Source: Candidatus Sabulitectum sp. (GTDB lineage: Bacteria; Fermentibacterota; Fermentibacteria; Fermentibacterales; JCC-6). Taken from it: a stretch of 64,000 nucleotides of DNA. Position numbers and translations under genes: made by a program. The DNA is taken from assembly GCA_021107435.1 (NCBI GenBank), contig JAIOSV010000089.1:111347-175346 (forward strand). The letters are read 5' to 3'. How positions within the stretch are numbered: position 1 is the stretch's first letter; every line of letters begins with the position of its first letter. This document shows, one piece after another, positions 1-64,000 of this stretch. The notes under the pieces are model-generated. The model ran no database searches, had not been told where the DNA came from, and saw only the letters and a list, made by a program, of their open reading frames with translations.

Positions 1-119
1 TTCGTTTTCTACAATTGCCCGAACAGTAAGCCAGTCTCCATCGTAGGTTTCGCCATCAGCAGGTTCAGAAATGGTCAGGCTTGCTGAGGAAAGAGCAATC
101 ACAGTAAGAGAAGTAAAGA

Positions 120-833
120 TCAGCATTCGGTTCTCCAGTCAGTTGATAAAAGATATGGATATACGGCAACACAACACCTGTCATCGCCGTCAAAGACAGA
201 TTCAATAACTTCGACTCTCACGGGGGATTCAGTAATGGTTTCCCAGATATTCCGGTAAAAGCCAGCTCCGCACAGGCAGTACTCCACAGGCATTCTTATA
301 CCCTGCTTAACTGCTTTGTTCACTCTGGGGCAATGGCAGTACATTTCTCTTCTTGCCTGTGAATCTTTCTCGCCGATCCATTTTCTGAGATTGCCGCTTT
401 TAGGTATTTTTACTGCGATTATCCGGCTACCATCCAGTACACCGGCCACACCCATTCCCATTTCAAGAAGCTTGTTGACAATCTCCATATCCATGAGCAT
501 ACCGTCTCTCAGTGACTCAACAAACTGCTTCCTCAGTAGGTCAATAGCTTCAGGAAAGCTGCCGCTCTTCCTGAAAGCAGCTCGAACAGAGAGCAGCTTT
601 GCCCTGGGGTAATGACAGGCACAACCTGTAACAACATCATGAAGCTCTACTTCAGAAAGTTCCTCCTTCAGTTTGTTCACTGCTCCTGCGGTCCAGCGCA
701 TTACATTCCCAGGAGCAGTGCTGGAGCTGAACTTTTCAGAACCCTTCATTGCTGCCTTCCTGAATTCCTTACTCTTAACCTCGTCAAGCTGCAGGGAAAG
801 CTTCTCCAGCCACATTCTTTCAAAATCCATCAC
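120..833 (-). CDS. hypothetical Cys-rich protein (CHCP...YCLCGAGF, DGDDRCC motifs)
   Basis: 237-aa ORF with no overlapping real gene. Several Cys clusters suggest metal or redox binding. I do not recognise a family. Confidence 0.4.
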   Translation of the reverse strand: MMDFERMWLEKLSLQLDEVKSKEFRKAAMKGSEKFSSSTAPGNVMRWTAGAVNKLKEELSEVELHDVVTGCACHYPRAKLLSVRAAFRKSGSFPEAIDLLRKQFVESLRDGMLMDMEIVNKLLEMGMGVAGVLDGSRIIAVKIPKSGNLRKWIGEKDSQARREMYCHCPRVNKAVKQGIRMPVEYCLCGAGFYRNIWETITESPVRVEVIESVFDGDDRCCVAVYPYLLSTDWRTEC

Positions 834-1014
834 TCCCTGCCTTTTTGTGAAATGAGTGTCATACTCCCAATTTATTGATAATATGGGATATCAGGCAAAA
901 CTGCAATGTTTCATGCGAAACCATTCAGGGCTTTCGGAGCGCATTTCCTTGACTGCGGCAACATTATGAATTACATTATTGTCGTAACGAGATTTTCGTA
1001 ACGACGGGAATGCA

Positions 1015-2151
1015 ATGAACAATCCATTTTCTTACGGCGGTATTGTCAAGGGAGAAACCTTCTGCAACAGAATCACTGAGCAGAAGGATCTGATAAGAGC
1101 AGTTGAAAACAGTGAAAAACTGTTTATCCACGGGGAAAGACGTATCGGCAAAACATCCTTGCTAAAAGCAGTCATTCAGAAAATTGAGAAAAATAGTGGC
1201 ATCTGCTTCTACATTGATGTGTGGAAGTGCCTTGACGAGGATGACTTTTCCAGAGTCTGCGCAAGTGCCTTTGCGGAATACGCTTTTAAAGAGAAACAGA
1301 GTGTTGTAGAAAGGCTGAAAACTCTTTTTGCCGGCATAACCCCATCATTCAGTGTTGATGAAGCAGGCAAACCGTCTGTGACTTTACTGAGAGCCCGCAG
1401 CGATAAACCGGGACCGTTCGTTGACGAAATCCTAAAGGCTCCACAGCGAGTAAGAGCAATAGAACCTGATCGACCGATTCTGGTTGTTTTTGATGAATTC
1501 CAGCAGATAAGAGAGATCTCAGGGCTGAAACTTGAGCAGATTATAAGAAGCAGAGTCCAGGAGCAGCAGAATGTTGCCTACTTTTTTTGCGGAAGCCGCA
1601 CAAGTCTTTTAAAGAAAATGTTTCTGGAAAAGAGCAGCCCGCTTTACAGAAGTTCCGGGCACTATCCGATAGAATCCATCTCACCCAATCACTGGAAGCC
1701 CTTCATCAAAACTGAATTTACAACCACTGGTAAGAGCATCACTGCTGAGACAATCACTGCGCTGGTTGAAGCAACAGGAGGACATCCTTTTTACACCCAG
1801 ATGCTTTGTTCTTCCCTCTGGGACATTACAGATAACACAGTATCCGTGTCTGATCTGGAAAGCGCAACAGATCTCCTTCTTGATCGTGAAAGCAGCACAT
1901 ACATCACTCTGTGGAACGCACTTCCCGAGCAGCCGAGAAAAATGCTGAGAGCCCTGGCTATGGAAAACCCTCTCTTCAAACCAACTTCAGGAAAAACGGT
2001 GCAAACTCATGGATTCGCGTCACCTTCCTCTTCGAAAAGCGCATTGACCTATCTAATTGACAAAGATCATGCAGCACAGAACAAGGATGGCGGTTACTTT
2101 CTGGTGGACAGGTTCCTTGGGATGTGGTGCCGGCGCAACCTTACTCTGTAA
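1015..2151 (+). CDS. AAA+ ATP-binding protein, archaeal-type ATPase family (PF01637-like; DUF234-type C-terminus)
   Basis: N-terminus FxxRxxEL...LFIHGERRIGKTSLLK contains a Walker A. A DEFQ Walker B-like motif follows at VVFDEFQQIRE. This is typical of the ATPase family 'predominantly from Archaea'. Confidence 0.6.
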   Translation: MNNPFSYGGIVKGETFCNRITEQKDLIRAVENSEKLFIHGERRIGKTSLLKAVIQKIEKNSGICFYIDVWKCLDEDDFSRVCASAFAEYAFKEKQSVVERLKTLFAGITPSFSVDEAGKPSVTLLRARSDKPGPFVDEILKAPQRVRAIEPDRPILVVFDEFQQIREISGLKLEQIIRSRVQEQQNVAYFFCGSRTSLLKKMFLEKSSPLYRSSGHYPIESISPNHWKPFIKTEFTTTGKSITAETITALVEATGGHPFYTQMLCSSLWDITDNTVSVSDLESATDLLLDRESSTYITLWNALPEQPRKMLRALAMENPLFKPTSGKTVQTHGFASPSSSKSALTYLIDKDHAAQNKDGGYFLVDRFLGMWCRRNLTL

Positions 2152-2177
2152 GTGAGATACTGAGAGGTTCCGGCAAT

Positions 2178-2951
2178 TCAGTCCCGCTTTTCGTTCAGGG
2201 ATAGTCCACAGATCCGAAGTGGCTCCAGCAAATCCTCGGGATCAGTACTCCACTGGGCCATTTTACGCGAGATGTGCTCTGTCCAGCTGTAGTTGTCAAA
2301 GGTGAATTTCTCCTCTCTGGCTTTGTCGGAAAGAGGAATCATGAACCCGGCTTTTTTGTAGTAGTTCTGCTCAAGGTAGCCACGATCCATTTGATCCATA
2401 GCTCTTTTTACAGAGTCCTCCGGGAAATCAGGATACTTCTCCTGAAAAAGATGGAATTCCATGGGATAACGGGGCCGCACAGGAGGATCCTCGGCAGGAA
2501 AACCCATGGCAAGGATTACAAGAGGAAACACATGGTCAGGAAGGTTGCAGTCTTCCCGAAGCTTTTCTGACATATAGAGCGCAGATCCAACGAAGCAACT
2601 TCCCATCTCCAGGCTTTCCGCTGCTGTAACCATATTCTGAGCCATATAAGCGGCATCCTGCATACCGAACAGCAAGCTGTGAATATTGGAAGCTTCTCTA
2701 TTCCAGCCGCGTACCTTCATGACCTTTTCCATTCTGTGCAGGTCACATAGGATGATGAACTGAATCGGGGCGTTAAAGGCATTTGTCTCTCTGTTCCTCT
2801 GAATAATCACGCTGCCCAGTTGCATAGCGAAGGGAGCCTGCTGACCGGCCCGGACAATTGTTAGAATTTCTTCTTCGGAGGGAATCTGCTCTGTAAACTC
2901 CCTGATGGATTTCCTGTTCATCAGCGAGTCGATTACTGCGTTTCTTATCAT
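2178..2951 (-). CDS. nitroreductase family protein
   Basis: MIRNAVIDSLMNRKSIREFTEQ is a typical nitroreductase N-terminus. The ORF-track start at 3002 adds 17 unlikely residues, so the start was moved to the internal Met. Confidence 0.7.
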   Translation of the reverse strand: MIRNAVIDSLMNRKSIREFTEQIPSEEEILTIVRAGQQAPFAMQLGSVIIQRNRETNAFNAPIQFIILCDLHRMEKVMKVRGWNREASNIHSLLFGMQDAAYMAQNMVTAAESLEMGSCFVGSALYMSEKLREDCNLPDHVFPLVILAMGFPAEDPPVRPRYPMEFHLFQEKYPDFPEDSVKRAMDQMDRGYLEQNYYKKAGFMIPLSDKAREEKFTFDNYSWTEHISRKMAQWSTDPEDLLEPLRICGLSLNEKRD

Positions 2952-3011
2952 GGTGTCTCCTGACAAGGTAAGGAATACCAATTTGATTGCGCAAATACAC
3001 AATGGATACTA

Positions 3012-4103
3012 TTAAAGTTGCAGCTCCATGACATACACTCGGGGAAAAGAACCTGGGCACATTGTGTAAGCGAGAATCCCGTAGTCTGTTATACCGAAAG
3101 CAATCATCTCATCTCCCGGAAGTCCTTCGCAGGTGCAAGTAAATGCCAATTCTCCGTTCATAGTGTAAACATCAAAGGATGGATTGAACCAGGAACCGTG
3201 GCAAGCCCAGAGACATCCCGTTGAGTTCTGCACTTGCAGGTCAGTTATTCCAGGTTCGTGAGCAGACGGCTCCCAGTTCCCCATATCTCCGTCTCTCAAT
3301 TTTCTCCAGATTTGTTCCATCTCGATCTCATCAGCATCACGCAACTCTTGTTCATGCGGGGCGTAGAGAGTATCAAGTAATACTCCATCCATGGAAAACA
3401 CCAGTACCTTGTAATCCTGGGCGTCCGGTGCGACAAAGACAAGGCCGGAACTACTTGCCACAATAGAGTTCTCAAGTTGAACAAACAAGTCGTATATACT
3501 TTCCAGAGCATCAACTTCAAGATATCTCGAAAACAGAACTCGCTCTTTCCTTCCGCTGACTGTGTTCCACACACATATTTCGTAGCCGATACTGACAGAA
3601 TCGCCCTCTCGATCAATACTCCCGACAAAACCAACCACTGTTGAATTGTCAATAAAGCATGGTTCCTGAAGTGCAGTCATCCCATCAAAAGTCACTGATG
3701 ACACAGGAATAGCCAGATTATCAAAGAAGACACACCTTGGAGGCATGTTGAATTCAAACACCGCAAATCTTGAATCAACTACCGCAAGGTACGCAGCGCA
3801 TCGATACTCAAGAGGTCCGTTACCGCAGTAATTACTTGTAACAATGTAATTGCAGTCTCTATCGAAAACTCGCAATTCCTGATATCCCTTATCAAGGAGG
3901 ACAAATGTGGAATCGTTGATAAATGCAGCACCGGAAATGTTTCCGAATACTTCGTATGGCTCTCCGTAATCCACACCCAGAGAATCCACAACAACCAGCC
4001 GTCTTTCTTCAACGATCCGCTCTGGCCGAGCAGGAGATAACTGGCATGCAAACAAATTCACGATAATGGCAATTACTGCAAATGGAATCAATCGTCTCAT
4101 CAA
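3012..4103 (-). CDS. lipoprotein, hypothetical (beta-rich)
   Basis: Signal peptide MMRRLIPFAVIAIIVNLFAC with lipobox LFAC. No recognisable catalytic motifs. Confidence 0.5.
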   Translation of the reverse strand: MMRRLIPFAVIAIIVNLFACQLSPARPERIVEERRLVVVDSLGVDYGEPYEVFGNISGAAFINDSTFVLLDKGYQELRVFDRDCNYIVTSNYCGNGPLEYRCAAYLAVVDSRFAVFEFNMPPRCVFFDNLAIPVSSVTFDGMTALQEPCFIDNSTVVGFVGSIDREGDSVSIGYEICVWNTVSGRKERVLFSRYLEVDALESIYDLFVQLENSIVASSSGLVFVAPDAQDYKVLVFSMDGVLLDTLYAPHEQELRDADEIEMEQIWRKLRDGDMGNWEPSAHEPGITDLQVQNSTGCLWACHGSWFNPSFDVYTMNGELAFTCTCEGLPGDEMIAFGITDYGILAYTMCPGSFPRVYVMELQL

Positions 4104-4170
4104 TACTCCTGAACAATTCAGTTTTTCTCAGGTAGTGTCTGGTTATTGAATTTGTTCCTGCTCCATAGAG

Positions 4171-4213
4171 AAAACCCCGCCAGGTATAAACCGTGGCGGG
4201 GCTTTTCTATTTG
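4171..4213 (-). terminator. Rho-independent terminator after rpsG
   Basis: Minus strand reads AAAAGCCCCGCCACGG-loop-CCTGGCGGGG followed by TTTTCTCTAT, with an 8-bp GC stem. The plus strand also ends GGGGCTTTTCTATTT, so it is bidirectional. Confidence 0.55.
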
Positions 4214-4220
4214 TCCGGGG

Positions 4221-4688
4221 TTACCAGCGGTAGTGGGCGAACGCCTTGTTGGCGTCGGCCATCTTGTGGGTATCCTCTTTCTTTTTGACGCTTGCGCCCT
4301 CGTTGCGGGCTGCATCCATGAACTCGGCGGCCAGACGCGATCTCATTGTATTACCCTTGCGCTTTCTTGAATAGCCGATAATCCACCTCATGGCAAGTGC
4401 GTCCCTTTCTTCAGGGCGGACCTCCAATGGAATCTGATATGTGGATCCACCAACACGACGGCTCTTGACCTTCAGTGTGGGACGGACATTGTTCATGGCC
4501 TTGCTGAAAACGGACACGGGATCCTGCCCGGTCTTTTCGGAAATAATATCAAACGCGCCGTATACAATAGCTTCGGCTACTGATTTCTTACCCTGCAGCA
4601 TAATGTTGTTGATAAACTTTGCAACAACAAGATTGCCGTATCGTACATCAGGCAGAATTTCTCTGCGTTTTGGTCTGTTTCTTCTCAT
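4221..4688 (-). CDS. rpsG: 30S ribosomal protein S7
   Basis: [19 protein letters not shown]...HYRW shows full-length S7 similarity. Confidence 0.95.
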
Positions 4689-4705
4689 TTTCTATATTCC
4701 CCGCT

Positions 4706-5077
4706 CTACGATTCCCGTTTTGTTCCGTATTTGGAACGGCTCTGTTTTCTGCCTTCCACGCCGCTTGTATCCTCAACACCACGAATGATGTGATAACGCA
4801 CGCCGGGAAGATCTTTGACTCGGCCGCCCCTTACAAGAACAACGGAGTGCTCATTAAGGTTGTGTCCCTCGCCGGGAATATATGCTGTAATCTCGAACCC
4901 GTTGCGAAGCCTCACACGTGCAACCTTACGGAGTGCCGAGTTGGGTTTCTTCGGGGTGGAAGTATACACGCGGGTGCAAATTCCTTTTCTCTGCGGGCAA
5001 CCTGTGAGAGCAGGAGCCTTGGTCTTCTGTGTCGGCTTCTTGCGCCCTTTTCGCACCAGCTGATTAATGGTGGGCAA
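4706..5077 (-). CDS. rpsL: 30S ribosomal protein S12
   Basis: [14 protein letters not shown]...[11 protein letters not shown] is the S12 signature. Confidence 0.96.
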
Positions 5078-5141
5078 ACTTTCTCCTTTCGTGGGTCAGC
5101 TCGCGCGAGCTGCCGTTTCTCCTTTTACAGTGAGTGCAACT

Positions 5142-8100
5142 CTATACATGAATAAACTTATCGTCAACCTCTGGCTCCGGTACCGGTATCGGCAACTCAG
5201 ATCCATCACTCATGGAAATGGTGAGACTGCGGTAACCTTTCACTCCGGTTCCTGCCGGAACCAGATGTCCCACAATTACATTTTCCTTCAAGCCAACCAG
5301 TCTGTCAAGCTTGCCATTTATGGCTGCGTCTGAAAGAACCGAATTGGTCTCCTGGAAGGACGCGGCGGACAGAAAGCTGTTAGTTGCCAGTGATGCCTTA
5401 GTTATACCAAGCAGCATTACATCACTGGAAGCGGGGCGTCTCCCCTGATTCATCATTTCCATGTTTACCTTGTTCAGGATGAGACGGTTGACTCTTGCTC
5501 CTTCGAGGAACTGTGTGTCTCCGGCGTTCTCAATCCTGGCTTTACCCAGCATCTGCCTTACGACAATGCCGATGTGTTTATCGTTGATCTTAACACCCTG
5601 AAGCCTGTAGACCTCCTGGATCTCATTAAGAAGGTAATCCTCAACACTTTCTGTTCCAATTACCCTGAGAATATCGTGGGGATCAAGCGGTCCGTCAGTA
5701 AGTTTGTCTCCGGCTTCCACATGATCACCTTCGCGAACCCTTATGTGCTTGGTTGCCTGTATCTTAACACTGGCTTCCTGACCCTGATCGCCCATTATAG
5801 TCACCGTACGCATCGCAGCTTTAATCGGACTCAACCCGATAGTTCCACTGATTTCCGCTATGGCAGCCGCATCACTGGGTCGCCTTGCTTCAAAAAGTTC
5901 GTCGACGCGGGGAAGTCCGCCGGTGATGTCCCGCTGCATTCCGGCTCTTTTCACCATTCTTGCGATATGCGTTCCAGTCCTGATGAGATGCCCGTCTCGC
6001 ACATGAAGCGTGGCTCCGCTGGGGATGGGGTAAACACCTCTCACATGATCCTTGATGAATTGCTCCACCGGATCCTGACCCATCTGACGCTGCTTTCCTC
6101 GAACAACGATATGACTTCTGAATCCGCCTTTCTGGAAGAAGCTTACAAGAACCAGGATTCGTGAAGTTGCAATAATATCGCTTAATCGCAGTATTACCTG
6201 CCTGGTTCCCGCATGGGCTTTGTCAAGACTGGCCAGACCCATTACAAAAGGATGCTTCTGGCTGTAGTTGATCAAAACATCCATGAACTCGTCCTCAAGC
6301 TCGTCATTCTTTCGACTGCTGGAAGCTGCAAGGCGATCTGTAACATCCTTCAGAAGGGCAAATTCTGTCTTATCCTTCTTGCCCTTTGCTGTTGCTTTAC
6401 CCAGTTGCTGAACAATCTCAACAAAAGCTGCATAGCTGCCTGTTCCAACTCTCCTGCAATCAAGAGAAATGAAAGAAGTTTCAGAAGTGCTCTCCGCGTA
6501 ACTTGCAAGAATGTCATCGTAAAGTGAAGTAGGACGAGCGGCATTCGTATCACGATATGTGAAAACGATTCTGCCGTTCGCGGTCTCCGCTTCTCTGAGA
6601 AGTTCGTTGAAGGTAAGAAGTTCCTCTTCTCTGCGCCTTGGACGACCTGAAAGAACCACCATAAACTCAGGGAGAATGAAGACATGGGGATGAAGCGTGC
6701 GACTTCTATCCTCAACAATAATCATCTGCCTGTGTTGTTCGCTGTCAATGTCTTCCTGCAGTGTAACATCCTCTTCAATATCCACATAGTGTATGGAGCC
6801 TGAATGCTCGCTGACAATGGGATTACTGAATGGTTCAGCTATAAAGAGCAATTCGTCCCGCTTGACTATCTGATCATCTGTGATGAGCATGATTGAACCG
6901 GGAGATATCTCATAAGTTGAAAGAATTTCCCCATCGCTGTCAATCACATCAATTTGTCCGTTTCTGGAAGCAATAACACTGGAATTGCCATCGACATCAA
7001 CACCCTCCACCAGGTGTATGTTCCTGAAACTGACCTTACCGGGGTGCCTTGCTTTTACCTGGTTGTCCTGTGCCTCGCGAGACGCGACACCTCCTGTATG
7101 GAAGGTACGCAGCGTAAGCTGAGTACCAGGCTCACCGATTGACTGAGCCGCAATAACACCGGCAGCCTCACCCTCGGTAACCATACGGTTACGGCTGAGA
7201 TCCCAGCCATAGCACTTGGCGCAAAGGCCACGCTCTGCTTCACATGTGAGCACAGAACGGATTTTTACAGACTCTAGTGAACGTGAATCTATGTATGACG
7301 CGAGCCTGGATGTTATCTCCGCCCCTGCCTCACATATTATTTCATCTGTCACAGGATCGTAAACATCCTCGGCAGTTACTCTTCCCACAATTCGTTCACT
7401 GAGTTTCTCTATGACCTTTTCGCCCTCTTTGAGAGATGAAATTTCACGACCTCGAATTGTTCCACAGTCATCTGTGGTGATTACCACATCCTGACAGACA
7501 TCCACCAGCCGGCGGGTCAGGTAACCGGCATCAGCCGTTTTTAACGCAGTGTCGGCAAGACCCTTTCTGGAACCGTGTGTGGAGATTGAGTATTCGATAA
7601 CAGAAAGACCTTCTTTAAGAGAGCTGATGATTGGAGTTTCGATGGTCTCACCGATTTCACCGGAAAGCTTCTTCTTGGGCTTGGCCATGAGACCTCGCAT
7701 TCCCGCGAGCTGACGAACCTGCTCAACACTTCCTCTTGCGCCTGAATTGGCCATAAGAAAAATCGGGTTGAACCCGTGGTTGTCATGGCTTAGCTGCTCC
7801 ATCATGGAGTCCTTCACGTCATCGGTGGCCTTTGACCAAACATCTATGACCTTATTGTACCTGTCACTTTCGGTCATTTCTCCCTTGCGGGAAGCGAATT
7901 CGATCTGGGCAACACGGTCAGTACTCTCCTTGACTATCCCTTTCTTTTCAGTCGGTATGATCATGTCATTCATACCTACTGTCAGACCGCTTAAGGTGCT
8001 GTATTTGAATCCGAGATCCTTAAGGTTGTCAAGGAAAACAGCAGTTTTTACAGCTCCAAGTTCTGTGAATGATCTGGACACCATACGGTTCAAGCCCTTT

Positions 8101-9923
8101 TTACCAAACACCCTGGCATGGGATTCAGTCAGCCCGTTTGCCATAATGTACCCCATTCCCTCTGGAACTATGGAGTTGAAAATAACCTGACCTGGCGTGG
8201 TATAGTCTTTCCAGTACTTGGGTTGACGCCTTTCACCTTTGGAGTTTGTCTCTTTTATCTTGTTGATACCCCGTATCTTAATCCTTGAGTGGAGATTAAC
8301 TTTCCCCGCGTCCAGGGCACCTATAACCTCATCTGTTGAAGAAAACATCATGCCTTCTCCCAGATCTTTTGCCAGCGGTTTTGTTATGTAATAAGCGCCA
8401 ATAACAATATCGTGACTTGGGGCTGCGACCGGTTCACCGCTGGATGGCTTGAGAATGTTACGGCTCCCCAGCATAAGTATCCGGGCTTCCACTTGAGCCT
8501 CGGCGGAGAGTGGTAAGTGAACTGCCATCTGATCACCGTCGAAATCAGCATTGAACGCGGCGCATGCAAGAGGATGGAGCCTGATAGCAAGACCTTCTAC
8601 CAGAACCGGTTCAAATGCCTGTATGCCAAGTCTGTGCAGTGTGGGTGCTCTATTCAGCATAACTGGATGGTTCGCGATAACCTCTTCCAGAATAGCCCAT
8701 ACTATCTCTTCTTTATCCTCAACCTGCTTTTGAGCCATTTTGATTTTATCACCGGTTAATCTGGCAAGTCTGCCAACAACAAACGGCTTGAATAGTTCCA
8801 AAGCCATCGTTTTGGGAAGACCGCACTGGTGCATTCTCAGCTCAGGTCCCACAACAATAACCGAACGACCGGAGTAATCCACACGCTTTCCGAGAAGATT
8901 CTGGCGGAATCGTCCCCGCTTGCCCTTCAGAAGGTCAGAAAGACTGCGGAGCGGACGCATTCCAGCGCCTTTTACAGGTTTCCTGCGACTGCCGTTGTCA
9001 AGCACAGCGTCAACTGCCTCCTGCAGCATTCTCTTCTCGTTGCGAAGAATCACGTCAGGAGCCTGAAGATCCAGAAGCCTGAGAAGCCGGTTGTTTCTGT
9101 TGATAACACGCCTGTAGAGATCGTTAAGATCACTGGAAGCGAACCTTCCACCTTCAAGCGGTACAAGAGGCCTGAGGTCGGGAGGAAGCACAGGGAGAAT
9201 CCTGAGGATCATCCATTCAGGCTTGTTGTCGTTCTTGGAGCTTTCAAAGGCAACCACTTCCTTCAGACGCTTAAGATTTTTCTGACGTCTGCTCTGTGTG
9301 GTTTCGTTGGCAATGCTGGTTCTCAGAGTAGCAGCGAGCTCATCAAGATCAATCTCACTGAGAAGCTTCGCGACGGCCTCTGCTCCCATTCCAACCGTGA
9401 ATGCGTCCTCGCCGTAGGTTTCCCTCGCGGCGTAGTAATCCTCGTCATCCAGAACCTTTCCAGGCTTAAGGGACGGATGTTCACTGGTGATAACAATGTA
9501 CGATTCGTAGTAAAGAACTCTCTCCAGGTTAAGATTGGTAATATCAAGAAGTTTGTTGATTTTACGACTCTTGAAATACCATATATGAGAGACAGGTACC
9601 GCAAGCTCAATGTGCCCCATACGACTTCTTCTCACCCTTGAGTGAGTAACTTCGACACCGCACCGGTCACATTTAACGCCCCTGTAGCGGGGCTTTTTGT
9701 ACCTTCCGCAACTGCACTCCCAGTCCTTCACAGGACCGAATATTTTTTCACAAAAGAGACCGTCAGCCTCAGGTTTGTAACTGCGGTAATTTATTGTTTC
9801 AGCCTTTGTTACTTCTCCGTAAGACCATTCCTTAACGGTCTCAGGCGAAGCAAGACTGATCCTTATTCCTGAGAAATTAGCCGGAAATGTATTGGCATCT
9901 CTTAGGGAATGTGAATCAAGCAT
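5142..9923 (-). CDS. rpoC: DNA-directed RNA polymerase subunit beta'
   Basis: Contains the NADFDGD catalytic motif and full beta' conservation. The ORF track starts at 9941 (MRGRGRM...). The second ATG at 9923 follows the rpoB TAG by one base and has a GGGAGAGG SD, so it was chosen as the start. The product is 1593-1599 aa and carries a lineage-specific insertion. Confidence 0.93.
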
Positions 9924-9924
9924 T

Positions 9925-12900
9925 CTACCTCTCCCTCTCATCAGTCATGTCAAGTTCGACATCCAGAGCAAGGCTCCTCATCTCACTGAGAAGAACATTA
10001 AACGCTTCAGGCGTTCCTCTGGTTTCGACATTCCTGCCATGAACAATTGCCTTATATGCTTCAGTACGCCCATCCACATCATCACTCTTGATGGTAAGCA
10101 TTTCCTGAAGACAGTGTGACGCACCATACGCCTCAAGAGCCCAGACTTCCATCTCACCAAGCCTCTGTCCACCATTCTGGGCTTTTCCACCCAGCGGTTG
10201 CTGTGTAACCATGGCGTATGGACCTGTGGACCTTGCATGTATCTTGTCCTCAACCTGATGAGCAAGTTTCAGCATGTACATTCTGCCTACAGTCACCCTT
10301 TGGTCGAATGGCTCACCGGTTCTGCCGTTGTAAAGAACGGTTTTGCCGTCGCGGCTGTGCCCGGCTTCCTCCAGAAGATCACTTATTGTTTCATTGTTAA
10401 TGCTGTCAAATACCGGAGTTATGGCATTAATGCCAAGATCAGCGGCAGCCATACCCAGGTTGGTTTCCATAATCTGCCCGACATTCATTCTACTGGGCAC
10501 GCCCAGAGGATTAAGGCAGATATCAACTGGTGTGCCATCAGGAAGATACGGCATATCCTCTTCCGGAACGATGATGCTAACAACACCCTTGTTGCCGTGT
10601 CGTCCAGCCATCTTGTCACCGATACGAAGTGTGCGCCGTTTGGCAATGTAAACTTTTACCAGACGAGTAACGCCGGGCTTAAGCTCATCTCCGCGATGGA
10701 GTTTGTCCTCTATACCCTGGTAATTTTCATTCAGCTCCTTGAGCTTGTTCTCTGCGCTGCGAAGGATTCTTCTGGCTCTGTCATCAACCACAAGATCCTC
10801 AACAAGCTGACGATTGAAATCCAGATCAGTGAAATCAACTTTCTTAAGGAAAGTAACAGTAATTTTTCTTCCCTCGGGAATCAACTGCTCACCGGTGACA
10901 CCATCAATGAATGTTGCTGCTTTCTGTCCGGTGAGAACCTCCCGAAGCATTGAATCCCGGTCTTCAAATAGTCGTCTTTCGCTCTCAATACGCTCTTCGC
11001 GAAGTGTGTCAACACGGGATTCTATTTCCCGTCTTCCACGCTCGGTGTCATCTCTGCGGGAGTACACTTTCACATCAACAACAATTCCGGACATACCAAC
11101 TGGAGCCTTCAGCGAAGTGTCTTTCACATCACTGGCTCTTTTGCCGAAAATAGCACGGATAAGACGCTCTTCCGGAGAGAGATCCTGCTCCCCCTTGGGA
11201 CTCACCTTTCCTACAAGAATATCCCCGGCTCTGATCCTGGAGCCAATGCGTACAATACCGCTCTCGTCAAGATTGCGCATTGCGTCACGCTTCTCCGTTG
11301 CGTTGGGAAGATCGTAGGTAAGCTCTTCGGGGCCAAGCTTGGTCTCGCGAAACTGAGTTTCAAATTCAACGATGTGAACAGAGGTGAAGGTGTCATCCTT
11401 AACAACCCTCTCACTAACAACTATAGCATCTTCAAAGTTGTAGCCGTTCCAGGGCATAAACGCTACCAGAGCGTTTACACCAATGGCAAGTCTGCCGTTC
11501 TTTGTTGCCATTCCATCCGCGAGAATATCACCTTTCTTTACCAGATCCCCGATAGATGCGAGAGGCTTCTGATTTACACAGGTATCCTGATTTGAACGTT
11601 CGAACTTTCTGAGGCTATATACATCTTCTCTGTCAAAATCATATTCATCGCCATCAGCTTTAACAACAATCCTGCCAGCGTCAATATGAGTTATGATGCC
11701 TGCTCTGTCAGCTGTGACAAGAGCACCGCTGTCTCTCGCGGCAACCTCTTCCATGCCTGTGCCCACCACCGGGTCTTCAGTGAAAAGCAAAGGCACAGCC
11801 TGGCGCTGCATATTGGAGCCCATTAATGCTCTGTTTGCGTCATCGTGCTCGAGGAAAGGAATCAGAGCAGCTGAAAGTCCTACAAGCTGCATGGGACTCA
11901 CATCAATGTATTCTACTTCCTCAGGGGTAACCATGGGAAAACTTCCGGCCTTTCTTGCCCTTACAAGAGGGCCTGCAAGCCTGTTTTCCTCATCCACCCG
12001 GGAATCCGCTTCCGCTACAGTTGTTCTGTCCTCTTTGTCAGCGGAAAGGAAAGAAACTTCGTTGGTAATCTTTCCGTTAATTACACGCCTGTAAGGAGTT
12101 TCAAGGAAACCAAATCTGTTTATTGAAGCATACACAGAGAGGGTTGTGATAAGGCCGATGTTGGGTCCCTCGGGGGTTTCTACCGGGCAGACACGACCGT
12201 AATGCGTGTGATGCACATCCCTGACATCAAAGCCTGCTCTTTCTCTGGTAAGACCACCCTCTCCAAGCGCACTTGTTCTGCGCTTGTGGGTAAGCTCCGC
12301 CAGTGGATTCGTCTGCTCCATAAACTGGGACAACTGACTCTGTCCGAAGAAGGAGTTTATCACGCTGGAAAGGGTTCTTGAGTTAACAAGATCCTGAGGT
12401 CTCAGCTTCTCCCTGTCCTGCTGTCCCATCCTGTCTTTTATTGTTCTGGCCATCCTGGCAAGTCCCTTTGAAAATTCCTGACCCAGAAGCTCGCCAACGG
12501 TTTTAACTCTTCTGTTACCCAGATGATCGATGTCATCAGAGACATTCGTTCCCTCTCTGAGGCAAATGAGATTATCAACTATTGAGACAAGATCAGGGAC
12601 GGTAAGAGTCAGCTTGTCCATGGATGTGTTTATGTTCAGTCTCTCGTTGAGTTTGTAACGACCCACTTCGCTGAGACTGTATCGTTTGCTGTCAAAGAAC
12701 ATGGATCTGAGGTAACTCCTCGCGTGATCCAGCGAGGGAGCGTCGGTTCCACGAAGAGCCTCGTATATCCACATAGTTGCAGAGGCTTCACTCTTCTCAA
12801 CTCCTGCGCCCAGCGCAGCCTCTTCCTTTGCCAGTGTTCGGCGTATACTGTCGATGCTGTTGCGATCATTACGTGGCTCAAGGAATTTTATCTTTACTAT

Positions 12901-13737
12901 TCCCGCCGCGAGCAGTTTATCGAGTTTCTCCACGCTCTCAACAGGCTCATCGCAACGAACCAGAAGCTCTCCTGTTTCGGGATCAACAATATCTTCAGCA
13001 AAGGATTTATGAACAACCTCTGAAACCTTTGACTGCCTTTTGAGTAATGAGGCGAGATCTCTTTCCTGCACCGGATAAAACGAACTTAGTATCTCTGCTT
13101 CCGAGCCCAATCCCAAAGCTCTCAAAAGCATTGTAATTGGAATACGTTTAGGCTTTTTATCGATATTTGCAAATATTATATCGTTAGAGTCCAGGGTCAG
13201 ATCAAGCCAGGAACCCTTCTGCGGAATCACCCTCGCAGTACAGATTCTCCGTCCCCGCTGCTGCGTCTTTTCTTCGAAAAACACACCGGGACTTCTGTGA
13301 AGCTGACTCACTATGACACGCTCGGCTCCATTAATAATAAATGAACCGTTTTCTGTCATCTGGGGAAGCTCGCCAAGAAATGTACCCTGATCTACAGCCA
13401 TTTTCATAACAAGCGTTTCCGGGTCTCTTGTTACCAGTCGCATTGTAGCATTCAGAGGTGCGGAATATGTTACGCCCCGCTCTACAGCTTCGCGTATTGA
13501 GTGCCTCGGACGACCAATATCGTAACCAACATACTCCAGAGAGAATTCTTTTGTAGAACTCTCAATGGGAAAAATGTCTATCAATATCTTATGTAGCCCC
13601 TGGGGGAGCCTTTCCTCGGGCTTAACATCAGCCTGAAGAAAATTATCGAACGATTCCTTCTGTACTCTCAGCAAGTCAGGAACTCTAATCGCGGGTTTAA
13701 CACGAGAATAATTCCTCACAGGTCTCGTTTTTTTCAC
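9925..13737 (-). CDS. rpoB: DNA-directed RNA polymerase subunit beta
   Basis: MKKTRPVRNYSRVKPAIRVPDLLRVQKESF... is 1270 aa with conserved beta motifs throughout. Confidence 0.97.
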   Translation of the reverse strand: MKKTRPVRNYSRVKPAIRVPDLLRVQKESFDNFLQADVKPEERLPQGLHKILIDIFPIESSTKEFSLEYVGYDIGRPRHSIREAVERGVTYSAPLNATMRLVTRDPETLVMKMAVDQGTFLGELPQMTENGSFIINGAERVIVSQLHRSPGVFFEEKTQQRGRRICTARVIPQKGSWLDLTLDSNDIIFANIDKKPKRIPITMLLRALGLGSEAEILSSFYPVQERDLASLLKRQSKVSEVVHKSFAEDIVDPETGELLVRCDEPVESVEKLDKLLAAGIVKIKFLEPRNDRNSIDSIRRTLAKEEAALGAGVEKSEASATMWIYEALRGTDAPSLDHARSYLRSMFFDSKRYSLSEVGRYKLNERLNINTSMDKLTLTVPDLVSIVDNLICLREGTNVSDDIDHLGNRRVKTVGELLGQEFSKGLARMARTIKDRMGQQDREKLRPQDLVNSRTLSSVINSFFGQSQLSQFMEQTNPLAELTHKRRTSALGEGGLTRERAGFDVRDVHHTHYGRVCPVETPEGPNIGLITTLSVYASINRFGFLETPYRRVINGKITNEVSFLSADKEDRTTVAEADSRVDEENRLAGPLVRARKAGSFPMVTPEEVEYIDVSPMQLVGLSAALIPFLEHDDANRALMGSNMQRQAVPLLFTEDPVVGTGMEEVAARDSGALVTADRAGIITHIDAGRIVVKADGDEYDFDREDVYSLRKFERSNQDTCVNQKPLASIGDLVKKGDILADGMATKNGRLAIGVNALVAFMPWNGYNFEDAIVVSERVVKDDTFTSVHIVEFETQFRETKLGPEELTYDLPNATEKRDAMRNLDESGIVRIGSRIRAGDILVGKVSPKGEQDLSPEERLIRAIFGKRASDVKDTSLKAPVGMSGIVVDVKVYSRRDDTERGRREIESRVDTLREERIESERRLFEDRDSMLREVLTGQKAATFIDGVTGEQLIPEGRKITVTFLKKVDFTDLDFNRQLVEDLVVDDRARRILRSAENKLKELNENYQGIEDKLHRGDELKPGVTRLVKVYIAKRRTLRIGDKMAGRHGNKGVVSIIVPEEDMPYLPDGTPVDICLNPLGVPSRMNVGQIMETNLGMAAADLGINAITPVFDSINNETISDLLEEAGHSRDGKTVLYNGRTGEPFDQRVTVGRMYMLKLAHQVEDKIHARSTGPYAMVTQQPLGGKAQNGGQRLGEMEVWALEAYGASHCLQEMLTIKSDDVDGRTEAYKAIVHGRNVETRGTPEAFNVLLSEMRSLALDVELDMTDERER

Positions 13738-13820
13738 TGCAACTCCTCTACACTGCTCCTGTACCGAAATAAGCTAATTAGCGGTATGTCACGAATCTCT
13801 CACCAGTACCTTTTTAAGAA

Positions 13821-13838
13821 CCCGGCAAGAACTCCGGG
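13821..13838 (-). terminator. rplL-rpoB intergenic hairpin (putative attenuator)
   Basis: A CCCGG/CCGGG hairpin followed on the minus strand by TTCTTAAAAA. Its position matches the known rplL-rpoB attenuator of other bacteria. Confidence 0.3.
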
Positions 13839-13903
13839 AATAAGGGGCTGAAGGCGAGAGAAGTAGTACTCTCCTCCCGCCATCAGTATAGGTAATCCGG
13901 TAT

Positions 13904-14281
13904 CTATTTGAGAACAGCGCTTCCACCGGCCTCTTCAAGCTGCTTCTTTACCTCTTCTGCCTCTGGCTTCTCAACACCTTCTTTAACCTTGGACGGTACA
14001 TTGTCTACAAGATCCTTGGCTTCTTTGAGACCCAGACCTGTAAGTTCACGAACAACCTTGATTACGGCGATCTTCTTAGCGCCAAAGCTTTCAAGAACAA
14101 CATCAAACTCACTCTGCTCTTCGGCTGCTTCTCCTGCAGGACCGGCGGCGGCAACTGCTGCGGCTGGTGCTGCTGCTGAAACACCGAACTTGTCTTCCAT
14201 TTCTTTTACAAGCTCAGCAAGCTCAAGGACGGTCATGTTTGAAATAGCCTCGATGACCGTGGCCTTTCTGTCTTCACTCAT
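13904..14281 (-). CDS. rplL: 50S ribosomal protein L7/L12
   Basis: Ala/Pro-rich hinge plus a conserved C-terminal domain ([19 protein letters not shown]). Confidence 0.95.
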
Positions 14282-14335
14282 CGTATTTCCTCCGTACTTC
14301 GCGGAATTCCTGTGAACTCCGTGTTATGGTTCAAG

Positions 14336-14866
14336 TTATTCTTTGCTCTCGCTGATGGCGTTAACAGCGTAAAGGAACTTTCTGATAACACCACTGGTAA
14401 CCATTACGAAACCCTGCAGAGGTGAGTTCATTGAACCAATCACCCGAGCAAGAAGCTCTTCCTTACCTGGCATGTCAGCCAGACTGATAACCTCGTCCGC
14501 ACTGAAGGTTCTTCCGGAAACGAACCCGCCCTTCATTACAAGCAATCCCTTGTGGGCTTTTGAGAAAGCCTTGATAATCCTTGCAGGTGCTACTTCATCT
14601 TCACTGTAGGCTATGGCAGTCGGCCCGTTAAGAAGACCAAAAATGTCCTCCTCCGGCTTTATACCTATCTCCTCAAAAGCACGCTTGAGAAGAGTGTTCT
14701 TGACTACAGTGAAAATCACACCGGCTTCACGCATCTGAAGACGAAGTTCAGTCATATCCTCGACATTGATGCCGGTAAAATCAGCCAGTACAACTGAGCC
14801 TGACTCTCCGATACCACCGTGAAGATCAGAGACTACGACTTCTTTCTGGTTTCTGGTAATACTCAT
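14336..14866 (-). CDS. rplJ: 50S ribosomal protein L10
   Basis: Position between rplA and rplL, and L10-like sequence. Confidence 0.93.
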   Translation of the reverse strand: MSITRNQKEVVVSDLHGGIGESGSVVLADFTGINVEDMTELRLQMREAGVIFTVVKNTLLKRAFEEIGIKPEEDIFGLLNGPTAIAYSEDEVAPARIIKAFSKAHKGLLVMKGGFVSGRTFSADEVISLADMPGKEELLARVIGSMNSPLQGFVMVTSGVIRKFLYAVNAISESKE

Positions 14867-14881
14867 TGTCGCAACTCCTTT

Positions 14882-15583
14882 CTACCTGAGCAGCGTGCGG
14901 ATATCATTGATGTCCACACGAATGCCGGGGCCCATAGTCGAGGAAACAGACATATTCTTGAGATAACGGCCCTTTACTGAGGCCGGTTTCAGCTGAATTA
15001 CTTTCTCCATGAACGTAAGAATGTTTTCTCTGAGAGCATTCTCTTCAAAACTTGCTTTGCCTACGGGAACATGCACATTGCCGGTTTTATCAACCCTGAA
15101 GCTGATTTTTCCGGCCTTTGCATCCTTCACTGCTGCTCCTACTTCCATGGTAACTGTACCCGTTTTCGGGTTAGGCATCAGCCCTCTGGGGCCAAGAACC
15201 CTGCCGAGTTTCCCTACAACACCCATCATGTCAGGTGAAGCGATAACAACATCAAATTCGAGCCATCCATCAGTAATCTTCCGGGCTGTTTCCTCGTCTC
15301 CGATGAAGTCAGCTCCCGCCGCCTTTGCTTCCTCTGCCTTGTCGCCTCTGGCGAAAGCAAGTACGCGGACAACCTTACCGGTTCCGTGAGGGAGCATACA
15401 GGTACCGCGAACAACCTGATCGCTGTACTTGGGATTCACTCCCAGATTACAGGCGACTTCTACTGTTTCGTCAAACCTGGCAGTAGCAAGTTCCTTGATT
15501 GTCGCAACAGTTTCTTCGAGAGTGTAGCTTTTCTCTCTGTCAACGGCTTCCAGGACTTTCGCAAATCTTTTGCTCTTAGCCAT
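14882..15583 (-). CDS. rplA: 50S ribosomal protein L1
   Basis: [24 protein letters not shown]... is a typical L1. Confidence 0.95.
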
Positions 15584-16004
15584 CCACCACCTCCAGGCCC
15601 ATGCTGCGTGCTGTGCCGGCTATCATTCTGATAGCTGCATCCTCTGACGCTGCATTCAGGTCATTGACTTTCAGCCTGGCAATCTCCCGGCACTGTTCAA
15701 CAGTAACAGTTCCAACCTTTTCACGGTTGGATTCGGCAGATCCCTTAGCTAACCCGGCTGCCCGTTTCAGCAATACTGAAGCAGGAGGGGACTTGAGTAT
15801 GAAGGTAAAGCTTCTGTCTTTGAAGACAGTCACTACCGCAGGAACAATAAGTCCTTCTTTGCCCTGGGTTCGGGCGTTGAAGTCTTTACAGAACCCGGCC
15901 AGATTTATTCCGTACTGGCCGAGGGCCGGGCCAACCGGTGGTGCCGGTGTAGCCTTGCCTGCAGGGAGCTGAAGCTTTACCACGCCCAAGATTTTCTTGG
16001 CCAT
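15576..16004 (-). CDS. rplK: 50S ribosomal protein L11
   Basis: [34 protein letters not shown] is the L11 signature. Confidence 0.96.
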
Positions 16005-16099
16005 GGTTACTCCTTTCTGCTGCTTACTCCTCCCCTTACTGGAGTGAGCAGTAGTCTACCGGATTTTTGTGATAAATATCTAAAGGTTCCGGTGTACCT

Positions 16100-16705
16100 T
16101 CAGACAATCCTGACTTGTTTATAATCTATTTCTACCGGCGCTTTACGCCCGAATATCGTAAATATTATCCTGACCTTGCCTCGCTCAGCGTTAATAGCCT
16201 CCACAACACCTGTGAAGTTTCTGAACGGACCATCGGTTACCCTCACAGTCTGTCCGACTTTAAACTGTATCCTGATGATTTTTTTGTCCGATACTCCTGT
16301 GGTCTGTCCCTGAATTTTTTTCATATCCGAATCGGTAAGAGGCACAGGTTTTCCTCTGTTCATAGGAGGAAATCCGCTGACATTGTTCATTGCACGAATA
16401 TCCATAATAATCTCATCCGATATTTCCAGTTCAACAAACACATAACCGGGATAGAGCTTTTTCTCCCTGGTGTACTCTTTGCCGTTCTTCCGGTGAGTAA
16501 TCTCCTCTGTGGGTATCAGAGTCTTTCCAATACGACCGGGATATCTGCGAAACAACTGACCCTCAAGGAATTTCGCAACCCTCTGTTCGTAACCGGAAAA
16601 TGAGTGAACTACATACCACTTGAAATTATTATTCTCTTCTTCAGACTCGGCCACAACCTCGTCCGCTCCGTTATCCGTATTCGCCAACGGTTCTTCCACA
16701 GTCAT
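16100..16705 (-). CDS. nusG: transcription termination/antitermination factor NusG
   Basis: NGN domain (WYVVHSFSGYE) plus a KOW domain. Sits in the conserved secE-nusG-rplK position. Confidence 0.9.
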   Translation of the reverse strand: MTVEEPLANTDNGADEVVAESEEENNNFKWYVVHSFSGYEQRVAKFLEGQLFRRYPGRIGKTLIPTEEITHRKNGKEYTREKKLYPGYVFVELEISDEIIMDIRAMNNVSGFPPMNRGKPVPLTDSDMKKIQGQTTGVSDKKIIRIQFKVGQTVRVTDGPFRNFTGVVEAINAERGKVRIIFTIFGRKAPVEIDYKQVRIV

Positions 16706-16731
16706 TGTGCGCCTTTCTCTGAGGATTCTTC

Positions 16732-16968
16732 CTAACCCAGGAGCCGGAGAAGACCGGCCATGACCGTCCCTGTAATCTTATCAACTATGAATATCCAGGT
16801 TGCCACAACCACAACTGCACCGATTACAACCCATGTGGAAGAAATCGCTTCATCGCGGCTGGGCCAAGCCACCTTGGTCATTTCGGCTTTTACCTCTCCG
16901 AAAAACACTGTGACTATCTGCAGCCATCTAACCAGCAGATTCCCACTTCTTGCAGCCTTTGCGGCCAT
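16732..16968 (-). CDS. secE: preprotein translocase subunit SecE
   Basis: 78-aa protein with a single C-terminal TM, located between tRNA-Trp and nusG. The longer ORF-track form (to 17079) overlaps tRNA-Trp. Internal ATG at 16968 has an AAGGA SD. Confidence 0.75.
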   Translation of the reverse strand: MAAKAARSGNLLVRWLQIVTVFFGEVKAEMTKVAWPSRDEAISSTWVVIGAVVVVATWIFIVDKITGTVMAGLLRLLG

Positions 16969-17018
16969 CTCCCCGTCCTTTCGGCGTTTTCTGTCAATGC
17001 TCTGTAATAAAGAGCGGC

Positions 17019-17094
17019 TGGCAGGGCAGGAAGGACTTGAACCCTCAACCCCCGGATTTGGAGTCCGGTGCACTGCCAATTGTGCTACTGCCCT
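17019..17094 (-). tRNA. tRNA-Trp (anticodon CCA)
   Basis: Manual cloverleaf: acceptor AGGGCAG/CTGCCCT, D stem GCAC/GTGC, anticodon stem CCGGA/TCCGG with loop CTCCAAA, T arm GAGGG-TTCAAGT-CCTTC, discriminator G and encoded CCA. Length 76 nt. Confidence 0.9.
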
Positions 17095-17125
17095 GCGACC
17101 TCTCTTCTTAACCGGTCAATACTGC

Positions 17126-17275
17126 TTATTTACCTTCTCTGTGCAGAGTATGCTTTCTGCAGAAGCGGCAGTACTTCTTGAGCTCCATCCTCTCGGGATG
17201 GGTTCTTTTGTTCTTGGTAGTGGTGTAATTTCTACGCTTGCACTCTGTGCATGCCAGTGTCGCTATAATTCTCAC
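17126..17275 (-). CDS. rpmG: 50S ribosomal protein L33
   Basis: 49-aa ORF missing from the track because it is under 60 aa. Sequence is [50 protein letters not shown] with the L33 Cys4 ribbon. GTG start lies 7 nt after the tuf stop. Sits in the classical position between tuf and tRNA-Trp. Confidence 0.8.
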
Positions 17276-17282
17276 CGCTAAC

Positions 17283-18479
17283 CTACTTTAATACCTTTGT
17301 AACAACTCCTGCGCCTACCGTGCGTCCGCCTTCGCGAATAGCGAAACGGAGGCCCTCTTCCATGGCGATGGGAGTAATAAGTTTAACTGTCATCTTCACA
17401 TTGTCACCGGGCATGATCATTTCCATACCCTCAGGAAGGCCGATAGCTCCTGTAACATCAGTTGTACGGAAGTAGAACTGAGGCCTGTAACCGTTAAAGA
17501 ATGGCTTGTGACGGCCACCCTCCTTCTGGCTGAGGATGTAAACCTCTCCCTCGAAATCGGTATGAGGCGTGATTGAACCCGGTTTGGCGATAACCTGACC
17601 GCGCTCGATCTCATCTTTGCCAACACCCCTGAGGAGAAGGCCTACATTGTCGCCGGCCATGCCCTCATCGAGGATTTTACGGAACATCTCAACACCTGTG
17701 CAGACTGTAGGGCGTGTTTCACGGATACCAACAAGCTCGATCTTGTCCTGTGTGTGAACTATACCGCGCTCAATACGACCGGTGGCAACAGTACCACGGC
17801 CCGGAATCGAGAAAACATCTTCAACAGGCATGAGGAAAGGCTTGTCTGTGTCACGCTCAGGAGTGGGAATCCAGGTATCAACAGCTTCCATGAGCTCATA
17901 AATGCATTTGGCATCAGGATCATCGGGCATGCCTGTGCAGTTAAGAGCCTTGAGAGCTGAACCGCGAATAATCGGGCTCTCTTCTTCAAATTTGTATTTG
18001 TCAAGAAGTTCCTGAACTTCCATCTCTACAAGCTCGATTAGCTCGTCATCATCAACCATGTCTACCTTGTTGAGGAATACAACCATTCTGGGAACATTCA
18101 CCTGACGGGCAAGAAGAACGTGCTCCTTGGTCTGGGCCATAACACCGTCATTTGCACCGATAACAAGAATCGCGCCATCCATCTGCGCAGCACCTGTAAT
18201 CATGTTCTTGATGTAATCAGCGTGACCCGGACAGTCAACGTGAGCATAGTGTCTGTTTTCTGTCTGGTACTCCTGATGGGAAGTGGCGATTGTTATACCG
18301 CGAGCCTTTTCCTCCGGAGCGTTATCAATCTGATCAAATGCCACATAATCCACGTTGTCATGCTGTGTGGCAAGGCACTTGGTGATCGCAGCGGTAAGAG
18401 TTGTCTTACCGTGATCAATGTGACCAATAGTACCCACATTCACATGGGGTTTATTCCTCTCAAATTTTTCTTTGGCCAT
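17283..18479 (-). CDS. tuf: elongation factor Tu
   Basis: [33 protein letters not shown]... is full-length EF-Tu. Confidence 0.98.
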
Positions 18480-18561
18480 GAGCTACTCCTACTCTCGGCA
18501 AGGGTTTTCGTAATCTGCCTATCTCTTCAACTCTTCTTTCGCCGCACACACAAAGGCCTCG

Positions 18562-18637
<76 letters not shown>

Positions 18638-18668
18638 ACCCAAAACCTGAAGCCGCCTCCTGCGGTTC

Positions 18669-18744
18669 TGGAGCGGGAGACGAGCCTCGAACTCGCGACC
18701 CTCAGCTTGGAAGGCTGATGCTCTGCCAACTGAGCTACTCCCGC
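18669..18744 (-). tRNA. tRNA-Gly (anticodon TCC)
   Basis: Acceptor GCGGGAG/CTCCCGC, anticodon loop CTTCCAA, encoded CCA. Length 76 nt. Confidence 0.9.
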
Positions 18745-18753
18745 TCGGAACCA

Positions 18754-18839
18754 TGGTGGCGAGGGGTGGATTTGAACCACCGAAGGCATCCGCCAACAGA
18801 TTTACAGTCTGCCCCCTTTGACCACTCGGGAACCTCGCC
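18754..18839 (-). tRNA. tRNA-Tyr (anticodon GTA)
   Basis: Acceptor GGCGAGG/CCTCGCC, anticodon loop CTGTAAA, long variable arm, CCA. Length 86 nt. Near-identical in architecture to E. coli tyrU. Confidence 0.9.
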
Positions 18840-18881
18840 ACTGTCCTTTATGTAGTAACGCTTTATGCGTTTTTTTCTTCC

Positions 18882-18957
18882 TGGAGCTGGCGATGGGACT
18901 TGAACCCGCAACCTGCTGATTACAAATCAGCTGCTCTACCAATTGAGCTACGCCAGC
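18882..18957 (-). tRNA. tRNA-Thr (anticodon TGT)
   Basis: Acceptor GCTGGCG/CGCCAGC, anticodon stem GCTGA/TCAGC with loop TTTGTAA, CCA. Length 76 nt. Confidence 0.9.
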
Positions 18958-19102
18958 GCAGGACAGCGATAATACTACGGTATGAAATGACCGTCAAGTC
19001 TGAAATACAGTAAAAGCACGTACCTGTTGACACGCGGATTTTTTATTCATAATTCATAACTCGGTGTCCAAACTTTCTTTTTGATTGGAGGCTGCCAGAA
19101 AT

Positions 19103-19945
19103 ATGAACAAATATGGAATTCCAGCGGCGATTCTGCTCGCCTGCACTGTGCTTTTTTCAGCCTGCGGTGGAGAGAATCCGATTCCGGAATTACGTCTTGT
19201 GCCTGGCACGGCACTCCTCCATGTGCATGTTGAACCCGGTTTAAACTCCAGCTTAACATCTTTTGCCGGGGACAATGTCAGCGGTTTTGTTCTTGCTGAC
19301 TCTCTGCTTAAGAAGGGATCTCTGGGTCTTTCCCTTATTGGTGTTGATATTTCAACACTGGAGCCCCAACTTCTCATACTTACCCGGAACGCAACAACAG
19401 AATATGCCACTGCTCTTGCTGCCAGAGTTCTGAATCTTGATCCCAGACAGGAAGCAAACAGGGTTGATCTTATGTCAGAACACGGGTACGCCAGAGCTTC
19501 AGTTGCTGGAAGAGACGGATGGACAGCTGTTTACATAGGGCCAGCACCGCACATCACACTTGGCAGCTGGCTGGATCTAAAGAGAGATAATTCCCTTGCG
19601 GCGGATACCTCCCTGGCAAAGGTGATACCAGAGAACAGACACATAACAGTCCTTTTCCCGGGAAATCTGTTCGGATTTGTATCGCTGTTGCCACTGGAAA
19701 GACAAATCCCATGGTGGACAAACTACAAGGATGCAGCCGAAACGGTAAAACCCGCGGCTCTATCCCTCTCTTTCTCCTGGCCGGAGCCGCATGCGGAAGA
19801 ACCTGTTCAGGCAGGAATTATTCTTGCCCGACGGGATGGAGGAGTCAGTTCTGTAGAGATTTCGGTATCCGATACCCGCATTGACACTGACAGCTGCTTC
19901 ACTCTTCTGCTGAATCTGGCAGAAAGGAGTGTCTTTAATGAGTAA
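19103..19945 (+). CDS. lipoprotein, hypothetical
   Basis: MNKYGIPAAILLACTVLFSACGG has a signal peptide and Cys lipobox. GGAGG SD lies 11 nt upstream of the ATG. The ORF-track start at 19085 is a TTG. First gene of a three-gene operon with the ABC pair. Confidence 0.5.
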   Translation: MNKYGIPAAILLACTVLFSACGGENPIPELRLVPGTALLHVHVEPGLNSSLTSFAGDNVSGFVLADSLLKKGSLGLSLIGVDISTLEPQLLILTRNATTEYATALAARVLNLDPRQEANRVDLMSEHGYARASVAGRDGWTAVYIGPAPHITLGSWLDLKRDNSLAADTSLAKVIPENRHITVLFPGNLFGFVSLLPLERQIPWWTNYKDAAETVKPAALSLSFSWPEPHAEEPVQAGIILARRDGGVSSVEISVSDTRIDTDSCFTLLLNLAERSVFNE

Positions 19946-20609
19946 ACCTTTAATCAGCGCCCACTCTATTGTAAGATTCTTCGACAGCCTCAAGGTTCTT
20001 AACGGCAGCGAGTTCAACCTGACAGAAGGAGAATTTGTAGCCATAACCGGCAAAAGCGGAGTTGGAAAGTCCACTCTGCTGGGCGTTCTTGGCACCCTTG
20101 ATTCTTCCTTCAGCGGAGAACTGTTTATCAACGGAGTTAATACAGCTGAAGCCTCCTCCTCGCAGCTGGCAGAACTGCGCAGGGAATTTATGGGGTTCAT
20201 TTTTCAGGATTTTCACCTGCTTCCCAATCTCAGTGCTCTGGACAATGTTCTTCTCCCGGCGGTTTTCTGCGGAACAGACACCGGCAGTATCAGAGATGAC
20301 GCAAGGGCTATTCTTTCCAGACTGGATCTTCGAAATGATAACACACCAACACGATTTCTCTCAAGGGGTGAAAGACAGAGAGTTGCCTCTGCCAGAGCAC
20401 TGGTTAACAATCCGCGGGTTCTCATGGCTGATGAACCCACAGCAAGTCTGGACGAAGAGAGTGAGGCAAATCTCTTCGATCTGCTTGATTCGCTGCGCAA
20501 GGAAAAGGGATTTGCGATGATTGCCGTCCTGCACTCGAAAAAAATACTCTCCAGGGCAGACAGAATTCTTGAGCTCAAGGAGGGAGTTCTTTATGAAAAA
20601 CATGCGTAA
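19938..20609 (+). CDS. ABC transporter ATP-binding protein (LolD/MacB-type)
   Basis: Walker A GKSGVGKST, ABC signature LSRGERQRVASARAL and Walker B VLMADEPT. The ATG at 19938 has an AAAGGAG SD and overlaps the upstream stop. The track start at 19929 is a GTG. Confidence 0.85.
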   Translation: MSKPLISAHSIVRFFDSLKVLNGSEFNLTEGEFVAITGKSGVGKSTLLGVLGTLDSSFSGELFINGVNTAEASSSQLAELRREFMGFIFQDFHLLPNLSALDNVLLPAVFCGTDTGSIRDDARAILSRLDLRNDNTPTRFLSRGERQRVASARALVNNPRVLMADEPTASLDEESEANLFDLLDSLRKEKGFAMIAVLHSKKILSRADRILELKEGVLYEKHA

Positions 20610-21876
20610 AGCCATATCCCTCTGGAACCGCGGCCACTGGAAAGATTATGTGTTCAGCCAGGGCATGCTGCTTATTGCCTCCCTTCTTCTTGTCTTCTTC
20701 ATATCCATAGGACTGGGTGTAGGGACTATTCTTCAAAGGTTCCTCTCCTCTGATCTTCCCGAGGAACAGGTTCGTGTTACACCACTTGGCGTTCAGGCAG
20801 GGTTTTTCCAGACGGAAAGAGGCGGCATGGAGATTACTGCCGACATCATGGATTCTCTCGCCGCGCTCCCGCAGGTGGATAGAATTGACCCTCAGGTTTA
20901 TGCCCATGTTCCAGCGTACCTGAGAGGACTCCTCGGGGGAAGAAACTATTACACGGACATCACTCTTGAAGGAGTCTCCGATGCCTTCGTACCCGATTCC
21001 ATGCTGGAGCACATCGACTGGAACTACACACTGAGTGACAGCTCGGAAAAACCTCTTCCAATAATCCTCAGTGAAAATCTTCTCATTCTTTACAACGCCG
21101 GCTTCGCTGAATCCAACGGACTCATGGGTCTTACCCCTGAAGGAGTCATTGGCCTTGAGGTAAGGGTAAATGTGGGCAGCAGCTCAATCGCCTCACTCCA
21201 GGCACCGCCGATTAATCTTCGAGCAGAGATAGTGGGAACATCCCGAAATACGGCTCTTTTTGCTCTGGCAGTTCCAATCGAGTTTGTAGAGGAAGTAAAC
21301 GCTCTTTACCTTCCGGATGACCGGCACACGTACAGCGCCCTGATGGTAACAGCTCACGAAGCGGAAGATGTGCCGGAAATAGTGCGTTACGCGGAAGAAC
21401 TGGGCCTTTCCGCGGAGACCCGCCGTGGAATAGCCCAGAAGGCCGAGATCCTGGTTGGTGTGGTAACGGCAGCTCTCGGAGCACTTGCCGCGGCAATTCT
21501 CTTCTCCGCTGTAGCCAGTGCCATTCACACTCTTGTCGCAGATCTAAAAAACAGATCTTACGCGCTTGGTGTTCTTGTAGCTCTGGGGACTAAAAGAGAG
21601 AGGCTGGTATACATTTTTGCCTTCCAGATTTTCTTCATGTCTCTGATCAGCACTGTATCGGGAGGCTTGCTGGGCTGCGGTCTGTCTTACCTTGTGAGCA
21701 CAACCTTACTGAACCTGCTTCCTGTACTGAAAATGGCGGTGAACTCACTGGCAGTGTTCCCTGTCGGCTGGCTCTCGGCAGGGCTTGGGCTTGTTCTTTC
21801 GGTTTCAACTGTTTCAGCCTGGTTCTTTTTCAGAAAAATACTGACAACACCTGTCACTGAACTTTTACGACGCTAG
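20593..21876 (+). CDS. ABC transporter permease, FtsX/MacB-like
   Basis: One N-terminal TM, a large periplasmic domain and three C-terminal TMs of FtsX type. The ATG at 20593 has an AAGGAGGGAG SD. The track start at 20521 is a TTG. Confidence 0.75.
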   Translation: MKNMRKAISLWNRGHWKDYVFSQGMLLIASLLLVFFISIGLGVGTILQRFLSSDLPEEQVRVTPLGVQAGFFQTERGGMEITADIMDSLAALPQVDRIDPQVYAHVPAYLRGLLGGRNYYTDITLEGVSDAFVPDSMLEHIDWNYTLSDSSEKPLPIILSENLLILYNAGFAESNGLMGLTPEGVIGLEVRVNVGSSSIASLQAPPINLRAEIVGTSRNTALFALAVPIEFVEEVNALYLPDDRHTYSALMVTAHEAEDVPEIVRYAEELGLSAETRRGIAQKAEILVGVVTAALGALAAAILFSAVASAIHTLVADLKNRSYALGVLVALGTKRERLVYIFAFQIFFMSLISTVSGGLLGCGLSYLVSTTLLNLLPVLKMAVNSLAVFPVGWLSAGLGLVLSVSTVSAWFFFRKILTTPVTELLRR

Positions 21877-21887
21877 AGGAGAGAAAA

Positions 21888-23099
21888 ATGAAATTTGCCG
21901 CACTTGTGCCACTAATTGTTTTCGCTGCAATTGCTCAGTTCCCGGATACTTTTCTGGGCTCTGTCTCTGTGGGTCAGAACCCTATGGATGTCTGTCTATC
22001 CCCTGATGGCAACAGAGCCTATGCTGCTGTTGAATTCGGATTTGCCACCGCTATTGATATAAACGGTTACTCGGATTTCTCCCTTGCCGGGCTTGTAACC
22101 ATAGACGGAGAGCCGGTGACCCTTCAGTGCGACCCCACAGGTGAATATCTTTACGTGGCAGATCAGGAAAACAATCTGGTACACATCATTAACACCTCGG
22201 AACTCTCTGTGGTAAAAACTCTTGATATTCAACCTGATCCAACCGACATGGTTCTCTGCTCTGCCGGAAACATGATATACCTTTCTCATGAAAACGGCAT
22301 GATCACAGTAATAGACACTGAAAGTCAAACTGTTGAGGAGAGCTTCTGGGTCGGTGAAGAAATCAACTCCATTTGCATTACCCCTGCGCAGGATCTCGTA
22401 TTTGCCGCAGATGACGGAAGTCCCGAAGAAGCAGTAATCACAACCTCTACCGGCGTCCTTACCCATATCAACAGTGGCATGGACAGCTACGGCTGCGCCG
22501 TTTCAGGTAATGGCACAAGACTATTCCTGTCATGCCCGTCCTGGAACATTATTGGAGTAATGGATATTGCATCCCTGACTGTAGAGGGAACAATTCCATG
22601 CACGGGTGATGCCCCGGAGAAAATGGCTGCCCTGCCGGGTCTGCCCTACCTGTACGGGGTGTGTCCAGAGCAGAATACTATTACAGTCTTCGGCACAGAC
22701 GATCTGACTCAAAAGGGAGAAATCCCCCTTACTGGCGGACCTGCGAACATCGCTGCTCACCCTGATGGAGAAAGACTATTCATTGTATGTACAGCAGACA
22801 ACAAGATGAAAATTATCGGGTTTGATCCAACGGGAATTGATCCGATCATGCACGAACATATGCTCAGCGTACTTCATTCACCTTCAACTGCACCATCTGT
22901 TGCCGTCACCTGTTTAAACGGCGGTATCGTTTCCCTCAGTGCTTTTGATCTGGCGGGAAGAACCGTATGGACTGCGGAAACAGTAATGACTCAAAATGAA
23001 ACACGACAGTTCAGTCTGGAGAATGCCCCTGTGGGCGTACTGATTGTAACCTCAACAATCGAAGGAACCGTGAATTCAGTCAAAGTGGTTGTGCTGTAG
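21888..23099 (+). CDS. secreted YVTN-family beta-propeller repeat protein with T9SS-type C-terminal sorting domain
   Basis: Signal peptide MKFAALVPLIVFAAIAQ. Repeated ~40-aa units (YLYVADQENNLVHIINTSELSVVKTLDI...). C-terminal ~80 aa (LSAFDLAGRTVWTAETV...GVLIVTSTIEGTVNSVKVVVL) fit the T9SS type-A CTD pattern. Confidence 0.6.
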   Translation: MKFAALVPLIVFAAIAQFPDTFLGSVSVGQNPMDVCLSPDGNRAYAAVEFGFATAIDINGYSDFSLAGLVTIDGEPVTLQCDPTGEYLYVADQENNLVHIINTSELSVVKTLDIQPDPTDMVLCSAGNMIYLSHENGMITVIDTESQTVEESFWVGEEINSICITPAQDLVFAADDGSPEEAVITTSTGVLTHINSGMDSYGCAVSGNGTRLFLSCPSWNIIGVMDIASLTVEGTIPCTGDAPEKMAALPGLPYLYGVCPEQNTITVFGTDDLTQKGEIPLTGGPANIAAHPDGERLFIVCTADNKMKIIGFDPTGIDPIMHEHMLSVLHSPSTAPSVAVTCLNGGIVSLSAFDLAGRTVWTAETVMTQNETRQFSLENAPVGVLIVTSTIEGTVNSVKVVVL

Positions 23100-23116
23100 A
23101 AATTCATTCGCTCAAA

Positions 23117-23142
23117 GAGTGTGTCCGTGTACAGGACACACT
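23117..23142. terminator. bidirectional terminator hairpin between convergent genes
   Basis: Perfect 10-bp stem GAGTGTGTCC-gtgtac-GGACACACTC, located between the stops at 23099 (+) and 23190 (-). Confidence 0.5.
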
Positions 23143-23189
23143 CATGTTCGTTGTATTGATGTAAATACGGAACTCAAGTTGCCTGATGC

Positions 23190-26100
23190 TCAGAATAGAT
23201 CTACACCATCGTCAACAATAACCCATCGACCGTTCACGAGAACAAGCCTTATTTCCTCGATAGCTCCCTCAAAGGTAACCGGCACAAGGGCAGTTTCTCC
23301 ATTGATTACTGCTTCTCCAATCTCAATCTCCGCACTGCCCAGCATAACCATCACGAATTCATCAATTGCCATGTTCTCTATTTCTTCAGCAGTTATCTCA
23401 ATCCCCCCGGAAGATAATTCTGCAGCCATTTCATCCGGAGCCAGCTTCATCACACGGAGAACCGCGTTGAAGTCAGCAAGCTCTTCTTCGGACAAACCGC
23501 CGAGGATAAATTCACCATCGCTGTTCAGCATCATATCCACAAAGAACGCGACAACTTCCTCCGGCGTTCTCATTACTGCTCTTGCAATACGAAAACCATC
23601 ATTGTAGTAGTGACCTGACAAGAGCGCTACGTTGCGATATGAGCAAAATCTGGGATGTTCAGATGCAAAGCTTCCTCCGCGAAGAACGCGATTGCCGCTT
23701 GAACCTGCAAATGCGCTGCCATCCACGGGACAATCGCTTAAGTCAGCCGTGTACACATCTTCGCACCACTCGGAAACATTACCCAGGATATCGTATAGAC
23801 CCCATGCGTTGGGTTCGAGAAGCCCCACCGGATGAGTGCTGTTATCGGAGCTACCGGCATGCCAGCAATAGAGTTTCACCACTCTCTCTGAAAAACTGTC
23901 GCCCCAGTAGTATCCGGTAGTTGTTCCAGCCCTGCAGGCATACTCCCACTCTAACTCTGTTGGTAATCTGTAAGCTGAGTTCTGATCCATGCTGTTCATT
24001 GCAACGACAAAGTTCTGACATTCATTCCAGGTTACATCGTGCACAGGATTGAGTGGTCCCACACCATAGTTGCTACCGCTGTTATGGTTCTCATTCATAA
24101 CTTCCTTCCACATGCCCTGTGTAACCTCGGTGGTCATAAGCTCAAAGCTGTCTATCTGAACAAGACGCTGCTCTTCCTCACCCATCATGAAACTTCCGGA
24201 AGGTATGGTTACAAATTCCATGCCGCTTACCGGTCCGGTGCGCCCAAAGGTCAAACCCCGTGCGTCAGCCCATCCGAAATGATCAGCAGCATCGGTTACC
24301 CTGATCCGGCATTCAGATCCTCCAAGGTTGTATTCAGCTGGAACGGAAGTATTCTGAAGGCTGAAGCTGCCGTTGTTATCTATCCACCCGGAAAGATCTG
24401 ATACCGATGTAACGCCGTCGTAAAGCTCAACTTTGACTGAGTCCGAACCGCCTGTCCATTCAATTGTCTTCCCGTCAACAGTTACAGGAAGAGAGCCTAT
24501 CTCAAACTCCTCGCTCCAGCCGAGAACTCCCTGATCATCAACAATGCGAATCCGGAAACCGGAACCTGTTCCCCATCTGGAAGGTATGCAGGCTTGCCTT
24601 ACCTCCGAGTCGTTATTGTTTACCCATCCGCAGAAATCGCCCATGAATCTGTCATTCCTGTAAACGTCACATTTCACGCGCTCACCTGGAAATCCTTCCC
24701 AGGCAACAGTAGCTTCCGTCGTTCCGGTTGACCAGCAGGCAGTTCCATCAGGATCTGTAACAACAGCCCGTGAGTATATTCCGAATTCATTCTTACTGTA
24801 TTCATCACCGGCACTGTCGATCACTATAACAGGGGTGTCCGGCCCTCTTTCCCAGCTTTCAGAATCCGTTGGGATTATTGCTCTGAGAAGCACCATTTGA
24901 TCTGATAAAGAATCAGAGCCGATAATAAGAAATTCATTCTCGGAAGAGTTTATCTCAACAATACTACTGAATAAATCTGTGAGATCAAGGTCAAGTACCA
25001 TCATTTTCTGTAGAACTCCAGTTTCGCTGAAAACAGCGATGAACGGCTGCTTCCGGCCCCAGACTGTATAGTATTGGCCTTCTGGAAAAATGCTGATCGC
25101 TGTTGCACCAACTGCGTATATCAGGCCCGAAGATATCTCTATTGCATCGTAAACGCAGGCCTCTCCCAGACCGGCACCGGCAGTTTTCCACAAAGGATTA
25201 CCGGTTTCACCGTCCAGAAAACACACGAAGTAACAATCCGGATCGGTCACCCACTCCTGAACATTGCCACTGACAATAATGTTACCGGCAGATGTCTCTC
25301 TGAAGGACTTGATATGCGGCCAGATCTCACCACTGCCTTCAGACAGATCAAGCAGGTAGGAAGAAGTTATTGAATAGTGAAACAAAGTCTCTCCGTTGGC
25401 TGATATTCGCTGAATCTCTGTAACGTAGTCAAAAGCGTCAGGCGAGCTGCTTACCATATACCCACCACCCGAAAGCTCTGTAACACAAGAAGACCAGTAG
25501 CACTCACTGTCTGTTCCTTCAAGAGAACATGTCCATGCTGTATCCGCCTGCCCGCTGCATGCGATCAGAGACCTTTCTCTCGAACCGTCCAGTGCAGCAG
25601 TAGTCATAATGAGAGGATTACCTGAAACGATCTCTTCGCATGACAGCGGATAGCCGTTGGAATCCGTCTCAACTGTCCACAACTCATCACAGAATGAAAC
25701 CATGTTTCGAGAGAGATGCCTTTGTAGCTGTACTCGATCTCTTCCTGATCCTTCAAACTGACACCTGTCTATCAGTATCGGATTATAGCGCATTGTCTCT
25801 ATGGGACATAAATGCTCCGAAAGAATGTTGATTGTCACCGGATTAACCGGCGACACCGACTCTGCTGTTAATCTCTCCCGGACATACGCCGGAATCTGAC
25901 GGGTCAGTTCACGATCTGTCATCATCTCCAGATAGATGATGTAGTGCCCTCGCGCCTCAGTGGATTCACCAAGAGCCCAGAGAACATCCGCGATGTTGAG
26001 ATGAGCCACCATCCGTTCCGGTTTCAGATCCAGAACTTTTCTCAGAACGATCAGTGATTTGTCAAGATCATCTGTCTGCTCAAGATAGTATGCGTAGTTG

Positions 26101-26873
26101 TTCATGATCATTGCGTATTCGCCCAGATCCATGTATTCCGAATAATCACAATCTACATAGTCCAGACTGTCCGTGAAAGCGGTAAACCATTCTCTGTCGG
26201 TATGAAGAAAACCGGCGAGATCTCCGAACAGACTCACGGCTTTCCCGAAATTACCAGCAGCTCCAGCTTCCCCTGCAGCCCGGTTAACGCTTCTCAGCAG
26301 ACGGACGAACATTTCATCGGAATTGTAGTAGTTTCCCGGGTAGAACATTTCGTTGATCTCGCGTATTGCCTCAGCTATATTTCCCTCTGCCATAAGGCTG
26401 TCTGCTCTCTCCAGAGCCTCCATTGATGGATCACCTGAATAGTATCGCAGACACTCAAGCGATCCGGAATCAATGTTCCACCGGTAACAAACAGCATGGT
26501 AGCTTGCACTGTATGGCATCTGAAAAAACAGACGGATCTCGTCTTCCTCTTCGAAGTATCTTGAATCTGACTTCGCGAAGTTGTAGTTCCCCCTGTAGCT
26601 GCTGGTACCCAGAAGAAGAGGAATATCACTGTCATGGGTTTTCCCCAGCAGATATATGTCCAGCGAGTCCCGCTCAACTTCAATACCCGTTATCAGCAGC
26701 TCATAGATACCATTCGGAAGGTTGCCGGTATCAAAATGATACACTATCGGCAGGACTGTTCGAGAGACTGTATTCCAGTGTTCCAGTAACTCACCGGTAA
26801 TCGGTTTATAGTCAATCCGGCCAAAGGAAATAGACGCTGCGAGAAAAAGAATAGGAATAAGTGTTCTCCTCAT
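23190..26873 (-). CDS. large secreted multidomain protein: N-terminal TPR-like region, beta-rich middle, FGE-sulfatase (SUMF1/EgtB/PvdO-type) domain, acidic C-terminal tail
   Basis: Signal peptide MRRTLIPILFLAASISFG. The FGE-sulfatase domain is recognisable around residues ~840-1090 (EFVTIPSGSFMMGEEE..., WEYACRAGTTT..YWG, LRGGSF). It is 1227 aa. Confidence 0.7.
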   Translation of the reverse strand: MRRTLIPILFLAASISFGRIDYKPITGELLEHWNTVSRTVLPIVYHFDTGNLPNGIYELLITGIEVERDSLDIYLLGKTHDSDIPLLLGTSSYRGNYNFAKSDSRYFEEEDEIRLFFQMPYSASYHAVCYRWNIDSGSLECLRYYSGDPSMEALERADSLMAEGNIAEAIREINEMFYPGNYYNSDEMFVRLLRSVNRAAGEAGAAGNFGKAVSLFGDLAGFLHTDREWFTAFTDSLDYVDCDYSEYMDLGEYAMIMNNYAYYLEQTDDLDKSLIVLRKVLDLKPERMVAHLNIADVLWALGESTEARGHYIIYLEMMTDRELTRQIPAYVRERLTAESVSPVNPVTINILSEHLCPIETMRYNPILIDRCQFEGSGRDRVQLQRHLSRNMVSFCDELWTVETDSNGYPLSCEEIVSGNPLIMTTAALDGSRERSLIACSGQADTAWTCSLEGTDSECYWSSCVTELSGGGYMVSSSPDAFDYVTEIQRISANGETLFHYSITSSYLLDLSEGSGEIWPHIKSFRETSAGNIIVSGNVQEWVTDPDCYFVCFLDGETGNPLWKTAGAGLGEACVYDAIEISSGLIYAVGATAISIFPEGQYYTVWGRKQPFIAVFSETGVLQKMMVLDLDLTDLFSSIVEINSSENEFLIIGSDSLSDQMVLLRAIIPTDSESWERGPDTPVIVIDSAGDEYSKNEFGIYSRAVVTDPDGTACWSTGTTEATVAWEGFPGERVKCDVYRNDRFMGDFCGWVNNNDSEVRQACIPSRWGTGSGFRIRIVDDQGVLGWSEEFEIGSLPVTVDGKTIEWTGGSDSVKVELYDGVTSVSDLSGWIDNNGSFSLQNTSVPAEYNLGGSECRIRVTDAADHFGWADARGLTFGRTGPVSGMEFVTIPSGSFMMGEEEQRLVQIDSFELMTTEVTQGMWKEVMNENHNSGSNYGVGPLNPVHDVTWNECQNFVVAMNSMDQNSAYRLPTELEWEYACRAGTTTGYYWGDSFSERVVKLYCWHAGSSDNSTHPVGLLEPNAWGLYDILGNVSEWCEDVYTADLSDCPVDGSAFAGSSGNRVLRGGSFASEHPRFCSYRNVALLSGHYYNDGFRIARAVMRTPEEVVAFFVDMMLNSDGEFILGGLSEEELADFNAVLRVMKLAPDEMAAELSSGGIEITAEEIENMAIDEFVMVMLGSAEIEIGEAVINGETALVPVTFEGAIEEIRLVLVNGRWVIVDDGVDLF

Positions 26874-26961
26874 GTGAATGCCTCCTTGAATTGTTGTGTA
26901 ACAATCTGCTAATTAATTCGAGGCTCAGAGTCAAGTACTGCTTTGCGGCACCTGCATGCCA

Positions 26962-27001
26962 TGTCATTGACCGAACAGAGTATCAGGCATTATCATGTAA
27001 T
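26962..27001 (+). promoter_or_regulatory. conserved upstream element copy 1 (TTGACC-N18-TATCAT promoter-like)
   Basis: 40 nt identical to 28503-28542: tgtcattgaccgaacagagtatcaggcattatcatgtaat. It lies ~80 nt upstream of the first TPR paralog. Confidence 0.35.
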
Positions 27002-27075
27002 ACAGTGGAAAATTAATAGAAAAAGGGAAAGGAACTATTGCATGGAAAAACTGTATCCTGACTCTTCGGATTCCC

Positions 27076-28257
27076 ATGGCTGAATCTTTTGAGAACAAAA
27101 ACCTGGAAATCCTGCTGAAAAAGCTTCCTGATACTGAAGGGCCGCAGCAAATTGAGCTTCTCGCCGATTTAACTGTAGCCTTCAGGGAAATAAATCCCGA
27201 GAAAGTAATTGAATTCGGGAAACAGGGGCTGGAACTGCTTCAGGACAGCAAAGAGAAGAAACTGAAATTAGTTATTCTGAATGAGATCTGCAGGGCATAT
27301 CATTACCTTAGCAAATACCAGACTTCGCTGGAATACGGCTTTAAAGCACTTGAACTATCTAATGCAAGCAATGATGATCTACACAAGGCAACCGCTATAA
27401 ACAGAATTGGCACGACATACCTGAATATGGCATTATTTAATCAAGCTCTTGAGTGTTTCATGCAGGCTCTTAAAATATATGAAAACATCGGTGACAAACG
27501 TGGCATCGCAGGATTGTACATTAATATTGGATTGGTCTGCAGTAAAATAGGCGACCGCGAAAAGGCTCTGGAGTATTACAGCAAAGCAATGAGAACACTT
27601 AAAGAAGTAAATGACAAAAGAAGTCTTGCCATCCTGTATAATAATATTGGTAGCATTTACAATGATTCAAAGGAACATAAAACGGCTCTGGAGTATTTTA
27701 GGAAAGCACTTGAAATCAAGAAAAAAATCGGTGAGAAGTTTAGAATAGCTCACACCTTAACCAATATCGGCACAGTATATATGGATACCGAAAATTATGA
27801 AAAATCGTTGGAATACTTTTTTCAATCACTCAATATCCAGGAAGAAATCCGTGATGAGTATGCTTCTGTTGAAACACTCCGCAATATTGGTTATTCCTAC
27901 GCTTCGACTGATAGGATTGCTGAAGCTGTTAAATATATACAGCAAGGACTTTCAATTGCGAAAGCACTTAAAGTACCTGATCTGATAATGAGTTGTTATG
28001 AATCCTTTTCGGCTATCTACAAAAAAAAGAAAGATTTCAAGAAAGCATTTGAATACTACAAACAGTTCAAGAAACTTGATGATGAGATATTCACAAAGGA
28101 AAGCAGCAGGAAATTCAACGAACTCCAGATAAGCTACGAAACAGAAAAGAAGGAAAAGGAGAGTGAGATTTACAGGCTCAGGAATATCGAACTGGTAAAA
28201 ACAAATGAGAATCTGACAAAAGCTCTTGCTGAAATAAAAACACTGTTCTTCATGTAA
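27076..28257 (+). CDS. TPR-repeat protein, paralog 1 (C-terminal Cys4 tail is out of frame; possible pseudogene or frameshift)
   Basis: About nine TPR-like repeats then a coiled-coil segment (ETEKKEKESEIYRLRNIELV). The ORF stops at 28257. The +1 frame from the A5 run at 28236-28240 reads KHCSSCKKIRDDSGYWEQIEEYIAERSDTQFSHGICPECEKNLYTELTNLNK* to 28396. A hairpin (28395-28415) follows. Confidence 0.65.
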   Translation: MAESFENKNLEILLKKLPDTEGPQQIELLADLTVAFREINPEKVIEFGKQGLELLQDSKEKKLKLVILNEICRAYHYLSKYQTSLEYGFKALELSNASNDDLHKATAINRIGTTYLNMALFNQALECFMQALKIYENIGDKRGIAGLYINIGLVCSKIGDREKALEYYSKAMRTLKEVNDKRSLAILYNNIGSIYNDSKEHKTALEYFRKALEIKKKIGEKFRIAHTLTNIGTVYMDTENYEKSLEYFFQSLNIQEEIRDEYASVETLRNIGYSYASTDRIAEAVKYIQQGLSIAKALKVPDLIMSCYESFSAIYKKKKDFKKAFEYYKQFKKLDDEIFTKESSRKFNELQISYETEKKEKESEIYRLRNIELVKTNENLTKALAEIKTLFFM

Positions 28258-28502
28258 AAAAATCCGTGATGACTCCGGATACTGGGAACAGATAGAAGAA
28301 TACATAGCAGAGCGTTCAGACACTCAGTTCAGTCACGGGATCTGTCCTGAATGCGAGAAGAATCTTTATACTGAATTGACTAATCTCAACAAGTGAGACC
28401 CCTCTTCAGGGTCTCCAACGGGAGTAGACTGCATTTCCTGAAGCTGATATTGGACGATCAGGCTCTACTGGGGCAATGTCTGTCCTGAAGTGAGACTTGG
28501 TA

Positions 28503-28542
28503 CTGTCATTGACCGAACAGAGTATCAGGCATTATCATGTAA
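28503..28542 (+). promoter_or_regulatory. conserved upstream element copy 2 (TTGACC-N18-TATCAT promoter-like)
   Basis: Identical 40-mer ~125 nt upstream of the second TPR paralog. Confidence 0.35.
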
Positions 28543-28664
28543 TCAAGTTGAGAACTCAATGTAAAAGGCAATTGAAAAACAATACCGGAATCACATTTCG
28601 ATATTATCAGATATCCAGTTTCTTCGCTCTGCGGGAAGATAGCTGTTCCTGAAATAGTGATGGA

Positions 28665-30002
28665 GTGCATGACATGCCGAATGAAGAAATTATTAAGCTG
28701 GAAAATGAACTGGAAAAACTCAGACTGGAATCTCCTGGTTTAGAACTCACGGTTACGCTGAATAAACTTGCTTATGCCTGTCTCCATTCGGATCCACGCA
28801 CCGCGGAAGTGCACGCTCTGGAAGCACAGTCCCTTTCGATAAATCTGGGATTTCCTGTAGAGCTGGCAAAAAGCGACACTACGCTTGGAAGGATTAATCA
28901 GGAGGCAGGTAATTTCCCTGAGGCAATGTCGTATTGCCGGAAGTCAATGAATATCTATGAAGAACTCCGGGACGGGAACGGGATGGCATCTGTTAATGGT
29001 ACACTGGCAGCCATATACTGGTCCCAGGGCATGATTGACAAAGCTCTTGAGCACTTCCTCGAATCTCTCAGGCAAAAACAGGAATGTGATGCCAGCCATG
29101 ATGAACTTGCCAACTGCCACTTCAACATAGGCTCATGCTACTGCAGCCTGAACCGTTTTGATCTGGCGCAGGCATCCTATGAATACGTGCTGAAAATATG
29201 GGAAAAGTCAGGAGAACTCGAGAATCTGGCATACATCTACAACAACATCGGCACTCTCTATGGGAAAAAGAAAGAGCTGGACAAGGCTCGTGAGTACTTC
29301 CAGAAAGCTCTTGATTTCAGAAAGGATCTGGGAGATAAAAAAGGCATGGCAAGCACTCTCAGCAATCTGGGAAGTCTGCATAAAGATCTCGGCGATAATG
29401 AATCAGCTCTGAGCTTCTACAACAGAAGCCTCGAACTGTATGAGGAGATCGGCAACCAAAGAGGAGTTGCCTATACATGCGGGTGTGCGGGTGGGATATA
29501 CACTGCCCTGGGAAGCCTTGACAAAGCTGAAGAAACTATCATCAGAGGCCTGGAGATAACAAGAAAGCTAAAGATACAGGATTGGGAGATCCACTGCCTG
29601 GAGATGATAACAGACCTGTACGAAGCGAAAGGAGATCTGCAAAAGGCACTGATGTACTCCCAGGAATTGAACATACGAACAAAAGAGAATCTGAACGAAA
29701 AAAGTCTGGAAAAGATCGCAAGGCTTCAGGTACAATTCGAAACCGAGAAGAAGGAAAATGAAGCTGAGATTTATCGTTTGAAAAACGTCGAACTTTCCGG
29801 TATGAATAATCAGCTACGCGAAGCTTTGACTCATGTGAAGAAACTTCAGGGAATGCTTCCTATCTGCGCAAGCTGCAAGAAAATCAGGGATGATGACGGT
29901 TACTGGCAGCAGATTGAGTCTTATATCTCCGATCACTCCGACGCGAAAATCACTCACGGAATGTGCCCCGAGTGTATAACAAAGCTATACGGCGAAGGGT
30001 GA
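28665..30002 (+). CDS. TPR-repeat protein, paralog 2, with intact C-terminal Cys4 (CxxC...CPEC) zinc-ribbon-like tail
   Basis: TPR repeats, then a coiled coil (ETEKKENEAEIYRLKNVELSGMNNQLREAL), then LPICASCKKIRDDDGYWQQIESYISDHSDAKITHGMCPECITKLYGEG. No signal peptide, so it is cytoplasmic. Confidence 0.75.
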   Translation: MHDMPNEEIIKLENELEKLRLESPGLELTVTLNKLAYACLHSDPRTAEVHALEAQSLSINLGFPVELAKSDTTLGRINQEAGNFPEAMSYCRKSMNIYEELRDGNGMASVNGTLAAIYWSQGMIDKALEHFLESLRQKQECDASHDELANCHFNIGSCYCSLNRFDLAQASYEYVLKIWEKSGELENLAYIYNNIGTLYGKKKELDKAREYFQKALDFRKDLGDKKGMASTLSNLGSLHKDLGDNESALSFYNRSLELYEEIGNQRGVAYTCGCAGGIYTALGSLDKAEETIIRGLEITRKLKIQDWEIHCLEMITDLYEAKGDLQKALMYSQELNIRTKENLNEKSLEKIARLQVQFETEKKENEAEIYRLKNVELSGMNNQLREALTHVKKLQGMLPICASCKKIRDDDGYWQQIESYISDHSDAKITHGMCPECITKLYGEG

Positions 30003-30012
30003 TAAGAACAAA

Positions 30013-32772
30013 TCAGAATCTCAGCCTTAAATACATCTCTGAATCCAGTTTCTTCCAACTTTCAACCACAGGCGTGCGGGTGTAATCCAGCGAAGTACCG
30101 AAAACCAGTGAAATCCGTCCAGGCAGATCGAATTCAAGTTCTCCCACTGCATTGGCAACAATTTTAGTCATGTCCTTCGGCGGAAGATAGATACTTCCCG
30201 AAAGCCACAATGAAGGAAACCAGGACACAACACTTGAAGCCCATGTACTCAAAGATGCATAGGCTGTTAACTCATCTGTTCTTCCCTGATCTGTGCTCCA
30301 TTTCGTGTTAACAAGACCCGCTCCGGTTTCCGGAGCAATCCATATCCACGAGGCTGGCCAGCTTTTCCAACCAGCAGCCAGGTAAGAACTCACCTGCCAT
30401 GGACGTACTGTTATAGGCTGCCGATCCCAGCTGGAGCTGGCTCCTGCATATAAATGATCGGTGAGAAAATGTTCTGCGGAAAGAGAAGCCCAGGCAGTCC
30501 TGCGAATATCTTTTCCATCCTTTATCTCCGATCTGGCACTGGTCTCAAAGGAAACGGAACTGCCCATTCGGCCAAAGCTCCTTGAAATGCTACCGCCGCC
30601 GCCGTAGTACTGCTCGTCAATGTTACCGCCTGTGGAAGACAGGTCAATCCAGAGATTCCAGCTGAATGGACTAAAACTCCTTCTTTTAAGCCCTGGATCG
30701 TAGTCCTCACCGCTGATATACCGGAGCCTGCTCTCAGCATAAGAATAGCCCGGTTCTATCCGCAGGGCTTCCAGATACCGATCAAGTGCTCCCTCGGGAT
30801 TTCCGCGGTTTTCCTCAATCAAACCCAGATAGCAGATTGCATAGACTGAAGCAGGATTTCTTTCGACAACTTGCAGAAGAAGCTCTTCAGCTCTTGTCAA
30901 TTGATCATCAAAGAGATGCGCTTCTGCAAGCGATGTTGTCAGTATCTCGTTCCACGGGTAGAAATCATACGCATTTGCAAGCAGCTCAATTGCCTGCTCA
31001 ATCATTTCTTCTTCGTAGTAGTAGTCTGCGATGCTCACGGCAACTTGATAATCGTCTGTTTCCAGCCCTGCCGCCAATTCGTAGCACAGCTTCCTGTCCC
31101 AGTATCTTTCCAGAACCCGGTACAGCTCACCAAGGTTGATGATTTCCCAGGGGGTATCCGGAAGAAACAGAAATGCTCTATCGGCAAAGTCATGAGATAA
31201 TGAAATATAGTGGCCATCATAAGCACTCCACCCGGCAGAAATCCAGGCATCCTGCCACGTGTTCGATATTTCTTCCGAAAGAGAATCCGTGTTTTCTCCT
31301 TTGGTTTCCAGGAGCAGTATCCTTTCTGCTGCGACAACCCCGGAATCCCCGCTTAAAAGCAGATATTGATCAAGGGAAGAAAGCGCCTCATCGGGCTCAC
31401 CGATAATCCGCTGAACTCTGGCAAGGTCAAGCCACATTGAGGAATACTCCTGATCAAGTTCCAGAGCTCTGGAAAAGCAGTGTTCGGCGGAATCAATCAA
31501 TAATTCAGCTACTGCCATGCTGCCGAGTTCCCCCCATATCCATGGATCGCCGTTCTCCAGAACAAAAAGGGCTTCACTGTACCATTCCGCTGCGGTATGG
31601 CTTTCACCACCAATGTTAAAAAGATCTCCTCTGCGCTGCCAGCCGTAAAGGTATTGCGGATCAATTGAAATACTGGTTTCATAAACCTCAGCAGCCTCGG
31701 AATACATTCCTCTGCTTTCAAGCACCCACCCCAGCTCACCGTACAACCATGGTTCAGGATCAAGTTCTATACATTTTCGCAGAGCAGACTCGGCTCCCGG
31801 GAAGTTCTCTTCGGATTCATAGAGAAAAGCAAGTTCCTGCCAGGCCTGCAAGTAGTTTGAATCCAGCAGAACTGCCTGCTCAAGCAGTTCTCTGGCATAA
31901 ATGGGATCTGTATTCAGCCTGAGCTTTGCAAGCTGGAAAAGAGACCAGGGATTGTCGGGAGAAAACTCGAGAGAGCATTGAAAAAAACTGTCTGCGAGAT
32001 CAGGCCTGCCCTGATCCAGCATACAAGACGCAAGTTTGCTCCATGCCCATCCGTATTCCGGTCGGATCTGCAGCACCTCCCTGTAAACTTTGATAGCTTC
32101 TCCGTTCATCTTGATACCCTCAAGAAGGAGACCAAGGGATGAGTAAGTCGGGACTCTTGCGGGGTCCTGCTGAATAACCTCTCTGTAAACAGCTATGGCT
32201 CTGAGGGCATCTCCCGACTCTTCGAGAGCCTGACCATACTGATAGAGAAGGGGAATACAATCCGGCAGGCGTCGTACACCTTCTTCTGAAACAACCAGAG
32301 CATCACCAGTCCTGCCTTCATCAATGAGCGCCATGGACAGAGTGAGCCATGCAGGACCGAATGAAGAATCCGCCCCCAGTGAAGCATTAGAGTGAATCAC
32401 AGCTTCCGCGCTGTTTCCCGTAGAAAGCAGCCAGTAGCTGTATGCCTCGCTGAGAACAGCATCAGTACCAATAGCAAGTCGAAAGGCTTTCGAGAACAGG
32501 CTATCCATTATGGTTGAATCCTGCCGCATCCCCACAAAGGCAAGGGCCGTCCATGTTCTGTAGTCTGTACTGTCCAGCGCAACAGCTTCCCCGGCAGTTC
32601 TCAACGGATCTCCTGTACCGTTTCCAAACTGTGAAATAGCTTTCACTGCGAGATCGACAGCTGAATCGCCATATCGGGAGGATACACGCTCCATGTTGTC
32701 CCAGTTCAACTGAGAGTATTCCTGATACCAGTCTACAGGCCAGGCGGACAACAATGTCAGTAGGAAAATCAA
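30013..32772 (-). CDS. outer-membrane protein: periplasmic TPR array plus C-terminal beta-barrel (PgaA/BcsC/PelB-like architecture)
   Basis: Signal peptide MIFLLTLLSAWPVDW. About 650 aa of TPR-like helical repeats. The last ~250 aa show an alternating hydrophobic pattern and end in ...EMYLRLRF. The terminal aromatic is typical of beta-barrel OMPs. Confidence 0.55.
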   Translation of the reverse strand: MIFLLTLLSAWPVDWYQEYSQLNWDNMERVSSRYGDSAVDLAVKAISQFGNGTGDPLRTAGEAVALDSTDYRTWTALAFVGMRQDSTIMDSLFSKAFRLAIGTDAVLSEAYSYWLLSTGNSAEAVIHSNASLGADSSFGPAWLTLSMALIDEGRTGDALVVSEEGVRRLPDCIPLLYQYGQALEESGDALRAIAVYREVIQQDPARVPTYSSLGLLLEGIKMNGEAIKVYREVLQIRPEYGWAWSKLASCMLDQGRPDLADSFFQCSLEFSPDNPWSLFQLAKLRLNTDPIYARELLEQAVLLDSNYLQAWQELAFLYESEENFPGAESALRKCIELDPEPWLYGELGWVLESRGMYSEAAEVYETSISIDPQYLYGWQRRGDLFNIGGESHTAAEWYSEALFVLENGDPWIWGELGSMAVAELLIDSAEHCFSRALELDQEYSSMWLDLARVQRIIGEPDEALSSLDQYLLLSGDSGVVAAERILLLETKGENTDSLSEEISNTWQDAWISAGWSAYDGHYISLSHDFADRAFLFLPDTPWEIINLGELYRVLERYWDRKLCYELAAGLETDDYQVAVSIADYYYEEEMIEQAIELLANAYDFYPWNEILTTSLAEAHLFDDQLTRAEELLLQVVERNPASVYAICYLGLIEENRGNPEGALDRYLEALRIEPGYSYAESRLRYISGEDYDPGLKRRSFSPFSWNLWIDLSSTGGNIDEQYYGGGGSISRSFGRMGSSVSFETSARSEIKDGKDIRRTAWASLSAEHFLTDHLYAGASSSWDRQPITVRPWQVSSYLAAGWKSWPASWIWIAPETGAGLVNTKWSTDQGRTDELTAYASLSTWASSVVSWFPSLWLSGSIYLPPKDMTKIVANAVGELEFDLPGRISLVFGTSLDYTRTPVVESWKKLDSEMYLRLRF

Positions 32773-33215
32773 TTTTTTCTCTCCTTGCCGGTTACACTAT
32801 CAATTCGTATTGCGATGATGCCTGTTCTTTTCGCCATTTCCTCTGTAATCACGGAAGAGCTGCCCAGATACTCCACACATATCATTTCAAGAACCCTTTT
32901 TACCATATCGATATCAGAAACAAAAACAGCGGTTCCCCAGGCAATAACACTTTTGTAGTAAGTTGTCTTTTTCTCTGTGCTAACTCCGTACATTTCATCA
33001 AACTCAAGACATACTCCTGGCTCTGCTCTCATTGCCTCTGCTTTTCGCCCTTCAAGAGCACAGTGGAAATAAACAGTACCATTACTGTAAACAAAGTTCA
33101 GCGGAACTACATAAGGCTCCCCTCTGGAAATCATACCAAGCCTGACCACAGAACATTCCATTATGAATTTATCAATTTTATCTCTTGAAATGATTTCTCT
33201 CTCTTTCAGTCTCAC
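32769..33215 (-). CDS. pyridoxamine 5'-phosphate oxidase-like FMN-binding family protein
   Basis: 148 aa with the split-barrel PNPOx-like pattern (VVRLGMISRGEPYVVPLNFVYSNGTVYFHCALEGRK). It overlaps both neighbours by 4 nt, so it is operonic. Confidence 0.6.
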   Translation of the reverse strand: MRLKEREIISRDKIDKFIMECSVVRLGMISRGEPYVVPLNFVYSNGTVYFHCALEGRKAEAMRAEPGVCLEFDEMYGVSTEKKTTYYKSVIAWGTAVFVSDIDMVKRVLEMICVEYLGSSSVITEEMAKRTGIIAIRIDSVTGKERKN

Positions 33216-33992
33216 TTACTGTCCCCACACTGTAAAAGTCAGCCCTGCAAGTGCTACGGTCCAGCAGTACCAGGCAAAGCCTGTGAGTTTTCCCTGTTTG
33301 ACAAACTTAACAAGAAGGGAAAGAGCTCCGAATCCCACCACGGCAGACACAAGAAAGCCAATAATTATGTTACTGAACGGGATATTCCAGCTGGCCGATG
33401 GGAGTTCCTTAACTGCAGCTCCCAGTATGGCGGGTATGGCCAGAAGGAACGAGAATCTGGCTGCTTCCTCTCTTGAAAGCCCCGCGAAAAGACCTGTACA
33501 GATAGTGGTTCCTGAACGGGAGACTCCAGGCAGAATTGCAAGAGCCTGAGCCAGCCCGACAAGCACACCCCTGTTAAAAGTAATTCCCGGTTTCCTGACG
33601 GCAGAGATTCTGCCGGACAGGAAAAGGAATGTTCCTGTGAATATCAGAGCACCGGAAACAAATAACATATTGCTGCGAAGGCTTTCTATAAAATCACCGA
33701 ACAGCAAACCCGCAACGGCCACAGGTATCGTTCCCGCCGCAAGGGTAAGACCAAGAACAACACTCTTTTTCTCCCGGAGAACGATACCACGAAGCAGTAT
33801 AACAATATCTTTCCAGTAGAAAACAAACACAGCCACAAGGGTGCCGAGGTGAAGGATAATGTCAAAAGCCAGCCCGCCCTCGGGAACATCCAGCAGATTT
33901 GATGCCATGGCGAGATGCCCGGAGCTGGAAACTGGAAGAAATTCTGTCAAACCCTGAACTACAGCCAGAATTGAAGCTTCAAGTGGATTCAT
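33216..33992 (-). CDS. uppP: undecaprenyl-diphosphate phosphatase
   Basis: MNPLEASILAVVQGLTEFLPVSSSGHL is the BacA/UppP signature with multiple TMs. Confidence 0.9.
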   Translation of the reverse strand: MNPLEASILAVVQGLTEFLPVSSSGHLAMASNLLDVPEGGLAFDIILHLGTLVAVFVFYWKDIVILLRGIVLREKKSVVLGLTLAAGTIPVAVAGLLFGDFIESLRSNMLFVSGALIFTGTFLFLSGRISAVRKPGITFNRGVLVGLAQALAILPGVSRSGTTICTGLFAGLSREEAARFSFLLAIPAILGAAVKELPSASWNIPFSNIIIGFLVSAVVGFGALSLLVKFVKQGKLTGFAWYCWTVALAGLTFTVWGQ

Positions 33993-35239
33993 TCTATAAA
34001 CTCCCTGTGCAGTTCCTGAAGCGCGCTGTCCCTCTGATCAAGAAGAACCAGTGCGCTTATAGTAGCATGTGAATCCACCGTTTGCAGGGCATTGATATCA
34101 ACCCGTTCAAGTGCTTCGCAGAACCTGGCCATAACCCCGGGAAGCCCATGCATTCCTGCTCCCACTATGGAAACCTTCACGCATGGGCTGATGGTCGTGT
34201 ACTGCAGATCCATTGAATCAAGAAGTTTCTTAAGCTCTCCGGTAGAATCCACAGGTACCGTAAATGCGGCAGAACAATTAAAAACACTGAACATATCCAT
34301 GGAGATCCCGCTGTCTGCGATCTTCCTGAACAGCCCGGCAAAGAAGAAAGAAGGTTTCCCTGAACCGGTAACAGTAAACCCTGTAACAACCTGTCCGGAT
34401 GCAACCCCAACAATGTATCTGGTGTTTTCAAGAGGTTCTGCAGCCACCTCAGTAACCATCTCTCCTGTGCGGAAAGATTTGATTTTCAGGGTCAAGGCAG
34501 ATGCCTGAGCGACCTCAGCGGCTCTGGGATGAACAACTTTTGCGCCATGCCATGCCATCTGCCTGAGATCTTCTGCTGAAATTATGTCCAGTTCCCGTGC
34601 AAATGGTACCTTCTCCGGATCAGCAGTGTAAACGGAATCAACCGTTTTGTAAAGAAGAACCTCATCAGCATCCAGCGCAACCCCCAGAACCACAGCGGAA
34701 GTGTCCGTTCCCCCTCGGCCCAGTGTGTTCAAATGACCCATTGGAGCCACACCCTGAAACCCGGAAATGACTACAACGTTGTACTTTGAAAGGGATTCTT
34801 GAATTCTGGCAGTATCTATACTGACTATCCGCGCGTTGCCTGATACTCCATCAGTGGATATCCCAGCTTCCCAGCCGGTGAGTGCTTCAGCACTGATACC
34901 ATTGTTCCGGAGGGCTGAAGCCATAACCAGCGCGCTTACAACCTCCCCGCAGATCATCAACCTGTCCTTCTCGCGAACGCTTGATTCAGTTGAAATAAGG
35001 TCAAGAAGAGTATCTGTAGCATACGGGTCCCCACTGCGTCCCATGGCGGACACAACTACAACCAGTTTTTCTGCCTCCTGAAGAAGGGAGCTGCAGTGGT
35101 TCGCTGCAGCACACCGATTCTCTTCAGTGGCCAGACTGGTTCCGCCGAATTTTGCAACCAGCAGTTTCTTCCGCAAGGCTAACAAACTCCCTTCCTGTAT
35201 CGCACCATGTAAAAAGCTTCCGGGCTCTCTCCCGGGCAT
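33989..35239 (-). CDS. aspartate kinase (monofunctional, two ACT domains)
   Basis: Kinase region LVAKFGGTSLATEEN...GRGGTDTSAVVLGVAL plus C-terminal ACT repeats. The start is uncertain. The ATG at 35239 overlaps the upstream GT gene by 116 nt. A TTG at 35176 with a GGAAGGGAG SD is an alternative. Confidence 0.8.
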   Translation of the reverse strand: MPGREPGSFLHGAIQEGSLLALRKKLLVAKFGGTSLATEENRCAAANHCSSLLQEAEKLVVVVSAMGRSGDPYATDTLLDLISTESSVREKDRLMICGEVVSALVMASALRNNGISAEALTGWEAGISTDGVSGNARIVSIDTARIQESLSKYNVVVISGFQGVAPMGHLNTLGRGGTDTSAVVLGVALDADEVLLYKTVDSVYTADPEKVPFARELDIISAEDLRQMAWHGAKVVHPRAAEVAQASALTLKIKSFRTGEMVTEVAAEPLENTRYIVGVASGQVVTGFTVTGSGKPSFFFAGLFRKIADSGISMDMFSVFNCSAAFTVPVDSTGELKKLLDSMDLQYTTISPCVKVSIVGAGMHGLPGVMARFCEALERVDINALQTVDSHATISALVLLDQRDSALQELHREFIE

Positions 35240-36281
35240 TGCTAGACATTTTTTTTCTCAATGTTCCGTTGTCAATAAGTATTCTCAAGTACCTGGCACA
35301 ACTCTCAACATCCCCCGGAGCCATCAGGTATCCATTGTCTCCGTGGGTAATCAGTTCAGGAACTGCCCCGGCATCAGCAGCGAGAACCGGCAGACCTGCC
35401 CACAAGGCTTCAGCCACCGCTATCCCATACCCCTCCCAGTGAGAAAGATTCGCAAGGATGTGGCTCTGATTATACATCTCGTAAAGGCCTTCAGTGAAAA
35501 GGTGACCTGTGAATGTAACCTTCCCGCCAAGTGAATCCGCCTCCTTTCGAACCGCTTCCGCGTAATCTCTGTCTGCTGTTTCATCTCCGAGAATAGACAG
35601 ATGGAAGTCCCTGTCTCCCAACATGGCGCACGCCTTTACCAGAGTAAGCTGATCTTTTCTGGAGCAGATAGTGCCCACAGAAAGAATTCGCACAGGTAGT
35701 TGCTTCGGTTCAGAATCAGTCCTGAACCGGTCAAAACCAGGCGGGATAACACAAAGTCTGCTCTCCGGAATTCCAAGGGAAATCACATCATCTGCTGTGC
35801 TTCTGCTGTTTACCCATATCTTTTTTCCGCAGGACAGGAACCAGCGAACAATGTTTTTCCGGAGATTGGAAACACCGCCTGCTCTGTCATGCCACTCAAG
35901 GTGATGAACCATGTACAGCACAGGATACCCCAGGGTGAAAAGTATCAACCTGAGAGGTGCCATGAAACTGTAGCTTTTACTGACCACAAGCAGATCAGGT
36001 CTGTTTCTCAGCACTCGTTTTAGAACATAAAAAGATCCGCGAATCCGAGAGCCCCTGAGCTTCTTCGGCATTGTGGTAAGATGAATTACATCAACTTCAT
36101 GCCCGGCCTTGCTCAATGCGCTGGCCATCTTAAAATTGAAGTAATACCCCCCCGTACTGTAATTTTTCAGTCCCAGCATAACAAATGATATTCTCAAATT
36201 ATCTCTTTCTATAAGCTTCCGCAGCGCCACAGAGCAATGCAGGAGTATAGCCAAGCATCGGATAAAAGTCACACTGCGCAA
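35124..36281 (-). CDS. glycosyltransferase family 4 (GT-B, retaining)
   Basis: C-terminal EGYGIAVAEALWAGLPVLAADAGAVPELI is the GT4 E-x7-E motif. The N-terminal start is uncertain. Confidence 0.8.
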   Translation of the reverse strand: MRSVTFIRCLAILLHCSVALRKLIERDNLRISFVMLGLKNYSTGGYYFNFKMASALSKAGHEVDVIHLTTMPKKLRGSRIRGSFYVLKRVLRNRPDLLVVSKSYSFMAPLRLILFTLGYPVLYMVHHLEWHDRAGGVSNLRKNIVRWFLSCGKKIWVNSRSTADDVISLGIPESRLCVIPPGFDRFRTDSEPKQLPVRILSVGTICSRKDQLTLVKACAMLGDRDFHLSILGDETADRDYAEAVRKEADSLGGKVTFTGHLFTEGLYEMYNQSHILANLSHWEGYGIAVAEALWAGLPVLAADAGAVPELITHGDNGYLMAPGDVESCARYLRILIDNGTLRKKMSSNARERARKLFTWCDTGREFVSLAEETAGCKIRRNQSGH

Positions 36282-36342
36282 AGAACCCGTGAAGAATTAT
36301 GTTCGGGCAGAGAGACACCTGGCGCAGGGAGGGAATTTGTCA

Positions 36343-37602
36343 ATGGACAGTGTCTGTATGGTGGTCAAGAATCGCCTTTCAAATGATGCCCGTGTAAAAA
36401 AGGAAATGGCAGCTCTTTCCGGAGACGGGTGGCATGTAACTGTAATCGCCATGCCTGAGACCGGCTTTCCGGAAGAAGAGAACAGAGATGGCATCCGCAT
36501 ATTGAGGCCTCCGGTATTCTCAAAGACAAAAGAAAATCTTCGCGGTCAAGTTGTTCAGGCTTCTGAAAAGACTGACACCTCTCTTAAAGCCAGAGCGATC
36601 AGATCTCTGAGAAGAAATAAACTCCGGAGATTTATTGCTGATCTCCAGCGGGACATCCCCTGGGAAAAAAGACTCTGGCGAGCTGCCTGGCAGGTTAACG
36701 CTGATGTATACCACGCGAATGATCTGGACACATTGCAAATCTGCGGCTCTGTCGCGGCAAAAAGAAATTCTAAACTTGTCTACGACAGCCACGAGCTGTG
36801 GCTGGAATCCTCCAGGTATCTTATCGCTACTCACCCTGTCAACCGGTTAAGACTGAAAAGAATAGAACAGCGATATGTTCCGAAGGCAGACGCGGTTATC
36901 GCTGTTACCCCCATGCGGGGCAAGAAGATGCGACAAATGTACCCCTCCATGAAAATCCTTGAAATTGTGGAAAACGCGCCGGAGAAACTCATTGAACTCC
37001 CCACCAGCGGCAGGCTCCGAGCTATGATTAATGCAGCACCCGACACTGTGATCGCCCTTTACCAGGGAGTTCTCTGCCCTGAAAGAGGTCTTGAAGAGCT
37101 GCTCAGCGCTGCAAAGCTCACTACTGACCCTGCTGTCAGATTCGTAATTATAGGCATGGACACATGGAATGGAACTCTTCAGGAAATGGCCCTGAACATG
37201 GGCTTGAAGGACAGAGTTGTATTTATTCCTCCTGTACCTTCAGAAGAGCTTCCGGAGATTACTGTGGACGCGGATATCGGATTCATTCTTTTCAGGAATA
37301 CCTGCCTGAACCACTATTACTCACTGCCAAACAAGCTTTACGAATACATGATGGCTGGAGTTCCCATAGTATCAAGTGATTTCCCTGAGCTGAAGAGGGT
37401 TCTGAATGAGGTGAAAAGCGGGATTACCGTTGATCCGGACTCCCCTGAATCTATATCCAATGCAGTTGACAAACTTGCGGGTGACCCTGCTATGCGAAAA
37501 AGGATGAAGAAAAACGGCAGAGCGGCCGCACTGGACAAATACAACTGGGAACCACAAAGCGATCTTCTCCGGAGCTTGTACAGAAAGCTGAGGCAGACAT
37601 GA
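36343..37602 (+). CDS. glycosyltransferase family 4
   Basis: The C-terminal YEYMMAGVPIVSSDFPELKRVL region is GT4-like. The ATG at 36343 has a GGGAGGG SD. The track start at 36289 would leave only 7 nt of divergent intergenic space. Confidence 0.75.
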   Translation: MDSVCMVVKNRLSNDARVKKEMAALSGDGWHVTVIAMPETGFPEEENRDGIRILRPPVFSKTKENLRGQVVQASEKTDTSLKARAIRSLRRNKLRRFIADLQRDIPWEKRLWRAAWQVNADVYHANDLDTLQICGSVAAKRNSKLVYDSHELWLESSRYLIATHPVNRLRLKRIEQRYVPKADAVIAVTPMRGKKMRQMYPSMKILEIVENAPEKLIELPTSGRLRAMINAAPDTVIALYQGVLCPERGLEELLSAAKLTTDPAVRFVIIGMDTWNGTLQEMALNMGLKDRVVFIPPVPSEELPEITVDADIGFILFRNTCLNHYYSLPNKLYEYMMAGVPIVSSDFPELKRVLNEVKSGITVDPDSPESISNAVDKLAGDPAMRKRMKKNGRAAALDKYNWEPQSDLLRSLYRKLRQT

Positions 37603-38867
37603 AGAGACTGATTCTCCTTACCTACACTTTTCCCCCTCTTTCATCAGGCGGTACCCCGGTTGTAATGAACATGTGCAGGTACCTTCCTGACAATGACTGG
37701 GAGGTAACAGTTGTTACTGTTGAAAATCCAAAGGGAATGAAAACAGACCCATCGCTTCTTCACGACCTTCCGAGAGACCTTAAGGTGATCAGAGTTCCGC
37801 ATGGGAGAAGCGGCACGGGAACAACTACTACCGCTGGAATCACACATGTAAACCCCCTCAGCAGAATGGTCAGATTTGTTGCCCACAACTACATTTTGAT
37901 ACCTGACAGAGTAATTACCTGGAGGAATCAGGTTCTTCCCGTACTGAAAAAGATCATCGCGGATGAAAAACCACACGCAATAATGTCGTTCGGCCCGCAT
38001 CACTCTCTGCACCTTATAGCCATCTCCGCTGCAAAAGAAACCGCGCTTCCTCTCATCCCGTTTTTCGGTGATCTGTGGCTGGAAGACAGCTACGTGGAAT
38101 GGCCCAGTCGCTTCAACAGGCTGGTTGAATCCCTTCTCGAAAGAAACGTTGTCCGCAAAGCAAGGGGAATTATTGCAACTACAGAGGCATCCACCGGCTA
38201 CTTCATAGACAGATACGAAAACATCTGCCCCCCTACCCATGTGAACGAAAACGCGTACGACCCTCGAAGAATTAAAAGGGCGGATTCGGAGGTGACAGAC
38301 CCGGAGCATCTAACTGCCGGATGGACAGGAAACTTTTTCGGTAACCATTCTCCCGGAGAGTTGCTGGAGGGACTTGAAATGTTTTATAAAAGAAACCCTC
38401 ATTCAAAGCTCAGAATAAAAATGGCAGGCAGCATTGACCCCATATCCCGGAAGAGGCTGAACCGTGTGCCTCTAAAGGATAAAGTTACACACTACGGTCA
38501 TCTCAAATGGGATAAAGTGCCTCCTTTTCAAAAAAATTGTGACATCCTTATAGGATATCTCAACCCCCGCAGAGGCAGTCATTATAAAAACGCCAGCAAG
38601 ACAGCTGAATATCTTGTCTCCGGAAGAACCATTCTTGGCATTGTTCCTGAAGGATCAATGGCTGAAAGAATAAGAAAACCGGGCAGAGGATACATAGTTC
38701 ATCCTGATGCGGAACAGATAGCAACAACACTTGAAAACATGGAATACCAGTGGAAAACATCCAATCTTCGAGTACCTGTTGACTATGCGAAAATTGAGGA
38801 AAGGTTTTCAGCAGTTAATGTAATGAAGAAAACTGCTGACTTCCTGAACAGAATGGCCGGTCCATGA
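37599..38867 (+). CDS. glycosyltransferase-like protein (GT4-type N-terminal domain)
   Basis: MKRLILLTYTFPPLSSGGTPVVMNMCRYL resembles the GT4 N-terminal Rossmann domain. The stop and start overlap (ATGA) with both neighbours. Confidence 0.5.
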   Translation: MKRLILLTYTFPPLSSGGTPVVMNMCRYLPDNDWEVTVVTVENPKGMKTDPSLLHDLPRDLKVIRVPHGRSGTGTTTTAGITHVNPLSRMVRFVAHNYILIPDRVITWRNQVLPVLKKIIADEKPHAIMSFGPHHSLHLIAISAAKETALPLIPFFGDLWLEDSYVEWPSRFNRLVESLLERNVVRKARGIIATTEASTGYFIDRYENICPPTHVNENAYDPRRIKRADSEVTDPEHLTAGWTGNFFGNHSPGELLEGLEMFYKRNPHSKLRIKMAGSIDPISRKRLNRVPLKDKVTHYGHLKWDKVPPFQKNCDILIGYLNPRRGSHYKNASKTAEYLVSGRTILGIVPEGSMAERIRKPGRGYIVHPDAEQIATTLENMEYQWKTSNLRVPVDYAKIEERFSAVNVMKKTADFLNRMAGP

Positions 38868-40087
38868 GGATACTGTATGTGCTCGGATTCCTTCCCCCGT
38901 ATATCACAAGAGAAATCGAGGCAATGGCAACCCGGGAACACAGTATTTCCGTTCTGCTTCCTGAAGACAGAAAGAATAGCGAAACAGCCGATTTCTGGAA
39001 CGGTATTTCTCAGTACCCGGAAACCAATTCTGTAGGAATACGAAGAAACTTGAAATTCAAGTACCTGACCTGCCCGCTGAAACAGCTGGCAGCACCGGCA
39101 TTCAGGTCTGTCCGATTTATTAAGACCCTCACAAGATCACTGAAAGAGAGGGAATTCAGATACTTCGTAATAGCCTCTGATGCAGTGACCGGAATGGATC
39201 ATCCCAGCAAACCGGATGTGATACATGCACACTTCGCGCAGGATCAGGCTCACATCGCGAGAATCATGGCATCTATTCTCAAGGTTCCATACACCGTAAC
39301 CACGCATGCTACAGATATATTCGTCCCAAAGTGCAAAACGAGATTGCGCAGGGTCCTCTGCGGGGCTTCCAGAGTTTTCACCATCTCCGAATACAATCTC
39401 AGTCGCCTTGCGGAATATGGACTAAATCGTGAGAATATAGTTGTGTCGCGACTGGGTCTGGATACTACAGAACTGCCTTACCGGAAAAAACCTTCTTCCC
39501 CTCCTGTGGCGGTTTGTACTGCAAGCGGACTTGTTCCCAAAAAGGGAGTACATGTACTCATTCAAGCCATGCGGTTGCTTCAACAGAGGAGAATCAATTG
39601 CAGGCTTACCGTAATCGGCTCAGATCCTGACGGTACAAAACTCGAAGAATACCGGAAGAATACCACAGATCTTCCAGTTGACTTTGTCGGCGTACTGAAC
39701 TCGAAAGAAACACTGGATGCTGTTTCAGCTGCCTCTTTCTTTGTTCTTCCCTGCATTGAGGCAGAGAACGGAGACAAAGATGGAATCCCTGTAGCTCTCA
39801 TAGAAGCTATGGGCATGGGCGTACCATGCATTTCCACCAGGATTTCCGGTATTCCTGAACTGATTGAGAACGATATCAGCGGCATTCTTGTAAAACCTGA
39901 ATCCCCTGAGGAACTTGCCGTCGCAATGACAACTCTGCTATCCGGAATAGAACTGGCAGACCGTCTGGGCAGCGCAGGCAGGAACAAAGTAATTGCCAAT
40001 CACTCCCCTGATAATCAGGCAGATATTCTTACAGCGAATCTAACTCAGATAGTGGCGGAGAATACGGTGAGAAAAACAGAAAAGTGA
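38864..40087 (+). CDS. glycosyltransferase family 4
   Basis: MRILYVLGFLPPYITREIEAM N-terminus. C-terminal DKDGIPVALIEAMGMGVPCISTRISGIPELIEN is the GT4 motif. Confidence 0.8.
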   Translation: MRILYVLGFLPPYITREIEAMATREHSISVLLPEDRKNSETADFWNGISQYPETNSVGIRRNLKFKYLTCPLKQLAAPAFRSVRFIKTLTRSLKEREFRYFVIASDAVTGMDHPSKPDVIHAHFAQDQAHIARIMASILKVPYTVTTHATDIFVPKCKTRLRRVLCGASRVFTISEYNLSRLAEYGLNRENIVVSRLGLDTTELPYRKKPSSPPVAVCTASGLVPKKGVHVLIQAMRLLQQRRINCRLTVIGSDPDGTKLEEYRKNTTDLPVDFVGVLNSKETLDAVSAASFFVLPCIEAENGDKDGIPVALIEAMGMGVPCISTRISGIPELIENDISGILVKPESPEELAVAMTTLLSGIELADRLGSAGRNKVIANHSPDNQADILTANLTQIVAENTVRKTEK

Positions 40088-40146
40088 TGGATATGACTCT
40101 CTACTCCATTGAAGACACAAACCTGTCGTACTGAAGGATTGAACAA

Positions 40147-40722
40147 ATGGCAGCTGATGCACCTATTAGTTCTGTTAACTGGCCTGATGAATTTCCAGTT
40201 CTGGAAACTGAGAGGTTATTGCTGCGCCAGGTTTCCACCAACGACACAGGCGACCTCTTCCGGTGCTACTCCGATCCTGAAGTTATGAAATACCTGGCAA
40301 CTCCTCTGGAGAATGAAGACGCAATCGGGGGCATCCTGGAAGACTACAAAGATGGTTTCAGCGAAGGGTACAACCTGATCTGGGCTCTTGATATCAAGGA
40401 AACAGGAGTCTTTGCCGGTACCGCCGGATTTGAGGAATTCAGTTTCCTTGACGGCAAAGCTGATATCGGCTTCAGCATGCTCCCGTCACATCAGGGAAAA
40501 GGATACATGGAAGAAGTTCTGCTTGAAATCATAAACTACGGTTTTCAGATATTAAGGATTAACAGGATCCAAACCACTGTTGTCCCGGAAAATATTCCAT
40601 CCGTAAAACTTCTGGGGAAACTGGGTTTCCACAGGGAAGGCTGCATGAAACAGAGTGTTTTCTTCAACAACAGTTATCATGACGAATTGATCATGGCTCT
40701 TCTGAGTAATACAGAGGAATAA
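40147..40722 (+). CDS. GNAT family N-acetyltransferase (RimJ/RimL-like)
   Basis: LLLRQVSTNDTGDLFRCYSDPEVMKYL and QGKGYMEEVLLEIINYGF are acetyl-CoA binding motifs. Confidence 0.75.
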   Translation: MAADAPISSVNWPDEFPVLETERLLLRQVSTNDTGDLFRCYSDPEVMKYLATPLENEDAIGGILEDYKDGFSEGYNLIWALDIKETGVFAGTAGFEEFSFLDGKADIGFSMLPSHQGKGYMEEVLLEIINYGFQILRINRIQTTVVPENIPSVKLLGKLGFHREGCMKQSVFFNNSYHDELIMALLSNTEE

Positions 40723-41498
40723 TGTCCGAAGAATTCTACAACGGATTCGCGGAGTACTACCATTTCCATCTGGCCGCTGTTGGACGTGATGACGTACGCT
40801 TTTTCACAGAGCTTTGCAGGTCAACTGGCGGAAAAGTTCTTGAGGTCGGCTGTGGAACCGGCAGAACGCTCATCCCCTGCGCAAAAGCAGGCGCGGATGT
40901 AACTGGACTGGACCTTTCCGGGGACATGCTGTCCTTCTGCAGAAAGGCTGTCAATCAGGAGAGCAGGAATGTCAACAGCAGAGTTGAACTTGTAAAAGCA
41001 GATATGACAAGCTTTGATCTGGGACGGAAGTTTCAGCTGATCACCACACCTTTCCGCTCTTTCCAGCATCTGGCGACTGTAGAAGAACAACTGGCAGCTC
41101 TTTCCTGCATCCGCAGTCATTCAGCTTCCGGAGGAACTTTTGTTCTGGATATATTCGATCCTGATCTGGAAATCCTCACTGATACTAATCGGGCACAGGA
41201 ATTCGGAGAAGAACCGCCGTTCATTCTGAGAGATGGCAGAGAAGTCACTGTCACATACAGAAACCCCTTGGTGAACCCTGTTATGCAGATCGTGCACTGC
41301 GAGATGATCTTCAGAGTAAAGCATTCTGACGGACGACATGAAAGACTGGTGCAGAAATTCACTATGCGCTTCACTTACCGCTGGGAAGCTGAGCATCTTC
41401 TCCACAGAGCAGGGTTCAGAGTTCGGTCTGTCCTTGGAGGGTACAACGGTGAACCTGTCGGTTCAGGAGAATTGATTTTCATTGCGGAAGCCAGATGA
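40722..41498 (+). CDS. class I SAM-dependent methyltransferase
   Basis: Motif I VLEVGCGTGRTLIPCAKAGADVTGLDLS. Translationally coupled to the GNAT gene. Confidence 0.8.
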   Translation: MSEEFYNGFAEYYHFHLAAVGRDDVRFFTELCRSTGGKVLEVGCGTGRTLIPCAKAGADVTGLDLSGDMLSFCRKAVNQESRNVNSRVELVKADMTSFDLGRKFQLITTPFRSFQHLATVEEQLAALSCIRSHSASGGTFVLDIFDPDLEILTDTNRAQEFGEEPPFILRDGREVTVTYRNPLVNPVMQIVHCEMIFRVKHSDGRHERLVQKFTMRFTYRWEAEHLLHRAGFRVRSVLGGYNGEPVGSGELIFIAEAR

Positions 41499-41500
41499 AT

Positions 41501-41887
41501 TCACACAACAGACAGTAAATCCTTCAAGGCCTCTCCACTGATCATCCTCAATTTTCTCCAGCTCCAATGGTCAGTTACGGTGTTTTCCACAAACTTATGC
41601 ACACGTACTTCAAAACCTTTACTTTCCCATTGTATTTCACACCCCTGAAGCAGCCTGTGAACAGCAGCTTTCCGACACAGTAAACAACCTGTTACCGGCA
41701 GATCATCCAATCTGAGCTTAACACGCTCCACATCAACAAGTTCAGGTACATTCCCCGGGTTACTATACTCTGCTTTATTCCTGTCTGTATACAGTCTCAG
41801 GCCATAGTGAATAATGGACTCCTTCCTGAGCTTCACTTTTCGCTGCGTAACAGACTGGATTAACAACGCTTTATCGCTTTCCCGCAA
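41501..41887 (-). CDS. hypothetical protein
   Basis: ORF only, with no recognisable motifs. Confidence 0.3.
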   Translation of the reverse strand: MRESDKALLIQSVTQRKVKLRKESIIHYGLRLYTDRNKAEYSNPGNVPELVDVERVKLRLDDLPVTGCLLCRKAAVHRLLQGCEIQWESKGFEVRVHKFVENTVTDHWSWRKLRMISGEALKDLLSVV

Positions 41888-42007
41888 GAGGTTTTCAACA
41901 AATGTCGTATTATCTAACTCAAATCCAATAAAAGAAACCAGCCGGGCAAACTCAGCGATTGAACTACTGCCGGAGAATAGCCCGTAGGGGCTGGGATCCT
42001 CCGCTGA

Positions 42008-43048
42008 TCACTTCAAATACTTTGCCAGAGTCGTGAAATCAAGATCAAGGTAAGGTTCAGCATTCTCGATCTTTTCCAGTCTGCCTTTCATGAATTGTCC
42101 ACACCATCCAGTCAGATTATTCACATCGAAGCTTCTATGAATGATGGCGTACAGGTCAATCTCTCTCATTCTCAGGAAAAGAGGAATCTCCTTAAGCCAG
42201 ACAAAATCCAGGCTGTTCTCTTTTGAGTATCCATGTAGAAATGATGGGAGGAACTCACCTGCCGTTCTCTCCGGATCTTCAACATTGGTTACCATATAAA
42301 AAAGAACTATAGCCAGATCGTTGATGAACCAGTTCCTGTTGCAATCGTCAAAGTCAAACAGATGTATGGTTCCCTTTTCATCAACAAGCATGTTCCCGCT
42401 ATGGGCATCAAAATGAATCAGCCCGAAGGAATCAATATCCAAGGGAAGGGATTCCAGTCGAGATAGTATTTCTTCGTATCTTTCTCTCGCAACAGGTTGA
42501 TCGTCAGGAAGGTTTATCAGGACATCATCGTTTATGTCCGGAGAACTCCACAAAGGCCTCTGGATACCCGGATCTGAAGGAGTGTACTGCTTTGCGAGCC
42601 TGTGCATCTGTCCCATTAAAGTACCGTAGTCGGTGAAAAGCTCTGGAGTCCATCCAAACGCCCGGGGAGGCTTTCCCTTTACTTCATTGAAAGCAGTGGC
42701 AAGAAAATAGTCACCATGTCCGTCTGCAATACCCTCGACAAGATCCCCCCTGAAAGACAACACCGCGTCTGCCACTGAAACCCCATTTGACGCAAGATAC
42801 CTTATCCACTCAACCTCAGCTTGAATAAGCTTTTCGGATCTGCGGAGACTGTGAGCTATCCTCAGAACATATCCTGCGTTATTCAGACTGTACCTGAACA
42901 TGTAACTCTCAAATCCACCCAGTTTCTCCAGCCTGTCCCTGCTGATTCCATACCTTACAGCAACCTCTTCGATGATGTGTTCACAAAATCTGTCTGTGAT
43001 TCTCTTTTCCAAAGCTTCCTCCCGAATGGGTTGTGCTGATGTATACAC
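42008..43048 (-). CDS. phosphotransferase enzyme family protein (APH/ChoK-like kinase fold)
   Basis: Brenner motif HFDAHSGNMLV and D-F-D (IHLFDFDDC) of the aminoglycoside/homoserine kinase-like family. Confidence 0.7.
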   Translation of the reverse strand: MYTSAQPIREEALEKRITDRFCEHIIEEVAVRYGISRDRLEKLGGFESYMFRYSLNNAGYVLRIAHSLRRSEKLIQAEVEWIRYLASNGVSVADAVLSFRGDLVEGIADGHGDYFLATAFNEVKGKPPRAFGWTPELFTDYGTLMGQMHRLAKQYTPSDPGIQRPLWSSPDINDDVLINLPDDQPVARERYEEILSRLESLPLDIDSFGLIHFDAHSGNMLVDEKGTIHLFDFDDCNRNWFINDLAIVLFYMVTNVEDPERTAGEFLPSFLHGYSKENSLDFVWLKEIPLFLRMREIDLYAIIHRSFDVNNLTGWCGQFMKGRLEKIENAEPYLDLDFTTLAKYLK

Positions 43049-43063
43049 ATTATACTAACTGCT

Positions 43064-44041
43064 ATGATTAATCGAATAACTCAATGGTTCTGGGCACTCC
43101 TCCGAAAAACAGGGGGAGTCTGTCTGGATCTCTTCAGGGTAATGATACCTGCTCTGATTGCTGTAAAGATTCTGGAGATCACTGGTATCTTTGGCCCCAT
43201 CGCCGACGCCTTCGCCCCTGTAATGGAACTATGCGGACTCCCCGGTGAAGCAGGTCTTGCCTGGGTTACAGGAATGCTCTCCAACATGTACGGCGGTCTA
43301 ACCGTTACTGCAGGAATGATACATTCGCTTCATCTGAACTCAGCTCAAGTTACCACTCTTTGCTGCATGCTTCTGATTTCTCACTCACTTCCCGTGGAAA
43401 TCACAGTCGCAGCCCGTGCGGGGATCAAACCATGGTTTCTGATTCCCTTCAGACTTATCACCGGTCTTCTCTTCGGAATTATCCTGGGCAGACTGTTCTC
43501 TCTAACAGGCGCTCTGCAGGGAACTCCTGCTGTGCTTTGGAGCGCGGCAGAGCAGGGAGCGAGCCTGACTGAATGGCTCCTTGGAACCTTGAGAAGCATG
43601 GCAACCATCTTCTTTGTAATCCTCGCCGTACTGGGTATCATGGACATCCTTGAAAAAATCGGGGGCATGGATCTTCTCAAGCGAATTTTCAGACCTGTCT
43701 TCACTCCGATGGGAATCGGTGACGAGGCATCTACAATCACAGTTATCGGTCTGACTCTGGGACTTTCCTATGGCGGCGGAATGATCATCAGAGAAGCAGA
43801 AAGGGGAACAATCCCTCCAAGACAGATACTGGCTTCTGTGTCCTTCATGAGCATTTGCCATGCTGTTGTCGAGGATACAATGCTTGTGGCTTCTCTGGGA
43901 GTCTGGGTGGTGGCCGCTTTGCCGGGAAGAATTCTCTTTTCCTGGGTAGTAATGTTCCTGTTGCTGCTGGGATCCCGACATCTGCCCGACAGAATCATCG
44001 GTCGGATATGCAGTTCACAGGCAGAAATCGAGTCAGTTTGA
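43064..44041 (+). CDS. membrane protein with nucleoside-recognition (Gate) domain
   Basis: Polytopic membrane protein. GMLSNMYGGLTVTAG-type segments resemble SpmA/SpmB/FeoB-gate domains. Confidence 0.45.
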   Translation: MINRITQWFWALLRKTGGVCLDLFRVMIPALIAVKILEITGIFGPIADAFAPVMELCGLPGEAGLAWVTGMLSNMYGGLTVTAGMIHSLHLNSAQVTTLCCMLLISHSLPVEITVAARAGIKPWFLIPFRLITGLLFGIILGRLFSLTGALQGTPAVLWSAAEQGASLTEWLLGTLRSMATIFFVILAVLGIMDILEKIGGMDLLKRIFRPVFTPMGIGDEASTITVIGLTLGLSYGGGMIIREAERGTIPPRQILASVSFMSICHAVVEDTMLVASLGVWVVAALPGRILFSWVVMFLLLLGSRHLPDRIIGRICSSQAEIESV

Positions 44042-45397
44042 ACCAAGCTCCGACTCGTTCAGCATCTTCGACTGATTATCCCAGAGAGCTGAAAAACATT
44101 GATCCACTGTGGGATTTTCCGGTAGAATTCCGTCGGCAGTCATGTCCTCCAGCATCCTGAGGATAGTGCCGATCACTGGTCCTTCGAAACCCATTGCTTG
44201 AAGATTCTGGCCCATATCCGCTGGAAGTATCCTTCCCCGGATCTGCTCCGCAGACCGATTCCGCAATTCCCGAAGCGACTCTAAATATCTACTTATGTAT
44301 TCGGGATTGTGAGTTTTTATATCTGCCTCCGCAAGGAGAAACAGATTCTCAAGCTGGTCACCCACATCCCTGATAAGCCTTCTTACTGAACTGTTCTTCC
44401 ACTCTGACCGGTAAAGAACCGGACGCATGTGGTTTCTAACCAGCACACCCAGGGCTCTCTTGTCGGCCCTGGAGAAGCGAAGTCTCTCCGCTACGGAGTT
44501 GGCGATCTTCTCTCCCTGGACTTCATGACCGTGAAAGTGAGGTTCCCCTGCGTCGTCAATCTTCCGAACAAGACCTTTCGCGGAGTCATGCAATAAAGCT
44601 GCCCACCGAAGCAGTGTCACCGGAGGCACCTTTGCAACAACATCAAGGGTGTGATGCCACGCATCCCCGGTATGATACTTCCCCTGCTTCAGTCCGTCTA
44701 TCACAAACAAGTGTTCAAGCTCGGGAAGTACCTTCAGGAGAACACCATCATACTTCATCATCGAAAGAGCTTCAGCTGCTCTTTCTCCGTTTCCCACAAC
44801 AAGAAGACCGGTAATCTCCTTGTATTTACGCTCCGCTGAAATGGTTGCAAGCTCCGGCGAAAAATTTCTTGCTGAATGCCGAACCCGTTCCGCGATAGTG
44901 AAACCCAGTTTCGCGGCAAATCTGTAGGCTCTGAGAATACGTAAAGGGTCGTCCAGAAACGCTGAATCCGGATCGCCCGGCGTGTCTATCAGTTTGTTTT
45001 CGAGGTCTTTCATTCCTCCACACGGATCAATGAGTTCACCTTTTGAGTCAATGGCCATCGCATTAATGGTGAAATCCCTGCGCTTGAGATCTTTCTGGAT
45101 GGTTCCCCCGAATTCCACAGTCGGAAATCTTGAACCTCTGCGATAGATTTCAGAACTGCGAAAAGTTGTTATTTCAGCCTTCTCGTGGGTTTCAGGAGAG
45201 ATTACCGTAATAGTTCCGTAGCGAACACCAGTGGGAATAACCTTTATACCAGTTTCAGAAAGGAAATCAATAACATCTCCCGGGCTGGCATCGGTCGCGT
45301 AATCCATATCGCCGGAAGGAATCTCCAGCATTCTGTCACGCACCGCGCCTCCAACGAGGAAAAGACTGTGGCCTGCTTTCTCAAAGATATCAAACAT
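44033..45397 (-). CDS. cca: CCA tRNA nucleotidyltransferase / poly(A) polymerase family with HD domain
   Basis: N-terminus LFLVGGAVRDRMLEIPSGDMDYAT is the pol-beta NTase motif (GG...DxD). A C-terminal HD motif is present. Confidence 0.8.
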   Translation of the reverse strand: MFDIFEKAGHSLFLVGGAVRDRMLEIPSGDMDYATDASPGDVIDFLSETGIKVIPTGVRYGTITVISPETHEKAEITTFRSSEIYRRGSRFPTVEFGGTIQKDLKRRDFTINAMAIDSKGELIDPCGGMKDLENKLIDTPGDPDSAFLDDPLRILRAYRFAAKLGFTIAERVRHSARNFSPELATISAERKYKEITGLLVVGNGERAAEALSMMKYDGVLLKVLPELEHLFVIDGLKQGKYHTGDAWHHTLDVVAKVPPVTLLRWAALLHDSAKGLVRKIDDAGEPHFHGHEVQGEKIANSVAERLRFSRADKRALGVLVRNHMRPVLYRSEWKNSSVRRLIRDVGDQLENLFLLAEADIKTHNPEYISRYLESLRELRNRSAEQIRGRILPADMGQNLQAMGFEGPVIGTILRMLEDMTADGILPENPTVDQCFSALWDNQSKMLNESELGSN

Positions 45398-45497
45398 GCA
45401 GTAAATATAATCCAGAAGAAAGCTTCAGTGTATGGTTCGGAGTACTTCTGATTCTTCAGAAACCCGTACAGGCTGAATCTGCCCAGCATGCAGTTTC

Positions 45498-46667
45498 CTA
45501 TCTTTTGAATATTTTACGAAGGAATCTCTTAAAACTGCCGGGTTTCTTCCCGAAGGATTCTCCGGATTGCTCTCTGTACAGGTGAGAGAGTATTGAGGTG
45601 AAATCCACGTGAGCCTCAACCAGCTCCACGATGCTCCTTATCTTCTCTTCCTCATGGGGTTCCACCTTGAATATCTTCTGAGACAGTTTGCCAGCCGACT
45701 TTTCAAGGCCCTGTCCGGTTGCGTACAGGGGGATTCCCGTAATCCTGAGCGCCTCTGTTCTTCTGGAATCAGGTTCACCGCCGCAGACAATAACAGCTGC
45801 GGGTCCCTTCCCTCCGGATACTCGGGAGACCACCAGTGCATCAAGTATATCAGGTCGTGAGTGATCCACCAGCAGTGAATGCCGCGGGTTCTTCCCAACA
45901 ATACGCAGTACTTTTTCCGCAGACCCGAAGGCAGTTAAGTATCCTGCTGCAGAAGAGGCAGTACCGGTCTCCAGCGAAACCACCGGCTCTGCTCCAAGAG
46001 CTTTTTGTATCAATCCAAATGAAGGCCTTGCTATGCTGTCCTCGTAGGGAATATACCCGAATACTGCAATACCCCTTTCTCCAAACCATTTCCCCAGAAG
46101 AGTCTTCACCGATTCCATCTTGGAGGGAACAATCCTGTTTATAACAACGCCAAGCACTGGTACATCAAGATTGTGGAACATTGAAGCGCAAATACTGTAT
46201 CGATCTATTGTGGAGCCAATACCGCCATCCAAAACGAGTATAACCGGGGTCCCCAGTATCTTTGCAACCCTGGCATTGGACATATCGAACACACTCCCCA
46301 CTCCAGGGTGTCCTGTGCCCTCAACTACAACCATTCGACCCTTCCGGCTCAGTGATTTGTAAGCTCTGCGTATTCTGCCCGGCAGATCAGATGGTTCCCC
46401 CAGTTTAATGTAACGCGCAGCTGAGCCCGAAGAGGCAACAAACGGTGCCGAGTTGTCCAGTGAAAGTTCCATGTGTAGAGCTCTGTCTACAAACCAGGAA
46501 TCCTGCCCCACCTGTTCACCCTCTACAAGAGTAGTTTTCTGACCCAGAGGTTTTGTAAATGCCACCCCTTCCGGAAGGGATTTTCTGAACTCCTCAAGCA
46601 ACCCCAGGCACAGGGTTGTCTTCCCCGCGTCTTTTCCTGCTCCGGCAATGTAAATCCCTCTGCCCAT
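45498..46667 (-). CDS. BioD-like P-loop ATPase with DRTGG domain (phosphotransacetylase N-terminal-like)
   Basis: P-loop GRGIYIAGAGKDAGKTTLCLGL. A later VIVCGGEPDSRRTEALRITGIPLYATG segment resembles a DRTGG domain. Confidence 0.5.
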   Translation of the reverse strand: MGRGIYIAGAGKDAGKTTLCLGLLEEFRKSLPEGVAFTKPLGQKTTLVEGEQVGQDSWFVDRALHMELSLDNSAPFVASSGSAARYIKLGEPSDLPGRIRRAYKSLSRKGRMVVVEGTGHPGVGSVFDMSNARVAKILGTPVILVLDGGIGSTIDRYSICASMFHNLDVPVLGVVINRIVPSKMESVKTLLGKWFGERGIAVFGYIPYEDSIARPSFGLIQKALGAEPVVSLETGTASSAAGYLTAFGSAEKVLRIVGKNPRHSLLVDHSRPDILDALVVSRVSGGKGPAAVIVCGGEPDSRRTEALRITGIPLYATGQGLEKSAGKLSQKIFKVEPHEEEKIRSIVELVEAHVDFTSILSHLYREQSGESFGKKPGSFKRFLRKIFKR

Positions 46668-46740
46668 CTTTCTCCATTCCTGCTATTTCATGCAAGAGTT
46701 CCGCTGACTGTACAGGGACGAAAAATCCCCCCTGAATTCA

Positions 46741-49008
46741 TTACCTTATTAAAAGCAGGTTCTTCGATCTTGCAAAGCCGTTCTCCAATTTCAGCATACA
46801 GAAGTAGATGCCTGTACACGCACTTTCGCCGTGATTGTTTTTTCCGTCCCACAGTACTGAGTAATTTCCAGCATATTGATTCCCGCTAACCAGTGTTCTT
46901 ATCTCTCTACCCTGAATATCGTATATTTTCAGGGTTATTCCTGTATTGCTTTGCAATTGATATTCTATAATTGTTGATATGTTAAATGGATTAGGATAAT
47001 TCTGCGATAGAGCCATGCCAGCCGGGAGAAATACATCTTCTTCAGCTATCTGCACCAGGCCCGGATCCTGCAATATCAGGAATGAAGATTCTGTGGTAAC
47101 AAACAAATATTGATTAAGCATTGCTACACTGTAACAGCATCCCGGTATCGGGTATTCTTCCACTGCCGATGGTACTTCAGGATCCGATACATCTATCTTC
47201 AGCAAGTTGTAATCTGCGATATAGGCAATGCTGTCACAAACGCAAATACCGGTTGCACTTGTAACATCATCGTATGTGCTGATTATTACCGGACTGCTGA
47301 TATTTGTTATATCAATTATCTGCATACACTGACTGCATACAAGATACACCAGGTCGTCCTGCACTACTATATCCCTTGCGTAGTTGCATGCAGTTGTGAT
47401 AGAAGTTATCAGTTGAGGATTTGATGAGTTACTCACATCCACTATCCATAAAGTATTTTCACCATCTCCGGCGACAAAGGCATATCCATTACTGACACAT
47501 ACCCTGAGTGCGGAATTACCGAGTGCCAATGCACCCATCTCTACAGGGTTTAATGGATCCTGCAAGTCCAGTATTACCAGATCATCATCATCCAGAATGT
47601 AGACATAAGAAGTACCAGCAAATATATCTTTGGCAGAGTACCCGTACTCTCCTGCAAGTTGCGGAGAGTCGGGGTTACTGACATCGAGAGCAATAAGTGT
47701 GGAGGTTGAACTGATGTAATCCTGCATGTAAGCATAGTTGTATTTAACATCAAGGTTATTGGGCAATGCAAACAGACCCATTTCATATTCTCCCCTTGGA
47801 AGGGGATTTTCCGGATTGCTGATATCAATGATTTTCAATCCGCCCGGCACTAAACAGAACTCACCCATATCTGCGATGTACGCAATGTTCCCGTCAATAC
47901 TGACTTCCTGAAGCCAGTAAGGTCTTTCCAGGCTTCCTTCCAGATAAGTACTTGCAGGTTGCTGAATATTCAGTATTTCCAGAAAAGAACCCTCAGATGA
48001 AACCAGATAATCTCCGCTGAGAAAGACCGACCTTACATCATCCATCGTAGAAAATGTCTGGGCTATAAATGGAGCACTAATGTTGGAGATATCAATAACA
48101 TCCATATCGTCAGCGGCAACGAAGACGTAGTTGCCTGCTGCTTTAACACCATACGCAGGTCCGGATGTCTGAATATGCGATTTGAAAACTGGATTTGACG
48201 GAACAGTTACATCAACAATTTCAAGCCCGTTAGTATGGTCTGCTATTATGGCGTGTCCATTTGATATGATTACATCGTTCCCGTAACCGGAAGTTTGATA
48301 GTCTGAAACAAAAACTGGAATCTCGGGAACAGTTATGTCAAGAATCGTAAGCCCCTTGTTCCCCGTATCGGAAATGTACGCATAGTTGCCAACTGCATCT
48401 ATTCCCACGGCTCCCGGTATCGGGAAAAAGCCTACTGAATCGGGTACAGCGGGGTTGGTAACATCAAAAACTTTCATACCTGTTCCGTCAGCCACATAGA
48501 GAACAGCACCGCACAGAAAAAGAGAATGAGCTCTTTGTAAAGGATATGTTGATACGAGTTCCATACTGCTGATATCAATAGTTCGAAGACCGTCTTTGTC
48601 ACCAATATATGCATAATTACCATCAACTATAATATCATTTTTGCCTGTTATCCCTTTGTATCCGCAGGGAATATATAGCTCTGAAACAACTGCGGGATTT
48701 GAAACATCGGAGATGTCAATATGACAAAGACCATTATTGAAGGAGGCCCAGACATCCGTACCTGTGATGAATACATCAGTAACATGAGACCACATGCAGC
48801 TTCCTGCGTACTCAATGTTTTGTTCCCAGGTACACCGATTAATGTAAAAATCGTCACTAACCCAATTGTGTGGAAGAACATTATTCTGATTAGCTCTCAT
48901 AAGTAAAGCTTGAGAGAATGCAGGAATCGCGAAAAAAGTAACTATCAGGGGGAGCAGAATAAATGAATTTACTGCTTCCTTCCCGTGTGATTCTCCTCCA
49001 TTGAACAT
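46741..49008 (-). CDS. secreted LVIVD-repeat beta-propeller protein with T9SS type-A C-terminal sorting domain
   Basis: Signal peptide. Many ~45-aa repeats of the form D[IV]SNP..P..V..Y...G.A.GV.V.GNYAY[IV]AD. C-terminus NYPNPFNISTIIEYQLQSNTGITLKIYDIQGREIRTLVSGNQYAGNYSVLWDGKNNHGESACTGIYFCMLKLENGFARSKNLLLIR is a classical T9SS CTD. Confidence 0.75.
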   Translation of the reverse strand: MFNGGESHGKEAVNSFILLPLIVTFFAIPAFSQALLMRANQNNVLPHNWVSDDFYINRCTWEQNIEYAGSCMWSHVTDVFITGTDVWASFNNGLCHIDISDVSNPAVVSELYIPCGYKGITGKNDIIVDGNYAYIGDKDGLRTIDISSMELVSTYPLQRAHSLFLCGAVLYVADGTGMKVFDVTNPAVPDSVGFFPIPGAVGIDAVGNYAYISDTGNKGLTILDITVPEIPVFVSDYQTSGYGNDVIISNGHAIIADHTNGLEIVDVTVPSNPVFKSHIQTSGPAYGVKAAGNYVFVAADDMDVIDISNISAPFIAQTFSTMDDVRSVFLSGDYLVSSEGSFLEILNIQQPASTYLEGSLERPYWLQEVSIDGNIAYIADMGEFCLVPGGLKIIDISNPENPLPRGEYEMGLFALPNNLDVKYNYAYMQDYISSTSTLIALDVSNPDSPQLAGEYGYSAKDIFAGTSYVYILDDDDLVILDLQDPLNPVEMGALALGNSALRVCVSNGYAFVAGDGENTLWIVDVSNSSNPQLITSITTACNYARDIVVQDDLVYLVCSQCMQIIDITNISSPVIISTYDDVTSATGICVCDSIAYIADYNLLKIDVSDPEVPSAVEEYPIPGCCYSVAMLNQYLFVTTESSFLILQDPGLVQIAEEDVFLPAGMALSQNYPNPFNISTIIEYQLQSNTGITLKIYDIQGREIRTLVSGNQYAGNYSVLWDGKNNHGESACTGIYFCMLKLENGFARSKNLLLIR

Positions 49009-49274
49009 TATTTTCCCTTCGTCCGGAATACAACCATGAGCCAGTATGAATTTACCCGAACTTACAATACCGCTGTCAATGCCGTCCTGTCAACGCAACA
49101 CAAAGCTCTGAGGGCTGCTGCTTTGAAACTCCCCAAAATCACATAATAGAAGCTGTTTGGGAATTCGCGGGACGATTCCACTTTAAGGAGCACAGCTCCT
49201 GCGTTGACAAACCGGTGCACTCCGTAATAAGATATGAAATGTGTCCCACTGACAAATGAAAGGACAGATCCTTC

Positions 49275-49826
49275 ATGCCTTCAAAATTCTCATTCATACT
49301 CATTCTGGCAATTGGTGCAGGACTTCTTTTTATTGCTGCTTACTTCATGAGTGATGCCTCAACAAGTAAAACCATCATACAGGAAAGCCGTCGGTTGGAA
49401 TACGAACCTATAGAATACCTGCGTAATCAGGATCCCATTGAGTACACCAGCAGAAGGTGGGAAATAGATAACCGGTATGACGCTCAACTGAATATCATCA
49501 TCCTTCATAAGGAAGCAGGAGCCTGGGGCGCTGGAATCTTCGGGGTTCTTCTTATCATGCTTGGAACTATAGACTTCAGACTTTACCGCAGAAGATGTTC
49601 TCAACGTCAGAAGGGCATTCTCGCCAAACTGGTAGAGCAACACATAGATGCTCTTCTAGCAAAACGGGATGATGTGTTCAACGCGGGAAACGCAGAAAAG
49701 TGGACTTTCGAGAAATCAATATTCATCGAGAATGTATTCAGCAAAGAGAATACCGGCAGACTTCTGTTCAACAAAGAAGAGATATCCACAATGATAGATC
49801 AGATCATAGATGGAACTCTGGAATAG
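49275..49826 (+). CDS. hypothetical membrane protein (2 TM)
   Basis: TM helices at residues ~5-25 and ~82-100. No known motifs. Confidence 0.4.
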   Translation: MPSKFSFILILAIGAGLLFIAAYFMSDASTSKTIIQESRRLEYEPIEYLRNQDPIEYTSRRWEIDNRYDAQLNIIILHKEAGAWGAGIFGVLLIMLGTIDFRLYRRRCSQRQKGILAKLVEQHIDALLAKRDDVFNAGNAEKWTFEKSIFIENVFSKENTGRLLFNKEEISTMIDQIIDGTLE

Positions 49827-49969
49827 AAAAAATCTTCAGCTCCAAACGGTCTAACTTTCTGGTTCCTCTCTGTATTTACATACCGATTCGCATTGTTCTT
49901 CAAGATGAGAGGTTGCTTCGGACGCAGAATTCGAATCCCGTTTGGGGTGCCAGGTAGAACAACTTCTAC

Positions 49970-49998
49970 AGTTCGATAAGCATACACTACGAGGTGCC
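49970..49998 (+). repeat. cassette-boundary-like direct repeat, copy A
   Basis: AGTTCGATAAGCATACACTACGAGGTGCC. Four near-identical copies lie downstream at B-E. Confidence 0.6.
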
Positions 49999-50217
49999 CG
50001 GGAATGATTCGTAATAGTCAACAATTGACATTCAGGGAAAACTGAGAATTGCAAAATCTAACTTAAGGGGTGTCTATTTTGTTGGGGGCCTTTCTTCACC
50101 AGTCTTGACTTCTATCAAAACAGAGAGAATATTACCATTGCGGTTGAGAGGGCTGCCATGGCGGTTCGTTGAACTTTTGTTCACTTGGCTGCATTTTTCT
50201 TTTTCTGGGGGGCATAA

Positions 50218-50985
50218 ATGCATCTGTTGTATCTTGATGACTCTGGATCAGCCCCGAATAGGAATGAGCAATACTTCATCCTTGGGGGACTCTCAGTTTT
50301 TGAAGCTCAAGCACATTGGTTCACTAAAGAGCTAGACACGCTTGCTGAAAGCATTGACCCAAAGAATCCACAGAGTGTTGAATTTCATGCTTCAGAAATA
50401 TTCTCTCGAAGAAACGCACCTTGGAAAGGTATGAGCCGTGAGGAAGCAAAAGGTATTATCAAGTCAGTTTTAAAAATACTTGCTGGTTCATACGATAGTG
50501 CCAGAGCATTTGCTTGTATCGTTCACAAGGACTCTTACCCTGGGCGAGATCCAGTTGAATTGGCATTCGAGGATCTTTGCAGTCGTTTTGATATATATCT
50601 TTCCAATCTTCGTGATTCTGGAGACCGTCAGCGTGGTCTCTTGATTCTGGATGAGTCGGCTCATGAAACATCATTGCAAGGCATGGCAAGAGATTTTCGT
50701 ACGCTTGGTACAAGGTGGGGAGTTCTTCGAAACCTTGCTGACACTCCTTTCTTCGTCAACTCAAAAGCTTCCCGACTTGTTCAGATGGCAGACCACATAG
50801 CGTATGCAACATTTCGCCGATATCAAATGTGTGATGCTCAATACTTTGATATTATATCAAGTAAGTTTCACAGTGTTGGTGGCGTTATTCATGGACTTTC
50901 TCACAAAGAAAACGAGAATCCCGAGTGCATGTGTATTGCCTGTTTAAGTCGTCGCCTCTCAGGTGGTCGTGTTCCCACTGAATAA
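50218..50985 (+). CDS. DUF3800 family protein
   Basis: N-terminus MHLLYLDDSGS is typical of the DUF3800 family. It sits between repeats A and B. Confidence 0.6.
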   Translation: MHLLYLDDSGSAPNRNEQYFILGGLSVFEAQAHWFTKELDTLAESIDPKNPQSVEFHASEIFSRRNAPWKGMSREEAKGIIKSVLKILAGSYDSARAFACIVHKDSYPGRDPVELAFEDLCSRFDIYLSNLRDSGDRQRGLLILDESAHETSLQGMARDFRTLGTRWGVLRNLADTPFFVNSKASRLVQMADHIAYATFRRYQMCDAQYFDIISSKFHSVGGVIHGLSHKENENPECMCIACLSRRLSGGRVPTE

Positions 50986-51036
50986 GGGCATGAATCTGGT
51001 TCGCTTTTATAACCTCATATCAAATTTAACTATGGA

Positions 51037-51062
51037 AGTTCCAAAAGCATCCACTACGGGGT
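51037..51062 (+). repeat. cassette-boundary-like direct repeat, copy B
   Basis: AGTTCCAAAAGCATCCACTACGGGGT, identical over 26 nt to copy C. Confidence 0.65.
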
Positions 51063-51131
51063 ACTGTAATTCCTTCCAGCGATTGTTAGACTGGTAAGCA
51101 CTACGACTGGATACAAAGACATTTTCATAAC

Positions 51132-52382
51132 CTATAATCGCAATACCTTTTTCAGATCCTCATGCTCGAACGCCGATGACATGCGCTCTATCTCTGAAGT
51201 TGACAACCCATAGCTCTGCGCTACACTACGCCACTCTGCGATTGCTGCCGCAATGACTCGAACATAATCTTTTGCCCTTGCAGGGCTTACATCAAAATAA
51301 TCAGCTACCTCAAATGCTAACTCAATTGAAGCAGTTTGATCATCTATATCAATGGCTGAAGATAGAATTCTTGGAGCCAGGTCTGTTGGAGTAGGGTTGA
51401 GGTCGTAGGCTGGAGATAAAATCCATCCCTCCCTCCCATAGTATAGAAATCCATGATTTCTCATGTGATCATCTATGTTGGAGATCAAGACAGTTACAAC
51501 AATCCTTTTCCATAGTTCATGCATGTCTTTCTTCGGAAACGCTCCGTGGCTTCTGATTTTATCTGCGAGCTCAAGGTAGCTGTGTACTTCATTATCTTTC
51601 GCGGAAATCATACTCATGCCTGATAAAAAAGGAATTCTTACTTTCCCTTTTCTATCAAAACGTTTCAGAATCAGTATGTCCCTGCCGTTAATTGACCTAA
51701 GGCTTCTTTCAGGCACTCTGATCCCTGACCGCTCTGCCAGGTCAAGAGCGATTGCTTCCCAGACGATTCGATTATGGTCATCAACATTATTCGGGAATTT
51801 AGCTATGAAAAGCTGAGAGTCTTTCTGCACCGATGCTTTTGGCTGAGCACCACCCAAAGAAGAACCGGGAGCAAGAAGCAACCTGAGGTCTTCACTTGTT
51901 TCTTCTTCTTGTAACAGCTTATCTGAAGCCGCAAGTAGTCTTGGAAGATCAACTAAAGGAGGAATGCTGTTTCTAGTACTTTTTGCCAGGAAGGGACCAC
52001 CCTCCGATAAAGAAAATCTCAGAGCACCCATGCGGGTTTCATCATTTACCCCAAGCAGGTAGTCAATTTCTCTTAATGTGCGAGGAGTTCTACCTTCTGC
52101 TTTATCAGTTCTTCGAGCGAATCGTCGCATAAGAATTCGACCCCATCTATCGGGAGCAGAATCCCCAATTGTGCCAAAGATTGATAAACCAATTCCCGTA
52201 TGGTATGGTTCTTCCTTGACTGACAAAGCTGGTTCGAGAGCAAAACAAGATGGAGATTGCATCCAAGACCGGGCATATTCAAATGTTGCACTCTCTCTTC
52301 GTCCTCGAATGTGTATCCACAAATGACCTACATGGTGTGCGTGTCCTTCCAGGTCAATGTATACGAAAACTGACTTTCCCAT
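51132..52382 (-). CDS. hipA: type II toxin HipA-family serine/threonine kinase
   Basis: HipA N-terminal domain (VFVYIDLEG...GDSAPDRWGR) and C-terminal catalytic motif NIDDHMRNHGF. Confidence 0.85.
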   Translation of the reverse strand: MGKSVFVYIDLEGHAHHVGHLWIHIRGRRESATFEYARSWMQSPSCFALEPALSVKEEPYHTGIGLSIFGTIGDSAPDRWGRILMRRFARRTDKAEGRTPRTLREIDYLLGVNDETRMGALRFSLSEGGPFLAKSTRNSIPPLVDLPRLLAASDKLLQEEETSEDLRLLLAPGSSLGGAQPKASVQKDSQLFIAKFPNNVDDHNRIVWEAIALDLAERSGIRVPERSLRSINGRDILILKRFDRKGKVRIPFLSGMSMISAKDNEVHSYLELADKIRSHGAFPKKDMHELWKRIVVTVLISNIDDHMRNHGFLYYGREGWILSPAYDLNPTPTDLAPRILSSAIDIDDQTASIELAFEVADYFDVSPARAKDYVRVIAAAIAEWRSVAQSYGLSTSEIERMSSAFEHEDLKKVLRL

Positions 52383-52386
52383 GGTA

Positions 52387-52737
52387 TTACTTCCTGTTGA
52401 TTAGCTCTCTTTTATTCCTGTGGATTCTTTGGGGTAACTGCTCTTCCTCAAGCAGTCGCCCCAGTGAATCGTATTGAGAATCAGCTAGTTCCCTGAGTCT
52501 TTCAAGAAGATCCATAGCGTGTAGAACTGAGCCAAGTATTCCTATCGAAATCCCCGGATCACCCTTTTCCAATTTAGCAAGAGTAACTCTGCTGACTCCA
52601 GCTCTTTCAGCCACAAGGCTCATAGGGAGTCTCCTGCGTCTTCTTGCATCTTTGATATCTTCTCCAAGTTTTCGCAGAACTCTTAGAACTGGAATTGGTC
52701 TCTTAGTGCCATGCTTCTGGTAATCCATAGCAAACAT
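52387..52737 (-). CDS. hipB: HipB-like XRE-family HTH antitoxin
   Basis: HTH LPMSLVAERAGVSRVTLAKLEKG. It lies 4 nt upstream of hipA. Confidence 0.7.
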   Translation of the reverse strand: MFAMDYQKHGTKRPIPVLRVLRKLGEDIKDARRRRRLPMSLVAERAGVSRVTLAKLEKGDPGISIGILGSVLHAMDLLERLRELADSQYDSLGRLLEEEQLPQRIHRNKRELINRK

Positions 52738-52827
52738 CCTTAGCGTTAAACATAGTAAACGTTATCAAGGTTAATGTAAAGAATGTTTAACATTAAAACA
52801 AGAGCGGTGCTTTCTTGCTATCATGTC

Positions 52828-52856
52828 AGTTCCAAAAGCATCCACTACGGGGTGCC
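52828..52856 (+). repeat. cassette-boundary-like direct repeat, copy C
   Basis: AGTTCCAAAAGCATCCACTACGGGGTGCC. Confidence 0.65.
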
Positions 52857-53002
52857 AGAGTAAGAGGCTTCGATTTCATTATAGGCACTCAACCTTTCAT
52901 TCACTATCTGGATAAGCAAAGGAAACCTGTTTTCAGGAATTTGGATGAGATAGATTTGACTCGTATGCATAAATTGTTATACTTGTGCATAAGGAGGTTG
53001 AG

Positions 53003-53206
53003 ATGAGAACTACTTTAAATCTGCCAGAGGAATTGTTACTTGAAGCAATGGATGTCACTCATATTGGGACCAAAACAAGAGTAATTATTATTGCCCTTCA
53101 AGAGCTTATTAGAAGGAATAGAATCACCGAGCTTAAGAAGTTCAAGGGTAAGATTGATCTTGAAATAGATATGGACGTTTTGCGGAGTAGAGAATGCAGG
53201 TCTTAG
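53003..53206 (+). CDS. vapB: VapB-family antitoxin
   Basis: MRTTLNLPEELLLEAMDVTHIGTKTRVIIIALQELIRR is the typical VapB N-terminus. AAGGAGG SD. Overlaps vapC by 13 nt. The track start at 52985 is a GTG. Confidence 0.7.
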   Translation: MRTTLNLPEELLLEAMDVTHIGTKTRVIIIALQELIRRNRITELKKFKGKIDLEIDMDVLRSRECRS

Positions 53207-53574
53207 TTGATAGCTCCATCTGGATTGATTATTTCAAGGATGGACGGAGATCTGAGAAACTTGATTACTTGATTGATGAAAACATTGTAGTGACCAATGA
53301 TTTGATTCTTGCTGAACTTATCCCTTTTTTGAGGATAAGAAACCAGCGTAAAATTGCAGGATTGATGGAAACCATAAAGAAACTCAGTATGGATATCATC
53401 TGGGATGAGATCATCGAGTATCAGTATATGTGCTTGAAAAAAGGAGTGAACGGAATAGGGCTGCCTGATCTGGTTATTGCACAGAATGCTAAGCAACATC
53501 ATGCTGAAATTTATACGCTCGATAGTCATTTTGCGATGATGAAGAACATACTGGAACTGGAGCTCACCATTTAA
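53194..53574 (+). CDS. vapC: VapC PIN-domain ribonuclease toxin
   Basis: MQVLVDSSIWIDYFKDG then DLILAEL... and a C-terminal acidic residue give the PIN acidic quartet pattern. Confidence 0.85.
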   Translation: MQVLVDSSIWIDYFKDGRRSEKLDYLIDENIVVTNDLILAELIPFLRIRNQRKIAGLMETIKKLSMDIIWDEIIEYQYMCLKKGVNGIGLPDLVIAQNAKQHHAEIYTLDSHFAMMKNILELELTI

Positions 53575-53639
53575 CCTGATCGTGCTGGAGTTCGCTGTTA
53601 GAGTAAATTCGTCAAGAAGCTGGAACTTTCTCTATAAAG

Positions 53640-53668
53640 GGTTCGATAAGTATCCACTAAGAGGTGCC
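53640..53668 (+). repeat. cassette-boundary-like direct repeat, copy D
   Basis: GGTTCGATAAGTATCCACTAAGAGGTGCC. Confidence 0.6.
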
Positions 53669-53704
53669 GGACAGGCAGGCACATGGAACTTCGCATGCTG
53701 CTGA

Positions 53705-54157
53705 TTAACCGTTCAGAGCCTCCGGTAACTTCATTACAAAATCTCTGATCTCGTCTCTCACTCTGCGATAGTGTACAAGAACTTCTTCTTCGGTTGCCGC
53801 GTTTTCAGCAAGCCTGGGCGGATCATCAAATCCTCTGTGAATGATTCCGGTTTTAGCGGGGAAGTAAGGGCAGTTTTCGTTTGCGTGATCGCAAACTGTT
53901 ACCACATAGTCAAAGTCTTCTTCATCAATCTCATCAACCGTTTTGCTGAAATGATTGGATATGTCAATACCGATTTCATCCATTACCTTTACTGCAAGCC
54001 GATTGAGCCCGTGCTTCTGTATTCCCGCTGAGAAACACTCTATACCGACATACTTCAGGTGCCTGCAAAATCCCTCTGCCATCTGACTTCTGCATGAATT
54101 ACCGGTGCAGAGAAAAAGTACTTTCAGCCTTTCATTCATCTTCCTGGCCTTGCTCAC
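53705..54157 (-). CDS. arsC: arsenate reductase (thioredoxin-coupled, LMW-PTP fold)
   Basis: VLFLCTGNSCRSQMAEG is the CX5R P-loop. The two downstream Cys (TVCDHANENCP) are characteristic of the Bacillus-type ArsC. Confidence 0.8.
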   Translation of the reverse strand: MSKARKMNERLKVLFLCTGNSCRSQMAEGFCRHLKYVGIECFSAGIQKHGLNRLAVKVMDEIGIDISNHFSKTVDEIDEEDFDYVVTVCDHANENCPYFPAKTGIIHRGFDDPPRLAENAATEEEVLVHYRRVRDEIRDFVMKLPEALNG

Positions 54158-54222
54158 TTACTGGATGGCTGTTTTACAACCTGCTGATCATTAATTCGGG
54201 ATATTCCCGAGCGACAACCGAA

Positions 54223-54254
54223 CCGGCATGCCCTTGTAGTATAGGGCATGCCGG
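54223..54254. other. perfect 11-bp-stem palindrome CCGGCATGCCC-N10-GGGCATGCCGG
   Basis: Seen directly. A second palindrome CGGGATATTCCCG lies at 54196-54208. Both are between the arsC start and the phoU stop. Confidence 0.5.
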
Positions 54255-54344
54255 CGAGGAGGGATGCTTGACCGGAACAACCGGATGAAGCGCAGGCTCT
54301 TACTTACCTGCCTTCATAATTAAGTACCCCGGATATCAGGAAAT

Positions 54345-54382
54345 AGTTCCAGCGGGGGAGCCGACACACAGGGGGTGAAACC
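54345..54382 (+). repeat. degenerate copy E of the cassette-boundary repeat
   Basis: AGTTCCAgcgggggagccgacacACAGGGGGTGAAACC. Both ends match copies B and C, with an insertion in the middle. Confidence 0.35.
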
Positions 54383-54432
54383 GTGCGCCGGCTCTGTTGA
54401 TCCGCTAACCCGGAGGAATCAAGCGCGGACCC

Positions 54433-55086
54433 TTAGTTAAGATCCACAGGTACACCGGTGACGGTGAAGATCACTCTTTCGCAGATATTCACTACTCTGT
54501 CGCCTACACGTTCAATATTGTGGGCAATCCAGTCCAGCATCATTGTCTGCTCTATGTTGGACGGCTTTTCCATTATGAAGGTGATAAGCTCTCTGTGTAC
54601 CTGATTGTAGAGAACATCAATCTGAAGATCTCTCGCCGGAATATTCCGGGCCGCTGTCTCATCATCCTCGGTGAAAGCCCTGATGGCATCGTCAAGCATT
54701 TCTCCGGCAATCTCTTCCATTCTCGGAATGCTGAGAAGGGGCTTTATCAACTCTCCAGGTCCGATCTTCTGGCTGATCCTGGCAATTCCCTTGGCGTAAT
54801 CACCTATTCGCTCAATCTCAGTTGATATCTGTAAAACTGAAAAAAGCAACCGGAGATCGGTGGCTACCGGCTGCTGTGTTGCTATGATGTTCAGGCACTG
54901 CTCCTCTATTTCAAGGCACTTGAGATTAACAATTTCATCTGATTCAATGATCATAGCAGCACCCTGCATATCCCTCTTCTCAAGATATTTTACCGATGCT
55001 GTGAGGTTTTTTCTTACCTCACTGGTAATCTGGAACAAGTTCCTTTTGAGTTCCTGAAGTTCTCGGTCAAAACTCTCTCTACTCAT
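54433..55086 (-). CDS. phoU: phosphate signalling complex protein PhoU
   Basis: Two PhoU repeats with (E/D)xxxD metal-binding motifs. The ATG at 55086 has an AGGAGG SD. The track start at 55182 would overlap pstB. Confidence 0.9.
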   Translation of the reverse strand: MSRESFDRELQELKRNLFQITSEVRKNLTASVKYLEKRDMQGAAMIIESDEIVNLKCLEIEEQCLNIIATQQPVATDLRLLFSVLQISTEIERIGDYAKGIARISQKIGPGELIKPLLSIPRMEEIAGEMLDDAIRAFTEDDETAARNIPARDLQIDVLYNQVHRELITFIMEKPSNIEQTMMLDWIAHNIERVGDRVVNICERVIFTVTGVPVDLN

Positions 55087-55099
55087 TTTTTTCCTCCTG

Positions 55100-55891
55100 T
55101 CAGCCGAAGCGGCCACTGATGTAGTCTTCGGTTCTGGAGTCCGAAGGAGTAGTAAATATCTGCTTTGTAGGGCCAAGCTCAATCAGATTGCCCGCTCGCT
55201 TCTCATCGGTAAGCATGAACGCTGTGTAGTCACTTACCCTTCCGGCCTGCTGCATGTTGTGTGTAACTATAGCTATTGTGTAGTTCCTTTTCAGCACATT
55301 CATCAGCTCCTCTATCTTCAAGGTTGCAACCGGATCAAGGGCTGAAGCGGGCTCGTCCATCAGGATCACTTCAGGCTCTATTGCAATAGCTCTGGCTATG
55401 CAGAGTCTCTGCTGCTGTCCACCCGAAAGAGACATCCCCGATTTGTGCAGGTCATCCTTTACCTCTTCCCACAGGGCTGCTCTTTTCAGGCTCTTCTCCA
55501 CAATAACCGCAAGGTCGGAGCGGTTTTTCGTACCGTGGAGTCTGGGTCCATAAGCTACATTATCAAAGATGGATTTGGGGAAAGGATTCGGTCTCTGGAA
55601 AACCATGCCCACTTTTTTGCGAAGTTCTACAACATCTTCCCTTGCAACATTCCTGCCATCCAGAAAAATCGTTCCAGCAGTGGTTACACCGGGGATCAGG
55701 TCATTCATCCGGTTGAAACTTCGGAGAAGAGTACTCTTGCCGCATCCCGATGGCCCGATGAAAGCAGTTATCTTGTTTGTGGGAATCTTAATATTGATGT
55801 TGTTCAGTGCCTTAAAGTCACCATAGAACAGGCTGTAATCCTCCGTCATCATTCTTGTCTTCTCTGCTCTTTCAGCTTCCAATTTGTTCAC
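55100..55891 (-). CDS. pstB: phosphate ABC transporter ATP-binding protein
   Basis: Walker [10 protein letters not shown], signature [16 protein letters not shown] and a PstB-specific N-terminus. Confidence 0.95.
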
Positions 55892-56742
55892 CCCTGCTTC
55901 GTTGAGATTCTGCTGGTTATGGTGTTGATTGTGAGATTCATGATAATTATCAAAGCTACCAGTACAGCAGCGGTAGACATTGCTTTATCGAAAGCCCGTG
56001 TTTCCATGGCGAGATAGTAAACATGAAGAGCCATGGTTCTGCCGCCGGACATCAGGGAATGGGGAACTCTGTAACTGCCACCCAGTGTTACGAAGAAGAT
56101 CGCAGTTTCACTTACGATTCTTCCGGCACTGAGCAGGATTCCCGTGGATATACCCCGGAGTGCCGCCGGCAAAACGACCTTCCAGGTGGTTTCCCAGCGG
56201 TTTGCGCCAAGAGCCAGAGAGCCTTCTCTGTAGCCCTGTGGAACAGATTTGAGAGCTTCCTCTGTGGTCCTGATGATTACCGGGATAATCAGGCAGGCTC
56301 CGGCAAGAGATGCGGAGAGGATTGAAAATCCCATGTTAAGCGCTGAAACAAACAGGGCATATCCGAAGAGACCGAAAATAATAGACGGGACACCGGCCAG
56401 TGTCTCTATGCCGAATCTTGCAATGCTTACCAGTTTGCAGATCGCCTTGTTGTCAATGTTGCTTGAGTATTCGGTTAAGTATATGGCTGCTCCTACCCCC
56501 AGGGGTGTGGCGAAAACCAGCGTTACAACTATCATATAAAAAGTTGTTACTATGGTAGAGTAGATACCTCCATCTCCTGAAAGCCCTCCACGAGGTGAAG
56601 TTGTGAAAAAATCAGCGGTAATCCCGGGAAGCCCCTTCACCATGATATAGCCAACAACGAAACCCATAATCAGCACCGCGACCGCACCGGTCAGCCAGAA
56701 AACTCCGAATGCAGTGTTCTGGGCTGCATTCCTTTTTTTCAT
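55888..56742 (-). CDS. pstA: phosphate ABC transporter permease PstA
   Basis: Six TMs, an EAA-like loop, and the pstC-pstA-pstB order. Confidence 0.9.
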
Positions 56743-57638
56743 GACTTCACTCCCATTTTCATAAGGAATCTGGCCGAACCGTTGACCAGCATGATCAGGA
56801 TGAAAAGAACCACTCCAGTGGCAAACAAAGCACTCTCATGAATCCCGGTTGCATAGGAAATCTCAACTGCAATGTTACCTGTAAGGGTTCTGGCTCTGCT
56901 CAAAAAGATGCTGAGAGGATTGTCTGTGATAGCTGTGGGAAGAATCACAGAGTTTCCAATTACCATTATCATGGCAATTGTCTCCCCCAATGCTCTGCCC
57001 AGGCCTAGAACAACTGCGCTGATAATTCCGGGTTTTGCAGCGGGAATGATCACCCTTGAGATGGTCTCCCACTTCGTAGCACCCAGAGCCAGTGAGCCTT
57101 CTTTATACCCCTTCGGTACACTTCTGATGGCAAATTCCGAAATATTTGCTATTGTGGGTAGTATCATTACTGCCAGAACAATAGATGCCGCGAGTAAACC
57201 ATACCCGGCGTTGCCGGGAGCCGGGATTGTTCTCACCAGAGGAACAAGAACCACCATTCCAAAAAGACCATAGACAACAGATGGGATTCCGGCAAGCAGT
57301 TCAATAGATGGTCGAACGATTCCTGCAATCCAGCAGGGGGCAATCTCGGAGAGGAACACGGCAGTGCCCAGAGCAAGAGGAACACCGATCAGCACTGCCC
57401 CAAGAGTAACAAGACCACTTCCGGCAATCATTGCCAGAATACCGAACTGGTCGTTACCCGGTCTCCAGGTGGTATCAGACAGCATTTTCCAGACACCGAT
57501 CTCCCGAAACGCCGGCGTGGCCTCTTTCATGGTGAAGATGAAGATCAAAAGCACAATCAGAACCGATGCCAGAGCAGATATCAGCAGAACCGTCTTCATG
57601 GCCTTTTCGATTCCAGTTCGCCGGGTTCCGGAAGTCAT
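56739..57638 (-). CDS. pstC: phosphate ABC transporter permease PstC
   Basis: Conserved pst permease with the SEIAP...region. Confidence 0.9.
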   Translation of the reverse strand: MTSGTRRTGIEKAMKTVLLISALASVLIVLLIFIFTMKEATPAFREIGVWKMLSDTTWRPGNDQFGILAMIAGSGLVTLGAVLIGVPLALGTAVFLSEIAPCWIAGIVRPSIELLAGIPSVVYGLFGMVVLVPLVRTIPAPGNAGYGLLAASIVLAVMILPTIANISEFAIRSVPKGYKEGSLALGATKWETISRVIIPAAKPGIISAVVLGLGRALGETIAMIMVIGNSVILPTAITDNPLSIFLSRARTLTGNIAVEISYATGIHESALFATGVVLFILIMLVNGSARFLMKMGVKS

Positions 57639-57653
57639 TGTTTGTTCTCCCTG

Positions 57654-58505
57654 CTAATTTATGGGCAGGTAGCCCTCAGCAGCAACTATTGCCTGACCGT
57701 CTTCACCCAGTATGAACTCAAGCCATTCTGCAACTGCACCGGTGGGCTCTCCGTAAGTAACCATGTTCAGGGGTCTTACCACTGGATAGCTGCCTTCGTT
57801 AACGTTTTCAGGAGTGGGGAAAGCTCCATCGATAGCGATTGGTTTTGTGCTGTCATCAAGATATCCAAAGCTGATGAAAGTTATTGATCCCGGCGTTGTA
57901 ACCACAGTTGTGCGGATAGCTCCATTGGAAGGCTGAAGAATAGCGGTTGCACTGATGAACGCATCCTCCATCACGAGATCCTCAAAAGCTGAACGGGTAC
58001 CGGAACCCTCTTCACGGGAAGCTACTGTTATTATCCCGGGAGTTCCACCGACTTCGCTCCAGTCCGTGATCTCTCCGGCAAAAATCGCTCTTGCCTCATC
58101 AATACTGAGTTCATCAACATCAACATCGGGGTTAACCACGATGGCTATACCATCGCGGGCAATTGTGTGGATTACTATTTCCGGGCACTCTTGAATCTCA
58201 CTGGCTTTGATCTCTCTGGATGCCATACCGATGTCGGCGCTCTGCTCTGAGGCGCTCTTTACGCCAACGCTGCTGCCACCGCCGCTGACGGTGACAAGTA
58301 CATTGGGATCAATCGCTTCATAAGCCTCACTGAGAAGCTCTGCAAGGGGCTGAACAGTCGTGGAACCGACCACACTGATCTCTACTGTTTCAACGGCCTC
58401 AGTACTTGTCCCGTCTGCATCCGGTGTTTCTACTCCCGGCTCACCGCAGGCACCAAGAAGCATCATTGAGGTCATGACAATCATTGTTGTTATTTTTCTT
58501 TTCAT
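57654..58505 (-). CDS. pstS: phosphate-binding protein PstS (lipoprotein)
   Basis: Signal peptide plus LLGACG lipobox. GSTTVQP...GSGT motifs are those of the PstS family. Confidence 0.85.
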   Translation of the reverse strand: MKRKITTMIVMTSMMLLGACGEPGVETPDADGTSTEAVETVEISVVGSTTVQPLAELLSEAYEAIDPNVLVTVSGGGSSVGVKSASEQSADIGMASREIKASEIQECPEIVIHTIARDGIAIVVNPDVDVDELSIDEARAIFAGEITDWSEVGGTPGIITVASREEGSGTRSAFEDLVMEDAFISATAILQPSNGAIRTTVVTTPGSITFISFGYLDDSTKPIAIDGAFPTPENVNEGSYPVVRPLNMVTYGEPTGAVAEWLEFILGEDGQAIVAAEGYLPIN

Positions 58506-58528
58506 TTTATTCCTTTTCGTCAGAGTTG

Positions 58529-59575
58529 TTAAAACTTCATTCTCCAGCCGAAGTACATGTCGGTGTGACTATCTTCATCATCACTCTGGAAGGTGTGATT
58601 ACGCATACCGATCTGTACAGTGTTCTTACTGCTGTAGAGGTCCATGTTGAGGCAGAAGTCGATGGCTCCTTCATCATTTTCCGGGTCATCATCACCACTG
58701 TATCCGGGATTGATGTTTTCATAACGAATCGCAGGTCTGACAGCCTGAAGCATATTCCCGTCAAGATCGAAATCTGCCATGAGAGTAACTGCATAACCGT
58801 TAGTGTCTGTCCAGTCGGAATCATCCTCCATGGGTTCACCAATTGTCATGTACTCGCCAACAAAAAACAGCTCAGTGCTTTCGCTGAGAGAGTGGTTTAC
58901 CACTGTGTAGAAATCCATAGCTGTAGCGGAAACGGAAGTTTCACCTGTTGAATCAGCATTCTCGGAGTGACTGCCGAAAGCTCCTGCAATCTGAATGCCC
59001 TCGACTGGCTCAACAACTGCACGGGCTGTAAAACTCTTGTGGCTGTCGTCTTCAGGCTCGTTGTCTCCTGCTCCATTGGTATAAGCCAGATCAATATCTG
59101 CGATTCCGAAGTCCAGCTCCACATTCGCGCCGATGTCCCGCTTGCCGAAGTCACCAATCATGCCAGTAAGCATCGCACGGTCCCGGAAGTACATGCTGCT
59201 GCTTGAACGTGTGTAGTTGTAGCAGAAAGGTCTCTTAAAATGACCCATGGAGAAAGTGACCACATCGCTGAAATGCATGTTGATAGCAATATCCTCAGTA
59301 GTCAGACTGAGATCCTCATAGCTCCCGGTGTACTTAGTGGGCTGAGACTTGAATGCAATCTTAGCATCCACCCATTCGTTCAGCCTTGGAAGCCATTCGA
59401 TGGTGGCGATAACACTGAAGCCGTTATCTGGATCAGCATCCTCTTCGCCATAGATGTTGAATGTGTTGATAAGGTAACCTTTGAACTTGAGAAGCTCGGC
59501 GCCTCCTGTGGAGAATTCGCCGCTGGCCATTGCGATGGTGGCCATGATCAGAGTGAGTATCATGATGTTACGCAA
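58529..59575 (-). CDS. outer-membrane beta-barrel porin, possibly phosphate-selective (first gene of the pst operon)
   Basis: Signal peptide and alternating beta-strand pattern. C-terminal ...YFGWRMKF ends in Phe. Lies immediately upstream of pstS. Confidence 0.55.
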   Translation of the reverse strand: MRNIMILTLIMATIAMASGEFSTGGAELLKFKGYLINTFNIYGEEDADPDNGFSVIATIEWLPRLNEWVDAKIAFKSQPTKYTGSYEDLSLTTEDIAINMHFSDVVTFSMGHFKRPFCYNYTRSSSSMYFRDRAMLTGMIGDFGKRDIGANVELDFGIADIDLAYTNGAGDNEPEDDSHKSFTARAVVEPVEGIQIAGAFGSHSENADSTGETSVSATAMDFYTVVNHSLSESTELFFVGEYMTIGEPMEDDSDWTDTNGYAVTLMADFDLDGNMLQAVRPAIRYENINPGYSGDDDPENDEGAIDFCLNMDLYSSKNTVQIGMRNHTFQSDDEDSHTDMYFGWRMKF

Positions 59576-59647
59576 TTGAAAACCCCTTTCGTTTTCAGCT
59601 CAGCCGCCGGTTGAATTACCGATGACAGTGGTAACATCGGAACGGGT

Positions 59648-59687
59648 TGTTAAGAGAGTATTTGGGAAATGTTAAGGAATTGTTAAG
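59648..59687. promoter_or_regulatory. three TGTTAAG direct repeats with 11/22-bp phasing (Pho-box-like response-regulator site)
   Basis: TGTTAAG at 59648, 59670 and 59681. Located 70-115 nt upstream of the porin-pst operon and ~100 nt upstream of the divergent membrane-protein gene. Confidence 0.3.
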
Positions 59688-59778
59688 CCGGAATATGGAA
59701 CTTGACTCAATTGAGCATGCACGTATATTAGTCTAGTCTAACTTTATCGTTCCTGCTCCAGCGGAAAGTACACCACAA

Positions 59779-60423
59779 ATGAAAGAAAGGTTAAACCCTG
59801 TGAAAAACAACTTCTGGCGAACATTTCTGCTTACTCTCGCCTTCTTTGGTGGATTGTACATGCTCCTTGTTTTTTCAGAGCGGATTTCTTACGATCTTTA
59901 CGACATAGTAGGATGGGGCACCGGCCTGATCTCCGTTGCCGCACTGATGCTGACCAGCAGGAAAGGGTGGAGCCGGTTTACAGCCAACATGCAGGGAATA
60001 GTTTCCGGTCTTTTCCTCTGGGGCTTCATCGGCGAATTCATGGAGGTAAAATACGGTCTGGTAGTTGCGGCATCCTCCTTCCTGCCGATACTGGCAGTGT
60101 TTGTAATCCTCTTCGTCGTGGTCCGTCGCGGAAAGCAGCTTGCGATACCCACAGCTTTTGCAGCCGGACATTTCCTGGGTATCTGGGGGCTTCACATGTG
60201 GATGATCTACCAGTTCGAGCACCTCAGCAGAACTCACTGGAGTACATACCTCTCAGCTGCTGTCGCGCTTCTTTTCGGCACAGCAGCCGTGATTCTCGGC
60301 AAAAAAAGCGAGAAGCTTAACAGGAAGATGGCACTTGCGCTGACAGCACTTCTGCTTCTCTGGACCGTTCTGGAGTATGTGTGGGGCTGGAGACTGATAC
60401 CCGGGCCCTACTCCATGGGTTAG
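59779..60423 (+). CDS. hypothetical polytopic membrane protein
   Basis: Five to six TM helices. Its 3' end (60283-60423) is duplicated at 62541-62679. Confidence 0.45.
   Translation: MKERLNPVKNNFWRTFLLTLAFFGGLYMLLVFSERISYDLYDIVGWGTGLISVAALMLTSRKGWSRFTANMQGIVSGLFLWGFIGEFMEVKYGLVVAASSFLPILAVFVILFVVVRRGKQLAIPTAFAAGHFLGIWGLHMWMIYQFEHLSRTHWSTYLSAAVALLFGTAAVILGKKSEKLNRKMALALTALLLLWTVLEYVWGWRLIPGPYSMG
60358..60423 (+). repeat. 66-bp perfect direct repeat (left copy) = 3' end of the membrane-protein gene including its stop
   Basis: ctctggaccgttctggagtatgtgtggggctggagactgatacccgggccctactccatgggttag is identical to 62614-62679. A further ~75 nt upstream are ~80% identical between the two copies. Confidence 0.8.
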
Positions 60424-60577
60424 AATTCCTCCAAACCTGCCTGGATGACAGTGACTGCAAGACGTCCGGGCAGGCGAGGAGGAAGTCCTCAACAGGACTT
60501 CTGCGCTTTCAAACAGGCGGCTTTCGTAACCTTCCCCATCAGTATTGATTCACGCACTTGAAAACCGGCGGATTCTA

Positions 60578-60757
60578 TCAGAGCAATCAATTCCCCTGCT
60601 CCAGGATTCCGGCTGTTTTGGGGACGGCAATCCCTACACTCTCAGGTAGCAAATCAGCATATTCAGCTTTGCTGGAAAATGAGGAACGGCCTTTCATGGA
60701 GGAGGCGGATTTCTCTTCAGTTAGAGCTTCCTGAATAACAGCTTTGTCTTCAGGCAT
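60578..60757 (-). CDS. possible small ORF (59 aa) downstream of the orphan gene
   Basis: MPEDKAVIQEALTEEKSASSMKGRSSFSSKAEYADLLPESVGIAVPKTAGILEQGN, with a TAAGGA SD 5 nt upstream. Not in the ORF track because it is under 60 aa. It could be spurious. Confidence 0.25.
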
Positions 60758-60837
60758 ATCCTTAGTTGAATAGTTTACCGTAACATCCGCCAGTTATGCT
60801 ATTCCTGGATCAGCCATTTCCCCTTTCCCGTATCGCT

Positions 60838-62286
60838 TTAGGATCTCTTTATCTCCATATCAATATCATTTAGCTGTTTTTCAGTGGTTTTCAGGCTTTC
60901 CCGGAGAAGTGCCAGAACCTGATCCTTTGATTTTCTGCTTCTCTCTGGATCATTCTCTATGGAGTTGAATATGTCTCTGGTGTTCTCGATGTCTGAAATA
61001 TGACTTTCCTTCAAGCTGAGAAGGTACATTCTGTTTGACTTTCTGCGGTCACGCAAGCGGTGGTTCTTTCTTATAAACATGTAGATCACGGGCATAAGAC
61101 ATAGAACCAGTGCAGCTGTTATTTTCGTCATTACAGATATGCCGGGAGCCAGTATTGCACCCAGCAGCGGAATGGACATTGCTAGAAAGGAAAGAAGCAT
61201 TATCCTTTCATTGCCCTTTTCTGTTTCCTTCTGAAGGATATGCTCGTCATGTGCTTTTCCGGGAGTGGTCAAGTTTTCAAGGGAGTATTTTATGTGGTCC
61301 ATATTCTTCAGAAGATTTTCTCGGTTTTCATGGTAGCCTTTCCTGTGCTTATCTATATAATTCTCCTCAAGCTCCGGGGATGAGATCTCATCTATCTGAT
61401 GCAGCATGCTTACGGTTGCTGCATAGAAGTCGAGATAATTCAGATCCCACACTTCAAGTTTATTTCTCAACTTATTCCAGTAGATTCTGTTCTTCTCGTT
61501 CAGATTCCTTTTAATGTATTTTGCTTGAGACCTTACTTTATCCAACCATTTGATAAGCATCTCATTGTAGAATTTGAAAAATGCCTTCCTGTATATATGC
61601 TGTCTTAAATAATGCAGAAATTCTTCTTCACACCCATAGCAGTAGTATGAATTTCCTCTCTTTATTACTTCTCCTTTAATCACAATTTCCTGTTTGATCC
61701 CGGAGTCGTCAGGAATACCTTCCTTCATCCCGATTATTACTGAACATTTCTCCACATGTCCCTGAACCAACAGGAATGTTTCATCCCCAAGAAAATAGGT
61801 GGTCAGCATAACCAGCTGCTTCACAGTTTTGTGAATATTCATCTGAGCGTTATCATCAAGGATATTTATATCAGACATTCTGAGAGTAATGGAAGCAAAC
61901 TGCATTGCTTTGAAGAAGAAACTCCAACTGTACTGCATGAGGGGATCCTCATGTCTTTCACCATTTACTACAAACACAAGTTTTTCCGAAACGAAATTGC
62001 TGGATTTGAAACGCACCGGAATGCTTTCTGCTTCAAAGCACACCTCGAAGATGATAATGCCCGTGGGGAACAGGAAGACATTCAGCTGAAAATCGATTTC
62101 TGAACCATGTTCGTCCGGTAAGATCTTTCCCCGTGATAGTCCCGAAAGGAGGATCCCTTCGATCCTCTTGTTAAGCTTAACACTTTCTGTTCTTACCTCG
62201 GGGTCTGCCTCCTGGATCTTTCTGGTCAGTTTAGATACTTCGATCTCACCGGAGATAGAAATTGTGAAATATCGGTTGATTCTCAT
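60838..62286 (-). CDS. orphan hypothetical protein, 482 aa, with a C-proximal two-helix membrane hairpin; AT-rich gene inside the insertion
   Basis: No recognisable motifs. Hydrophobic helices at ~LLSFLAMSIPLLGAILAPGISV and ~ITAALVLCLMPVIYMFI, followed by a charged ~100-aa tail. GC is visibly lower (~40%) than the flanks. Confidence 0.5.
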   Translation of the reverse strand: MRINRYFTISISGEIEVSKLTRKIQEADPEVRTESVKLNKRIEGILLSGLSRGKILPDEHGSEIDFQLNVFLFPTGIIIFEVCFEAESIPVRFKSSNFVSEKLVFVVNGERHEDPLMQYSWSFFFKAMQFASITLRMSDINILDDNAQMNIHKTVKQLVMLTTYFLGDETFLLVQGHVEKCSVIIGMKEGIPDDSGIKQEIVIKGEVIKRGNSYYCYGCEEEFLHYLRQHIYRKAFFKFYNEMLIKWLDKVRSQAKYIKRNLNEKNRIYWNKLRNKLEVWDLNYLDFYAATVSMLHQIDEISSPELEENYIDKHRKGYHENRENLLKNMDHIKYSLENLTTPGKAHDEHILQKETEKGNERIMLLSFLAMSIPLLGAILAPGISVMTKITAALVLCLMPVIYMFIRKNHRLRDRRKSNRMYLLSLKESHISDIENTRDIFNSIENDPERSRKSKDQVLALLRESLKTTEKQLNDIDMEIKRS

Positions 62287-62613
62287 TAATTCCTCCCATT
62301 GCCGGGACTTATTATAAGGACAGTTGATTTCTCATCATATCAGATTCAACTCCTGATATCTTTTCTGTTTACTTTCTCTCAGTTTCTTCATCTGAAGCCA
62401 AGGATACCATCAGAAATATTCCCGGTCAACGTGATGGTCAACTGATATTCATACTAAACCCTGCATAAGGGCACACCGCCCCCTTCGATACCGAATCGCT
62501 GAAAACTCCTACAGCCTCGATCCCGGAAAACCAGCATTGCCACCCTCCTCTTCGGCAGGAAAAGCGAGAAACTGAACAGAAAAATGGCACTTGCAGTGAC
62601 CGCCCTTCTACTC

Positions 62614-62679
62614 CTCTGGACCGTTCTGGAGTATGTGTGGGGCTGGAGACTGATACCCGGGCCCTACTCCATGGGTTAG
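62614..62679 (+). repeat. 66-bp perfect direct repeat (right copy); part of a 140-bp gene-3'-end remnant (62541-62679)
   Basis: The remnant translates in frame to LFGRKSEKLNRKMALAVTALLLLWTVLEYVWGWRLIPGPYSMG*. This is a diverged copy of the C-terminus of the 59779..60423 gene. Confidence 0.8.
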
Positions 62680-63037
62680 GAACTCTATTCCAGAAAATTT
62701 GCGATATTAACCAGCAAGCCTTTTGAAAATCTTGAAATAGATCGAAAATGGGTTTCCTGTTTTGTGGAATGGTGCAACGATGTTCATAGTCAAGTGCTAA
62801 ATGGTGAATAGAAGGATCTCCTGGAGAATAGAATCAAGGTTCATAAAGCTGCAAGGGCAAGAAACCTGAACTCTGGTCCCAAAAAAACAAGGAATTGGAA
62901 GCCAGTGATAGAAGTCTGGCTGAATCCTCCCCAGGAACACATAGTAAGCAATAATATTGATAGAAAAGGAGCTTTTAATCTCAGCATTAAATCAAAATAG
63001 CGGCGCATTATACCGACACTTATTGCCTGACAGGGTA

Positions 63038-64000
63038 CTAGTAACCAATCACCAAAACTTTATTGTCATACCAGCTTGCCACATACACATACTCCCCGGA
63101 GGGTAGTGAGCAGATATCCATGTTACGATTTCCTATTCCGATTGAATCAACTATCGTATTGTCCGACGTACGAATGACTGAAATGCTACCATAAATGCGT
63201 GATACATATACAAACTCCCCGGAGGGTAGTGAGCAGATGCCCGAGGGCCAGGTAACTTCGGAGCCCATATCGATTGATGCTTCTACTGTGTTATCCGATG
63301 TACGAATGACGACGATCTTCTCATTGTAAATACAATCACTTATAACATAAACATATTCTCCAGAGGGCAATGAACAGATTCTGTCGATCTCTCCTTCTAT
63401 ATCGAGTGAAGCGAAGATTGTATTATCCGATGTTCTAATAACAGAGAGATTATCAGAATCAAAACCAGTAGTAACATATACATACTCCCCGGAGGGTAGA
63501 GAGCAGATGCCATGTGTATCTTTACCCACATCGACTGTGGCCACAACAACATTATCTGATGTACGAATAACTGAAACAGCATCTTTTTCTGCTACATACA
63601 CATACTCCCCAGAGGGAAGAGAGCAGATGAAACCCGGGGATTCTCCTACATCGATTGTGGCAACTACTGTGTTACTCGATGTTCTTATAACAGAGACATT
63701 GTTGCTGCTTGGATTTGTGACATACAAATACTCCCCCGAGGGAAGTACGCAGATTGCACTCGGGCTATATCCTGAATTCACTGTAGCTACTACCGTGTTA
63801 TCCGACGTACGAATGACCAGAACAATGCCACCACTACCACTTGTAACGTAGACATACTCTCCAGAGGGAAGAGCACAAAGCTTATTGGGGCTGCAACTGA
63901 GATTAATTGTCGCAATCAGAGAATCAGGGAATTGTTTTTGCTCTGAGATCGCAAACTCATCACTCCAGCCGGTATTGCTACTGGTATCTTCTATTCTAAT
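63038..64000 (-). CDS. YVTN-family beta-propeller repeat protein (5' end beyond window)
   Basis: Six or more tandem ~43-aa units (ICSLPSGEYVYV...VSVIRTSDNTVVATIDVG). The frame stays open with no stop from 63781 to 64000. The track start at 63781 is an internal GTG. Confidence 0.7.
   Translation of the reverse strand: MRIEDTSSNTGWSDEFAISEQKQFPDSLIATINLSCSPNKLCALPSGEYVYVTSGSGGIVLVIRTSDNTVVATVNSGYSPSAICVLPSGEYLYVTNPSSNNVSVIRTSSNTVVATIDVGESPGFICSLPSGEYVYVAEKDAVSVIRTSDNVVVATVDVGKDTHGICSLPSGEYVYVTTGFDSDNLSVIRTSDNTIFASLDIEGEIDRICSLPSGEYVYVISDCIYNEKIVVIRTSDNTVEASIDMGSEVTWPSGICSLPSGEFVYVSRIYGSISVIRTSDNTIVDSIGIGNRNMDICSLPSGEYVYVASWYDNKVLVIGY

Follow-up and report, generated by a model that had tools for sequence, protein, structure and literature searches.

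Two neighboring genes in the 64,000-nucleotide stretch of Candidatus Sabulitectum DNA analyzed here (the window) raise a paired question: what does a short four-cysteine (Cys4) tail do at the end of a TPR protein, and why does this tail lie in frame in one gene and out of frame in the other? The first-pass annotation had described tandem cytoplasmic TPR paralogs with a common architecture of TPR array, coil and Cys4 tail, and this description is borne out. The two proteins align over the TPR array, coil and tail (BLASTP 2e-69, 34% identity), both fall among the TPR repeat proteins (TPR_12, TPR_1, TPR_2, TPR_8) with Pfam TPR_12 matches of 7e-41 (138.7 bits, paralog 1) and 4e-42 (142.8 bits, paralog 2) against a cut-off of 30.1 bits, and no signal peptide or membrane segment was found in either (maximum Kyte-Doolittle 19-residue means of 0.8 and 1.05). 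The positions given for the first stop codon (28257), the A5 run (28236-28240) and the in-frame tail of paralog 2 likewise hold. The elements of the two genes are as follows.

27076..28257, + strand: paralog 1, truncated allele; encodes the TPR array and the greater part of the coiled coil, after which three codons out of frame lead to a TAA stop.
28135..28242, + strand: helical linker (coiled coil) of paralog 1, YETEKKEKESEIYRLRNIELVKTNENLTKALAEIKT, which aligns with the linker of paralog 2.
28238..28396, + strand: out-of-frame Cys4 tail remnant of paralog 1, KHCSSCKKIRDDSGYWEQIEEYIAERSDTQFSHGICPECEKNLYTELTNLNK and stop, in the +1 frame and without a start codon of its own.
28674..30002, + strand: intact paralog 2, coding for 442 aa when read from the ATG and comprising all three parts (TPR array, coil, Cys4 tail).
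29736..29843, + strand: helical linker of paralog 2, FETEKKENEAEIYRLKNVELSGMNNQLREALTHVKK, an AlphaFold2 helix.
29844..29999, + strand: Cys4 tail of paralog 2, LQGMLPICASCKKIRDDDGYWQQIESYISDHSDAKITHGMCPECITKLYGEG, with four Cys codons between 29865 and 29975.

The product of paralog 1 is 393 aa long and ends in ...ALAEIKTLFFM; the GC content of the gene is 37.6%, compared with 47.3% for the window. The ATG at 28674 of paralog 2 is the choice of two gene callers and has GGAG 8 nt upstream, with a GTG at 28665 as the alternative start, and an identical copy of the protein is called in two other assemblies. Both proteins belong to a family that is expanded in Fermentibacteria and Aegiribacteria.

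The tail family was defined with HMMs of alignments made here, by its cysteine spacing together with K-K-I-R-D, G-Y-W and H-G-x-C-P-x-C. Its pattern, G-x-L-P-I-C-x2-C-K-K-I-R-D-D-x-G-Y-W-...-H-G-x-C-P-x-C, extends over about 50 residues, with a median of 15 residues beyond the last Cys, and almost always lies at the C-terminus behind a helical linker. The C-x2-C-x29-C-x2-C spacing is identical in all 353 of 353 proteins, and twelve positions (G, L, P, I, C, C, K, K, G, W, C, C) are invariant across 68 homologues. In a six-frame translation of the whole window the family HMM matches at two places only, the tail of paralog 2 (1e-40, a value partly owed to construction, as the alignment from which the HMM was built has this tail as its first row) and the out-of-frame tail of paralog 1 (4e-26), which confirms a homologous tail in the +1 frame running to 28396. 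Beyond the window, the family comprises 24,230 clusters at 50% identity with E<=1e-3 and 20,164 with E<=1e-10. Searches of Pfam-A, NCBIfam, PADLOC (which returned generic TPR matches only, none on the tail) and the PDB sequences gave no match to the tail, and literature searches by motif and keyword gave no relevant match, although a description outside the searched resources is possible. Thus, the tail is a real, discrete and very large domain family of fixed geometry that no searched library describes, as the first-pass annotation had anticipated in calling it a recurrent but functionally unassigned C-terminal module on signaling proteins of several phyla. Many named matches come from anaerobic lineages, namely Desulfobacterales, Syntrophales, Anaerolineales, Fermentibacteria and anammox bacteria, in a loose sampling of the taxonomy. 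Stand-alone coil-plus-tail proteins of 70-150 aa also occur, and the two that were examined are fragments of PAS-tail genes rather than HTH-tail fusions: one arose by a frameshift in a contig whose neighboring genes are also fragmented (L034), and the other is a remnant beside an IS3 OrfA fragment (L035/L036).

The suggested tabulation of partner domains places the tail on PAS, MASE6, REC, HAMP, GAF and TPR proteins, its partners being exclusively domains of input or transmitter type. Among the best 146 tail matches, PAS is present in at least 81, MASE6 in 16, REC in 11 and HAMP in 8, with GAF, PocR, Cache and CHASE also represented, and no known output domain occurs among the partners in this set. 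In 94 of 96 junctions, the distance from the PAS DIT motif to P-I-C is exactly 33 residues; both this count and the partner census are biased toward PAS-type members because the profile whose best-scoring matches they derive from takes in the linker. The tail closes 89 of the best 120 full-length TPR homologues; others have HATPase_c/HisKA, His_kinase, GGDEF, SpoIIE, HD or GerE in its place. Elsewhere, homologous TPR modules are joined to kinase, GGDEF, PP2C, HD or LuxR outputs. The tail therefore occupies the position where other signaling proteins have an output domain, and it is probably a zinc-binding output module. Conserved neighbors or synteny were not found, so that no partner is indicated by a conserved adjacent gene; the genes flanking the pair in the window have no homologues in related loci.

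AlphaFold2 modeling of an 88-aa segment of paralog 2 predicts one long helix over residues 2-36 (pLDDT 84-92), with a pLDDT of 80 for linker and tail together and of 68, moderately confident, for the tail modeled by itself. The predicted topology of the tail is strand, CxxC, helix, strand and, in a treble-clef-like manner, a second pair CPxC (C-P-E-C) with which helix 78-85 begins. The earlier description of the tail as zinc-ribbon-like is thus no more than approximate, and a classical zinc ribbon it is not, given this helical second pair and the absence of any zinc-ribbon Pfam family at E<=1. The ZAS anti-sigma zinc motif (H-x3-C-x2-C) does not apply either, as the tail reads H-x2-C-x2-C (H-G-M-C-P-E-C) and has no zf-HC2 match. 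Given their invariance and the modeled topology, the four cysteines would most plausibly hold a single metal ion, with Zn the likeliest, within a treble-clef-like fold.

The tail could act as the effector of a bacterial signaling route that is widespread yet undescribed and that has a single common target or ligand, a tentative reading to which we give a probability of about 0.35. In the narrower reading of the two proteins, which we consider likely, the TPR array would serve as the presumed input, binding a ligand or partner; the proteins may dimerize through the helical coiled-coil-type linker, with the sensor altering the relative position of the two tails and their near-invariant surface touching one shared cellular target. 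This contact would be between proteins, nucleic-acid binding being unlikely because the mean net charge of the tail core is -2.0 +/- 1.5 (379 tails). In the wider, tentative reading, PAS, GAF, HAMP, MASE6, Cache, REC and TPR sensors would all feed, through a helix of fixed length, into one nearly invariant 50-residue metal module.

The helix and metal site could instead be structural, a Zn(Cys)4 clasp that caps and stabilizes a dimeric coiled coil in the manner of the Cys4 site of the Fur/PerR dimerization domain or of a Rad50-type hook, and the proteins would then be TPR or PAS scaffolds without a dedicated output. A helix always precedes the tail, Foldseek ranks Fur-family chains that carry a Zn(Cys)4 site first for both models (9a4a_B and 2fe3_B), and the Rad50 zinc hook is second-best in a PDB profile search, aligned over the coil plus G-x-x-P-x-C. 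However, none of these matches is significant: the best Foldseek E against the PDB is about 1, the Fur-family chains score E 0.98 and 4.7 with TM 0.21 and 0.36, values that do not place the tail in the Fur/PerR Zn(Cys)4 domain, and the Rad50 alignment has an E of 0.05. Moreover, a clasp would need no near-invariant surface (K-K-I-R-D-D, G-Y-W, E, Y, H-S, F-S-H-G) across phyla and paralogues, and it would leave REC-tail and PAS-tail proteins without any effector, so that we regard this alternative as unlikely.

Somewhat less favored is a sensory role, in which the module would add a redox input, either as a redox-active switch of thiols and zinc or through an Fe or Fe-S site of the rubredoxin kind. 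The anaerobic lineages of many named carriers are in keeping with this idea, as is the CxxC...CPxC arrangement, which we take to resemble rubredoxin-type knuckles. Against it, rubredoxin and Fe-S Pfam families have no match to the tail, which follows bona fide sensors and REC domains as the C-terminal element, where an output is expected. A nucleic-acid-binding zinc finger, which would make the proteins one-component transcription or RNA regulators, draws on the conserved K-K-I-R patch adjoining the first CxxC but appears improbable: the core is acidic on average, there are only three conserved basic residues with D-D directly after them, and no match was obtained to DUF164, DksA/TraR or other DNA- or RNA-binding Zn-finger families.

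The second part of our question, the interruption of paralog 1, is answered by a contig of another assembly (L001; ENA ERZ26872907, 3,880 bp) that is 99.9% identical to the window. BLASTN of this contig against window positions 27125-30984 shows 3 mismatches and one 20-nt gap in 3,860 nt, located as follows.

28242..28243, + strand: deletion junction; 20 nt, CTCAGCGGACTACTTCCGAT, present in the other assembly and absent here, with a 2-nt CT microhomology.

The 20 nt encode part of T-L-S-G-L-L-P-I and have no copy elsewhere in the window. In the other assembly the gene runs uninterrupted into the tail (...AEIKTLSGLLPICSSCKKIRDD..., in frame), and the tail remnant at 28238-28396 is identical to it in nucleotides. 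The G, L, P and I before the first Cys show no variation among the aligned homologues (68 of 68), L-x-G-x-(L/I)-P-I-C is kept in all orthologues and homologues, and a G-x-L-P-I continuous with the helical linker is found in paralog 2 and in the uninterrupted allele but not in paralog 1 here. The HMM match on the remnant begins exactly at the first Cys, and hence the HMM positions L-S-G-L-L-P-I are missing from it. As read from the sequence, a 20-bp deletion at the junction of linker and tail removes invariant residues and shifts the frame, with a tail-less 393-aa protein as the predicted product. The allele has more probably lost its function very recently, a mistake in the assembly being the less likely explanation; the junction is covered by one other assembly only, at 3.5x coverage, and an exact-pattern scan of metagenome_contigs and genome_contigs recovered no further copy of either allele. 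In itself the event is of a routine kind: one of the two paralogs has suffered a deletion at the strain level or is misassembled.

The first-pass annotation had attributed the frameshift to the length of the A5 run, 2 nt before the frame change, and had considered a sequencing error, a recent pseudogenization or a regulated frameshift; what separates the two assemblies here is instead the 20 nt at 28242/28243. Removing one A does restore a continuous reading frame, as was claimed, but the resulting protein lacks G-x-L-P-I, and since this segment is deleted neither the removal of one A nor ribosomal slippage could yield a normal protein. A programmed (+1) ribosomal frameshift or an A5 versus A4 sequencing error, for which the adjacent A5 run and the intact +1 tail frame might speak, has next to no chance of being correct: a shift anywhere in the open overlap 28238-28254 yields a protein without the invariant segment, no orthologue is frameshifted, so that there is no frameshift conserved in relatives, and a 20-nt gap, together with the loss of G-x-L-P-I, excludes a homopolymer error and makes regulated frameshifting untenable.

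Upstream of each gene lies the same 40-nt element, and a hairpin follows the tail frame of paralog 1.

26962..27001, + strand: upstream element, copy 1; 40-nt exact repeat, promoter-like TTGACC-18-TATCAT, 75 nt before the ATG of paralog 1.
28504..28543, + strand: second copy of the upstream element, identical over the 40 nt and 130 nt ahead of the paralog 2 ATG.
28395..28415, + strand: hairpin GAGACCC-N7-GGGTCTC after the tail stop codon; 7 bp, no U tract.

The element occurs twice in the window, where no such repeat is expected by chance, the similarity extends over 73 nt at 84% identity, and TTGACC-18-TATCAT is the best sigma-70-like match of the region (10/12). Copy 2 is also present in L001 and in a second contig, L002, the latter being the only return of a contig scan with the 40-nt element; at orthologous loci no copy was found within 10 mismatches, only a loose resemblance. 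The hairpin noted earlier as terminator-like does exist (-11.5 kcal/mol), but its stability does not exceed that of shuffled sequence (z = -0.25), it lacks a U tract, and a terminator scan reports 0 sites; it is thus not an intrinsic terminator. Rfam has no RNA family within 26800-30300. Overall, the locus is likely to comprise two tandem, separately promoted genes for soluble signaling proteins with an output-type tail, one of them carrying a deletion.

The wider import lies in the tail, as the same rigid Cys4 module closes the proteins of more than 20,000 clusters (50% identity) in many phyla, exactly at the place usually taken by kinases, cyclases or DNA-binding domains. Their proteins are annotated merely as 'PAS domain protein' or 'TPR protein' because there is no Pfam, NCBIfam or PDB entry or searchable paper for the tail. 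Identifying its binding partner would supply the output for a sizeable class of sensors found among sulfate reducers, syntrophs, Fermentibacteria and further lineages from the environment, and the target could reveal a new signaling hub.

Among known systems, the TPR sensor histidine kinases (Porphyromonas FimS, NCBIfam NF053520) have a homologous TPR array and an ETEKKE-type helical segment, and residues 164-382 of paralog 2 align to FimS positions 139-354 (2.6e-26). The NF053520 score of 92 bits is far under the 600-bit cut-off, so that paralog 2 is not a member, and neither paralog matches HisKA or HATPase_c; where FimS-type kinases have DHp/HATPase, the paralogs have the Cys4 tail and no known output. 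Signaling proteins with PAS, GAF, HAMP or REC domains and an S-helix-type linker share their input domains with tail proteins, including the PAS DIT and fixed-length helix known from PAS-kinase and PAS-GGDEF proteins, but in tail proteins the helix ends in a 50-residue Cys4 module without known enzymatic or binding activity. The Fur/PerR Zn(Cys)4 dimerization domain is alike in its two CxxC pairs and strand-helix-strand order, whereas tail proteins lack a DNA-binding domain, the Cys-pair spacing of PerR is about 36 residues versus 29 in the tail, and the domain is absent from the PDB profile matches. H. pylori FlgZ/HP0958 (DUF164), DksA/TraR and the Rad50 hook similarly place a small Cys-ligated metal site after a long helix or coil. 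The hook, aligned over the coil plus G-K-C-P-V-C, has one CxxC per chain versus two in the tail; DUF164 and zf-dskA_traR have no Pfam match to the tail, and what these systems share with it is a likeness of architecture rather than demonstrated homology. If the tail is a common effector end, the design would parallel that of the chemoreceptors, many of which share one conserved signaling tip, much as many sensors here would share one Cys4 tail.

Two neighbouring TPR genes in the window encode proteins that are homologous across the TPR array, a helical coiled-coil-type linker and a C-terminal tail of about 50 residues with four cysteines, the Cys4 tail (protein alignment 2e-69, 34% identity). 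TPR matches are strong in both and neither carries a hydrophobic segment or signal peptide, thus supporting the first-pass annotation of cytoplasmic TPR paralogs. Its central observation, an early-stopped paralog 1 followed by a homologous tail in the +1 frame (the remnant) and by an intact paralog 2, was also confirmed, and a family HMM run against the six frames of the 64-kb window returned only two matches, paralog 2 (1e-40; its own tail heads the alignment from which this HMM was built) and the remnant (4e-26). Two independent gene calls chose ATG 28674 as the paralog 2 start, with GTG 28665 a possible alternative.

Features of the locus (window positions)
23190-26873, -: flanking gene, 1,227-aa protein with a C-terminal FGE-sulfatase (SUMF1-like) domain
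26962-27001 and 28504-28543: exact 40-nt direct repeat, one copy before each paralog (84% identity over 73 nt)
27076-28257, +: ORF1 (paralog 1), 393 aa, C-terminal end ...ALAEIKTLFFM, then stop
28236-28240, +: A5 run
28238 to TGA at 28394-28396, +: tail remnant, +1 frame, translation KHCSSCKKIRDDSGYWEQIEEYIAERSDTQFSHGICPECEKNLYTELTNLNK
28674-30002, +: paralog 2, tail in frame, ATG start with GGAG 8 nt upstream
30013-32772, -: flanking gene, 919-aa multi-TPR protein

The proposed cause of the frameshift, an extra A in the A5 run, did not hold. Searching for exact matches to the paralog 2 protein retrieved two other assemblies. In one of these, contig L001 (ENA ERZ26872907, NODE_4854, 3,880 bp, about 3.5x coverage), which differs from window 27125-30984 by three mismatches, two of them at the contig end, and a single 20-nt gap, paralog 1 stays in frame (...ALAEIKTLSGLLPICSSCKKIRDD...NLNK). 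Relative to L001, CTCAGCGGACTACTTCCGAT is absent from the window between 28242 and 28243, at a junction carrying a 2-nt CT microhomology, and no other part of the window contains the 20 missing nt. The lesion relative to L001 is therefore a deletion, six and two-thirds codons long, and the lost residues include G-x-L-P-I, invariant in all 68 aligned homologues and kept by every orthologue and distant relative inspected. Removing one A does yield a continuous product (...AEIKHCSSCKK...), as would a ribosome shift anywhere in the 17-nt overlap 28238-28254, but this product still lacks G-x-L-P-I. Because of the 20-nt deletion and the absence of these invariant residues from the shifted product, homopolymer error and programmed frameshifting were both rejected; the earlier interpretation stands in part, with either an ordinary deletion allele of 20 bp or an error in assembly behind the frameshift instead. 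Since the remnant is nucleotide-identical to L001, the deletion would be either a very recent event or an assembly artefact. The truncated paralog 1 of the window would be a tail-less protein and, speculatively, either null or interfering through pairing with intact partners. All three assemblies (window, L001 and L002) retain an intact paralog 2. Positions 1-3206 of the third, L002 (also L037; JGI Ga0255383_1657), hold a paralog 2 of 100% identity fused to paralog 1 pieces in reverse complement (window 28080 to 27633, 27460-27533 and 27648 to 26589), without the paralog 1 tail or the downstream gene, an arrangement that is either a chimeric assembly or a second kind of disruption or inversion variant.

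The 40-nt element holds the region's best promoter-like match (TTGACC-18-TATCAT) as well as a GTCA-T-TGAC mini-palindrome, and its identity before both genes, although the encoded proteins are only 34% identical, points to a shared promoter/operator under selection or to gene conversion; at orthologous loci the resemblance to it was only loose. The terminator-like hairpin noted after 28396 was not convincing as a terminator. Paralog 1 (27076-28396) is far richer in A+T than the sequence around it (GC 37.6%, GC3 40.7%, compared with GC of 46.2% for paralog 2, 48-50% for flanking genes and 47.3% for the whole window), which may point to this copy having come from elsewhere or having had a separate evolutionary history. 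Further flanking genes encode BacA and an amino-acid kinase. Synteny of the flanking genes with related loci is not conserved, and homologues of the 1,227-aa and 919-aa proteins were not found beside related TPR-tail genes in other MAGs.

The closest relatives (best identity 61-64%) belong to Candidatus Fermentibacteria, Aegiribacteria and Sabulitectum MAGs, which have many proteins of the TPR-linker-tail type (89 in the sample, most of them 440-460 aa long), their genes often in tandem or at several loci per genome (contigs L003, L004 and L006; a tandem example lies at L004 3596-6290). Two complete sensor-linker-tail units are fused in one chain in 26 of 353 retrieved proteins, including MASE6-tail and REC-tail doubles (e.g. 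proteins P0121, P0122, P0125 and P0126). Such tandem and fused genes hint that neighbouring paralogs may cooperate, for example as heterodimers.

That the tail is a recurrent, discrete module was borne out. At E<=1e-3 a profile built from 68 homologues matched 24,230 clusters among the 1.84 billion representatives searched, of which 20,164 remained at E<=1e-10 and 7,390 at E<=1e-30; the tail alone is worth about 87 bits, and matches below 1e-10 must therefore contain it. Throughout the 353 proteins the spacing C-x2-C-x29-C-x2-C is constant, with no indel, and after the last Cys the chain continues for a median of 15 residues. Inter-phylum identity across the module is 50-70%, with two invariant or near-invariant stretches, G-x-L-P-I-C-x-x-C-K-K-I-R-D-D-x-G-Y-W and E-x-Y-I-x-x-H-S-x-A-x-F-S-H-G-x-C-P-x-C-x-x-x-L-Y. 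The tail matched nothing in Pfam-A, NCBIfam or PADLOC, the paper library gave nothing by motif or keyword, and phmmer and profile searches of PDB sequences gave chance-level matches only, the best by profile being a glycerophosphotransferase (E 0.02) and the Rad50 zinc hook (E 0.05, covering coil plus G-K-C-P-V-C). The Cys4 tail is thus a genuine, very large domain described by none of the resources searched. AlphaFold2 modelled the 88-residue linker plus tail at pLDDT 80 and the tail alone at 68, with a long helix, a strand ending at the first CxxC, a helix (Y-W-Q-Q-I-E-S-Y-I-S-D-H), a short strand and C-P-E-C opening the terminal helix, a predicted fold that is treble-clef-like.

The partner domains tabulated among the 146 best representatives are all of input or transmitter type: PAS in at least 81, MASE6 in 16, REC in 11, HAMP in 8 and, in smaller numbers, GAF, PocR, Cache, CHASE, 4HB_MCP and Reg_prop/Y_Y_Y, with a kinase, cyclase, phosphodiesterase or HTH domain in none of the 146. 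TPR-linker homologues carry HisKA/HATPase_c, LytS-type His_kinase, GGDEF, SpoIIE, HD or GerE at the tail's position, in 94 of 96 PAS-tail cases (a profile-biased sample) P-I-C comes exactly 33 residues after the PAS DIT motif, and the apparent stand-alone tail proteins examined were gene fragments. We conclude that the output position, where a rigid helical transmitter ends, is filled by the tail.

An apparent HTH-tail fusion on contigs L035/L036 (4705-5288) was rejected as an insertion scar, in which a fragment of an IS3-type transposase OrfA (HTH_Tnp_1) adjoins and overlaps a PAS-tail gene remnant, identically in two independent assemblies. On the ENA contigs L033 and L034 many genes are broken up, their REC, HisKA, HATPase and PAS pieces lying in separate short ORFs, a pattern that frameshift-rich assemblies would be expected to show; splitting of this type inflates the apparent count of short stand-alone tail proteins in databases.

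Most likely the tail serves as a signalling output; architecture, conservation, position and the absence of other outputs are what the analysis showed. Its four cysteines would hold one metal, probably Zn, the proteins would dimerise via the linker, and the sensor would reposition the two tails so that they contact a shared target, to which none of the neighbouring genes points. That the tail is instead a structural clasp is unlikely, as surface residues are near-invariant across phyla and paralogues, a pattern that favours a single shared partner or ligand over a purely structural cap. Somewhat less probable still is a redox or Fe sensor, and least plausible, given the acidic net charge of the tail (mean -2), is a finger that binds nucleic acid. 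The top Foldseek match of both the linker-plus-tail and tail-only models, neither of which had a significant match in the PDB, was to Fur-family chains with a Zn(Cys)4 site (E 1 and 4.7, non-significant), a model-based resemblance that we treat as a lead only. The TPR region of the kinase FimS aligns with paralog 2.

Follow-up and report, generated by a model that had tools for sequence, protein, structure and literature searches.

Organization of the locus

The window analyzed here is a stretch of 64,000 nucleotides from a Candidatus Sabulitectum MAG, and the locus under study spans its positions 30013 to 41498. The combination of open reading frames with Pfam and NCBIfam searches upheld all 10 gene calls and bore out the gene content given by the first-pass annotation: a GT4 glycosyltransferase, an aspartokinase (AK), UppP, a PNPOx-like protein, and a TPR outer-membrane protein (OMP) on the minus strand, followed on the plus strand by a GT4, a GT-like protein, another GT4, a GNAT acetyltransferase, and a methyltransferase (MT). 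These features, and one conserved neighboring unit, are as follows.

19085-21876, plus strand: lipoprotein (lipobox LFSAC), LolD/MacB-like ABC ATPase, and FtsX-type permease; conserved neighbor, convergent to the OMP operon
30013-32772, minus strand: OMP, 919 aa (ORF, TPR Pfam matches, AlphaFold2 model)
30016-30666, minus strand: predicted beta-barrel, aa 703-919 of the OMP; 12 strands (AlphaFold2), assigned to DUF481 as a divergent member
30715-32736, minus strand: TPR superhelix, aa 13-686 of the OMP; 41 predicted helices, about 20 TPR-like hairpins (DSSP on the model)
32769-33215, minus strand: PNPOx-like/Nim-like flavoprotein, 148 aa (Pyridox_ox_2, 84.6 bits; NimABCDEF model of NCBIfam, 67.6 bits, far under its cut-off of 260)
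33216-33992, minus strand: UppP/BacA undecaprenyl-diphosphate phosphatase, 258 aa (PF02673, 248.6 bits; TIGR00753, 200.8 bits)
33989-35239, minus strand: AK with two ACT domains (PRK08210, 407.8 bits; TIGR00657, 269 bits, cut-off 208.7)
35124-36281, minus strand: GT4 glycosyltransferase GT4a, which opens the minus-strand operon (Pfam Glycos_transf_1, 106 bits, and Glyco_transf_4, 67 bits)
36198-36342, no strand: probable divergent intergenic (promoter) region between the operons, with limits inferred from the likely start codons
36289-37602, plus strand: GT4 glycosyltransferase GT4b (Pfam; weakly WcaI-like, 71.9 bits, under the cut-off)
37599-38867, plus strand: GT-B-fold protein GTc (Glyco_trans_4_4, 42 bits; stp3, 22.9 bits)
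38864-40087, plus strand: GT4 glycosyltransferase GT4d (EpsE, 136 bits, and WcaL, 117 bits, both under their cut-offs)
40147-40722, plus strand: RimJ/RimL-like GNAT acetyltransferase (Acetyltransf_3, 95.7 bits)
40722-41498, plus strand: class I SAM methyltransferase MT (Pfam; daptide-type MTase, 117.5 bits against a cut-off of 175)

Three of these frames probably start further inside than the longest ORF: GT4a at the TTG at 36197 (MRISFVMLG...), GT4b at the ATG at 36343, and AK at the TTG at 35176 (MRKKLLVAKFGG), which sits 10 nt past a Shine-Dalgarno-like run, GGAAGGGAG. A consensus promoter scan of the divergent intergenic region gave no signal above shuffled background. The fold matches of GT4a and GT4d are generic GT4 structures (for GT4a only such structures, e.g., MshA, SPS, and PimA), and the sole domain that Pfam detects in GTc is the GT4 N-terminal one. 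Spacing is tight at all 8 junctions, but the earlier statement that every junction overlaps by 4 nt holds for only 4 of them (AK/UppP, PNPOx/OMP, GT4b/GTc, and GTc/GT4d). UppP and PNPOx abut (0 nt), GNAT and MT overlap by 1 nt, GT4d and GNAT are separated by 59 nt, and GT4a and AK overlap by about 53-116 nt, a figure that varies with the start chosen for AK.

Predicted architecture of the outer-membrane protein

The OMP has an exact match in the NCBI database (MCD4708232.1), annotated merely as "tetratricopeptide repeat protein". Apparently exported, it starts with a short hydrophobic stretch that resembles a signal peptide, followed by about 20 TPRs and a C-terminal barrel. The full-length AlphaFold2 model has a pLDDT of 85.6, and the barrel modeled on its own again has 12 strands (pLDDT 76, pTM 0.73). 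The proposed fusion of a TPR array to a C-terminal barrel ending in Phe is thus borne out by structure prediction, which gives a barrel fold for the C-terminal region; the protein ends in a beta-signal-like ...YLRLRF. The repeats match TPR_2 (111.8 bits), TPR_19, TPR_16, and other Pfam families, and in Foldseek this region matches solely long TPR superhelices, such as those of OGT, Ctr9, and Ski3. The superhelix is presumed to be periplasmic, and its length would suffice to cross most of that compartment. Orthologues measure 915-936 aa in nearly all of 60 related loci, and share a conserved Trp after a short hydrophobic N-terminus, as well as a C-terminal beta-signal with an aromatic residue or Leu. 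In the barrel, strands 5 and 6 are joined by a loop with the invariant motif WDRQPxTVRPWQ. When mapped on the model, the invariant motifs fall on loops of the extracellular side, where a simple export pore would not typically carry them.

By sequence, the barrel is best regarded as a divergent DUF481 (YdiY-type) domain. The match of the window protein to PF04338 (E = 0.027, 14.9 bits) is under the Pfam threshold of 21.1 bits, and 12 out of 16 members of the OMP family match this profile, with E-values down to 1.3e-11; the assignment is therefore one of transitive homology through family members, some of which are named "DUF481 domain-containing protein" by NCBI. DUF481/YdiY proteins (Pfam PF04338; TCDB 1.B.75) are putative 12-stranded outer-membrane barrels without known function, and the OMP barrel resembles them in size (about 215 aa) and in its 12 predicted strands. 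However, canonical members stand alone (about 240-280 aa), whereas here some 690 aa of TPRs precede the barrel. The OMP family has 25 representatives among 1.84 billion proteins, all with N-terminal extensions, and the only candidate stand-alone barrel of ordinary length that the family profile recovered among these proteins is P0030 (239 aa).

Conservation and genomic setting

We found the OMP in 60 genome loci, all of them (60/60) from MAGs labelled as Fermentibacterota or taxonomically unlabelled. Gene order is conserved across the loci of this candidate phylum, and the OMP gene occurs in every related locus recovered, in one copy per locus. AK, UppP, and OMP follow each other in the 57 loci with enough flanking sequence (57/57), with same-strand gaps of 0-58 nt between AK and UppP, and a GT4 gene adjoins AK in 54 out of 54 loci, lying upstream on the AK strand in 42. 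The comparison across relatives hence shows a locus that is not split between unrelated contexts. The orthologues of GT4a, GT4b, GTc, and GT4d recur across the phylum at 32-87% identity (43-87% for GT4b, 32-85% for GTc), much like those of the OMP (31-82%), and this similar recurrence argues for a conserved product.

The remaining genes are less stable. The PNPOx-like gene is a clade-specific insertion between UppP and OMP, present in 15 of the 60 loci, all from closer Sabulitectum-like relatives (L004-L031). With tblastn, GNAT was found solely in two assemblies of Sabulitectum silens (L001 and L016), and two contigs that reach past GT4d (L003 and L031) have a TPR gene in place of GNAT and MT. 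The methyltransferase is accessory, and its position varies among relatives. The acetyltransferase and methyltransferase had been put forward as an argument for a modified polymer, which is not supported, as both are clade-specific extras that are not conserved in the locus. Finally, the deep lineage L063 has AK, UppP, and OMP with a short paralogue, and no GT genes nearby.

The AK-UppP-OMP block lies in a long conserved housekeeping backbone, with Lol/MacB-like ABC genes, tuf, secE, nusG, rplKAJL, and rpoBC, that we observed in Sabulitectum, in Aegiribacteria, and in the L063 lineage. The adjacency of the three genes could therefore be an inherited backbone and not functional coupling. The lipoprotein-ABC-FtsX unit is found downstream of the OMP in all 46 loci with enough flanking sequence. 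In the window, a beta-propeller gene (21888-23099), which many relatives also have, and an insertion of about 7 kb (23190-30002) separate the two.

Comparison with known export porins and channels

To our knowledge, every characterized fusion of TPRs to a barrel is an export device (BcsC, PgaA, PelB, Slam). The first-pass annotation saw in the OMP the architecture of PgaA, BcsC, and PelB, and the general plan stands: like these porins (and AlgK/AlgE), the OMP begins with an apparent signal peptide, continues as a long, presumably periplasmic superhelix of TPRs, and ends in an outer-membrane barrel, its approximately 20 repeats are comparable in number to those of BcsC and PelB, and glycosyltransferase genes lie nearby. 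The equivalence does not stand. The barrel is built of 12 strands and not of the 16 of the PgaA, BcsC, and PelB type (16-18 in the porins as a group), is of the DUF481 type, and matches the barrels of these porins neither in sequence nor in fold; no exopolysaccharide porin is among its top 50 Foldseek matches. The HMMs of PgaA and BcsC align only to TPR segments, respectively 611-681 (38 bits, cut-off 367) and 150-228 (27 bits, cut-off 858), and the full-length models never cover the barrel. Moreover, the OMP gene is in every related locus recovered and within a housekeeping region, unlike the accessory genes of these systems. The resemblance is one of analogy only, and the protein is outside those families.

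The lack of a polymerase and of a deacetylase in 30013-41498, noted in the first-pass annotation, was confirmed with Pfam and NCBIfam, which did not reveal a GT2 synthase in this interval either. The locus also lacks the c-di-GMP receptor and the periplasmic modifying enzymes of the BcsC, PgaA, and PelB systems, a PelD/E/G-like protein, and a hydrolase. That the OMP would be a true member of these families, exporting the polymer of a locally encoded synthase, is hardly credible despite its TPR array, its barrel ending in Phe, and its weak PgaA and BcsC matches. The strand count, together with the missing barrel homology, in effect rules this reading out.

The best Foldseek matches of the barrel are the 12-stranded NanC, NalP, FapF, and KdgM (NanC 2wjr: E = 2.3e-6, TM 0.66 normalized to the target). 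The matches include channels for acidic oligosaccharides (NanC, KdgM, VhGalP) and the polypeptide exporter FapF, so that either an acidic oligosaccharide in linear form or an unfolded peptide can get through a barrel of 12 strands. Yet, the sequence identity to NanC, KdgM, and FapF is just 5-10%, NanC and KdgM are uptake channels without a periplasmic domain, and FapF carries a coiled coil and a plug where the OMP has TPRs. Slam also combines periplasmic TPRs with a small outer-membrane barrel, and TPR_Slam matches weakly (32.9 bits, cut-off 35.2), but Slam has 2-3 TPRs and a 14-stranded DUF560 barrel. The OMP array is far longer, there is no match to DUF560, and no gene for a substrate lipoprotein lies downstream.

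Possible roles of the locus

The OMP locus is a conserved cell-envelope gene cluster specific to the candidate phylum Fermentibacterota. Our best guess, to which we give a probability of about 0.4, is that the OMP handles an envelope glycan linked to undecaprenyl phosphate. In its favor count the recurring gene order, the acidic-oligosaccharide channels and FapF among the fold matches of the barrel, the export role of the characterized TPR-barrel fusions, and the report that Fermentibacteria are diderm with LPS (PMC5030696). Some observations speak against it: the DUF481 family has no known function, an aspartokinase is not readily placed in a glycan pathway, the L063 lineage has no GTs nearby, the invariant motifs lie on extracellular-side loops, the adjacency could be inherited backbone, and the locus and flanks examined are devoid of an inner-membrane exporter, an initiating phosphoglycosyltransferase, a flippase, a polymerase, a synthase, or a periplasmic glycan-modifying enzyme.

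Among the alternatives, the OMP could be an outer-membrane-anchored TPR scaffold for peptidoglycan synthesis or remodeling, or for coordination of the outer membrane with the wall, functionally like the TPR proteins LpoA, NlpI, and CpoB and unrelated to the GT4 genes. The operon would make sense, with a DapG-like AK providing diaminopimelate and UppP the lipid carrier. The strictly invariant unit is indeed AK-UppP-OMP, which L063 keeps without GTs nearby, and the best AK model, PRK08210, listed just as "aspartate kinase", is one that we take to be of the DapG type. A single OMP gene in a housekeeping region of every locus is more in keeping with a core function in the envelope than with an accessory exopolysaccharide, and a DUF481 mutant of Pseudoalteromonas is sensitive to fusidic acid, a barrier phenotype. 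Still, we hold this role to be somewhat doubtful, since the similarity detected to LpoA, NlpI, or CpoB goes no further than generic TPRs (NlpI, 26 bits), the cluster has no PBP or hydrolase gene, and the GT4 gene adjoins AK in all 54 species genomes, on the same strand and with tight spacing in 42.

It is also conceivable, if unlikely, that functional coupling is altogether missing and the gene order is an inherited core-genome backbone, the OMP being a lineage-specific DUF481 protein whose TPR extension has an unrelated role, and the GT4 genes serving in cytoplasmic glycosylation, in the synthesis of an LPS core or a glycolipid, or in other work that needs no dedicated porin. LPS-core GT4 enzymes of the WaaG type require neither Wzx/Wzy nor a porin. 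The conserved block runs through unrelated genes (from ABC/FtsX to rpoBC), a gene of amino-acid biosynthesis shares the operon with envelope genes, and no exporter gene was found in the locus or the examined flanks. Against this, the same-strand spacing stays at 0-58 nt in loci whose proteins are about 50% identical, a pattern that usually marks co-transcription under selection, and insertions and rearrangements surround the AK-UppP-OMP unit while none but PNPOx falls inside it. Even less probable is that the OMP serves as partner of the MacB/Lol-type ABC neighbor or as a Slam-like translocon, with lipoproteins or unfolded polypeptides as cargo instead of glycans. The ABC unit stays next to the OMP in 46/46 loci, even when inverted (L037), LolA-like and FtsX/ABC genes occur on the other side in some loci of the Aegiribacteria clade, and FapF and autotransporter beta-domains, which are among the best fold matches of the barrel, together with the weak TPR_Slam match, point the same way. 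But the unit is convergent, hence not co-transcribed, 1-8 kb of variable genes intervene in many loci, the barrel is not DUF560, and no membrane-fusion adaptor was detected in the neighboring genes examined.

If the glycan-handling role is correct, the OMP would most likely form the terminus, at the outer membrane, of a housekeeping pathway for an envelope glycoconjugate. In the cytoplasm, the GT4 enzymes would assemble on a lipid carrier a glycan that is conserved rather than variable between strains, with UppP returning the undecaprenyl carrier to use. As for the aspartokinase, it is probably the ordinary DapG-like enzyme of the organism, providing diaminopimelate and lysine for the cell wall, and not a glycan-modifying one. 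The TPR superhelix would act as a scaffold or guide for the periplasmic steps, and the small barrel would tether the assembly to the outer membrane and perhaps serve as a narrow conduit of the size of NanC, KdgM, or FapF. An undescribed exopolysaccharide or glycolipid is a possible product of the locus.

Gene content of the locus

The ORF map of window 30013-41498 agrees with the gene content of the first-pass annotation, and the genes are identified by Pfam and NCBIfam models.

Genes of the locus (window coordinates, strand, identity, source of the identification)
30013-32772, minus, 919-aa TPR protein (hereafter OMP, outer-membrane protein), C-terminus ...YLRLRF (ORF map, Pfam)
32769-33215, minus, PNPOx-like / Nim-like flavoprotein (Pfam and NCBIfam)
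33216-33992, minus, UppP/BacA (PF02673)
33989-35239, minus, aspartokinase (AK) with two ACT domains (TIGR00657, PRK08210)
35124-36281, minus, glycosyltransferase GT4a (Pfam and NCBIfam)
36289-37602, plus, GT4b, a clear GT4 (Pfam and NCBIfam)
37599-38867, plus, GTc, a GT-B protein between GT4b and GT4d
38864-40087, plus, GT4d, a clear GT4 (Pfam and NCBIfam)
40147-40722, plus, GNAT protein of the RimJ/RimL type
40722-41498, plus, class I SAM methyltransferase

The AK scores above the curated aspartokinase model of NCBIfam (TIGR00657, 269.1 bits for a cut-off of 208.7); its best model, PRK08210, gives 407.8 bits, under the equivalog cut-off of 474, and its Pfam domains are AA_kinase (158 bits), ACT_7 and ACT_9. 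UppP has a full-length BacA domain (PF02673, 248.6 bits across aa 7-248) and falls a little below the cut-off of TIGR00753 (200.8 bits for 217.5). When the four transferases were classified in the manner of CAZy, GT4a, GT4b and GT4d showed both the Glyco_transf_4-type N-terminal and the Glycos_transf_1 C-terminal domains of the retaining GT-B family GT4, whereas the membership of GTc is partial, the N-terminal domain being the only one detected. None of the transferases reaches an NCBIfam equivalog cut-off. PDB searches with GT4a and GT4d matched generic GT4 enzymes only, which point to no particular specificity.

Contrary to the first description, in which all junctions overlapped by 4 nt, this is true of only four out of eight. 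The others are a 0-nt junction, a 1-nt overlap, a 59-nt gap, and the GT4a/AK overlap, which varies from 53 to 116 nt with the AK start chosen. Judging from the sequence around the candidate start codons, GT4a likely starts at TTG 36197 (MRISFV...), GT4b at ATG 36343, and AK at TTG 35176 (MRKKLLVAKFGG), 10 nt past GGAAGGGAG. The starts of GT4a and GT4b would leave a divergent intergenic region of ~145 nt. A scan of the locus for promoter and terminator consensus sequences gave counts equal to the shuffled background. A search of the whole window with Rfam revealed neither a riboswitch nor any other RNA within the locus; in particular, AK is not preceded by a lysine riboswitch. Elsewhere in the window, Rfam identified a DUF3800-VI RNA motif (50141-50191, plus strand, 61.7 bits for a gathering score of 35) with a DUF3800-domain gene directly downstream (50218-50985, plus strand). 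The same region has a HipA-like kinase gene (51132-52382) and a gene for an LVIVD-repeat beta-propeller protein (46741-49008), whose FlgD_ig-like C-terminal domain is possibly a T9SS-type sorting tail.

A TPR array fused to a 12-stranded barrel

The TPR array of the OMP is matched by multiple TPR Pfam families (E = 1e-33 to 1e-10). The full-length AF2 model (pLDDT 85.6) has a short N-terminal helix, followed by helices, a low-confidence linker, and a barrel. Residues 13-686 form 41 helices, i.e. about 20 TPR-like hairpins, a superhelix whose length would suffice to span most of the periplasm. Residues 703-918 form 12 strands in both the full-length model and a model of the barrel alone (pLDDT 76, pTM 0.73, from a small family alignment), which bears out the C-terminal barrel proposed initially; one of the structure predictions used an alignment of 8 sequences. 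The N-terminus of the orthologues is short, uncharged and hydrophobic, and is followed by a conserved Trp, while the C-terminus is an aromatic residue or Leu. These features fit a signal peptide at one end and an OMP beta-signal at the other, from which we infer export.

Conservation within the protein peaks at the invariant motif WDRQPxTVRPWQ (window 30424-30459, aa 782-793), which occupies the loop joining strands 5 and 6, where the model confidence is below 50. Given the usual topology of barrels, it is presumed to lie on the extracellular side. Other invariant positions (GN, PExGxG...W, YxPP, DYTRxP....W) cluster at the same end of the barrel.

The last 236 residues had no sequence match in the PDB, neither as a single sequence nor as a 16-sequence family profile. 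The closest fold of the barrel in Foldseek is NanC (E = 2.3e-6, TM 0.66 normalised to the target), and its neighbours are 12-stranded barrels: NanC, NalP, FapF, VhGalP, KdgM, invasin and PcoB. The full-length Foldseek search was discarded as uninformative on function, having returned only generic TPR superhelices (OGT, Ctr9, Ski3).

The window barrel itself scores under the cut-off of PF04338 (14.9 bits, E = 0.027, for a cut-off of 21.1). However, 12 of the 16 aligned members of the OMP family match this model (best E = 1.3e-11), and some relatives have precomputed PF04338 matches and are called "DUF481 domain-containing protein" by NCBI. Judged by these family matches, the barrel is probably a divergent member of DUF481. 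Its ~12 strands and ~210 residues are in line with this family, for which 12 strands are predicted (TCDB 1.B.75, PMC4827864). Stand-alone DUF481 proteins have about 240-280 aa, in contrast to the 919 aa of the OMP with its ~690-aa TPR region. The orthologues have 915-936 aa, and the short paralogues, of 400-607 aa, also contain TPRs. Our literature search found no paper on a TPR-DUF481 fusion, and we rate the protein as a new domain architecture of DUF481, analogous to the TPR-porins. Published work on the family includes reports on YdiY, which is among the ten most abundant outer-membrane proteins of E. coli and whose function remains unknown according to the authors of a simulation study, and a DUF481 mutant of Pseudoalteromonas that is sensitive to fusidic acid.

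Taxonomic distribution of the family

The extent of the family was established by an exhaustive HMM search and a genome scan. The profile search, over 1.84 billion representative proteins, gave 25 matches at E <= 1e-3: eight have 915-956 aa and seven 400-607 aa, all 15 with a long N-terminal extension before the barrel, and the rest are mostly fragments or marginal. A single stand-alone barrel of ordinary length (P0030, 239 aa) is found among the 25, at the margin. Word-indexed homologue searches returned just 5-7 proteins, mostly fragmentary. The scan of one genome per GTDB species, with a 7-sequence alignment as query, led to 60 loci, all of them labelled Fermentibacteria, Fermentibacteraceae, Sabulitectum, Fermentibacter, Hyd24-12 or Aegiribacteria, or from unnamed MAGs sharing the gene order. 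The family, with its ~20 TPRs fused to a DUF481 barrel, is restricted to the phylum Fermentibacterota. The database entry MCD4708232.1, of a Candidatus Sabulitectum MAG, has the same sequence as the window protein and is annotated only as "tetratricopeptide repeat protein".

A shorter TPR-DUF481 paralogue (400-607 aa) immediately follows the long one in many loci (L002, L038, L041-L047, L049, L051-L060, L063-L065, L068-L069). These belong to Aegiribacteria and to a deep "FCB group" lineage, and the paralogue is absent from the window and from the Sabulitectum and Fermentibacter relatives. In the two loci of Candidatus Sabulitectum silens (L001, L016), many genes, including the OMP and transferase genes, are broken into fragments, likely by frameshift errors in the assemblies, and the L002 gene likewise has its TPR part and its barrel in different frames. 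Finally, an ENA metagenome scaffold (L066) and a Logan-assembled sequencing run (L067) encode distant TPR-DUF481-like proteins of ~626 aa, with a weak PF04338 match or none on record. No AK, UppP or transferase genes lie beside these two proteins (P0026, P0028); one adjoins a GH94 gene and the other is near a GHL10 gene. The GHL10 glycosidase-like gene was rejected as a linked neighbour, being seen in L002 and L067 and in no other locus.

Conservation of the neighbourhood

The window proteins were searched by tblastn against all loci, and the core of the gene order first described in the window holds across relatives. UppP is directly upstream of the OMP, and AK directly upstream of UppP (gaps of 0-58 nt), in 57 out of 57 loci with enough flank. 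A GT4 gene adjoins AK in 54 out of 54; 42 of these have it as a same-strand gene of the GT4a type, and 12 only divergently. The AK-UppP-OMP unit is tightly packed, apparently co-transcribed, and conserved down to ~50% protein identity, and its association with conserved GT4 genes is nearly constant. Each of the four transferases has orthologues throughout the phylum, with identities (32-87%) similar to those of the OMP (31-82%), which shows that the set is conserved and not strain-variable.

The remaining genes of the locus are not so. PNPOx occurs in 15 loci only, every one a closer, Sabulitectum-like relative, and GNAT is confined to the two assemblies of Sabulitectum silens, while two contigs reaching beyond GT4d (L003, L031) have a TPR gene at the position of GNAT and the methyltransferase. 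Hence, the supposed modifying enzymes do not belong to the conserved part of the locus, and the initial interpretation, a PgaA/BcsC/PelB-like porin for an undescribed acetylated or methylated exopolysaccharide, is only partly supported. In L024 the divergent transferase operon is missing, and GT4a abuts the Gate and CCA genes that lie beyond the methyltransferase in the window.

On the other side of the OMP, the window has a ~7-kb block (23190-30002) before the beta-propeller/FtsX/ABC genes. Since the OMP abuts these genes directly in most relatives, the block is an insertion. It contains a 1227-aa FGE-sulfatase-domain protein and two TPR_12 proteins, the second of which (28665-30002) ends in a Cys-rich motif, LPICASCKKIRDD...HGMCPEC. 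The housekeeping genes at 5142-18957 (rpoC, rpoB, nusG, tuf and a five-tRNA cluster at 17022-18957) place the locus in a conserved region of the core genome.

Relation to exopolysaccharide porins and possible functions

The OMP had been likened to the porins PgaA, BcsC and PelB. The resemblance stands for the general architecture, a barrel preceded by an N-terminal TPR array that is presumably periplasmic, but not for the barrel, which has 12 strands instead of 16 and is of another family. The PgaA (TIGR03939, 38 bits) and BcsC (NF008520, 27 bits) models align only to TPR segments of the OMP and never to the barrel, and none of the PgaA, BcsC, PelB and AlgE structures is in the Foldseek top 50 for the barrel. 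The gene content differs as well: exopolysaccharide porin loci encode GT2 synthases (PgaC, BcsA), or PelF with PelD/E/G, and are controlled by c-di-GMP, whereas the window locus carries only cytoplasmic GT4/GT-B transferases. The PelF model reaches 21.7 bits there for a cut-off of 100, no GT2, PilZ, GGDEF or PelD-like domain was found in 30013-41498 or its flanks, and no periplasmic polymer-modifying enzyme (deacetylase, hydrolase, lyase) in the window locus or the related flanks examined. True membership of the OMP in the PgaA/BcsC/PelB group is effectively refuted.

We favour, with a probability of roughly 40%, the reading that the OMP forms the outer-membrane terminus of a housekeeping pathway devoted to a conserved envelope glycan linked to undecaprenyl phosphate. 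The GT4 set would make this glycan, UppP would recycle the carrier, and AK may simply be a DapG-like enzyme that supplies wall precursors. To our knowledge, every TPR-barrel fusion characterised so far serves in export, and the 12-stranded barrels NanC, KdgM and FapF pass linear oligosaccharides or unfolded peptides. The envelope of these bacteria would accommodate such a pathway, as Hyd24-12/Fermentibacteria genomes point to a diderm envelope with LPS (PMC5030696) and that of Sabulitectum is described as typically Gram-negative (PMC5763382). Annotation of the window locus and of distant flanks turned up no flippase, polymerase, initiating transferase, OPX, PCP, synthase or modifying enzyme. 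The upstream flanks of several distant loci have TldD/PmbA, saccharopine dehydrogenase, LolA-like and FtsX/ABC genes, and no Wzx, Wzy, phosphoglycosyltransferase or Wza. The first observation is thus essentially right and the locus genuinely conserved, but no export machinery is encoded nearby, and a new exopolysaccharide is not established.

A rival reading is a peptidoglycan or outer-membrane scaffold bearing no relation to the transferases. It would suit L063, of the deep "FCB group" lineage, which has no transferase gene nearby. The GT4 gene beside AK in 54 out of 54 loci argues the other way, and we see the scaffold as possible, if doubtful. The location in the core genome raises the question of whether the gene order is only inherited backbone synteny, with no functional coupling. 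Past a neighbouring lipoprotein-ABC-FtsX unit one indeed finds tuf, secE, nusG, rplKAJL and rpoBC, but the close packing of AK, UppP and OMP makes this rather unlikely. That unit (window 19085-21876), composed of a lipoprotein (lipobox LFSAC), a LolD/MacB-like ABC ATPase and an FtsX permease, is near the OMP in 46 out of 46 loci with enough flank, at 23 nt to 8 kb, and in L037 it is inverted yet still adjacent. Its constancy would fit an OMP that is the partner of a Lol/MacB-type system, or a Slam-like translocon. The unit is, however, convergent to the OMP operon, and, unlike Slam, where TPRs precede a 14-stranded DUF560 barrel, the OMP has no DUF560 match and its TPR_Slam score (32.9 bits, aa 169-208 only) is below the cut-off of 35.2; we regard either role as improbable.

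More speculatively, and with considerable reserve, the TPR-DUF481 protein may be the outer-membrane part of an undescribed trans-envelope system across the sampled Fermentibacterota. It would be either a fourth, 12-stranded class of TPR-porins exporting a conserved lipid-carrier-linked glycan, or a periplasm-spanning scaffold anchored in the outer membrane that couples carrier recycling and wall-precursor supply to this membrane. If true, either version would offer a first approach to the function of the DUF481 family, YdiY included.

The finding is mainly an improvement in annotation, from "tetratricopeptide repeat protein" to an outer-membrane TPR-DUF481 fusion. Of the envelope operons found in this uncultured phylum, which is common in sediments and anaerobic digesters, that of the fusion is the most conserved. 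Should the functional inference be correct, a small DUF481 barrel would have been recruited independently for TPR-guided export or assembly in the envelope, and the widespread DUF481 family would gain a testable context in undecaprenyl-phosphate recycling and GT4 enzymes.

Follow-up and report, generated by a model that had tools for sequence, protein, structure and literature searches.

A 29-nt repeat, REP29 (consensus AGTTCCAAAAGCATCCACTACGGGGTGCC), was found at the joints of gene cassettes in Candidatus Fermentibacteraceae/Sabulitectum, and on balance we favour the view that it joins the cassettes of an undescribed system that is restricted to this lineage, is delimited by repeats and relies on a sequence-specific enzyme whose gene is not linked to the arrays. 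The window, by which we mean the whole 64 kb stretch of DNA analyzed, carries four copies (A-D), all on one strand and within 3.7 kb, and none in its remaining 60 kb. A degenerate-pattern search of the window returned these four against 0.00 expected from 100 shuffles; with a position weight matrix (PWM) the copies scored 37.7-52.6 bits, no other site in the 64 kb rose above -2.9 and shuffles reached +9.9. The flanks of the copies fail to align, so the repeat is truly only about 29-30 nt long. The features of the array are:

49925-49953 (about), plus strand: "copy 0", a decayed REP29 (TTCGAA, a 5-nt deletion, then TCCCGTTTGGGGTGCC), placed by direct-repeat family and gapped score
49954-49969, unstranded: perfect 16-nt palindrome GTAGAA-CAAC-TTCTAC (GTAGAACAACTTCTAC), accessory motif of the composite site
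49970-49998, plus strand: REP29 copy A, AGTTCGATAAGCATACACTACGAGGTGCC, "CGATAAG" sub-type, 42.1 bits
50141-50191, plus strand: DUF3800-VI RNA motif (Rfam RF02915), 61.7 bits versus a gathering score of 35
50218-50985, plus strand: cassette 1 cargo, DUF3800 protein of 255 aa (Pfam PF12686, E=3.4e-16)
51037-51065, plus strand: REP29 copy B, canonical "CCAAAAGC" sub-type, 46.4 bits
51067-51080, unstranded: weak variant of the accessory palindrome, GTAATTCCTTCCAG, read by eye from the sequence
51132-52382, minus strand: cassette 2 cargo, hipA (Pfam HipA_C, E=1.1e-41)
52387-52737, minus strand: cassette 2 cargo, HTH antitoxin (Pfam HTH_3, E=1e-6)
52828-52856, plus strand: REP29 copy C, equal to the family consensus, 52.6 bits
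53003-53206, plus strand: cassette 3 cargo, vapB (Pfam VapB_antitoxin, E=1.1e-10)
53194-53574, plus strand: cassette 3 cargo, PIN-domain vapC (Pfam PIN, E=6.6e-10)
53640-53668, plus strand: REP29 copy D, "CGATAAG" sub-type, 37.7 bits, last copy of the array

Copies B and C are identical over 26 nt, as the initial annotation of this DNA had stated, copy B differing in its final 3 nt (..TACT), while copies A and D carry 3-5 substitutions each and have an unusual GAGG in common. Copy C is also the exact end point of the short-read contig L002. The initial annotation had counted five copies in intergenic gaps; four of them stand, each in such a gap, and the fifth, a degenerate copy at 54345, is noise, being missing from the top PWM matches and having a gapped score of 15, below the 95th background percentile (16). 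Judged by its sequence only, copy 0 is marginal: its gapped score of 18 is above the 95th but below the 99th percentile of the background. It stands in the place of the first REP in a canonical REP-palindrome-REP pair, and the order copy 0, perfect palindrome, copy A is the layout typical of related loci.

The repeats bound three modules (DUF3800, hipBA and vapBC), of which cassette 2 (51132-52737) is inverted relative to the repeat direction. The DUF3800-VI motif belongs to cassette 1, where it serves as 5' leader to the DUF3800 gene, and the same match occurs in L010. The gene identities given in the initial annotation were confirmed by Pfam, including the HTH partner of the minus-strand HipA_C protein and an LMWPc-type ArsC, but arsC, its fourth module, is syntenic backbone beside phoU in the array-free relatives L041, L043 and L048. 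The 183-aa neighbour it called a housekeeping membrane gene has no family match. GC content is lower here, as proposed (0.38-0.45 versus about 0.47-0.52), although the low-GC stretch begins at about 46.7 kb and not at 49.97 kb.

Comparison with L041, the orthologous locus of Ca. Fermentibacteraceae BB12, identifies the array as an insertion. In BB12 the two genes that flank the array in the window directly abut, with neither array nor REP at this empty site. By blastn, window positions 49203-49827 match L041 11996-11359 and 53750-57998 match L041 11313-7105, and the junction alignments support an insertion of the whole island, about 3.9 kb (49828-53749), between the 183-aa gene and arsC, whose 3' ends converge. 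At the same hotspot, two further relatives have islands of unrelated DNA that contain no REP; variability at this locus is therefore independent of REP. The palindromes near 54.2 kb had been suggested to mark the end of the array; a hairpin at 54216-54249 is kept in relatives with different or no islands and therefore belongs to the conserved pst/phoU-arsC backbone.

Among 185,579 species genomes the 29-mer occurs only in Ca. Fermentibacteraceae/Sabulitectum MAGs (9 loci), and a further 14 metagenome loci carry it. A profile search found about 70 copies in 23 other loci, all from the same lineage. At every related locus the copies are clustered in arrays of 2-7, uniform in orientation and spaced 0.04-3 kb apart, and not scattered genome-wide in the manner of REP elements. 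The arrays occupy at least four unrelated chromosomal contexts, and a single MAG, JAGLOJ01, has several in differing contexts (L010, L012 and L015). The recurrent cargo is of addiction, defence or surface type: ParE/ParD, HicA/HicB, HipA, Fic and DUF6088 families, an SLFN-AlbA_2 ATPase, AAA ATPases and FG-GAP/T9SS proteins. The Fermentibacteraceae that bear REP29 are uncultured bacteria of sediments and digesters.

REP29 coincides with the edges of shared DNA, and cassettes have been reassorted across these edges. Homology blocks between loci stop within 1-7 nt of the outer edges of the repeats. A hicAB cassette is shared by L009 and L030 as a REP-to-REP homology of 627 bp, and ParDE (L012/L016) and HipA-like (L024/L026) cassettes show likewise REP-edged homology. 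Window positions 49970-50957 match L010 961-1 at 94%; the match begins exactly with the first nucleotide of copy A, and the upstream DNA differs. Module content is not fixed: the same cassettes lie in differing neighbourhoods, and the same site is empty or otherwise filled. Genome-wide scatter of the 29-mer and invariant module content were the two outcomes that the initial annotation had named as refuting it; both were looked for, and neither was found. REP29 is identical over 29/29 positions across genomes whose backbone identity is only about 72-80%, and orthologous REPs may be canonical in one genome and decayed elsewhere (an indel and 7-9 substitutions). In L016, REP_a is canonical just where its neighbour has changed, which fits renewal by recombination and not uniform purifying selection. 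Every source-population contig has one fixed arrangement, with no circular or alternative junctions seen.

Where the sites are well preserved, they span about 110 bp and combine REP29 with 16-nt GTAGAA-N4-TTCTAC palindromes, which keep fixed offsets (-27, -5, +3/+12 and +25) and are enriched 7.5-fold within 60 nt of REPs. Fixed offsets and enrichment together define this composite architecture, which would be expected of a protein-recognised recombination locus. The weak variant beside copy B resembles a CTGTAA-N4-TTCCAG variant in L012 and L029. REP29 has no dyad symmetry, and the composite sites show no attC-like fold, tRNA or Rfam match. Absence of dyad symmetry is unusual for the core site of a tyrosine or serine recombinase.

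A domain search bore out that the window encodes no integrase, and neither there nor at any of the 23 REP loci were recombinase, integrase or transposase domains found; decayed IS remnants alone were seen at the latter. The core idea of the initial annotation, independent modules separated by a recombination-site-like repeat unlike canonical attC, with no integrase nearby and possibly forming an undescribed cassette system, holds, while the site-specific-recombinase drive is something that we infer rather than observe, because no recombinase is tied to REP29. Enzymatic site-specific exchange, circular intermediates and the class of enzyme are of the same kind.

The lack of a dedicated enzyme in the window and the 23 loci might also mean that REP29 and its palindromes form a dispersed extragenic element whose primary role is a different one (as a binding site for a protein of nucleoid structure, regulation or partition, or as a selfish repeat of REP/BIME or MITE type), and that cassettes reassort only because RecA-type recombination or replication slippage now and then exploits these short, identical copies. 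We consider this unlikely, though several features recall it. "Empty" arrays are tandem REP/palindrome mosaics like BIME-type mosaic clusters of short extragenic repeats, the palindromes begin with GTAG as do the REP sequences recognised by RAYT, and islands at the hotspot vary without any REP. On the other hand, a repeat of 29 bp is barely long enough for RecA to recombine efficiently, and REP29 itself, unlike REP/BIME elements, is not palindromic and is confined to variable islands, there being no copy in the window's remaining 60 kb, where intergenic regions are numerous. It coincides with gene-content breakpoints, with a single orientation across each locus and boundaries exact to a few nt. 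Its full identity at about 75% backbone identity, alongside decayed orthologues, points to renewal by a sequence-specific process.

A second possibility, which we regard as improbable, is that an HUH-type enzyme (rolling-circle, IS91/ISCR- or Rep/relaxase-like) nicks one strand at REP29 under hairpin guidance, starts at one REP and ends at the next, and releases the REP-to-REP segment as a single-stranded circle for re-insertion at a further REP. The strict same-strand orientation of REPs, whatever the gene direction, would suit such an enzyme, and many HUH origins likewise pair a conserved, non-palindromic sequence with a short hairpin-capable palindrome next to it. REP29 begins with GTTC, the IS91 target tetranucleotide, and in L030 the remnant of an IS91-family transposase (E=2.8e-4) directly adjoins a REP; this fragment is, however, truncated, was found once in 23 loci and is accompanied by unrelated IS3 and ISL3 remnants. 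A few palindrome variants alter both arms jointly (TTAGAA/TTCTAA, CTATAA/TTATAG), yet the evidence for pairing as opposed to sequence recognition is thin because 15 of the 19 perfect palindromes have identical arms. Folds in the window are no more stable than those of shuffles, and no intact HUH gene was seen.

Tandem accretion at an attachment site was also considered, in which integrase-bearing islands would have entered the 3' end of a tRNA, tmRNA or other RNA gene, duplicating the att core each time and later losing their integrases. Tycheposons (mentioned in PMC11389934) and CIME islands likewise combine tandem cargo, direct repeats of an attachment sequence and many segments without their own integrase. 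Direct repeats stand at every joint, copy 0 resembles a tRNA 3' end (TTCGAAT-CCCGT-TTGGGGT-G-CCA), and the best preserved copies are not those furthest from it. However, copy 0 is simply a REP29 that has lost 5 nt, the repeat does not correspond to the 3' end of a tRNA, the modules (0.6-1.8 kb) are much smaller and free of integrase remnants, and the variety of chromosomal contexts speaks against this scheme. ARAGORN and Rfam detected neither tRNA nor tmRNA in or around the array or in the 23 related loci, and the empty site has no att-like REP. This candidate is largely refuted, and we hold it to be very improbable.

Slighter still is the chance of a true integron or CALIN with unusual attC sites recombined by an IntI integrase, a reading that the initial annotation had raised as a new attC family. 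The arrays do recall sedentary chromosomal integrons in their small, TA- and defence-rich mobile modules bounded by a recombination-site-like repeat, in content that varies between genomes, and in an adjacent integrase that CALINs too often lack. The attC site, in contrast, is a structure-conserved imperfect palindrome of 55-140 nt, whereas only about 29 asymmetric nt are conserved here, by sequence. The junction core is GTTC(C/G)(A/G) and not GTTRRRY, inverted R''/R' boxes are absent, and all four junction regions, folded on both strands, show no imperfect inverted repeats or stable ssDNA hairpin (z -0.75 to +0.63 versus shuffles). Cargo lies in both orientations with its own leaders, and no IntI is linked. 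An IntI-like gene in the close relative L048 (TIGR02249, 247 bits; PDB 2a3v, E=7e-44) lies on the far side of the pst operon, and its catalytic box is degenerate, reading FTLCV instead of HTLRH; L048 itself has no REP29.

The cassette system that we favour has partial precedents. The rAID-1 clusters of Bacteroidales, also in the FCB group, are non-canonical, integron-like arrays of low GC with repetitive intergenic sequences between small accessory genes, in which a 5' XerD-family recombinase precedes co-directional orphan immunity genes (bioRxiv 10.1101/471110). REP29 arrays differ in having no adjacent recombinase, mixed gene orientation and TA, defence or secreted cargo. The pdif (XerC/D) sites are 11-6-11 imperfect palindromes in alternating orientation around modules. 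On Acinetobacter plasmids such sites, of about 28 bp, bound modules that often carry TA or resistance genes, with the recombinase elsewhere in the genome (PMC9947245, PMC9771954). This is the best precedent for an enzyme acting in trans, although REP29 has no such symmetry and all its copies are direct. In an IS26 translocatable unit, one repeat and its adjoining segment are excised as a circle and re-inserted beside another repeat. The topology of IS26 pseudo-compound arrays (repeat-cargo-repeat-cargo-repeat, all repeats direct) is identical to that seen here, but the repeat is an 820-bp IS with its own DDE transposase, in contrast to the non-coding 29 bp of REP29 (about 110 bp with palindromes). 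The term translocatable unit is used in PMC9771954.

We propose that a cassette would be a REP-to-REP unit, with self-contained cargo in either orientation and its own expression signals, mainly toxin-antitoxin pairs, defence-type ATPases and secreted surface proteins. REP29 would be recognised by an enzyme, with its gene at another place in the genome, that breaks and rejoins DNA in a sequence-specific manner, our single best guess being a tyrosine-type site-specific recombinase acting on duplex DNA, and the 16-nt palindromes would probably be accessory binding sites for it. Recombination of two direct REPs would excise the interval as a circle with one REP, and the circle could be re-inserted at any REP in any array, a scheme that would leave same-orientation REPs at every joint whatever the gene direction. 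Recently recombined sites would keep the canonical sequence and idle sites would decay. Weighing against the proposal are the missing recombinase, the asymmetry of REP29, the single arrangement in the source population, and the REP-free empty site and islands at the hotspot. The window is best read as holding a small, partly decayed three-cassette array (DUF3800, hipBA, vapBC) in a general variability hotspot; the sites of this array are degenerate, with one intact palindrome and substitutions in A and D, and the array may therefore be inactive.

REP29, the 29-nt repeat that bounds the cassettes of the window array, was found on the plus strand at 49970 (copy A), 51037 (B), 52828 (C) and 53640 (D), and these were exactly the four matches to the initial consensus at up to three mismatches (49500-54900 was also read through), with 0.00 matches expected from dinucleotide shuffles. 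A weight matrix built from 52 family members scored copies A to D at 42.1, 46.4, 52.6 and 37.7 bits, while no other site in the 64 kb, both strands included, exceeded -2.9 and shuffled sequence reached +9.9. Alignment of 80 nt on either side of each copy limited their similarity to about 29-30 nt. The initial annotation was right in placing four copies in intergenic gaps, and the genome-wide scatter that it named as an argument against a cassette array is not seen in the window, where the four copies lie within 3.7 kb and the remaining 60 kb has none. Its fifth copy, at 54345, does not stand: the site is not among the top matrix sites, and its gapped score of 15 is below the 95th percentile (16) of random windows. 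Pfam bore out the proposed genes, namely DUF3800, HipA with an HTH partner (minus strand), VapB with a PIN domain, an ArsC of the LMW-phosphatase type and PhoU; GC is depressed as had been described, although the depression begins at about 46.7 kb. Further features of the array are as follows.

49925-49953: copy 0, a decayed REP29 that has lost 5 internal nt; its gapped score, 18, falls between the 95th and 99th percentiles
49954-49969: perfect palindrome GTAGAACAACTTCTAC, following copy 0 and abutting copy A
50141-50191, plus strand: DUF3800-VI RNA motif, matched by Rfam RF02915 at 61.7 bits and located immediately upstream of the DUF3800 gene

The DUF3800-VI motif moves with its cassette, a full-length match also being present at 738-788 (minus strand) of the related locus L010; this leader is the only Rfam match local to the array and is unrelated to REP29. 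A coding role for the repeat, suggested by the open frame F-Q/D-K-H-P-L-R-G-A, was rejected on inspection because substitutions are not codon-like and one copy contains a stop.

REP29 is part of a composite site. A 16-nt palindrome, GTAGAA-N4-TTCTAC, recurs at fixed offsets from it (-27/-28 and -5/-6 upstream, +3 or +12 and +25 downstream), and the density of perfect 6-N4-6 palindromes is 3.0 per kb up to 60 nt from the repeats and 0.40 per kb elsewhere, a 7.5-fold difference. Seemingly empty stretches consist of tandem units of one REP29 and two palindromes, 75-83 nt each, and tight repeat pairs usually comprise a CC(A/G)AAAGC or CTAAGAG sub-type, palindromes and a CGATAAG sub-type, in that order. 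Since 15 of the 19 perfect palindromes have identical arms, a hairpin function and half-sites for dimer binding are indistinguishable, also by compensatory change in the arms. A suspected stem pairing REP positions 12-19 with the AGCGAATG motif downstream was discarded (mean pairs 4.45 for true and 4.42 for permuted partners); six or more pairs form in just 3 of 55 copies. The composite had no match at E<=1 among the Rfam 15 covariance models. In the window the palindrome is intact solely at 49954, with a weak variant after copy B and degenerate traces after C and D, and the array there therefore looks old. In locus L014 (2424-2577) a REP29 is interrupted after position 19 by 122 nt and resumes at position 17-18; the small insertion is unrelated and may be mobile, with 2-3 nt duplicated. 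The idea of a split REP, with cargo inside the repeat marking the crossover, was abandoned, the supposed halves being complete but degenerate or internally deleted copies.

A species scan with a relaxed 27-mer pattern, one genome for each of 185,579 species, matched nine contigs, all from Ca. Fermentibacteraceae or Ca. Sabulitectum MAGs, several of them sharing one MAG, and a metagenome scan added 14 further loci. An nhmmer profile placed about 70 copies over these 23 loci, a count taken from contigs, all data being metagenomic fragments. Each locus holds 2-7 copies, always on a single strand and spaced 38 to about 3000 nt apart. Scans of viral contigs, PLSDB plasmids and GenBank phages gave no match to the site, and the more distant Aegiribacteria-type contigs, which encode the same secreted-protein family, are without REP29. 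Genomes with the repeat include JAGLOJ01, JAGLDY01, JADGDO01, JAGLQD01, JAOZRM01 and JAUVIS01, and L036-L040 are among those lacking it. A diverged REP-like 29-mer, AGTTCTGAAAGGATCCGGTATGGCGTGCC, with 22/29 matches, adjoins a nucleotidyltransferase (NTP_transf_2/Polbeta) gene pair at 18215-18243 (minus strand) of L045/L046, in a more distant relative (PhoU 78% identical); because of this copy, the family may extend past what exact-pattern scans recover. We found no description of the element in the literature on Fermentibacterota or on integron-like repeat arrays. Short-read contigs stop exactly at REP29: L002 ends at window position 52857, L007 at 50001, and many of L008-L030 likewise end at a copy. 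The repeats thus break short-read assemblies precisely at the joints, with the practical consequence that the arrays are systematically under-represented in MAGs.

Between the repeats of the 23 loci lie genes for ParE/ParD, HicA/HicB, HipA-like kinases, Fic and DUF6088 proteins, an SLFN/AlbA_2 ATPase, AAA ATPases, a nucleotidyltransferase pair and many FG-GAP/T9SS secreted proteins. Paralogues of the last group (in L011, L018, L020, L021, L027 and others) share an N-terminal QTDWSGGPGV, FG-GAP repeats and a T9SS sorting tail, and diversification of surface proteins may be a further effect of the arrays. Three unrelated IS families, IS3 (rve_3), ISL3 and IS91-like, have left truncated remnants directly next to REP29 (L017 192-506, L020 2432-2629 and L030 2-220), so that the arrays act as IS graveyards.

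REP29 marks the points at which modules meet. In all-against-all blastn of the loci, homology blocks stop 1-7 nt from the outer edges of the repeats. L009 and L030 have a 627-bp REP-to-REP hicAB unit in common (90%), which is found again with differing neighbours in L016, L020, L023 and L024; the DUF3800 cassette of the window matches L010 at 94% starting exactly at the first base of copy A, the DNA upstream being unrelated; and a ParDE cassette (L012/L016) and a HipA-like cassette (L024/L026) have the same edge behaviour. A REP_a-palindrome-REP_b pair upstream of ParDE is common to three genomes. REP_a is canonical in L016 alone, the sole genome with a different upstream neighbour, and REP_b in L012 alone, while the remaining orthologues of these copies differ by 7-9 substitutions and an indel within flanks about 80% identical. 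Canonical sequence therefore tracks junction formation and not uniform constraint, a pattern expected if exchange with other copies renews sites, which decay in its absence. That cassette content would vary between genomes is thereby borne out, both by the same cassettes in different neighbourhoods and by the different filling of the window locus in relatives. In the source population all contigs are 100% identical in one fixed order; strain variation was considered there and rejected, the contig breaks at repeats reflecting assembly collapse only.

Orthologous loci were located through PhoU homologues. On a 338 kb contig (L041) of the Ca. Fermentibacteraceae relative BB12, whose PhoU is 86% identical, the order pst-phoU-arsC-188aa-AAA_26-...-PolyA_pol-Gate-APH is that of the window backbone, arsC and the 188-aa gene abut, and the junction holds no REP. 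Window positions 49828-53749 thus represent an insertion, or else a deletion in BB12. The island is flanked by a 9-10 nt direct repeat (CGGTCTAACTT at 49847-49857, CGGTAACTT at 53743-53751) that is single at the empty site of BB12 (L041, about 11330) and could be a target-site duplication of the founding insertion or a deletion microhomology. Two relatives with PhoU 90% identical have other contents and no REP29: in L043 unrelated genes fill the 7.6 kb from arsC to the orthologue of the 183-aa gene, and L048 has yet other genes after arsC. As the relatives are filled differently or empty, arsC and the hairpin at 54216-54249 belong to the backbone, and the stretch separating the 183-aa gene from arsC, whose 3' ends converge there, is by this comparison a general hotspot with the REP array as one occupant. 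The initial annotation had counted arsC as a module, but the gene lies next to phoU in L041, L043 and L048; likewise the palindromes at about 54.2 kb, read as a possible end of the array, include a hairpin conserved in relatives. Homology to the window stops inside the 3' end of arsC (53705-53750), which puts the right boundary of the hotspot within coding sequence; in L041, L043 and L048 the last ten or so codons vary, giving proteins of 133, 143 or 144 aa. At 46741-49008 (minus strand) the window also has a low-GC gene for a 755-aa LVIVD-repeat, T9SS-sorted protein that is absent from L041; a second indel of the same hotspot, it is without REP29 flanks. The REP-free island of L043 contains direct repeats of 107-300 nt (98-99% identity, 3.3-3.45 kb apart, at 11583-12164 and 15036-15465) flanking genes for a DUF6036 protein, a 339-aa protein and a methyltransferase; they represent duplication or recombination substrates of another kind.

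Pfam searches covering essentially all window ORFs of 90 aa or longer (about 50) detected no integrase, recombinase or transposase, in agreement with the initial annotation, and the 23 REP loci gave no Phage_integrase match. An IS91-like fragment in L030 was dismissed as truncated, unique and weakly matching, and a search for a linked recombinase through long contigs with the T9SS cargo family led to distant lineages without REP29. L048 encodes, at 3939-5117 (plus strand), a tyrosine recombinase resembling integron integrases (TIGR02249 at 247 bits, with the cutoff at 265; IntI4 2a3v as the best match in PDB, E=7e-44), located past the pst operon and with about 970 nt of intergenic DNA ahead of it. 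The gene is probably inactivated, since its catalytic HTLRH box reads FTLCV. With no REP on the contig and a degenerate catalytic box, it was rejected as the REP29 enzyme: IntI-type genes exist in the lineage, and this one gives no tie to the repeat.

The best fit to the arrays is a process in which an unlinked, sequence-specific enzyme would excise REP-to-REP circles that would be re-inserted at other copies. It is favoured by direct repeats at all joints, cargo in both orientations, units re-used across arrays, the presence of several arrays in a genome, helical-phase offsets of the accessory motifs and an exact asymmetric 29-mer kept across genomes with about 75% backbone identity. Xer acting on pdif modules is a precedent for an enzyme working in trans (PMC9947245). 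We lean slightly towards enzyme-mediated, site-specific exchange at REP29, and a duplex-acting tyrosine recombinase is our single best guess for the enzyme. That the repeat is passive and merely shuffled by homologous recombination seems unlikely, and keeps some weight because no enzyme or intermediate was seen. A HUH rolling-circle enzyme working on REP29 is a serious alternative, to which we assign a low probability.

Known systems were compared feature by feature. Islands accreted in the tycheposon or CIME manner are bordered on one side by an intact tRNA or tmRNA gene, of which the repeat is the 3' part. ARAGORN and Rfam found no such gene at the repeats of the window, and ARAGORN none in the 23 loci; an RNA 3'-end origin, prompted by copy 0 (TTCGAAT-CCCGT-TTGGGGT-G-CCA), was also rejected, copy 0 being a REP29 with a 5-nt deletion. 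Tandem att accretion, failing these defining tests, is very improbable. Xer/dif sites (pdif, IMEX) span about 28 bp, with two 11-bp imperfectly inverted arms around a 6-bp centre, and pdif sites alternate in orientation around modules; REP29 contains no inverted repeat, its left arm agreeing with the reverse complement of the right at no more than 5 of 11 positions, and keeps to a single strand in each locus. IS26-like translocatable units repeat an IS that encodes its own transposase, whereas REP29, at 29 nt (about 110 nt as a composite), has no ORF. REP units of the REP/BIME-RAYT type are palindromic and dispersed over the genome in extragenic regions; REP29 is non-palindromic and clustered in 3.7 kb of the window, as seen in fragments. 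CRISPR arrays combine cas genes with regularly spaced repeats and unique spacers of about 30-40 nt, in contrast to spacings of 38 to about 3000 nt with whole genes between, short "spacers" that are conserved palindromes, and window ORFs in which Pfam found no cas domains. rAID-1 elements have an XerD-family tyrosine recombinase at the 5' end and, after it, low-GC genes in a common direction with repetitive motifs between them (bioRxiv 10.1101/471110). The window array has low GC and intergenic repeats in common with them, but no recombinase and mixed gene orientation.

Integrons and CALINs share with the REP29 arrays a varying cassette content. Their attC is an imperfect inverted-repeat site (R''-L''...L'-R') that folds as a single-stranded hairpin with extrahelical bases, and a conserved 7-nt core, GTTRRRY, marks the cassette junction. 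The suggestion of an attC-like fold was not upheld: 141 nt around copies A-D, on both strands, gave z-scores of -0.75 to +0.63 against 200 shuffles. No inverted partner of REP29 was found, the repeat flanks do not align, and the junction reads GTTCGAT or GTTCCAA, with C as the fourth base in about 70 copies. With folds no more stable than those of shuffled sequence, there is no attC-like hairpin, and the GTTC(C/G) core departs from GTTRRRY. A complete integron also has intI and attI beside the array, and the only IntI-like gene is that of the REP-free L048. Failing on attC, core and intI alike, a true integron is the least probable reading.

Integrons are the textbook case of modular gene capture, and Xer/pdif modules and IS26 units follow the same logic, having arisen independently. 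REP29 arrays belong with these repeat-delimited mobile cassettes; integrons/CALINs, rAID-1, pdif modules and IS26 units are functionally similar, but the REP29 system fails the defining features of each. We tentatively propose, at somewhat less than even confidence, that REP29 and its GTAGAA-N4-TTCTAC palindromes form the recombination site of an undescribed cassette capture and shuffling system with a novel enzyme. Such a system would parallel integrons in function and be distinct in evolution and mechanism; its core would be asymmetric and 29 bp long, without an attC hairpin, and an atypical tyrosine recombinase, a HUH nuclease or something new would be candidates for its unlinked enzyme. 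Because the site is defined to the base, with about 70 natural copies and with empty, filled and alternative states of one locus, the question is directly testable. If the proposal is true, a sequence-specific DNA enzyme with a 29-bp asymmetric target would be of biotechnological interest. At several chromosomal arrays, Fermentibacteraceae would store and swap genes for toxin-antitoxin systems, defence and surface proteins, a further independent solution, with a different type of site, in an uncultured phylum of the FCB group, and one that would widen the view of how bacteria build "libraries" of accessory genes.

Follow-up and report, generated by a model that had tools for sequence, protein, structure and literature searches.

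The window, that is, the whole 64-kb stretch of DNA that was analysed, carries toward its right end a gene for a membrane protein, here called X, and a 2,256-bp insertion placed at the last codon of this gene, which varies between strains of a Candidatus Sabulitectum (Aegiribacteria) population. The insertion, hereafter the islet, is bracketed by two copies of the 3' end of X and holds one large gene on the opposite strand, hereafter the cargo gene. The features of the locus are as follows.

59779 to 60423, forward strand: gene X (K8S62_11055), encoding a conserved polytopic membrane protein of 207 to 214 aa, the target of the insertion
60280 to 60423, forward strand: left, attL-like copy of the X 3' end, made up of a host-type arm (60280 to 60357), also present in the empty allele L004 described below, and the core (60358 to 60423)
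60358 to 60423, forward strand: identical block (core) of 66 nt, encoding LWTVLEYVWGWRLIPGPYSMG and the stop codon, and holding the recombination point of gain and loss
60424 to 60837, no strand: left non-coding end of the islet, with a 56-aa open reading frame (ORF) at 60587 to 60757 on the reverse strand
60838 to 62286, reverse strand: cargo gene (K8S62_11060), 482 aa, with a GGAGG ribosome-binding site 6 nt upstream of the ATG
62287 to 62535, reverse strand: region upstream of the cargo gene, with one sigma-70-like match (62429 to 62401), by consensus alone
62536 to 62679, forward strand: right, attR-like copy, made up of a diverged fragment of an X orthologue (62536 to 62613) and the core (62614 to 62679), next to which the chromosomal right flank begins
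62680 to 64000, reverse strand: chromosomal right flank, with a YVTN/NHL beta-propeller gene from 63038 to beyond 64000 (422 aa in contig L001)

The two copies of the X 3' end were recovered by blastn as a direct repeat of 128 nt (60296 to 60423 and 62552 to 62679) with 91% identity and a spacing of 2256 nt (E value of about 1e-45). By homology to X orthologues, the right copy reaches back to about 62536, and the full duplication amounts to 144 nt, corresponding to 47 X codons and the stop codon, close to the roughly 140 nt proposed in a first-pass annotation of this DNA. The same annotation had described the terminal 66 nt, stop codon included, as fully identical, and indeed 60358 to 60423 and 62614 to 62679 do not differ at any position; this block terminates at the TAG stop of X, where identity between the copies ends, with none beyond. 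The 66-nt core occurs twice in the 64-kb window, against zero occurrences expected by chance. Since the sequences lying 3' of the left copy and 3' of the right copy are unrelated, the arrangement represents an insertion and not a tandem duplication, in agreement with the original proposal.

The stretch preceding the core had been described as diverged but still in frame, which holds: in the 60 nt upstream of the core, 12 positions differ between the copies, and the differences across these 20 codons comprise 9 synonymous changes and 2 conservative replacements, a substitution pattern with P = 1.3e-4 against neutral decay. Given this divergence of the arm, the complete conservation of the core, with 0 of 22 codons changed, has a P value of 2e-8 to 4e-5. 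Because the changes in the right arm are mostly synonymous or conservative, the arm must have been shaped within a working X gene of a related lineage. The right-side copy is a piece of a functional X from a related lineage. The annotation had proposed a host-derived arm on one side and an element-derived arm on the other, and the right arm is indeed foreign in this sense. Along its length, the X fragment borne by the element is a mosaic of divergence (0%, 18% and about 50%), with the identical block at the 3' end of the duplication and the most diverged part at its 5' edge.

Gene X itself has no Pfam family. The start of its orthologues corresponds to the GTG at 59800, and its 65 homologues come from Aegiribacteria, WOR-3, Stahlbacteria and Marinimicrobia; among the 20 X loci in GTDB, no genome has a second X copy. 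At one locus from another species (L027), X closes a feoB-feoC-X operon and is not followed by an insert. This X is 83% identical overall, matches the right-copy fragment with 81% identity over 143 nt and shares 56 consecutive nt without a mismatch in a stretch that overlaps the core; no other perfect run exceeds 25 nt. The 56 nt in common suggest that the segment recombines between lineages. Synteny in L027 and in L028 is uninformative about an empty site, since X is all that they have in common with the window, in DNA or in protein. An apparent X duplication in the WOR-3 genome MAG095 (L032/L045) was traced to two contigs overlapping at 96%, downstream flank included, and an orphan X fragment (L046), considered as a second att site, has no adjoining element and looks like gene decay. 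A Logan contig matching PstS ends 1 kb short of X.

Besides the window's own assembly, three independent assemblies carry the occupied allele, and one contig (L001) covers both junctions. A JGI contig from a 99.8% strain (L047) covers the left junction of the occupied allele, and the source metagenome-assembled genome (MAG) is also occupied. The annotation had pointed to relatives as the place where an intact, unduplicated site might be seen, and such an empty allele was found in a contig of a sibling metagenome (L004; ENA ERZ26872904), in which intact X runs directly into the right flank. Positions 1 to 1606 of this contig correspond to window positions 58818 to 60423, and positions 1607 to 2452 to window positions 62680 to 63525, both at 100% identity; it is the sole empty-allele contig, with a coverage of 3.8x. 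Overall, flanks that are otherwise identical are found both with the islet and precisely without it, and the insert is a true insertion/deletion polymorphism. Since L004 keeps the host-type arm, the exchange point lies within the 66-nt block, to the right of 60357.

Two further contigs (L002 and L003) both have a length of 2286 nt (2256 + 30) and repeat 30 nt at their ends, the feature by which Logan itself calls a contig circular. Their breakpoints fall exactly on the edges of the core, indicating that the assembly graph branches there, and, as the 66-nt core is longer than k = 31, the integrated copy by itself would also yield cyclic Logan contigs of this kind. Other contigs of 2.1 to 2.8 kb with homologues of the cargo (L017 to L023) were considered as circular elements and discarded, having no terminal overlap or internal repeat; they are merely short contigs.

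In composition, the element-specific part of the islet has a GC content of 42.9%, compared with 47.4 ± 2.5% in windows of the same size (8.5th percentile), and its tetranucleotide distance lies in the top 4% of windows. The islet had been called visibly AT-rich; the lower GC content is real, but the bias is mild, with a typical GC3 (0.487) in the cargo gene and a right flank that is just as AT-rich. A small ORF of 59 aa had been suggested as possibly following the cargo gene. It is present, but 56 aa long and not conserved, with no tblastn or blastn match in related loci and no family match. Neither of the two islet ORFs (482 and 56 aa) matched Pfam, NCBIfam, PADLOC or PHROGs, and the region from 62287 to 62535 showed homology neither to X nor to another locus.

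The reported lack of an integrase in the element extends to its surroundings, as no recombinase or transposase was found in the islet, in the large ORFs of the 64-kb window or in the 2.5 kb beyond it. The islet's 660 nt of non-coding DNA, translated in all six frames, likewise gave no remnant of an integrase, relaxase or other mobile gene. The islet does not correspond to an insertion sequence or transposon, as it has no transposase domain and no terminal inverted repeats and its flanking duplication is 144 nt long and diverged, nor to a small plasmid, as it has no Rep domain and a tblastn search with the cargo gave no match in 72,556 plasmids. Cargo relatives were absent from viral contigs, plasmids and phage records.

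The cargo gene corresponds to the opposite-strand ORF of 482 aa for which no recognisable motif had been noted, and its family, represented by 33 members in the Pfam search, had no match in Pfam, PADLOC, NCBIfam, PHROGs, PDB sequences, BFVD or Rfam; against the defence models of PADLOC-DB 2.0, the cargo gave 0 matches at E ≤ 1. An AlphaFold2 model (pLDDT of 84, pTM of 0.79) predicts a cytoplasmic N-terminal alpha/beta domain (residues 1 to 216), a helical bundle (220 to 355), a first transmembrane helix, TM1 (359 to 379), a short loop, a second, TM2 (385 to about 408), and then, as far as residue 481, a coiled-coil tail. The family comprises 24 close homologues and 129 clusters, is almost confined to Aegiribacteria-type MAGs and has the invariant motif TPxxxHDExxLQxETEKxNERIxLLSFLAxSIPxxGA.

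Across different genomes, the family occupies six different loci, two of which are defence islands; at L010 and L012, the homologues lie among AbiE, TIR-STAND, HNH/MazG and SMC-like genes. At L005 to L007, the cargo homologue is also bracketed by a fragment of a neighbouring gene, in this case thrC, which is intact on the left and present as a decayed fragment on the right, the cargo gene beginning 10 nt past the thrC stop codon. No flanking duplication of a gene fragment was found around the homologues in L008, L010 and L012.

The only full-length Foldseek matches to the cargo model were CorA chains, with TM-scores of 0.2 to 0.35 and none at E ≤ 1e-3. As modelled, the cargo may share its layout with CorA and ZntB, divalent-cation channels of the MIT superfamily: an alpha/beta domain at the cytoplasmic N-terminus is followed by long helices that continue into a strongly conserved TM1, by only a very short loop outside the cell and by TM2, and both termini lie in the cytoplasm (N-in/C-in). 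Unlike CorA, it has an additional coiled-coil tail of 75 residues after TM2, and in the alignment the GMN motif of CorA is absent, its position being taken by a conserved GAILAPG[IF] / APG[IF][ST]. An assignment to CorA by sequence was rejected, since comparisons with the TmCorA sequence, by single-sequence hhalign and with a 26-sequence CorA profile were all negative: the family profile aligned to the latter with an hhalign probability of 0.14% and to TmCorA alone with one of 0.07%, and PF01544 gave no match in the 33 family members. In its predicted architecture the cargo resembles CorA, but by sequence it is not a CorA.

CorA-type effectors occur in type III CRISPR systems. The first-pass annotation had ascribed to the cargo the general build of an abortive-infection effector, a description for which its architecture and the defence context of two of six loci speak, and which found no counterpart among PADLOC, PHROG, Pfam or NCBIfam matches. 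The cargo is probably a membrane-acting effector. We infer that it may assemble into oligomers that form a channel or pore in the membrane, gated by a ligand or by stress, and that it may act on its own as an effector against stress or phages.

Regarding the movement of the islet, our best reading is that gain and loss take place via the 66-nt block, either by host homologous recombination or by an integrase acting in trans. We tentatively prefer the former, a reading that comes close to being likely: the islet, a minimal one, would enter and leave X by host homologous recombination through the core, and its cargo would be a channel effector of CorA architecture. Campbell-type recombination by host RecA between the identical blocks would drive both directions, with a 2,256-bp circle bearing one hybrid X fragment looping out and re-entering through the same homology, and repeated crossovers at differing points would give rise to the mosaic of 0%, 18% and about 50% divergence. 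Homologous crossovers explain such a mosaic more readily than an integrase does, as the latter leaves the arms unshuffled. Site-specific integration around a perfect core, as proposed earlier, is not the sole reading. To pass from cell to cell, the islet would have to rely on something external, for example transformation, vesicles or a helper element. Homologous recombination accounts for loss and re-entry of the islet, but not for the first origin of the 144-nt duplication. Moreover, elements that carry an integrase classically leave just such a footprint, in which the insertion falls exactly on a stop codon and the 3' end of the gene is duplicated.

That first origin is accounted for if the islet is a CIME-like remnant, the reading of the first-pass annotation, in which an element (ICE, IME or prophage) with an integrase targeting the X 3' end decayed to attL, cargo and attR, and a cognate tyrosine integrase, encoded at another place in the genome or by a helper element, would act in trans, with exchange inside the core. 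The direct repeats holding the 3' end of the target, the boundary exactly at the stop codon, the precise empty site and the absence of recombination genes inside the islet would all fit the definition of a CIME (PMC5704250). We nevertheless regard such a remnant as rather unlikely: no integrase was found in the 66 kb around the site, the 660 nt of non-coding islet DNA contain no trace of one or of a relaxase or other mobile gene, no relatives of the cargo appear in viral contigs or in plasmid and phage records, and site-specific recombination, which keeps the arms of an element together, does not predict a fragment with 0% next to 18 to 50% divergence. The polarity could also be the reverse, as in e14 and phage 21. 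The islet would then span 60280 to 62535 and supply the left copy as a new 3' end for X, the right copy would be the displaced host end (compare icdC), and L004 would not be ancestral but a later deletion by homologous recombination inside the identical block. The geometry matches that of e14, where icd continues into the prophage, at whose far end lies a pseudo-fragment of the C-terminus with mostly synonymous differences (PMC13626634), and the thrC loci, intact on the left and decayed on the right, fit 3' ends supplied by the element. However, the only empty allele found has the left-copy arm, the right-copy arm occurs in no X allele among the 65 homologues, and the identity block of e14 lies at the 5' edge, at the integrase crossover, whereas here it lies at the 3' end and no integrase is present. 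This polarity is therefore improbable.

It is more doubtful still that the locus is not mobile at all, and consists of an old, fixed local structure, for instance a truncated tandem paralogue of X in which gene conversion homogenised 66 nt. The contigs taken as empty or circular would then be assembly effects or a one-off deletion. At 66 nt, the core exceeds the k-mer lengths of the assemblies (31 in Logan; probably no more than 55 in the SPAdes-style ENA contigs), which makes mis-joins and graph cycles possible; the empty contig has a coverage of only 3.8x, the GC3 of the cargo gene is host-like, and a bias toward synonymous changes is also what a paralogue that worked until its truncation would show. 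Against this, the join in L004 requires read or read-pair support over the core, and an exact look-up did not return the full 482-aa gene in that assembly. In addition, gene conversion cannot proceed right up to the final base of a homologous stretch, none of the genomes at the 20 GTDB loci has two X copies, and the cargo family resides at unrelated loci elsewhere. Returning to homologous recombination, a stronger version of it would see in the islet a self-sufficient, recombinase-free circle of 2.26 kb whose captured and re-homogenised X fragment serves as its sole "att site", and whose cargo founds a family of ligand-gated abortive-infection effectors of CorA architecture. Host homologous recombination would then move the islet in and out of X across Sabulitectum lineages, which would also account for the 56-nt X block common to two species. 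We consider this version a long shot.

If the preferred reading, a minimal islet exchanged by host homologous recombination, is true, the locus would provide a clean natural example of the smallest genomic islet, consisting of one gene and a borrowed piece of its target gene, that segregates as presence or absence in a wild population of the barely studied Fermentibacterota/Aegiribacteria. It would be a tractable system in which to ask if a short captured homology can take the place of an integrase in moving accessory genes. The cargo family, with about 130 unannotated clusters, a confident predicted structure and an invariant motif, is a candidate new membrane effector. Known principles stand, the structural type, an insert flanked by two copies of a gene 3' end, is classical, and the islet is best described as a small, fairly ordinary mobile islet with an uncharacterised cargo.

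Among known integrative systems, CIMEs (cis-mobilizable elements) of the Firmicutes ICE/IME families are defined by attL and attR direct repeats with the target gene 3' end and by the absence of their own integration and transfer genes (PMC5704250). The islet is bracketed by direct repeats of the target 3' end, which may be att sites, and likewise encodes neither integration nor transfer functions itself. It differs from CIMEs in being far smaller (2.26 kb, one gene), in showing no sign of descent from an ICE or IME or of a helper integrase, and in its far-side repeat, which is a 144-nt gene fragment with a mosaic of divergence instead of a short identical core between unrelated arms. In E. 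coli, e14 and phage 21 duplicate roughly the last 50 codons of icd with mainly synonymous differences, and the gene is intact either way (PMC13626634). The likeness is that the islet, too, lies toward the 3' end of a protein-coding gene and that most changes between its two copies are synonymous. The differences are several: e14 is 15 kb long and has its own integrase, whereas the islet has none; e14 supplies the 3' end of the gene, and its excision swaps the allele, whereas the empty and occupied alleles of the islet share their arm; and the identical block of the islet lies at the 3' and not the 5' edge of the duplication. To our knowledge, natural self-perpetuating elements of the Campbell type are not an established class. 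Integration of a circle by a single crossover takes place in insertion-duplication constructs and in flexible islets driven by recombination, and such Campbell-type integration predicts the pattern of the islet, with two hybrid homologous copies flanking the insert, precise loss via the longest stretch of identity and no need of a dedicated recombinase.

The 3' end of gene X, the membrane-protein gene behind which the 2256-bp islet lies, recurs on the islet's far side, as the first-pass annotation had reported. A repeat search paired 60296-60423 with 62552-62679 as 128-nt direct repeats of 91% identity, spaced by 2256 nt (blastn E ~1e-45), and a codon-by-codon comparison divided the two copies into three zones. 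The final 22 codons, including the TAG, form a core without any difference, and identity ends exactly after the stop. In the 20 codons 5' of the core, 12 nucleotide differences amount to nine synonymous codons plus K-to-R and L-to-V replacements. The six codons farther 5' are about 50% diverged yet X-like when judged against orthologues; 5' of these, similarity is absent (1/20 codons identical). Since the right copy also matches the X gene of a sister Sabulitectum species (locus L027) with 81% identity over 143 nt, starting at 62536, the duplicated unit covers 47 codons and the stop (144 nt). Within the window, a 32-nt stretch from the core is confined to these two sites, where 0 occurrences would be expected.

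59779..60423, forward strand: gene X (K8S62_11055)
60280-60423: left copy of the X 3' end, with the 66-nt core at 60358-60423
60838..62286, reverse strand: cargo gene, 482 aa
62536-62679: right copy of the X 3' end, with the core at 62614-62679

The ORFs are as first described, except that the small one, given as 59 aa, has 56 aa and is conserved nowhere.

The islet is a real insertion, recently gained or lost, and segregates as present and absent alleles with precise ends. Four informative contigs came from exact-protein look-up and subsequent blastn. One (ENA ERZ26872897, 6.65 kb) reproduces window 59845-64000 without a difference, crosses both junctions and runs 2.5 kb past the window. Another (ENA ERZ26872904, 2.45 kb, 3.8x) presents the empty site: its positions 1-1606 match window 58818-60423, and from 60423 it runs unbroken into 62680-63525, taking X straight into the right flank. 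Neither flank differs from the window at any position (100% identity), and the arm is of the left-copy (host) type. Coverage of this contig is low, although an assembler should need read or pair support to join host arm, core and right flank. The other two (Logan SRR15668622 and SRR15668619) measure 2286 nt each, that is 2256 + 30, with a 30-nt terminal repeat. Logan is 31-mer-based, and a terminal repeat is its authors' test for circular contigs (PMC12424806); however, because the 66-nt core exceeds k = 31, the de Bruijn graph cannot separate a circle plus empty site from an integrated copy. Both contigs end exactly at the core edges, so the graph branches there. The flank contig of SRR15668622 ends 1 kb short of X. 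A core scan of JGI metagenomes added one further occupied left junction (L047), in a strain that matches the window at 99.8% identity, with 9/9 mismatches in the chromosomal flank. In that contig, positions 1-243 are an inverted pstC piece (window 57411-57169) fused to pstS at 57813, and six substitutions cluster in the pstS signal-peptide region; either the assembly is chimeric or the strain has undergone a rearrangement.

The right-hand copy carries signs of its origin. Changes are synonymous in 9 of the 11 altered codons of the 20-codon arm, and under neutral decay, modeled with ~75% non-synonymous changes, two or fewer non-synonymous among 11 has P = 1.3e-4. The right fragment therefore diverged inside a working X gene, not as a decaying local duplicate, which supports the earlier proposal of a foreign-derived repeat arm. 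A simple tandem duplication was rejected, as the sequences 3' of the two copies are unrelated. The fragment and the host allele both have the variable peptide KSEKLNRK, and the fragment has I-A-x-L-L-x-G-R and A-V-T in common with other Sabulitectum X proteins, which makes an unsampled close relative its source.

A 66-nt stretch without differences is unexpected in view of how far the arm has diverged (P = 2e-8 per codon; 4e-5 if only the 17 degenerate codons count). An integrase does not exchange P and P' arms between element and host, and so the mosaic of 0%, 18% and 50% is no natural product of pure site-specific cycling; it would arise from repeated homologous crossovers at varied points in the shared segment. 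The X genes of the window and L027 are 83% identical overall, yet have a 56-nt perfect run (window 60349-60404, L027 6556-6611) that overlaps the core, the second-longest run being 25 nt; the X gene of another locus, L028, has nothing like it. Lateral exchange or constraint on the nucleotide sequence of the X 3' end could each explain the run; as a hint of exchange between lineages it is no more than suggestive.

Gene X encodes a polytopic membrane protein of 207 aa that is conserved across Aegiribacteria, WOR-3, Stahlbacteria and Neomarinimicrobiota and matches no Pfam family. In the sister species (L027 3448-6630) it is the last gene of a feoB-feoC-X operon, and it may be a Feo-associated membrane protein. 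In an unrelated MAG (L046 4208-6099), an orphan 31-aa ORF equivalent to X's last TM helix (MAWSLVLLLTSWTVLEYVWTWLLISGPYSVN) lies directly 3' of feoB. The right repeat keeps an in-frame ATG and could code, from 62584 to 62679, a putative 31-aa single-TM peptide (MALAVTALLLLWTVLEYVWGWRLIPGPYSMG) of the same length and register.

The rest of the window is core chromosome (rpoB/C-sized genes, ribosomal proteins, EF-Tu, tRNAs, glycosyltransferases, the pst operon) plus a small toxin-antitoxin cluster at 49-53.5 kb. With its accessory genes the cluster spans 49275-54157, 6-10 kb left of the insertion site, and adjoins an LMW phosphatase and the pst-phoU operon.

50218-50985: DUF3800 protein
51132-52382: HipA-like kinase
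within 49275-54157: VapB/PIN pair (from gene calls of L024)

The right-flank gene (63038-64000, continuing at 2189-3457 of the 6.65-kb contig) encodes a 422-aa YVTN/NHL-type beta-propeller whose blades are tandem DNA repeats of 120-141 nt with 60-84% identity.

Hypothetical protein K8S62_11060 from a MAG of Candidatus Sabulitectum sp. (176.8-kb contig) has exactly the sequence of the cargo. A homologue search found 24 relatives, every source-named one from an Aegiribacteria or Sabulitectum MAG, and a profile searched exhaustively against 1.84 billion representatives hit 129 clusters at E<=1e-3. None of 33 members, the most distant included, matched Pfam; this is an unannotated protein family. 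In the alignment, an invariant block, N-L-x-T-P-x-x-x-H-D-E-x-x-L-Q-x-E-T-E-K-x-N-E-R-I-x-L-L-S-F-L-A-x-S-I-P-x-x-G-A, leads from a cytoplasmic helix into TM1. AlphaFold2 gave a confident model (pLDDT 84, pTM 0.79), which predicts the following.

Residues 1-216: alpha/beta domain
Residues 220-339: three long helices
Residues 341-355: helix
Residues 359-379: TM1
Between TM1 and TM2: loop of 5 residues
TM2, extending as a helix to residue 444
Residues 451-481: final helix

Both termini are predicted to be cytoplasmic because a basic stretch follows TM2. Membership in the CorA family was rejected at the sequence level: a CorA profile of 26 sequences aligned to the cargo-family profile of 42 sequences with an hhalign probability of 0.14%, and the GMN motif is absent from the family. 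The TmCorA sequence used in these comparisons is 100% identical to 3jcf/4i0u. The modeled likeness to CorA would thus be one of architecture at most.

Genomic contexts of the cargo family
Window: behind X
L005-7: 3' of thrC, with a T9SS beta-propeller gene
L008-9: 3' of a C10/S9 peptidase pair
L010-11: flanked by AbiEii and a TIR-STAND NTPase; another AbiE pair lies farther out
L012-16: near Lcl_C proteins, HNH, MazG, AbiEi/AbiEii and an SMC-like ATPase

No conserved partner gene was found among these contexts. Given the variable location, the single-gene organization and the two defence-island contexts, our best guess is that the cargo may be a stand-alone stress or defence effector. L010 4342-13222 is a dense defence island of Aegiribacteria sp. 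MLS_C, where inverted AbiEi/AbiEii pairs of 30-35% mutual identity, one on each side, enclose the 481-aa homologue and a TIR-STAND-TPR protein of 1226 aa. In L005-7, a two-gene insert (a 56% identical homologue and the 542-aa T9SS beta-propeller) is bracketed by a piece of the neighboring gene: an 18-aa thrC pseudo-fragment (LLIEPHGSIGWAGL...) on the far side is 78% identical to thrC residues 370-387. The duplicate lies at 5704-5787 and 9141-9221 in L005, likewise in L006 and L007, with ~80% DNA identity, and is a second, older case of this geometry at another target gene. L008, L010 and L012 have no bracketing fragment.

No recombinase, transposase, Rep or relaxase was seen in the islet, upholding the statement that an integrase is missing from it. 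Recombinase domains are also absent from the large ORFs of the window's 64 kb and of the 2.5 kb beyond. The islet's 660 nt of non-coding DNA have no gene remnants, terminal inverted repeats or matches elsewhere, and an Rfam search gave no match; cargo relatives were absent from IMG/VR contigs, PLSDB plasmids and GenBank phages. The AT-richness first noted proved a mild deviation, a weak signal with host-like GC3 in the cargo gene, consistent with a donor within the same clade. Overall, of the initial reading as an integrated element, the real insertion, foreign-derived arm and lack of integrase stand, whereas the compositional argument is weak.

We tentatively favor Campbell-type homologous recombination, at somewhat less than even probability: present-day gain and loss would both proceed through the 66-nt block. 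Its main rival, a trans-acting integrase acting on the islet as in the CIME model (PMC5704250), would better account for how the duplication first arose; we consider it rather unlikely. A third option is an e14-like polarity (PMC13626634), in which the left copy would belong to the element and the right copy would be the host's own 3' end, displaced. The geometry at thrC favors this option. Two observations speak against it: the arm of the empty allele is of the left type, and the block of identity lies at the 3' edge. In structure, the islet resembles CIMEs and the e14/icd arrangement in being a repeat-bounded insert at a gene 3' end, and is a recombinase-less, unusually small example of such islets.
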